This document shows positions 1 to 20,000 of a stretch of DNA of 20,000 nucleotides, piece by piece. Below the pieces are notes generated by a model, which made no database searches, was not told the origin of the DNA, and saw nothing but the letters and a program-made list of their open reading frames with translations. The position numbers and the translations under genes are program-made. The first letter of the stretch is position 1. The number at the start of each line of letters is the position of its first letter. Where the stretch lies: the sequence record SRR22947727_1208, one strand, 5' to 3'.

Positions 1-128
1 AAGGAACATCAGAATTTCCTGGACAAACAGGAGGTAATAATAATAATTTTCACTTCGAAGATATACTATCAAAGATAACACACATTTCAGTTGGGTTATT
101 AAAGGAGAAAGTGCACAATGAAAATTAA
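1..128 (+). CDS. 3' end of an upstream gene (...GTSEFPGQTGGNNNNFHFEDILSKITHISVGLLKEKVHNEN*); possibly the C-terminus of a SIS/GmhA-like sugar-phosphate isomerase
   Basis: Open frame from base 3 to TAA at 126-128, overlapping the next ATG (118). FEDILSKITH loosely resembles the C-terminal E..H helix of GmhA-like SIS proteins. Function is weakly supported. Confidence 0.45.
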   Translation, partial: GTSEFPGQTGGNNNNFHFEDILSKITHISVGLLKEKVHNEN

Positions 129-882
129 TCCTAATGTATTAAGAAAAAAAGTTATAGATATGGTCAGAGCAAAACAATCAGGACACATTGGTGGTTGTTT
201 TTCTATGGCTGAATTAACAAGTGTATTATATGAAGAATATGAAATGGGTGGTAGAGACAAGTTAATTTTATCTAAAGGACACGCAGTTCCCATCATATAT
301 GCAGCATTACACGAAATGGGTGAAATAACAGATGAAGAGTTAGATTTATTTAGAGAGATAGATTCACCATTACAAGGACATCCTGATAAAGAAAGACTAC
401 CTATATTAGACGCTACAACAGGTTCATTAGGACAAGGATTAAGTATTGCAATTGGACATTCACTTGGTAAGAAACTAAGAAACGAAGAGGGTAGTGTATT
501 TTGTGTAATGGGTGATGGTGAAATGCAAGAAGGTCAAGTTTGGGAATCTTTAATGTATTATCCAAAAACTAAAGAAACAAATCTAATTTGTATTATTGAT
601 TGGAACAAGGCACAAAATGATGGATACTCAGAAGATTTTAGTATTATGTATGAAAACTTACAAGAAAGAATATCATCTTTTGGTTGGGATACAAGAGTTA
701 TTGATGGCCACGATATGAAAAAAATATCAGATGAACTTAAAAATATTAATAATAAGCCAGTTTGTATAATATTAGATACTATTAAAGGTAAAGGAGTTTC
801 TTTTATGGAAGACCCAAGTTGGCATTGTAAAGTTCCTACCGATAGTGAGTATGAAATTGCAATGAAAGAGTTAGGAGTTTAA
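118..882 (+). CDS. tkt: Transketolase, N-terminal (ThDP-binding) subunit, copy 1
   Basis: Motifs SGHIGG, LSKGH, LQGHP, TGSLGQG, ThDP motif GDGEMQEG...IIDWN, TIKGKGVSFME..WH; AAGGAG RBS upstream. Confidence 0.95.
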   Translation: MKINPNVLRKKVIDMVRAKQSGHIGGCFSMAELTSVLYEEYEMGGRDKLILSKGHAVPIIYAALHEMGEITDEELDLFREIDSPLQGHPDKERLPILDATTGSLGQGLSIAIGHSLGKKLRNEEGSVFCVMGDGEMQEGQVWESLMYYPKTKETNLICIIDWNKAQNDGYSEDFSIMYENLQERISSFGWDTRVIDGHDMKKISDELKNINNKPVCIILDTIKGKGVSFMEDPSWHCKVPTDSEYEIAMKELGV

Positions 883-883
883 T

Positions 884-1819
884 ATGAAAGCTACAAGAGA
901 TGCGTTTGGAAACCACTTTCCAGCAATGGGTGATAAGTACGATAACATAGTCGCATTAGATGCAGACTTAGGTAAAGCCACTAAGATAGCTAGTTTTAAA
1001 GAATCTCATTCAGACAGATTTTTTCAAATGGGTATAGCAGAATCAAATATGATTGGAGTCGCTTCAGGTATATCAGAGTATGGTTACAAAGTATTCTTAG
1101 CTTCATTTGGTTCTTTTTTAACAGGTAGATATGACCAAATAAGATGTAGTTTAGCTTATTCTAATCGTCCTGTTGTTTTGGTTGGAACTCACGTTGGTAT
1201 GGCTATTGGTAAAGATGGTGTGACTCAAATGGCATTGGAAGACGTTAGTATTATGAGAGCTCTACCAAATATGAAAATATTAAATCCAGCATCTTATTCT
1301 GAAGCCATAAAGGTTATAGAATACTTATGTAAAACAGAATTAGATTCACCACATTATTTACGATTAGGTAGACAACCAGTTGAAGATATAGAAATGCCTT
1401 TTGAGTTTGGTAAAGGACAAATTGTAAAACAAACACACGCTATGTATGACATAACTTTATTTTCTACAGGCTGTATTTTAGGTGATGTAGTTGAAGCTAG
1501 TAATTTAATACAAAACAATTCATCACATAATGTTAGGGTTGTAAACTTACCAACAATAAAACCTATAGACAGGAAAATTATTATTGAATCTGCTAAACAA
1601 AGTAAATACTTATTTACGATTGAAGACCATTCAATAGTTGGAGGATTGGGTTCAGCAGTATCAGAGGTATTGACTGATGAGTGTCCTAAGAAACTTGTAA
1701 GAATTGGATTGAATGATGTATTTCCTGAATCAGCACCACCCAAAGATTTATATGAAAAATATGGTTTGAGTGCTGGACAACTAGCAAAGAGGATTTTAAG
1801 TGAATCAATGGATAAATAA
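884..1819 (+). CDS. tkt: Transketolase, C-terminal (pyrimidine-binding + C-terminal) subunit, copy 1
   Basis: Motifs ATRDAFG, LDADL, GIAESNM, GKDGVTQMALED, YLRLGR, TIKPID, TIEDHSIVGGLGSAV; AGGAG RBS. Confidence 0.95.
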   Translation: MKATRDAFGNHFPAMGDKYDNIVALDADLGKATKIASFKESHSDRFFQMGIAESNMIGVASGISEYGYKVFLASFGSFLTGRYDQIRCSLAYSNRPVVLVGTHVGMAIGKDGVTQMALEDVSIMRALPNMKILNPASYSEAIKVIEYLCKTELDSPHYLRLGRQPVEDIEMPFEFGKGQIVKQTHAMYDITLFSTGCILGDVVEASNLIQNNSSHNVRVVNLPTIKPIDRKIIIESAKQSKYLFTIEDHSIVGGLGSAVSEVLTDECPKKLVRIGLNDVFPESAPPKDLYEKYGLSAGQLAKRILSESMDK

Positions 1820-2441
1820 AGATACAGAAATATATTGTTCATTTGCTGAAACAGCTGGTAATACTGGTTGTCAGATGATGAACACTTCCTTTTACTATTA
1901 TGGTTTAAATAAAATATATAAATCATTTTCAGTAAGTAACATAGAGGAAGCCGTAAACGCAGTAAAGACTTTAAATATAAAAGGTTTTGCTATTACGATG
2001 CCTTACAAAACACAAGTGTTAGATTTTGTTGATAAGTGTGATGATGATGTAAAACAAATAGGAGCTGCAAATACTGTTCTTAATAATAATGGTGTATTAA
2101 CTGCATATAATACAGACTATTTAGCTGCTAGAACTTTTTTAGATAATAGTTTAGGATTAGATTTATATATTTTAGGAAATGGTGGTTATTCCAAAGCTGT
2201 TCAACAGGCAGCTAAGTCATTAGGTTATGATTACACTTTGGTGACTAGAGAAAATTGGGATATCATATCAAGTATTGGTGCAAATGTTATAGTTTATAAT
2301 TGTACTCCAGTAGAAGATATAAAAGTTAATACGAGTCAATTTATAGATTGTATAGTAACAACTAAAACAGGTAGAGAACTTGCTAGTATACAAGCTTCTC
2401 ATCAATTTAAACTTTACACAGGATTGGAGTTTCCTTTATGA
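1800..2441 (+). CDS. Shikimate-dehydrogenase (AroE)-like oxidoreductase, shortened
   Basis: GTG start after AGAGGA; motifs GFAITMPYK, IGAANT, AYNTD, ILGNGG, YNCTP, QASHQFKLYTG. Lacks the usual N-terminal SxSP motif. Confidence 0.8.
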   Translation: MNQWINKDTEIYCSFAETAGNTGCQMMNTSFYYYGLNKIYKSFSVSNIEEAVNAVKTLNIKGFAITMPYKTQVLDFVDKCDDDVKQIGAANTVLNNNGVLTAYNTDYLAARTFLDNSLGLDLYILGNGGYSKAVQQAAKSLGYDYTLVTRENWDIISSIGANVIVYNCTPVEDIKVNTSQFIDCIVTTKTGRELASIQASHQFKLYTGLEFPL

Positions 2442-3394
2442 GTGATATAAAATTTTACATAGGGCCTATGAGTAAAAATGTTGTTGATTCTGTTATAGAA
2501 TTAGATAATCCAATCGTTGGTTTTATACCATCAAGAAGACAAGTTGATTATGATGGTGGTTATGTAAATAATTGGACAACTAAACAATTTTCTGAGTATG
2601 TAAATAATAGAGTTGTGATACAAAGAGACCACGGCGGTGAAAGTCAAGGTAATAAACAAGATGGTGGATTAACTTCATTTTTATTTGACGCAAACTATTT
2701 TGATATTATTCACGTTGACCCCTGGAAAGCATATCAAGATTTTGATTTGGGATTACAAAACACTATTGATTGTATGAATTTTATCTATGATGAAGTTGGT
2801 AATAAGAAAGTTAAATTCGAAGTTGGTACAGAAGAATCCATAAGAAGATTTGAAGTTGATGAATTAGAAAAGTTATTATCATTATTAGAGAAAAAATTAA
2901 ATCCAAATATATTTGAAAATATAGTTTATGCAGTTGTACAATCTGGTGTTGGGTTGGACTTAGGTAATTCTAAAAATACCTGTGAATTTGGTGAAAAAAG
3001 ATTCTCTGATATGATTAAAGTTTGTAATAAGTTTGGTAAAAAGAGTAAAGAACATAATGGTGATTATTTATCTGTTGATGAATATAAATTAAGATTTGAT
3101 TTGGGGATGGATGCAATAAATATTGCACCACAATTTGGTCAGTTAGAAACATTATGTTACTTAGAAGAAATGGGTGATGATATAGAAGACTATTATAAAA
3201 TTTGTTATGATTCAAAAAGATGGGTAAAGTGGGTCAGTCAAGATTTTGTACCTGAAAATAATAAAAAAGAATTAATTAAAATTTGTGGACATTATGTTTT
3301 TTCTGATGATGAGTTTAAATCCATCGCACCAAATATTGATGATAAAATTAAAAAAAGTATTACAAATAGATTGTTAGAGATTACAAATGATTGA
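2438..3394 (+). CDS. GatZ/KbaZ-like (tagatose-6-phosphate epimerase / class II aldolase accessory family) TIM-barrel protein
   Basis: Ordered motifs RDHGG, IHVDP, EVGTE, VVQSGV, KEHNGDY correspond to GatZ-family GDHxGP, IHLD, IGTE, VVQPGV, EAHSTDY. Confidence 0.65.
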   Translation: MSDIKFYIGPMSKNVVDSVIELDNPIVGFIPSRRQVDYDGGYVNNWTTKQFSEYVNNRVVIQRDHGGESQGNKQDGGLTSFLFDANYFDIIHVDPWKAYQDFDLGLQNTIDCMNFIYDEVGNKKVKFEVGTEESIRRFEVDELEKLLSLLEKKLNPNIFENIVYAVVQSGVGLDLGNSKNTCEFGEKRFSDMIKVCNKFGKKSKEHNGDYLSVDEYKLRFDLGMDAINIAPQFGQLETLCYLEEMGDDIEDYYKICYDSKRWVKWVSQDFVPENNKKELIKICGHYVFSDDEFKSIAPNIDDKIKKSITNRLLEITND

Positions 3395-4241
3395 AAAATA
3401 TCTTAGTGTAGTTCAATGTCATATTTTATTTGATGATGAACGAGGTAGACAAAGATTAGAACATCAAAAATCCTACAAAGGGATACCATCATTTGGTAGT
3501 GTTTTTAATGATTGTGATTTCTTCGTAAATTATAAAACTACAACCTTTTTAGATGAAATAAAAGAGACATACGATAAACACATAAAAAATATAAATCTTT
3601 ATAACAATCTTGACGGGCCAGATTTTAATTGGACAACTACTATTTTAGCACTTGTGAATGAATCTAAAACACCTTATGTTATGTTAGCTACAGAGGATAG
3701 AATGTTTCACGAGACAAGTAGAGAAGAGTTTGAAAGAGTTATGCAAGATATTATAGATAATAACGTTTCTTATATGCCAATAGGTAAATTAGACCACTTA
3801 ACAGTAGGTACAAGATATAAAACAGTTGAAGAATTGATGAGTCCGAATAGAGTTCACGGGTATATGTGTGAGAAAAAATATAGAGATAGTGAAAAAGAAT
3901 TATTTTTATTTGAAGCTAAAGATTCTCCCATTAAGATTACCAGTTTTTCAGCAGATGCAATATATAAAAGAGAATTATTAATTGAAAAACTTGAAGAAAT
4001 GGTTAATGTGTATAAACTAAAACCAAATTCACCAAACAAATATTTTGAACAAAACACTTCAAAGTATTTTGAAGACTATTATTCAGATGATGGTAATAAT
4101 GGGCTTAGACAATGTGGAGATTTGTTATGTGCAGTTCCTAAAAGAGAGTTAGTGGTTTCAGATGAAACTCCAGGACAATCATATGGAACTATAGCAGAAA
4201 CTCCTGAAGAAATATTAAATATAGATGTTAGAAAAGGATGA
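3387..4241 (+). CDS. Hypothetical protein, putative GT-A-fold glycosyltransferase-like; paralog of 11940..12710
   Basis: Coupled ORF; TPYVMLATED resembles a beta-strand plus acidic motif of GT-A enzymes; clear similarity to 11940..12710. Confidence 0.5.
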   Translation: MIEKYLSVVQCHILFDDERGRQRLEHQKSYKGIPSFGSVFNDCDFFVNYKTTTFLDEIKETYDKHIKNINLYNNLDGPDFNWTTTILALVNESKTPYVMLATEDRMFHETSREEFERVMQDIIDNNVSYMPIGKLDHLTVGTRYKTVEELMSPNRVHGYMCEKKYRDSEKELFLFEAKDSPIKITSFSADAIYKRELLIEKLEEMVNVYKLKPNSPNKYFEQNTSKYFEDYYSDDGNNGLRQCGDLLCAVPKRELVVSDETPGQSYGTIAETPEEILNIDVRKG

Positions 4242-4245
4242 TGAT

Positions 4246-5901
4246 ATGAAAATACTTGGCTTTCAAAGTGGACACGATGTAGCATATTGTGTGTTAGATA
4301 ATGGCGTACCTGTCATACACGAGGAGTTAGAAAGATTTATTAGAGAGAAAGAACCATATGGAGATGGTTTAAAAATGGCTTTTGAAAGATTACCAGATGA
4401 TTTCTTTGATGACTTAAAAACATTTTGTTATGGTAATTTAAATACTAGACATCAAAAGTTTCCAGTTAATGAGGAAGAATATGATGCTAAGATGAAAGAC
4501 GTTATAAATAAAAATGATGGTAAACTATATGCCATTGGTCATCACCAATCTCACGCAGCTAATGCATTTTTCTCAAGTAATTTTGATGAAGCATTAATTA
4601 TAACTATTGATGGTAGTGGCACTGATAAAGTAGATTGGAAAGATTTTGAAAATGATTCTAAACAACAAGGTGACTCTAATTACTTTTCAACATCGTTTAC
4701 TTTTTGGAATGGTAAAGATTTAGATATTGAACCTATAAAAAGAATACCGATGCAAGAACTAACAATTGGTTCTCCGTGGCGAATATACACAAGAGAGATA
4801 TTTGGTCTTTCATCAGGTCATCCACACGGATTAGCCGCAGGAACTGTTATGGCGATGGCAGCACCAGGTGACCCAAGTAAGTATTGGAAAGATTTTTATG
4901 ATGCATTCTTAGCTGGGGGTGGTGGGCCGTCAGCACATACACAAAATAATATTGCTAAGTATAAACCAATAGCTAAAAGAAGTGAACAAGATGCTTTTGA
5001 TGTAGCAGCAGGTATTCAAAAGGCAACTGAAGAAGTTTGTAAAAAAATAATGACACCATATATTGAAGAGTATAATCCAAAACATATTTGTATGTCTGGT
5101 GGTGTGGTATTAAATTCAGTTATGGTTGGTAAGATGTATGATTGGTATCCAAATGTAGAACAAATATATATTTGTCCTGTTCCTTATGATGGTGGATTAG
5201 CAATTGGTTCTGCACAATACGTTTATCATCAAGTTCTGAGAAATCCACGTGTTAAATGGGAAGATAACTGTACGCCTTATTTAGGTAGTCATTATGATAA
5301 AAAAGATGTTTTAGATGTTATAAAAGAAAATGATAGTAAAATAGATTTTAGAGACACAGATGATGAAAATGTTGTGGACTTGTTAATGGAACAAAATATA
5401 ATTTCAGTATTTGGTGGTGGTTCAGAGTCAGGACGTAGAGCTCTTGGTAATAGAAGTATTTTATGTGACCCAAGAAGTCCTAATATGAAAGATAAAATAA
5501 ATGAAAAAGTAAAACATAGACAATGGTTTAGACCATTTGCACCATCAATTCTAAGAGATAGTGTTGGTGATTGGTTTGAAAAGGATGTTGATAGTCCTTA
5601 TATGACAACAGTTATTAAATGGAAAGATGAAGTTAAAGATAAAGTTCCAGCAGTTGTTCATTTAAATGGTACAGCTAGATTACAAACAGTTACAAAAAAT
5701 GATAACGAGTGGTACTATAATTTTATCAAAAAGTTCGAAGATAAAACAGGTGTACCAATCGTGTTAAATACAAGTTTTAATGACAGAGAACCTATTGTTG
5801 AAACACCTGAACACGCTATTAACTGTTTCTTAGGAACAAATATAGATTATTTATATTTTTATGAAGCTGGAATTTTAGTTAATAAAAAGAGAAAAATATA
5901 A
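4246..5901 (+). CDS. O-carbamoyltransferase (NodU/CmcH/TobZ family)
   Basis: Likely start MKILG at 4246; motifs GHD, HHQSHAA, IDGSG, SGGVVLN, DGGLAIG, ESGRRALGNRSIL, KHRQWFRPFAP, PAVVHLNGTARLQTV, LNTSFN. Confidence 0.95.
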   Translation: MKILGFQSGHDVAYCVLDNGVPVIHEELERFIREKEPYGDGLKMAFERLPDDFFDDLKTFCYGNLNTRHQKFPVNEEEYDAKMKDVINKNDGKLYAIGHHQSHAANAFFSSNFDEALIITIDGSGTDKVDWKDFENDSKQQGDSNYFSTSFTFWNGKDLDIEPIKRIPMQELTIGSPWRIYTREIFGLSSGHPHGLAAGTVMAMAAPGDPSKYWKDFYDAFLAGGGGPSAHTQNNIAKYKPIAKRSEQDAFDVAAGIQKATEEVCKKIMTPYIEEYNPKHICMSGGVVLNSVMVGKMYDWYPNVEQIYICPVPYDGGLAIGSAQYVYHQVLRNPRVKWEDNCTPYLGSHYDKKDVLDVIKENDSKIDFRDTDDENVVDLLMEQNIISVFGGGSESGRRALGNRSILCDPRSPNMKDKINEKVKHRQWFRPFAPSILRDSVGDWFEKDVDSPYMTTVIKWKDEVKDKVPAVVHLNGTARLQTVTKNDNEWYYNFIKKFEDKTGVPIVLNTSFNDREPIVETPEHAINCFLGTNIDYLYFYEAGILVNKKRKI

Positions 5902-6662
5902 TGAGAGCTGCTTTTTTGTTGAGTGGTGTAGTTGGTAAGTTTTACACTAATAAACAAGGATATGAATGGAGCGGTGATGTAGACTTCAGAATAGGTCATC
6001 ACTTTTTTAAAAAACATATTTTTGATGTAAATGATACAGTTGATGTTTTTATTCATTGTTGGGATACTCAATACGAAAAACAACTCACAGAATTATATCA
6101 GCCTAAGAAAAGTAAGTTTCAAGAACAAATTCAGTTTGATAATGAAATTATGCGTGGTAATTTTATAGAAAGTAGATGGTATAGTACAAAACAAGTAACA
6201 GAATTAAAAAAAGAATATGAAAAAGAAAATGATTTTACATATGATGTGGTGATGTCTTCCAGATTTGATGTGGGATTTTTTGAAGATTTAGTTTTTAATG
6301 AAGTTATGGAAGACCCTAACGCTATGTATATAGCTAAAAGTAATCCACCCAATCCACAAAAACCTACAATTTTAGATTATTGGTACTTTTCCTCATCTAA
6401 AAATATGGATATAATTAATAGTTTTCACGAACATTGGAAAGACTTAGGTCGTGGAACACCACATAGTGATTTATATATGTGGCCAACAAAAAATAATATT
6501 GATGTCTATATGATAGACAAATTTCAAGAGTCAGAAAAGGGAAATGGAAATACAGAAATAATAAGAGCTGTATTTGATGATTGTGAATATAAAGGTGATG
6601 ATTTTTCAGGTGTTGATAAGTTAAAAAGATTAAATAGATATCCGAGAGGCACTCGGTTTTAA
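5901..6662 (+). CDS. Hypothetical protein, probable glycosyltransferase-like protein
   Basis: TAATG coupling; pattern AFLLSG...DVFIHCWD...YDVVMSSRFD typical of uncharacterised GT-like proteins in glycan clusters. Confidence 0.5.
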   Translation: MRAAFLLSGVVGKFYTNKQGYEWSGDVDFRIGHHFFKKHIFDVNDTVDVFIHCWDTQYEKQLTELYQPKKSKFQEQIQFDNEIMRGNFIESRWYSTKQVTELKKEYEKENDFTYDVVMSSRFDVGFFEDLVFNEVMEDPNAMYIAKSNPPNPQKPTILDYWYFSSSKNMDIINSFHEHWKDLGRGTPHSDLYMWPTKNNIDVYMIDKFQESEKGNGNTEIIRAVFDDCEYKGDDFSGVDKLKRLNRYPRGTRF

Positions 6663-6687
6663 AAAAAATAATAAGTTTTTTTATTTT

Positions 6688-6711
6688 TTGTTGATATATA
6701 TTAATAAGAGA
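6688..6711 (+). promoter_or_regulatory. Putative promoter-like motif TTGTT(G)ATATATATnAnTAAGAGA, copy 1
   Basis: 21 of 24 aligned positions identical to 18430..18452; both are intergenic, follow A/T tracts and precede + strand genes. Confidence 0.5.
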
Positions 6712-6742
6712 AGTCAAAGTGGTAAACAGAGGACATTTGATT

Positions 6743-6796
6743 ATGTACCAAAGACCCAACCAACCACAGTTAGACTATAAACGGGGGCACTTTTAA
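6743..6796 (+). CDS. Putative leader peptide MYQRPNQPQLDYKRGHF (17 aa)
   Basis: GAGGA at 6729-6733, 9 nt before ATG 6743; stop TAA 6794-6796 lies in the loop of the hairpin 6783-6809. Confidence 0.5.
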   Translation: MYQRPNQPQLDYKRGHF

Positions 6797-6809
6797 ATAG
6801 AGTGTCCTC
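6783..6809 (+). promoter_or_regulatory. Putative antiterminator/anti-sequestering hairpin
   Basis: GGGGGCACTTT-TAAAT-AGAGTGTCCTC forms an 11-bp stem (with G-U pairs) and shares 6805-6809 with the downstream terminator stem. Confidence 0.6.
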
Positions 6810-6832
6810 CATTAATTGGAGGATTTTTTTTT
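6805..6832 (+). terminator. Intrinsic terminator / SD-sequestering hairpin
   Basis: TCCTCCA-TTAAT-TGGAGGA perfect 7-bp stem followed by T9. Confidence 0.75.
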
Positions 6833-6856
6833 ATGGTTACTAAAGAAGTTATTTGA
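6833..6856 (+). CDS. Putative mini-ORF MVTKEVI coupled to the radical SAM gene
   Basis: GGAGGA (6818-6823) 9 nt upstream of ATG 6833; its TGA overlaps the radical SAM ATG (TGATG at 6854-6858). Confidence 0.4.
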   Translation: MVTKEVI

Positions 6857-8388
6857 TGGATATTTTATTTATAAATCCAGGAAGTTCAGAAGAGGTTTAT
6901 CAGGGATTATCAACTGATTACGCTGGTATAGGAACACCTTATTGGGCATTATTGCTTTCACAATCTTGTAGATCACAAGGATACAAAGTTGGTATATTAG
7001 ATATTCTAGCAGAGGGTATCTCACGTAAAGATGCAGTAGAACGAATTAAAACACTAAACCCAAGATTAATATCAGTATGTGTTTATGGTGAAAATGTTAA
7101 TTCAGGAACTACTCAAATGAGTGGTGCAGTTAAGTTAGCTAATTTAATAAAAGAAAGTGGTGTAGATATACCAATATCATTTGTTGGTTCTCACGTTCAG
7201 GCATTACCATATAAAGTTTTAAGTGAAGAACCAAACATCGATATAATTTTTACAAATGAAGGTGTTTATTCATTGTGGAATATCCTAAAGTTAAAAGACT
7301 TAACGGATAAAAAACAATTAGAAACCATAAATGGTATAGGTTTTATAAAAGATGGTAAACCACATCTAAATCAACCTGAAAAAATAGTTCCTAATGATAG
7401 AATGGATTTAGATTTACCTGGTTATGCTTGGGATTTACTACCATATAAAGAGACACCTTTTGATTTATATCGTTCACCAATGTGGCACGGAGAGTACGAC
7501 CACGATAAGAGAACACCTTATGCTGCATTATACACCTCATTGGGTTGTGTATTTCAATGTGAGTTTTGTATGATTAACATATTAAACAGAGATGACAATG
7601 AAGAAATAGGTGTGGCTGGAAACTATAATAAAATGAGGTTTTGGTCACCTGAATTTATTATCAAAGAGTTTGATAAACTAATAGAAATGGGTGTAGAGAC
7701 CATCAGAATAGCTGATGAGATGTTTTTATTAAATCCTAAATACTATATACCTTTAGTTGATTTATTAGCTGAAAGAAATAAAAAAGATAATCTAAGAATA
7801 TGGGCTTATTCAAGAGTAGATACTATCAGAAGACCAGGTATCTTGAAAAATCTAAGAAAAGCTGGTATTAAATGGTTGTGTCTTGGTATTGAAAGTGCAG
7901 ACAGAAATGTTAGATTAGAAATATCAAAAGGAAAGTTTGAAGATGTTAATATTGTTGAAGTTGTAAATCAAATTCACGAGGCTGATATAGGTATTATAGC
8001 TAACTATATGTTTGGTTTACCTACTGATACTATGGAAACGATGGAAAAAACATTACAACTTAGTTACGAGTTATGTACAATAGCTTGGAATGCATACGCA
8101 GCTATGCCACTACCAGGTAGTCAGTTATATAAAGACGCAGTGGATAGAGGATTCAAATTACCTGAAGATTATGCTGGTTATTCATTTCACGCCTACACAA
8201 CACAACCATTACCTACTGATGAATTAACACCTGAACAAATCTTGAAGTTCAGAGATGAAGCCTATCTAAAATATCATACATACGAACCATTTTTAAATAA
8301 AGTTAGAGAAACTTATGGTGAAATAGCAGTTAATAATATTTTAGAAAATACTAAAATAAAATTAAAAAGAAAAATATTGGAGAATTAA
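6856..8388 (+). CDS. Cobalamin-binding radical SAM protein (class B methyltransferase-like)
   Basis: N-terminal B12-binding-like domain (ILFINP...GSHVQALP...EG), CxxxCxxC motif CVFQCEFC, ADE, LGIES, YMFGLP, PLPGSQLY. Confidence 0.9.
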   Translation: MDILFINPGSSEEVYQGLSTDYAGIGTPYWALLLSQSCRSQGYKVGILDILAEGISRKDAVERIKTLNPRLISVCVYGENVNSGTTQMSGAVKLANLIKESGVDIPISFVGSHVQALPYKVLSEEPNIDIIFTNEGVYSLWNILKLKDLTDKKQLETINGIGFIKDGKPHLNQPEKIVPNDRMDLDLPGYAWDLLPYKETPFDLYRSPMWHGEYDHDKRTPYAALYTSLGCVFQCEFCMINILNRDDNEEIGVAGNYNKMRFWSPEFIIKEFDKLIEMGVETIRIADEMFLLNPKYYIPLVDLLAERNKKDNLRIWAYSRVDTIRRPGILKNLRKAGIKWLCLGIESADRNVRLEISKGKFEDVNIVEVVNQIHEADIGIIANYMFGLPTDTMETMEKTLQLSYELCTIAWNAYAAMPLPGSQLYKDAVDRGFKLPEDYAGYSFHAYTTQPLPTDELTPEQILKFRDEAYLKYHTYEPFLNKVRETYGEIAVNNILENTKIKLKRKILEN

Positions 8389-8391
8389 ATT

Positions 8392-9159
8392 ATGAACAAT
8401 AGTGAATTACAAAAAATAGCAAAATCAGTTAGGAAAACTGTTTTTGAGTTTAAGACAAGAGATGGTATAGGACATTTACATAGTTCTCTGTCACCTGTTG
8501 ATGTATTGGTATCTTTATTTTATGATGATAAAACCGATTTTAATCACGAAAAAGATATAGTGATGTTTGGTAAGGCACACGGTTCACCATCCATTTATCC
8601 AATATTAGCAGATTTAGGTTATTTTCCTAAAGATGAGTTAGAAAAGTATTGTAGACCTGGTGGTATTTTAAGATTACATTCCGATTGGACAATTCCAGGC
8701 TGTCATTTTGTTGGTGGTTCTTTAGGTAATGGTATAGGATACGCTAGTGGATTAGCACAAGCTCAACCAGATAAAAATATATATATCATAATGGGTGATG
8801 CTGAATTATACGAAGGTTCAGTTTGGGAAAGTCTTATGTATATTTCACATCATAATTTATCAAATTTACGAATTATAATTGATAGAAACGGACTTGGAAC
8901 TATTGGTGAAACTGAGAAGATGTTAAAGTTAGAACCGTTACACGATAAGTTTCAGTCATTCGTTAATGATGTAGCAGAGATTGATGGACACGATTATGAT
9001 AGCTTAAGGGGTGTATTTTCAAATCAATCACCACAAGTTGTAATTGCTAAAACAACAAAGGGTAAGGGAGTTAGTTATATGGAAGGCAAGTGGGAATATC
9101 ACACTATAGTTCCATCAAGTGAAGAAGATATTAAAATTGGATTGGAGAATTTATCGTGA
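8392..9159 (+). CDS. Transketolase-like N-terminal subunit, copy 2 (divergent)
   Basis: GHLHSSLS, GKAH, GGSLGNG, variant ThDP motif GDAELYEG...IIDRN, TTKGKGVSYME..YH; GGAG RBS. Confidence 0.9.
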   Translation: MNNSELQKIAKSVRKTVFEFKTRDGIGHLHSSLSPVDVLVSLFYDDKTDFNHEKDIVMFGKAHGSPSIYPILADLGYFPKDELEKYCRPGGILRLHSDWTIPGCHFVGGSLGNGIGYASGLAQAQPDKNIYIIMGDAELYEGSVWESLMYISHHNLSNLRIIIDRNGLGTIGETEKMLKLEPLHDKFQSFVNDVAEIDGHDYDSLRGVFSNQSPQVVIAKTTKGKGVSYMEGKWEYHTIVPSSEEDIKIGLENLS

Positions 9160-10106
9160 CACAAAGAGATACATTTATTTCAGAATTATTTGAAATTGCA
9201 AAAAAAGATAAAGATGTTATATTAATTAGTGTTGATATGGGAGCATCTTCATTAGATAGATGGAGAGAAGAATTACCTGAACAATTTATTTGGACTGGTA
9301 TTTCAGAACAACATAGTATTAACTTAGCTGCTGGGTTATCAGCTGCTGGTAAAAAAGTATATGTTTATTTTATGGCAGCTTGGTCAGCAAGATGTTTTGA
9401 ACAAATAAGATATTCTTGTTCTATGCCAAATAATCCAATTACAATATTGTCTAACGGAGTAGCTTTAGGATACGCACCAGCAGGGCCAGCACACGAAACA
9501 AATGAAGATATAGCTTATATGAGGTCTTTGTTAAACGTTGAAATAGACTGTCCAGCTAGTTCAACTCACGTTAAAGAGTTAGTTAAATACTCATACGAAA
9601 ACCAAAAATTAAGATATATTAGATTGGAAAGAAAATATGATTCTAGGTTTGATGAAATCCGTACTCCTAATGGATTAGGATATTCTATAGTTAAGGGTGG
9701 CCTTTTTGGTAATCCAATGAGAAAAAAAGAAACTAAAATAGCTATAATATCGTATGGGTATATGTTAGGTAGATGTCTTGACGTACAAAAAAAATTATTA
9801 GATAATAATATGGAAGTTTCATTGTATAATATGTCAAAGATAAAACCTAATCCTATAGTGAAAATGAAGAAAGTATTCAGAGATTACGATAAAGTTATCA
9901 CAGTAGAAGAACAAACTTTATCAGGAGGGTTTGGTTCTGCTGTATTAGAGGGAATGTCAGATAATAATGTGCAAAAACCTTTACTACGAATAGGATTACC
10001 TGAAAGATATATTTTTGAAAATGGAGATAGAGATTACCACTTAGATAATAATGGATTATCAGTAGATTCAATTTACGATAAAGTGCTTAAATTTAGAAAT
10101 GAATAA
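9156..10106 (+). CDS. Transketolase-like C-terminal subunit, copy 2 (divergent)
   Basis: GTG start coupled by GTGA; QRDTF, SVDMG, GISEQ, AGPAH, YIRL, IKP, TVEEQTLSGGFGSAV. Confidence 0.9.
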   Translation: MTQRDTFISELFEIAKKDKDVILISVDMGASSLDRWREELPEQFIWTGISEQHSINLAAGLSAAGKKVYVYFMAAWSARCFEQIRYSCSMPNNPITILSNGVALGYAPAGPAHETNEDIAYMRSLLNVEIDCPASSTHVKELVKYSYENQKLRYIRLERKYDSRFDEIRTPNGLGYSIVKGGLFGNPMRKKETKIAIISYGYMLGRCLDVQKKLLDNNMEVSLYNMSKIKPNPIVKMKKVFRDYDKVITVEEQTLSGGFGSAVLEGMSDNNVQKPLLRIGLPERYIFENGDRDYHLDNNGLSVDSIYDKVLKFRNE

Positions 10107-11064
10107 TATTCTAATAACAGGTGGCACTGGTTTTGTTGGTAGTCATATGATTGACTACATCTTAAAACACGAAACCGATGTAAAAATATTTGCTACCAAA
10201 AGGTGGATGGAAGATACTAAGAATGTAGACCACGTTGATGACAAAAGATTTGAATTTGTGGATTGTGATTTACTTGATGGACTATCAGTTGAAAGAGCTA
10301 TCCAAATTTCAAAACCAAACAAGGTGTTTCATTTTGCAGCACAGAGTTTTCCAGAAGTTAGTTTTAAAACACCAGTTATTACTTTACAGACTAATGTTAT
10401 TGGCACTACTCATTTATTAGAATCAATAAAGAATTCAGATTATAATCCTGTTATAGTTAGTATTTCTTCATCTGAAGTTTATGGGATGCCAAAAGAAGAT
10501 GAGATACCAATCAAAGAAGATAATCCAATCAGACCTGCTAATCCATATTCAATATCAAAAGTAGGACACGATTTGATGTCACAATACTATCATAATGCAT
10601 ACGATATGAAAATTATAATTACTCGTATGTTTTCACACGAAGGAGCAAGAAGAGGTAAACAGTTTGCACTTTCTTCATTTGCACATCAAATTGTACAAAA
10701 TGAAAAGGGAAATGGTGATGGTTTTATTAGACACGGAAACTTAGAATCAGTTAGAACATACAATCACATAGAAGATGCAATAAGAGCATATTGGATATGT
10801 TCTGAAAGTGATAGGTTTGGAGAGATATATAATATCGGTGGTGATTATACTTGTAAGGTAGGAGATACATTAGATATGTTATTGTCAATGTCAACGTTAC
10901 TTGACTTAAAACCATTGTTAGATTCCGATAGGGTTAGACCCACAGACATAACTTTACAAATACCAAGCACAGATAAGTTTAAAAATCATTATGGTTGGGA
11001 GCCAAAAAAAGATTTAGGACATATTTGTGAAGATTTATTAAATTATTGGAGAGAGGCACTATGA
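10099..11064 (+). CDS. GDP-mannose 4,6-dehydratase / GDP-4-keto-6-deoxymannose reductase-like extended SDR
   Basis: ITGGTGFVG, FHFAAQS, SSSEVYG, YxxxK (YSISK), GNLESVR, RVRPTD. Confidence 0.85.
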   Translation: MNNILITGGTGFVGSHMIDYILKHETDVKIFATKRWMEDTKNVDHVDDKRFEFVDCDLLDGLSVERAIQISKPNKVFHFAAQSFPEVSFKTPVITLQTNVIGTTHLLESIKNSDYNPVIVSISSSEVYGMPKEDEIPIKEDNPIRPANPYSISKVGHDLMSQYYHNAYDMKIIITRMFSHEGARRGKQFALSSFAHQIVQNEKGNGDGFIRHGNLESVRTYNHIEDAIRAYWICSESDRFGEIYNIGGDYTCKVGDTLDMLLSMSTLLDLKPLLDSDRVRPTDITLQIPSTDKFKNHYGWEPKKDLGHICEDLLNYWREAL

Positions 11065-11537
11065 TTAAAGATGTATTGACATTTCAACCTGATAGACACG
11101 AGGATTTCAGAGGCGATATCTATACCAATTGGAAAAAAGAAGATTATCCTAATTTAAATTGGAGATTAGATAAATTTGCACATTCTCAAAAAAATGTTTT
11201 GAGAGGTTTACACGGAGATGATAAAACACACAAATTAATTAGTTGTGTGTATGGTAAGTTTTATTATGTATTAGCTGATAATAGAAAAGACTCACCCACA
11301 TATAAAACTTGGGATTCTTTCATATTATCTGCAGAAAATAGAAAACAAATATTGACACCTCCAGGATGTGCAGGATCGTATTTTGTTTTAAGTGATGAGT
11401 GTACTTTTCATTATAAGTTAGCTTTTGATGGAGATTACAATGATGTTCCTAACCAGTTCGTTATCAAATGGGATGACCCTGAATGGAATTTTGAATGGCC
11501 ACATAACAATCCAATATTATATGGGAGAGACAAATGA
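11061..11537 (+). CDS. rfbC: dTDP-4-dehydrorhamnose 3,5-epimerase (RmlC)-like protein
   Basis: Likely start ATG 11061 (ATGA coupling, GAGG RBS); DFRG, NVLRGLH, KLISC, DSPTY, PPGCA, YK, WDDP. Confidence 0.85.
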   Translation: MIKDVLTFQPDRHEDFRGDIYTNWKKEDYPNLNWRLDKFAHSQKNVLRGLHGDDKTHKLISCVYGKFYYVLADNRKDSPTYKTWDSFILSAENRKQILTPPGCAGSYFVLSDECTFHYKLAFDGDYNDVPNQFVIKWDDPEWNFEWPHNNPILYGRDK

Positions 11538-11935
11538 GTGAGAGAAAATGGTTACCGACATTAGGTGAATTGGTGGATAGACTTAGCATACATCAGTTAA
11601 AAGAGATTTTTATACCAGAGAATAAAGATAATTATGGTAAAGAAATAAATGATATGGTTCAAGATATTGATATGATTCTCAAAGAACATAAAGGTGAAAT
11701 AACAGGAGAAGTTATCAGAGCGATAATTGTACTTTCTCAGATGAATGCACACATTTGGTACAATGAGACAAAAGTTAGAAATGGTGATAAAGATGGTAAT
11801 CTACATTTAACTCACGGTATCAATGGTATAAGACAAACAGCTTCAAATAAGATTATGGAAGTAGTTGGTGGTAGAAAAGACTATAAGATAGATTGTATTG
11901 CAGCTGAATTTAAAGATTGGGAAATCAGTTGGTGA
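11534..11935 (+). CDS. Hypothetical helical protein
   Basis: ATGA-coupled ORF with GGAG RBS; LGELVDRLSI..LK pattern; function unknown. Confidence 0.7.
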   Translation: MSERKWLPTLGELVDRLSIHQLKEIFIPENKDNYGKEINDMVQDIDMILKEHKGEITGEVIRAIIVLSQMNAHIWYNETKVRNGDKDGNLHLTHGINGIRQTASNKIMEVVGGRKDYKIDCIAAEFKDWEISW

Positions 11936-11939
11936 TTAA

Positions 11940-12710
11940 ATGATAAGTGTGGTTCAAAACTTTATATGCACTATTCCAGAGAGATTAAAAATACTTGAGG
12001 ATAATTTACCAATAGTTGGTGATATTTGGGGTGATTATGAATTTTTTGTTAATTTTAATGATGAAGTTAATTTAGATGAAGTACATTCTCTTTATAAAAA
12101 ATATATACCAAAATTAAACTTCTATAATAATCTTGAAAAAGATTGGGCAGCAACAATGTTGTCTTTATTAAATGAGGTAACAACACCATATTCAGTTAAC
12201 ATAAATGAAGACCAACAGTTTTTATTAACTAAAGACGAATGGCAAAATGTTGTTGACGAAGCATTGGTAAAACACGAAGTTGATTTTTTATTAATAAATA
12301 AAATGGACAAATACAATAAAGAACCATATGTTAGTGGAGAGTTAGAACTTGGTGCATCTATTGTAAAGAATTATTGGGATAAGTATCCATCAGATGGTTA
12401 TGATGCGGGTGAATATGTTTATTTTCATAGTGGAAAATATTCACCTTACAAAAGAATAACACCAGAGGGAGTTCAAAAAACAGATTGGTTTAAATTTAGA
12501 TTTGAAGAGTTTTTAGAAAAAGGTGAAGACTGTGAACACGATATACCAATAAGATATAGACACGTTGGTAATTTCTTTGAGGGGTATTGGGATTTTGAAA
12601 ATGGCCCTTTTAGATTTCCAGATTATAAATTCGCAATACCTAAAAAAGATTTAATAGTTCAGTATGATACTATAAAAGAACAAAAACTTGGATGGAAAGC
12701 AAACTTATGA
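11940..12710 (+). CDS. Hypothetical protein, putative glycosyltransferase-like; paralog of 3387..4241
   Basis: Shared blocks SVVQ, FFVN, LDE, YNNL, W..T.L.L.NE..TPY....ED, FE.Y, PK..L.V. Confidence 0.5.
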   Translation: MISVVQNFICTIPERLKILEDNLPIVGDIWGDYEFFVNFNDEVNLDEVHSLYKKYIPKLNFYNNLEKDWAATMLSLLNEVTTPYSVNINEDQQFLLTKDEWQNVVDEALVKHEVDFLLINKMDKYNKEPYVSGELELGASIVKNYWDKYPSDGYDAGEYVYFHSGKYSPYKRITPEGVQKTDWFKFRFEEFLEKGEDCEHDIPIRYRHVGNFFEGYWDFENGPFRFPDYKFAIPKKDLIVQYDTIKEQKLGWKANL

Positions 12711-14437
12711 AAAGAATCAATATACAAGATATAGATTTAAATTCACTTGAGGTTATATTAGATAAAGCTGGAAGGTGGGTTGATGGTATAAATCACGGTA
12801 GAAAAATACTACGAGATAAAGATAGTTTTTATAAGGTATTTGATATGGAGTATTGTAGAAGACAAAACTTTATTGATGCATATGAGTTTGGTTTTTTTGA
12901 TGGATTAGCACCAGCATTAAAGTCATTAATAGTAGATGGTGATGATATAATTGGTTACATTACTGAAAGTGGACAACAACTATCAACATCAGAATTTGAT
13001 TTTGATTCAATACCAAAAGAATTTTATAAAAAGGTAATAGATGCCACGATTGTAAAGGAAATGTTTTTTTATGATTTAGTTCCAATAAATATAATAAAAA
13101 CAAAAGACGGAAAAATAAGTTTAATTGATTTAGAAAGTGTATATCCTATAGAAGAACTATTTCAGATAGATAAACACAACGCTAAAGTCAAACCAGATTT
13201 TTATTTTGAAGATTTGGAAAAAATATGGAAAGAGAATATGAAAGCGATAAGTTTTATTCAACCTAGTAGAAACAATTTAAAATACCTCAAATGGTCTTAT
13301 GATAGTATCAGAAAGAATTTAGGTTCACATCACGAGATATGTTGGGCAGATGATTATTCAGATGACGGAACGTGGGAGTGGATGAATGAGATAGCAGAAA
13401 AAGACCCAAATGTTAAGATACATAGAAACGAAGGGCCTAATAGGTTAGGTCATACAATACTTTATGATACTCTTGTAAATGACTACGCTACGAATGATAT
13501 CGTGATGATATATCACGCCGATATGTATGCTTGTCCTTATATGGATACGGAGATACTTAAATTAATAAAACCTGGCACTGTGGTATCCGCAACAAGAATC
13601 GAACCACCACTACATCCTGATGGGCCAGAAAAGATATTAAGAGACTTTGGAATAGAACCTGAAGAGTTTAAGGAAGATGAACTACTTGAATTTATGAACA
13701 GTACAGATACAGGTGCAAAACCAACAAAAGGTATATTTGCTCCGTGGGCTATATACAAGAAAGATTTCCAAGAGATAAATGGACACGACCCACTATACGC
13801 ACCACAATCAAAAGAAGATAGTGATATATTTAATAGATTTGTATTAAATGGTTATGAATTAATACAGACTTGGAAGGGGTTTGTATACCATATGACCTGT
13901 AGAGGTTCAAGATTTAAAGATGGAGCACTTAGAAATCCAGCTGGTCAAGTCTTTATGAAAGGTAGAGAATCATCAGAGTGGTTAGAACAAAATCTTAGAA
14001 GTACAAGAAACTTTATTCGTAAGTGGGGTCATATGGTTAAACACGATGAAATGATGTATCCGATTATACCACCGAAATATGATATTGGTTTTGTTGTAAA
14101 GAACTGTGATTATAATTTATTGAAAGAGTTAGAGCCTTGGTGTTCTACAATTTATATAGAATATACGGGTGTTATGGAGTCATATGTAAAACACGAACAA
14201 AAAGATACTGAATTTAATTTATCAGATAGAATTAAACATTCACATCAAAACAAACCAAATAATGATATTATAATTGAATTTGATGCTAAATTGTTAAATT
14301 CAAGTAATTTTCAAATATTAGTAGAGTTATCGTCAATACTTAAAGAAAGTGGTGAGGTTGGTGAAATGGAGTTAGAGATATTTAAATTTAACATTAATTC
14401 ATTAAAAACTTATGAAAAGGATTTAATAAAAGTATGA
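12707..14437 (+). CDS. Protein-kinase-like domain fused to a GT2-family glycosyltransferase
   Basis: Likely start 12707 (ATGA coupling). N-part: YKVF, GYITE, YDLVPINI, LIDLES. From Met at 13238: ISFIQPSRN, ADDYSDDGT, YHADMY, GHDP...ED, VYH. Confidence 0.8.
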   Translation: MKRINIQDIDLNSLEVILDKAGRWVDGINHGRKILRDKDSFYKVFDMEYCRRQNFIDAYEFGFFDGLAPALKSLIVDGDDIIGYITESGQQLSTSEFDFDSIPKEFYKKVIDATIVKEMFFYDLVPINIIKTKDGKISLIDLESVYPIEELFQIDKHNAKVKPDFYFEDLEKIWKENMKAISFIQPSRNNLKYLKWSYDSIRKNLGSHHEICWADDYSDDGTWEWMNEIAEKDPNVKIHRNEGPNRLGHTILYDTLVNDYATNDIVMIYHADMYACPYMDTEILKLIKPGTVVSATRIEPPLHPDGPEKILRDFGIEPEEFKEDELLEFMNSTDTGAKPTKGIFAPWAIYKKDFQEINGHDPLYAPQSKEDSDIFNRFVLNGYELIQTWKGFVYHMTCRGSRFKDGALRNPAGQVFMKGRESSEWLEQNLRSTRNFIRKWGHMVKHDEMMYPIIPPKYDIGFVVKNCDYNLLKELEPWCSTIYIEYTGVMESYVKHEQKDTEFNLSDRIKHSHQNKPNNDIIIEFDAKLLNSSNFQILVELSSILKESGEVGEMELEIFKFNINSLKTYEKDLIKV

Positions 14438-15294
14438 AAGCATTAGTTACTGGTGGTGCTGGTTTTGTTGGTACTAACCTGATAAAAAGATTATTAAAAG
14501 ATGGTTACAAAGTGGTTTCTCTTGACAACTATCATACAGGTAAAAAAGAAAATGAACAAGAGGGTTGTGAATATTTTAACGCGGATATAAGAGATTGTGT
14601 TAATTTCGACTATTTTATGGAAAACCCTGACGTAGTATTTCATTTATCAGCACTTCCAAGAATACAACCATCATTTGAGTATCCAGCTAGCACATTTGAA
14701 AATAATGTTCTGGCTACGATGAACATACTAGAGTGGGTTAGAACTATGAAAACTGAGAAGAGAATACCAGTAATTTATGCTGGTTCATCTTCAACACACG
14801 GTGGAAACTATACGAATCCATATACCTTTACAAAGTGGCAGGGTGAAGAGTTGTGTAGGATGTATTCATTGGTATATCAGGTTAGAACTACCATTTGTAG
14901 ATTTTATAACGTATACGGCCCACATCAACTTACAGAGGGTGATTATTGTACTGTCGTTGGTATATTTGAAAATCAATATAAAAATAATAAACCATTAACA
15001 ATTACAGATGATGGCAAACAAAGAAGAGATTTTACTCACGTAGAAGATATTGTAGATGGATTAATTAAAGCTGCAGATAACATAAATACTTTACATACAG
15101 AATATGAACTTGGTAGAGGTAAAAATTATTCTATTAATGAAATAGCAGATGTTTTTGGTGATTATCCAAGAGAGTATATAGATAGTAGAAATGGTGAGAT
15201 GAGAGAAACTTTATGTAAAGATAACAACGCTAAAAAATACTTAGGTTGGAATCCAACAAAAGATGTCACGGATTACATTAAAAGTATATTATGA
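14434..15294 (+). CDS. NAD-dependent NDP-sugar epimerase/dehydratase (extended SDR)
   Basis: LVTGGAGFVG, FHLSA, AGSSS, YTFTK, RFYNVYGP, RDFTHVED. Confidence 0.9.
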   Translation: MKALVTGGAGFVGTNLIKRLLKDGYKVVSLDNYHTGKKENEQEGCEYFNADIRDCVNFDYFMENPDVVFHLSALPRIQPSFEYPASTFENNVLATMNILEWVRTMKTEKRIPVIYAGSSSTHGGNYTNPYTFTKWQGEELCRMYSLVYQVRTTICRFYNVYGPHQLTEGDYCTVVGIFENQYKNNKPLTITDDGKQRRDFTHVEDIVDGLIKAADNINTLHTEYELGRGKNYSINEIADVFGDYPREYIDSRNGEMRETLCKDNNAKKYLGWNPTKDVTDYIKSIL

Positions 15295-15668
15295 TAAAAT
15301 CAGAAGTTACAATTGGATGTTGCGTTCCCAAAGGTTGGGGTCAAGAAATAATCATAGAAAATAATGAAAACTATTGTGGTAAAGTTTTAGTATTCAACAA
15401 AGGTTGTAAATTTTCTATGCATTATCATATGAAAAAAGATGAGACTTGGTATGTAGAACACGGTGAGTTTATATATAGATGGATAGATACAGAAACTGCA
15501 GAGATGGATGAGACCATAATATCAAATGGTGATGTTGTAAGACAAAGACCAGGACAACCACATCAAATAAAAGCATTAACAGATGGTAGAATATTTGAAG
15601 TATCTACACATCACGAAGATTCAGATTCATATAGAGTTATGAGAGGTGATTCTCAAAATGATAATTAA
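15291..15668 (+). CDS. Cupin-domain protein (sugar isomerase-like)
   Basis: KGWG.E, YCGK, SMHYH..KDETW, PGQPH, EVST; cupin metal-binding H-x-H...E...H. Confidence 0.8.
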   Translation: MIKSEVTIGCCVPKGWGQEIIIENNENYCGKVLVFNKGCKFSMHYHMKKDETWYVEHGEFIYRWIDTETAEMDETIISNGDVVRQRPGQPHQIKALTDGRIFEVSTHHEDSDSYRVMRGDSQNDN

Positions 15669-15685
15669 AAATAAGTTTTTGTAAT

Positions 15686-15928
15686 ATGACATACTACTTA
15701 TTACTGAGTGGTGATTCTGAAAAGGATTCCATATATGAAACAAATGTTTTAGGAGAAGAAAGTTTTGAAACGTTTTACCCGTCAGTTGGTTTTATGATAT
15801 TAAATAGAATAATAAATCAAAAGCCAGAGCTATTAGAATCTTTACAGATTGTTGACGAACAAAAAAAACAATATACTATTACTAAATTTTTAGATAAATT
15901 AGAAAAATGGAAAATAAAAAGCGCTTGA
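15686..15928 (+). CDS. Hypothetical protein
   Basis: 80-aa ORF in gene order; no recognisable motif. Confidence 0.65.
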   Translation: MTYYLLLSGDSEKDSIYETNVLGEESFETFYPSVGFMILNRIINQKPELLESLQIVDEQKKQYTITKFLDKLEKWKIKSA

Positions 15929-15954
15929 CTTGTATACGCTTTTAGTATTATATT
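15925..15954 (+). promoter_or_regulatory. Sigma70-like promoter TTGACT-N18-TATATT
   Basis: TTGACT 15925-15930 and TATATT 15949-15954, just upstream of the TAAGGAG RBS at 15961-15967. Confidence 0.55.
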
Positions 15955-15974
15955 TAGACATAAGGAGAATATAA

Positions 15975-16142
15975 ATGCCGAGGATTCATAATTGGGAAGA
16001 GTGGGATGACGTGGAAGATAAAGCTCAAAATGAGATGATTCGCGAGAAAATAAATCATAAGGTTAGAAACCAAAACAAAAAGGAACAAAATGAAAAAACT
16101 AATCAAAATAAAAAACAATCTAATATTAGGAATAATACTTAG
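15975..16142 (+). CDS. Small charged protein MPRIHNWEEWDDVEDK... (55 aa), not in the ORF track
   Basis: TAAGGAG 7 nt before ATG 15975; open to TAG 16140-16142. Confidence 0.7.
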   Translation: MPRIHNWEEWDDVEDKAQNEMIREKINHKVRNQNKKEQNEKTNQNKKQSNIRNNT

Positions 16143-16602
16143 TTTTTTATTAATATCGTGTGAGGATAATAACACTCATCACGAGTTATCATTTGATTTA
16201 AGATTAACGGAAGATGGTAGAGGATATCATCATTTAACGTTGGATAAGAATAACTGGCAAACACTACATAGAGTATCAGGTTTAATACGAGATGAAGGAT
16301 TTGGTGTAGAAAACTTTTGGGTTGAGTGGGAAAGTAATTTATATTGGTATATTGGTGATACGTTAGGTTATGTCGTAAAAAGAAATTTTAATGATGAGGG
16401 AATGTATGTTGCATACGATACCACATATTTAACACAGTTTAGTGGTATGGAAGTAGCTACGTCAAATATGATTAGTTATAGTAATAGTAACGGTGAAATA
16501 AATAATATGATAGCTCCAGTAAAAAGTATGGTAGGAGACACTATGAAATTAACAGCCCGTTGGTATGATGGAAGTAAAGATTTTTATATTATTTTAAATT
16601 AA
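16090..16602 (+). CDS. Putative lipoprotein
   Basis: Basic N-terminus, hydrophobic stretch, lipobox-like LISC followed by EDNN; AAGGA RBS. Confidence 0.7.
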   Translation: MKKLIKIKNNLILGIILSFLLISCEDNNTHHELSFDLRLTEDGRGYHHLTLDKNNWQTLHRVSGLIRDEGFGVENFWVEWESNLYWYIGDTLGYVVKRNFNDEGMYVAYDTTYLTQFSGMEVATSNMISYSNSNGEINNMIAPVKSMVGDTMKLTARWYDGSKDFYIILN

Positions 16603-16618
16603 TAACAGGAGAGAGTAT

Positions 16619-16852
16619 ATGAGTACTTGGCAACTTTTTACGGTTAATAGTGATGAAACAGAGGCAGTGGATACGGTGAGTTTACAAACTGATATTTATG
16701 AAGAAGCACATACATATTTTAGATTAAGAAAGAATTTAGATGGTGAAACTTTTAATAAGTTGTTTATAGTAAAAGAATATACAAAAGAATTAAAACCAAT
16801 CGGTAAAGTAGAGTGGTGGAGAGGTGAAACCACTAAATTAGATGATTTTTAG
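16619..16852 (+). CDS. Hypothetical protein
   Basis: AGGAG RBS; 77 aa. Confidence 0.7.
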   Translation: MSTWQLFTVNSDETEAVDTVSLQTDIYEEAHTYFRLRKNLDGETFNKLFIVKEYTKELKPIGKVEWWRGETTKLDDF

Positions 16853-16861
16853 GAGAAAGTT

Positions 16862-17086
16862 ATGAATGAATGGGTATTATTTACAATAGGAATTTTTATT
16901 GGTAGTATGGGTGGAGTAATGACTATGGCACTTTTGAGTGCTAGAAAGGTTGGGGATTTGTATTCGGAAATTCACGATTTAAGAACACAAAGAAAATTAT
17001 TAAAAGACGAGTTATTAAAAAGAGTTTCAAGAAAACCACCACCTCGTAAACAAAGAAAAAATGTTAAATCAACAGGAAAATCTTAA
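16862..17086 (+). CDS. Small membrane-anchored protein
   Basis: AGGAG RBS; N-terminal hydrophobic helix, then coiled-coil-like and basic tail. Confidence 0.7.
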   Translation: MNEWVLFTIGIFIGSMGGVMTMALLSARKVGDLYSEIHDLRTQRKLLKDELLKRVSRKPPPRKQRKNVKSTGKS

Positions 17087-17664
17087 TGTCTGATTTAAAT
17101 GATTTGTTTGATTACGAAAACAGACCAAAGAAAAAGAATCCATTTCGTAGTAAACCAATTCCAAAGAGTAGAATAGAGTGGGCAATACGCAGCACATTGT
17201 CAATTAAGGCTGCTGCTCGTCATCTTGGTATCGCATATAATACATTTAAGAAGTACGCAAAAATGTATGACTTATTTGAACAAAATAAAAATCAAGCGGG
17301 TGTTGGTATCACATCAAAGGGTAATACAGGATGGGGAGTAAAGATACAAGATTTATTTGATGGTAAACATCCTAACTATCCACATTGGAAATTACAAGAA
17401 AGAATAGTAAGAGATGGTTATCTAAAACAAGAGTGTTCCAATTGTGGTTATGATGACTATAGAGAAAAAGATATGAGAGGCCCGTATCTAATATGTTTCC
17501 TCGATGGTGATTCTAAAAATCATTCGTTAGATAACTTACATCTACTATGTTATAATTGTTTCTATATAATGAAGCCAACAGGTAAAATGTTAACCACACC
17601 TAAAAATACCACATTATTACGCAAAAAATTAGAAGAAGTGTGGGTGGAAAAGGATGATGATTAA
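17086..17664 (+). CDS. HTH-like domain plus degenerate HNH/Zn-finger domain protein
   Basis: SIKAAARHLGIAYNTFKKY (HTH-like); CSNC...FLDGDSKNHSLDNLHLLCYNC (HNH-like with two CxxC pairs). Confidence 0.7.
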   Translation: MSDLNDLFDYENRPKKKNPFRSKPIPKSRIEWAIRSTLSIKAAARHLGIAYNTFKKYAKMYDLFEQNKNQAGVGITSKGNTGWGVKIQDLFDGKHPNYPHWKLQERIVRDGYLKQECSNCGYDDYREKDMRGPYLICFLDGDSKNHSLDNLHLLCYNCFYIMKPTGKMLTTPKNTTLLRKKLEEVWVEKDDD

Positions 17665-17711
17665 TATTTATATAGTAACGACCAACGATTCCTTCGTGGT
17701 TTATGACATAT

Positions 17712-17783
17712 ATGACCGAATTGGTATTAACAATCTTAGCAGTCCTATATTGGACGTGGTTACTAAGATACGTAAGGAAATAA
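17712..17783 (+). CDS. Putative hydrophobic microprotein MTELVLTILAVLYWTWLLRYVRK
   Basis: Fills the gap before 17787 (in-frame alternative ATG at 17703); single hydrophobic helix with basic tail; no clear RBS. Confidence 0.4.
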   Translation: MTELVLTILAVLYWTWLLRYVRK

Positions 17784-17786
17784 TAA

Positions 17787-18071
17787 ATGAATCAATCAGA
17801 TAGAAAAGAATTCGACTTAATACACGAGAAAATAGATACTATAAAGAATACCATTAATGAAATAAAAATTCACAATGAAGCTGAACATATGAAGAACAGA
17901 GCTGATTTGAAATTCATTAAAGATAATATGTTTGACCCACATACAGGATTATGGGCCGAAACAAAACAAAATACACAATTCAGACAATCAACGTCAAAGT
18001 GGAGAGGTATCATAGGCACAGGTTTCATAGGGTTATTTGTTAAACACGTGTGGGATATGTTTCATCCGTAA
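17787..18071 (+). CDS. Hypothetical coiled-coil protein with C-terminal hydrophobic segment
   Basis: TAAGGA RBS; heptad-like N-terminus; GIIGTGFIGLFV near the C-terminus. Confidence 0.65.
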   Translation: MNQSDRKEFDLIHEKIDTIKNTINEIKIHNEAEHMKNRADLKFIKDNMFDPHTGLWAETKQNTQFRQSTSKWRGIIGTGFIGLFVKHVWDMFHP

Positions 18072-18072
18072 A

Positions 18073-18390
18073 ATGTATGACCATTACAAAACAGTTCCAG
18101 ACCCAGCTCAAAGAGTTAATCACAAAAAGAAAAAACCAAAATTAATAGCAGTAGTAGATGAAGACAATTGCACAGGTTGTCAAGTATGTGTGCCGTTCTG
18201 TCCAGTAGATTGTATAGAGCCAGTACCAAAGGATAAATATGACATACCAATACCACCAGTACAAATAAGATTTGATGAGTGCATAGGTTGTCAGATATGT
18301 GCAAAGGTATGTACAAAACTAACGTGGGATGCTATCAGAATGTTAAAGACAGAGGAATTTGAGGAAGTTTACGACTATGAAATCTCGTAA
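18073..18390 (+). CDS. 2x[4Fe-4S] dicluster ferredoxin-like protein
   Basis: CTGCQVCVPFCP and CIGCQICAKVC motifs; likely start ATG 18073, just after the previous stop. Confidence 0.85.
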   Translation: MYDHYKTVPDPAQRVNHKKKKPKLIAVVDEDNCTGCQVCVPFCPVDCIEPVPKDKYDIPIPPVQIRFDECIGCQICAKVCTKLTWDAIRMLKTEEFEEVYDYEIS

Positions 18391-18429
18391 ATAGAGGAAG
18401 TTAAAAAAATTTTGTAATAAAAAAAAAGT

Positions 18430-18452
18430 TTGTTATATATATGATTAAGAGA
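18430..18452 (+). promoter_or_regulatory. Putative promoter-like motif, copy 2
   Basis: TTGTTATATATATGATTAAGAGA, near-identical to 6688..6711. Confidence 0.5.
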
Positions 18453-18503
18453 GACACCCGATAAGACTCTCAATACCCGACACCGTTAGATTAGGAAACA
18501 TAA

Positions 18504-18815
18504 ATGAAAGGCATAGAAAAACTTTTAGCTCTATCACTATTGTGTACTACAATCGTAGGCACATCACCCAAAAAAACAAATCCAACATTGACAACATTGA
18601 AATGGAAATCCTCCGAAATCCTATCGGATTCCGAAGGTAAAAAACCCTTCCAAAGACTCAAGCCATCAAACCTATTGGATATTTGGCCCGAAAGACGAAT
18701 CAAACACCACTACATTGAAGACCTTAACTTTGAAATAATGCAAGTAGACGATAACACTTTTCAAGTGCTTGGAAGTCCAATCGAATGGGGTGAATACGAG
18801 GGGGGAGTCAAATGA
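18504..18815 (+). CDS. Hypothetical protein with possible signal peptide
   Basis: TAGGA RBS; MKGIEKLLALSLLCTTIVG N-terminus. Confidence 0.6.
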   Translation: MKGIEKLLALSLLCTTIVGTSPKKTNPTLTTLKWKSSEILSDSEGKKPFQRLKPSNLLDIWPERRIKHHYIEDLNFEIMQVDDNTFQVLGSPIEWGEYEGGVK

Positions 18816-18922
18816 CCGAACAAGAAGAGGCCGTCAATAGAGATTTACTTTTCTTAATGATGGCGAGAGAGCCTCATTTCATCAAGAGACTATTGAAGAG
18901 GTGGTTGTGGTGTTTGAGATAA
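18812..18922 (+). CDS. Small hypothetical protein MTEQEEAVNRDLLFLMMAREPHFIKRLLKRWLWCLR (36 aa)
   Basis: ATGA coupling to the previous stop; GGGGGAG RBS. Confidence 0.5.
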   Translation: MTEQEEAVNRDLLFLMMAREPHFIKRLLKRWLWCLR

Positions 18923-18993
18923 TATTTTGGTTACTAGCCATAATGGGAATAGCTAATCTCTCTTATAACTTAGACAAGAGTCCGTTCAAATGA
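18910..18993 (+). CDS. Putative membrane microprotein MFEIIFWLLAIMGIANLSYNLDKSPFK (27 aa)
   Basis: GAGGTG RBS, GTG start; stop overlaps the next ATG (ATGA 18990-18993). Confidence 0.45.
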   Translation: MFEIIFWLLAIMGIANLSYNLDKSPFK

Positions 18994-19280
18994 TATCCGT
19001 AAACATATTCAAGACACTATATAACATTGGTCACATCATATATTATAAGACGTATAATAGTATTCTCTATCTAATTGATATGGCCTCTCCTTTCGATAGG
19101 AGCCTAATGAAAAGTCCAAATCAAATAGACAAGAATGATGATTTAGTCAACGATTATATAGATAGTTGGTATGAAGGAGATGATGTTGCAAAGATGTTAG
19201 GTCATATGGATAGTGATGGAAATTATATTAAAGACGAAAAATATAAACCGTATAGTGGGCCGGTATGTGAGACTCCGTGA
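18990..19280 (+). CDS. Hypothetical protein
   Basis: 96-aa ORF coupled on both sides; true start may be internal. Confidence 0.55.
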   Translation: MISVNIFKTLYNIGHIIYYKTYNSILYLIDMASPFDRSLMKSPNQIDKNDDLVNDYIDSWYEGDDVAKMLGHMDSDGNYIKDEKYKPYSGPVCETP

Positions 19281-19351
19281 TGGATTATATAATAGGATTA
19301 CTTATCTGCATCACGGTGGCATATAAGATTAAGAGGTTTTTAAATGAATAA
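19280..19351 (+). CDS. Putative membrane microprotein MDYIIGLLICITVAYKIKRFLNE (23 aa)
   Basis: TGATG coupling upstream and 8-nt overlap with 19344; hydrophobic helix plus basic tail. Confidence 0.45.
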   Translation: MDYIIGLLICITVAYKIKRFLNE

Positions 19352-19556
19352 GATTAAACAAGCCATAAAATACACCCTTCAATGTCTCGTATCAATATAT
19401 ATCGCACTAGAGATAGCCACTCCACCTAACCCATATAAGATGCAGATAATAGTGTTACTCTCATTACTGATAGCATTGAAACACGACATACCAGATAAGA
19501 TAGTATCCCTAATAGAGAGGCTGATAGTTAAGTGGCTGAATAGGAATTGGAAGTAA
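19344..19556 (+). CDS. Small protein with two hydrophobic segments
   Basis: GAGG RBS; segments YTLQCLVSIYIAL and IIVLLSLLIAL. Confidence 0.55.
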   Translation: MNKIKQAIKYTLQCLVSIYIALEIATPPNPYKMQIIVLLSLLIALKHDIPDKIVSLIERLIVKWLNRNWK

Positions 19557-19577
19557 TCTGCGGGCCCCCCCTGATAT

Positions 19578-19987
19578 ATCCCTATTATAGGCATCTGATA
19601 AAACCTTTTTAGCGACATCCCTAAATTTTGATTTTGGGGTATTTTTTATCCCTATAGAGATTGGAATGACGCCTAAATAACCCTATACACAATGGATATA
19701 GAGCCCTCTAATTTGACACACAAGACGAGATTATAGTGGAGTTGAGCTCCTATATACCCCCTATAATCTTATAGACATCTTTTAACACTACCCGAGAGTC
19801 TATCCCCAATTACCCACCTTTACCCACTATATGACACTCTCTTGAATATTTCATATTGAAGAATACTATATCGTATTGACAGGAAAGTATTACACGTCCT
19901 TGTCGCACGATTTTTTTTTGCCCATAGGCGTTTTGATAGTCTTGGGTGTCGAATCCAAGCTGTCATACCCCTTGTCATATTGTCATA
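19578..19987. repeat. Non-coding region with short dispersed repeats (AWCCCTAW, TTACCCAC, TGTCATA)
   Basis: AWCCCTAW at 19578, 19617, 19648, 19679; TTACCCAC at 19810, 19820; TGTCATA at 19961, 19973, 19981. Confidence 0.5.
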
Positions 19988-20000
19988 GCACTTTATTTTT

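What the first reader, a model, noticed from the sequence alone, without database searches (positions are those of the whole stretch)
6688..6858. Leader-peptide attenuator / multi-state RNA switch upstream of the radical SAM-transketolase-2 module
Seen in sequence: the only real gap in a 15-kb coupled cluster contains, in order, a promoter-like motif, GAGGA plus a 17-codon ORF (MYQRPNQPQLDYKRGHF, 6743-6796), an 11-bp hairpin (6783-6809) whose loop holds that ORF's stop codon, and an overlapping terminator TCCTCCA-TTAAT-TGGAGGA-T9 (6805-6832). The segment GAGTGTCCTC (6800-6809) has three possible partners: 6783-6792; the terminator 3' arm; and GAGGACATTT (6729-6738, the leader's own SD, 7 Watson-Crick pairs extendable with wobbles). 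The two upstream partners differ only by transitions that preserve pairing. Established knowledge: this is the layout of ribosome-mediated attenuation, where a ribosome reaching the leader stop masks the antiterminator arm. Inference: stalling in the Gln/Pro-rich QRPNQPQ stretch, or a ligand, would allow read-through into a sugar-modification module. I do not recognise it as a described attenuator or riboswitch.
Basis: partly seen in the sequence, partly recalled or inferred. Interest (0 to 1): 0.8.

Follow-up and report, generated by a model that had tools for sequence, protein, structure and literature searches.

The report
Phage sugar-operon RNA switch leader

Summary
The window belongs to a T4-like marine phage. 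The gap at 6663-6855 is one member of an RNA family that is not in Rfam.

I collected 15 distinct variants in 5 subfamilies, from about 22 viral or metagenome contigs. Each contig carries one copy, and the copy always sits directly in front of a nucleotide-sugar enzyme gene.

All variants share these parts, in order:
- an AT-rich -10-like box;
- a stem domain (P1a, P1b, and a variable hairpin P2) with strictly conserved junction bases;
- a G-run;
- an antiterminator hairpin;
- an overlapping terminator. Its 3' arm (GGAGG) sits 6-10 nt before an ATG and so looks like a Shine-Dalgarno site.

P1b, P2, the antiterminator and the terminator all keep their pairing through compensatory changes. In the 15-variant alignment 99% of cells are paired, against 82% in shuffles (0 of 500 shuffles as high).

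The 17-codon ORF has an ATG only in the window and one close relative. In other variants it is frame-shifted or blocked by stop codons. The proposed third pairing partner lies in the variable hairpin P2.

I therefore reject leader-peptide attenuation. A cis-acting RNA switch, riboswitch-like with an unknown signal, is well supported. The closest known analogues are the orphan manA and wcaG motifs, but the wcaG model does not match.

The parts
6642..6660 (+). Short hairpin CCGAG-aggca-CTCGG plus TTTT that overlaps the stop codon of the upstream gene (5901-6662). It may be a weak terminator for the upstream unit.
   Evidence: Sequence. It is not kept in L037. On the + strand it was not listed by the terminator scan.
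6694..6707 (+). AT-rich -10-like box a few bases upstream of P1a; presumed promoter of the leader.
   Evidence: An AT-rich TATTTATA- or TATATAT-type box lies in the 20 nt before the element in 15 of 15 variants (column 'box'). Promoter activity was not tested. The box is not among the 60 promoter-like sites listed.
6712..6776 (+). Sensor-like stem domain. P1a is 6712-6715 / 6773-6776. P1b is 6719-6723 / 6763-6767. The variable hairpin P2 is 6731-6749. The conserved 3' junction strand AAAGACCCAACC is 6750-6761.
   Evidence: P1a is invariant in 15 of 15 variants. P1b has 3 of 5 pairs with changes on both sides, and P2 has 4 of 4. All three helices are 100% paired. The junction strand fits AAAG-N-CC-N-AACC in 15 of 15.
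6743..6796 (+). It is probably not a conserved coding feature.
   Evidence: An ATG-plus-SD ORF is present only in the window and L036, 2 of 8 variants checked.
6783..6809 (+). Antiterminator hairpin. The G-run 6783-6787 pairs with 6805-6809, and the upper stem is 6788-6792 / 6800-6804.
   Evidence: -13.9 kcal/mol. It forms in the nascent RNA and occupies 4-6 nt of the terminator's 5' arm in 8 of 8 variants. It is 92.9% paired, with 6 of 10 pairs changed on both sides, in 14 variants.
6805..6832 (+). Terminator-like hairpin TCCTCCA / TGGAGGA (6805-6811 / 6817-6823) plus U9 (6824-6832). Its 3' arm holds the Shine-Dalgarno-like GGAGG (6818-6822).
   Evidence: -11.2 kcal/mol. It is 97.1% paired, with 5 of 7 pairs changed on both sides, in 15 variants. 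A purine-rich arm lies 6-10 nt before an ATG in 15 of 15.
6833..6856 (+). 7-codon mini-ORF MVTKEVI. Its stop (TGA, or TAA in L036) overlaps the ATG of the radical SAM gene. It is probably a relic of the 5' end of the RmlC-like gene that follows the leader in other phages, and it now couples translation into the radical SAM gene.
   Evidence: Compare the gene starts MFKTNVTKSEVFPEV (L104) and MFESEVTVSEVFPEV (L110). In L037 the radical SAM ATG stands directly after the U-run.
6856..8388 (+). B12-binding radical SAM gene, the first gene under the leader in this phage.
   Evidence: Pfam Radical_SAM and B12-binding.

Best explanation
The gap holds a cis-acting regulatory RNA leader with its own promoter-like box. 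It heads the nucleotide-sugar operon of a T4-like marine phage.

Its 5' domain (P1a, P1b, variable P2, and conserved junction bases) is a sensor for an unknown small molecule or factor. Its 3' part is a two-state expression platform:
- State 1: the G-run 6783-6787 pairs with the pyrimidine-rich 6805-6809. This is the antiterminator. Transcription runs on and the GGAGG is free.
- State 2: 6805-6811 pairs with 6817-6823. This hairpin, followed by U9, stops transcription and hides the ribosome-binding site.

My inferred trigger is that the G-run is captured by the conserved CCNAACC strand of the sensor domain (6755-6761), forming a pseudoknot and releasing the terminator arm.

Shown: conservation, covariation, mutual exclusion of the two hairpins, and the gene association. 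Inferred: the promoter, the SD role, the pseudoknot, the identity of the signal, and the direction of the response.
For: Family:
- 15 distinct variants were found by a metagenome scan, DNA patterns and covariance models.
- There is one strong copy per record, including a 216-kb record rated 100% complete.

Structure:
- In the 15-variant alignment 99.0% of cells are paired, against 82.2% in shuffles.
- 12 of 20 pairs have changes on both sides.
- 0 of 500 shuffles reach either value, and slid controls give 37-49% pairing.
- The antiterminator is 92.9% paired, with 6 of 10 pairs changed on both sides.

Switch:
- In 8 of 8 variants the nascent antiterminator occupies 4-6 nt of the terminator's 5' arm.
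- With the G-run blocked, the full terminator folds at nearly equal energy: window -15.3, -15.8 and -16.4 kcal/mol.

Platform diversity: L138 keeps the hairpin and the GGGAGG but has no U-run, so it is translation-only. Riboswitch families show the same variation.

Ribosome-binding site:
- A purine-rich arm lies 6-10 nt before an ATG in 15 of 15 variants.
- Genes of the window use SD-like sites, 15 of 27 starts against an 11.5% background.

Gene association: the next gene is a nucleotide-sugar enzyme in 14 of 15 variants, and a sub-threshold transketolase-like match in L138.

Pseudoknot: the variable base of CCNAACC and the variable base of the G-run form C-G, A-U or U-A in 11 of 15 variants, which is 4 of 5 subfamilies.

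Read-through: one RNA-library contig (run X16, 151 nt, no mismatches) spans 6754-6904, across the terminator. This is a weak hint, because DNA can be present in such libraries.
Against: - No ligand or factor is known, and none can be tested here.
- The sensor domain and the antiterminator do not share a strand, so their coupling rests on the pseudoknot.
- The pseudoknot's duplex energy is no better than that of shuffled strands: 25-60% of shuffles are as good in 8 of 8 variants. Subfamily D shows a U-U mismatch.
- The covariation comes from only 5 subfamilies, on alignments fitted to the models, so independent events are few.
- P1a never varies, so it says nothing either way about pairing.
- The promoter was not confirmed.
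- The RNA data are sparse contigs only.
Confidence: 0.6

Rival explanations
1. Protein-controlled attenuation. The conserved stem domain and junction bases are the binding site of a phage or host RNA-binding protein, in the manner of PyrR, TRAP or BglG-type systems (named from recall). That protein decides between antiterminator and terminator, and no small molecule binds the RNA.
For: The structural evidence is the same as for the best explanation. The junction bases are highly conserved. T4-like phages time their genes through their own factors (general knowledge).
Against: No candidate RNA-binding protein gene was seen next to the element. Upstream neighbours differ between variants. No repeated short motif typical of such proteins is evident.
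Confidence: 0.2
2. A stand-alone small RNA gene. A promoter drives a structured RNA of about 120 nt that ends at the intrinsic terminator and acts in trans. The neighbouring gene is incidental.
For: There is a conserved AT-rich box upstream, and a strong hairpin with U7-9 at the end in 14 of 15 variants. Both transcript ends would be well defined.
Against: An ATG follows the U-run directly, with the GGAGG arm 6-10 nt before it, in 15 of 15 variants. The downstream genes have no room for their own promoter. L138 lacks the U-run but keeps the hairpin over the GGGAGG. The next gene is always of one functional class. The antiterminator that competes with the terminator is itself conserved.
Confidence: 0.1
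3. Ribosome-mediated leader-peptide attenuation. Translation of the 17-codon ORF up to its stop in the hairpin loop masks the antiterminator, and stalling in QRPNQPQ allows read-through.
For: In the window and L036 the ORF has an ATG, an upstream GAGGA and a stop in the hairpin loop.
Against: The ORF is not kept: 2 of 8 variants examined. L037 has no ATG and an earlier stop, L075 uses another frame, and L102, L110 and L112 have no ORF of 8 or more codons across the block. The conserved block is kept as nucleotides and not as codons. Its start region lies in the variable hairpin P2.
Confidence: 0.04
4. A constitutive junction. It is a plain terminator for the upstream unit plus a promoter and a stabilising 5' stem-loop, with no switching.
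For: Alone, the window sequence is not statistically unusual.
Against: The terminator lies downstream of the promoter-like box and directly before the start codon, so it would shut off the genes it precedes. The stem domain, junction bases and antiterminator are conserved with covariation in different gene contexts. 11 of 11 radical SAM loci without the element are joined to the preceding gene with a gap of at most 26 nt.
Confidence: 0.06

Closest known systems
wcaG RNA motif (Rfam RF01761) and manA RNA motif (RF01745), orphan riboswitch candidates (Weinberg et al. 2010, PMC2864571; passages read)
   Same: They are found almost only in marine metagenomes and T4-like phages. They lie in 5' UTRs of genes for exopolysaccharide or sugar metabolism. 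They are proposed to be cis-regulatory and possibly riboswitches, and their ligand is unknown.
   Different: The wcaG model gives no match at the element in 5 of 5 records carrying it; the best hits, at E = 2.7 or worse, lie elsewhere. All-Rfam scans, which include manA, give nothing at the element. The records searched here lack psbA (0 of 5). Their capsid protein is nearest to Microcystis and Flavobacterium phages at 50-55% identity, so they are not the classical cyanophages.
Transcription-terminating riboswitches with combined SD sequestration (general class; my own knowledge)
   Same: Both have a conserved structured 5' domain with a variable peripheral hairpin and conserved junction bases. 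Both have an antiterminator and terminator that exclude each other, and some members use a translation-only platform.
   Different: No ligand is known. The sensor's P1 does not overlap the antiterminator. Coupling would go through a pseudoknot that is only weakly supported.
Classical leader-peptide attenuators (trp, his, pheA type; my own knowledge)
   Same: Both have competing hairpins upstream of a terminator. In the window itself a short ORF ends inside the antiterminator.
   Different: The ORF is not conserved. The regulated genes are sugar-nucleotide enzymes and not amino-acid pathways.
csRNA catalogue from IMG/VR (Fremin et al. 2023, PMC10690425; passages and supplement files 3 and 5 searched)
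   Same: It is a large-scale list of candidate structured RNAs in phage contigs, some directly upstream of genes.
   Different: The only entry found upstream of SDR or GDP-mannose-dehydratase genes is DNAVirus_8349. It is 76 nt, mostly from freshwater, and assigned to Imitervirales, so it is a different thing. Supplement files 1 and 2 could not be searched, so presence of this family in the catalogue is not excluded.

Membership tests
Leader-peptide (ribosome-mediated) attenuator | A short translated ORF with start codon and ribosome-binding site, conserved among homologous leaders | tested here: not met
   An ATG-plus-SD ORF across the conserved block occurs in 2 of 8 variants.
Leader-peptide (ribosome-mediated) attenuator | Stall or stop codons placed so that the ribosome masks one arm of the alternative hairpins | tested here: not met
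   The stop lies in the hairpin loop in the window and L036. In L037 the same frame stops 7 codons earlier. L075 uses another frame. L102, L110 and L112 have no such ORF.
Leader-peptide (ribosome-mediated) attenuator | Mutually exclusive antiterminator and terminator | tested here: met
Riboswitch (as a kind) | A conserved structured domain supported by covariation, in the 5' UTR of functionally related genes | tested here: met
   99.0% paired, 12 of 20 pairs with double changes, 0 of 500 shuffles as high. The next gene is a nucleotide-sugar enzyme in 14 of 15 variants, plus one weak transketolase-like match.
Riboswitch (as a kind) | An expression platform whose alternative fold depends on the sensor domain | tested here: inconclusive
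   The platform is bistable. The link to the sensor rests on a pseudoknot with one covarying position, 11 of 15 variants, and an energy no better than shuffles.
Riboswitch (as a kind) | Direct, specific binding of a small molecule by the RNA | not testable with these tools
   This needs in-line probing, ITC or termination assays.
wcaG motif (RF01761) | Score at or above the Rfam gathering threshold (42 bits) | tested here: not met
   0 of 5 records are over the cut-off, and there is no hit at the element.
manA motif (RF01745) and all other Rfam 15 families | A match to the family's covariance model | tested here: not met
   There are 0 gathering-level hits in the window. Only chance-level hits (E of 2 or more) occur in 6400-7100. 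There are 0 hits at E of 5 or less in 5 other variants.
Intrinsic (Rho-independent) terminator | A G+C-rich hairpin directly followed by a U-run | tested here: met
   Window 6805-6832. A U-run of 6 or more follows the hairpin in 14 of 15 variants; L138 has none. Termination itself was not tested.

The most novel reading that the evidence does not exclude
This is a new riboswitch class carried by T4-like marine phages. It senses a nucleotide sugar, or a precursor nucleotide, of the glycan pathway it controls, through a pseudoknot between the CCNAACC junction strand and the G-run. It would be the first natural RNA sensor for a nucleotide sugar, and it would let the phage tune the making of its glycans to the host's sugar-nucleotide pool.
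Probability: 0.25. Interest if true: 0.85.

Novelty: new member of a known kind. Interest (0 to 1): 0.62.

Why it matters
Large marine phages carry long glycan-building gene clusters: more than 35 kb in the near-identical record G001. How these clusters are controlled is unknown.

A dedicated single-copy RNA leader with a terminator and ribosome-site switch suggests the phage regulates this pathway separately from its general early and late programme. It also gives a small, testable part of about 125 nt.

If a ligand is found, it would add a riboswitch class. It might also explain the orphan manA and wcaG motifs, which sit in similar places.

The family further shows that a short ORF in a leader can be a lineage-specific accident, which is a useful caution for sequence-only reading.

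Tried and rejected
- Giant-virus reading. Distant hits of the upstream gene fell on 447-kb and 617-kb viral records. I rejected this reading because genes overlap, SD-like sites are enriched, Gp23 is present in 4 of 5 related records, and PHROG hits are of phage type.
- The own genome and its relatives are not held.
- The element is not a feature of the radical SAM module: 11 of 11 other loci have no gap. Bacterial radical SAM relatives are only 25-30% identical and I did not study them further.
- Exact-pattern scans gave only the known records plus chance matches. In one search, 2 of 10 loci (L108, L111) were unrelated. In one search, 9 of 19 loci did not match the model.
- I did not follow the weak model hits at G011:105662 (E 0.74) and G002:69937 (E 0.07 and 0.18).
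- blastn of four variants against 50,697 deposited phage records found no homologue, only two short chance matches.
- RNA runs were available as assembled contigs only. Parts without cover (6690-6753 has no listed piece) say nothing. The oligo-dT run's pieces at 6657-6689 are low-complexity A/T matches with 3 mismatches. No transcript ends could be read.
- The pseudoknot's duplex energy is no better than shuffles.
- The conserved TATAAA inside the linker could be a phage promoter that starts transcripts at the G-run. I considered this and did not test it. The RNA-library contig that begins at 6754, upstream of it, does not favour it.
- The notes of this scan hold nothing on this sequence or genome.
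- Not-in-print check. Paper searches and the supplement look-ups found no description of this family. Supplement files 1 and 2 of PMC10690425 were not searchable.
Full report
**1. What is in the window**

- the ORF ATG 6743 to TAA 6794-6796 (MYQRPNQPQLDYKRGHF), preceded by GAGGA;
- a 10-pair hairpin 6783-6792 / 6800-6809, with 3 G-U pairs and the stop codon in its loop;
- TCCTCCA-TTAAT-TGGAGGA-T9 at 6805-6832.

ORFs are packed from 118 to 15668, and 6663-6855 is the only gap.

Two further details:
- The upstream gene ends in a small hairpin, CCGAG...CTCGG plus TTTT (6642-6660).
- Directly after the U-run there is a 7-codon ORF (6833-6856, MVTKEVI). Its stop overlaps the ATG of the radical SAM gene (6856).

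Taken alone the region is not statistically unusual:
- The fold has z = -0.99.
- Terminator-like sites number 6, against 5.6 expected.
- No Rfam family matches.

**2. Where the window comes from**

The window's assembly is a virus record. The nearest record held, G001, is 97.3% identical over 18.9 kb.

The evidence points to a bacteriophage and not a giant virus:
- Genes overlap by a few bases.
- SD-like 4-mers stand at -18 to -5 of 15 of 27 ORF starts, against 11.5% of all positions (P about 4e-8).
- PHROG hits are of phage type (exonuclease, HNH).
- The T4 major capsid family Gp23 is present in 4 of 5 related records, and psbA in 0 of 5.
- The capsid protein of the complete 216-kb relative G011 is nearest to Microcystis phage Mel-JY01 (55%) and Flavobacterium phage immuto (50%).

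The window plus the adjoining part of the near-identical record G001 carry a glycan cluster of more than 35 kb. It includes two split transketolase pairs, a carbamoyltransferase, the radical SAM enzyme, a GMD-like SDR, an RmlC-like epimerase and glycosyltransferases.

**3. The leader is not a property of the radical SAM module**

In 11 of 11 other viral loci with a radical SAM homologue (61-82% identity), the gene follows its neighbour with a gap of -1 to 26 nt. Only G001 has the 192-nt gap.

**4. Relatives with the same junction**

A metagenome scan with the upstream gene found three contigs with the same arrangement: L035 (99.97% nt), L036 (92.8%) and L037 (81.6%).

In L037:
- The flanking genes and the middle of the gap have diverged.
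- Several blocks are unchanged: CCAAAGACCCAACC(G)ACCAC, AGACTATAAA, CGGGGGCAC, GTGTCCTCCA and TGGAGGA-T8.
- The loops of both hairpins differ while the stems are kept.
- G6800 becomes A, turning a U-G pair into U-A.
- ATG 6743 is gone.
- The radical SAM ATG stands directly after the U-run, so GGAGGA acts as its ribosome-binding site.

**5. The family**

I found further copies in four steps:
- A pattern from the conserved block found the element in a different gene context: L075, between a methyltransferase-like ORF and an RmlC-like gene.
- Covariance model R1 found more diverged copies in records G004 and G007.
- Two looser patterns gave further loci.
- Model R2 confirmed which of those loci carry the element.

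In all there are 15 distinct sequences in 5 subfamilies:
- A: window (identical to G001 and L035), L036, L037, L075.
- B: L102, L104, L110, L112.
- C: L128, L143.
- D: L137, L151, L152, L154.
- E: L138.

They lie on about 22 contigs. Each record has one strong copy, including G011, which is rated 100% complete. Records G003, G005, G006, G008, G009 and G010 have none.

Misses:
- 2 of 10 loci were unrelated.
- 9 of 19 loci tested did not match the model.
- The hits other than the known records were chance matches.

**6. Anatomy (window coordinates)**

| Part | Coordinates | Comparison across variants |
|---|---|---|
| AT-rich -10-like box | 6694-6707 | An AT-rich box in 15 of 15 |
| P1a AGUC / GACU | 6712-6715 / 6773-6776 | Invariant |
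| P1b GUGGU / ACCAC | 6719-6723 / 6763-6767 | Also GUAGAG/CUCUAC, GUGGUG/CACCAC, GUAGUG/CACUAC, AUAGUG/CACUAU |
| Hairpin P2 | 6731-6749 | Variable in length and sequence; a 3-pair UUCG hairpin in subfamily D, nearly absent in L075 |
| Junction strand AAAG-N-CC-N-AACC | 6750-6761 | Conserved in 15 of 15 |
| Linker | 6777-6782 | ATAAA-type |
| G-run | 6783-6787 | GGGGG, GGUGG or GGAGG |
| Antiterminator | 6783-6809 | |
| Terminator plus U-run | 6805-6832 | |
| Start codon after the U-run | 6833 | |

**7. Structure tests**

On the model-made alignment of 15 variants:
- 99.0% of cells form standard pairs, against 82.2% in shuffles (0 of 500 as high).
- 12 of 20 pairs have changes on both sides; the shuffle mean is 7.8 (0 of 500 as high).
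- Sliding the partners by 1-3 columns gives 37-49% pairing.
- By helix, the pairs changed on both sides are P1a 0 of 4 (never varies), P1b 3 of 5, P2 4 of 4, and the terminator 5 of 7.

With a model carrying the antiterminator instead (14 of 15 variants matched; L138 did not), that helix is 92.9% paired, with 6 of 10 pairs changed on both sides.

Caveats: the alignments are fitted to the structures, and the sequences fall into 5 subfamilies. The number of independent events is therefore much smaller than the number of cells.

**8. The switch**

In 8 of 8 variants folded:
- The RNA made before the terminator's 3' arm forms the antiterminator, which occupies 4-6 nt of the terminator's 5' arm.
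- If the G-run is blocked, the complete terminator forms beside a shortened upper hairpin.
- The states are nearly equal in energy. For the window they are -15.3 (nascent antiterminator), -15.8 (G-run blocked) and -16.4 kcal/mol (whole platform).

The purine-rich 3' arm (GGAGG, GAAGG, GGAGA or GGGAGG) lies 6-10 nt before an ATG in 15 of 15 variants. In 13 of them that ATG starts the enzyme gene. In the window and L036 it starts the 7-codon ORF.

Two variants differ in the platform:
- L138 keeps the hairpin over GGGAGG but has no U-run, so it is a translation-only platform.
- L110 has a second hairpin, SD and U9 after the first.

**9. Genes under the leader**

| Downstream gene | Variants |
|---|---|
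| Radical SAM | window, L036, L037 |
| dTDP_sugar_isom (RmlC-like) | L075, L104, L110, L112 |
| GDP_Man_Dehyd / Epimerase SDR | L102, L128, L143, L137, L151, L152, L154 |
| Transketolase-like, below cut-off | L138 |

Sources. Pfam was run on representatives; L036, L037, L143, L151 and L152 are assigned by their near-identical protein starts or loci.

In the window, a GMD-like gene (10099) and an RmlC-like gene (11046) follow the radical SAM and transketolase genes. The mini-ORF MVTKEVI resembles the first codons of the RmlC-like genes (MFKTNVTKSEVF..., MFESEVTVSEVF...). I infer that the leader originally headed a GMD/RmlC operon, and that the radical SAM and transketolase module was inserted just behind its start codon.

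**10.

- An ATG-plus-SD ORF across the conserved block exists in 2 of 8 variants examined. The others lose the ATG, change frame or have no ORF of 8 or more codons across the block.
- The block is conserved as nucleotides, not as codons.
- The third partner, 6729-6738, is the 5' side of the variable hairpin P2. It pairs strongly with the terminator region only in the window and L036.

Leader-peptide attenuation is therefore not the conserved mechanism. The competing-hairpin part of the idea stands.

**11. How the sensor might talk to the platform (inference)**

The G-run can pair either with the terminator's 5' arm or with the junction strand CCNAACC. The second pairing is 5 pairs around an AA bulge and would form a pseudoknot.

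The two variable bases match as C-G (subfamily A), A-U (B) and U-A (C, E). They give U-U in subfamily D. That is 11 of 15 variants, or 4 of 5 subfamilies.

Against this, the duplex energy is no better than for shuffled strands: 25-60% of shuffles are as good. I keep this as the most likely coupling but rate it unproven.

**12. Expression data**

Only assembled contigs of RNA libraries were available. One 151-nt contig with no mismatches (run X16) spans 6754-6904, across the terminator. This is a weak hint of read-through, and DNA carry-over cannot be excluded.

**13. Comparison with known systems**

The nearest analogues are the manA and wcaG motifs. These are marine and T4-like-phage riboswitch candidates upstream of sugar and exopolysaccharide genes (PMC2864571, passages read).
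- The wcaG model does not hit the element in 5 of 5 records that carry it.
- Rfam-wide scans are empty.

The IMG/VR catalogue of candidate structured RNAs (PMC10690425) lists one entry upstream of SDR genes. It is 76 nt, mostly freshwater and assigned to Imitervirales. Two of its supplement files could not be searched.

No deposited phage genome carries the element by blastn.

**14. Verdict**

- The element is a new family of a known kind: a cis-regulatory leader RNA with a terminator and SD switch, possibly a riboswitch.
- It is restricted, so far, to marine T4-like phages and to their nucleotide-sugar genes.

Noticed in passing
window 6833-6856: A 7-codon ORF (MVTKEVI) starts right after the U-run, and its stop overlaps the radical SAM ATG (TGA here, TAA in L036). 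It resembles the first codons of the RmlC-like genes that follow the leader in L104 and L110. That suggests the radical SAM and transketolase module was inserted behind an older start codon. L037 lacks this ORF.
   Followed up: partly
window 118-15668 and G001 (L033): There is a glycan cluster of more than 35 kb on a T4-like phage. It includes two separate split-transketolase pairs (118-1819 and 8392-10106), a carbamoyltransferase (4225-5901), a B12 radical SAM enzyme, a GMD-like SDR, an RmlC-like epimerase, glycosyltransferases and several ORFs with no Pfam family (2438-4241, 5901-6662, 11534-12710).
   Followed up: partly
L110 / L118 (record G012), downstream of the element: This variant has two hairpins in tandem. 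The first is CCCUCC/GGGGGG with an imperfect U-run. The second is UCUCUC/GGGAGA with U9, followed by the ATG of the RmlC-like gene. It may be a duplicated platform.
   Followed up: no
L138: This variant keeps the SD-covering hairpin but has no U-run, so control would be of translation only. Its downstream gene has a weak transketolase-like match, below the Pfam cut-off.
   Followed up: partly
window 6642-6660: The upstream gene of unknown family (5901-6662) ends inside a 5-pair hairpin followed by TTTT. The hairpin is absent in L037. Its closest relatives outside this lineage are 37% identical or less in the metagenome scan and about 29% in viral records; they include hits on 447-kb and 617-kb viral records.
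   Followed up: no
window 17086-17664: An HNH endonuclease-like ORF and a run of small ORFs with no family follow the glycan cluster (16090-19556). Strong hairpins lie at 18610-18637 (minus strand) and 19619-19639.
   Followed up: no
G011:C1:105662-105777 and G002:C1:69937-70056: The family model gives weak hits here (E 0.07 to 0.74). The second lies just after the major capsid gene. These may be ordinary terminators.
   Followed up: no
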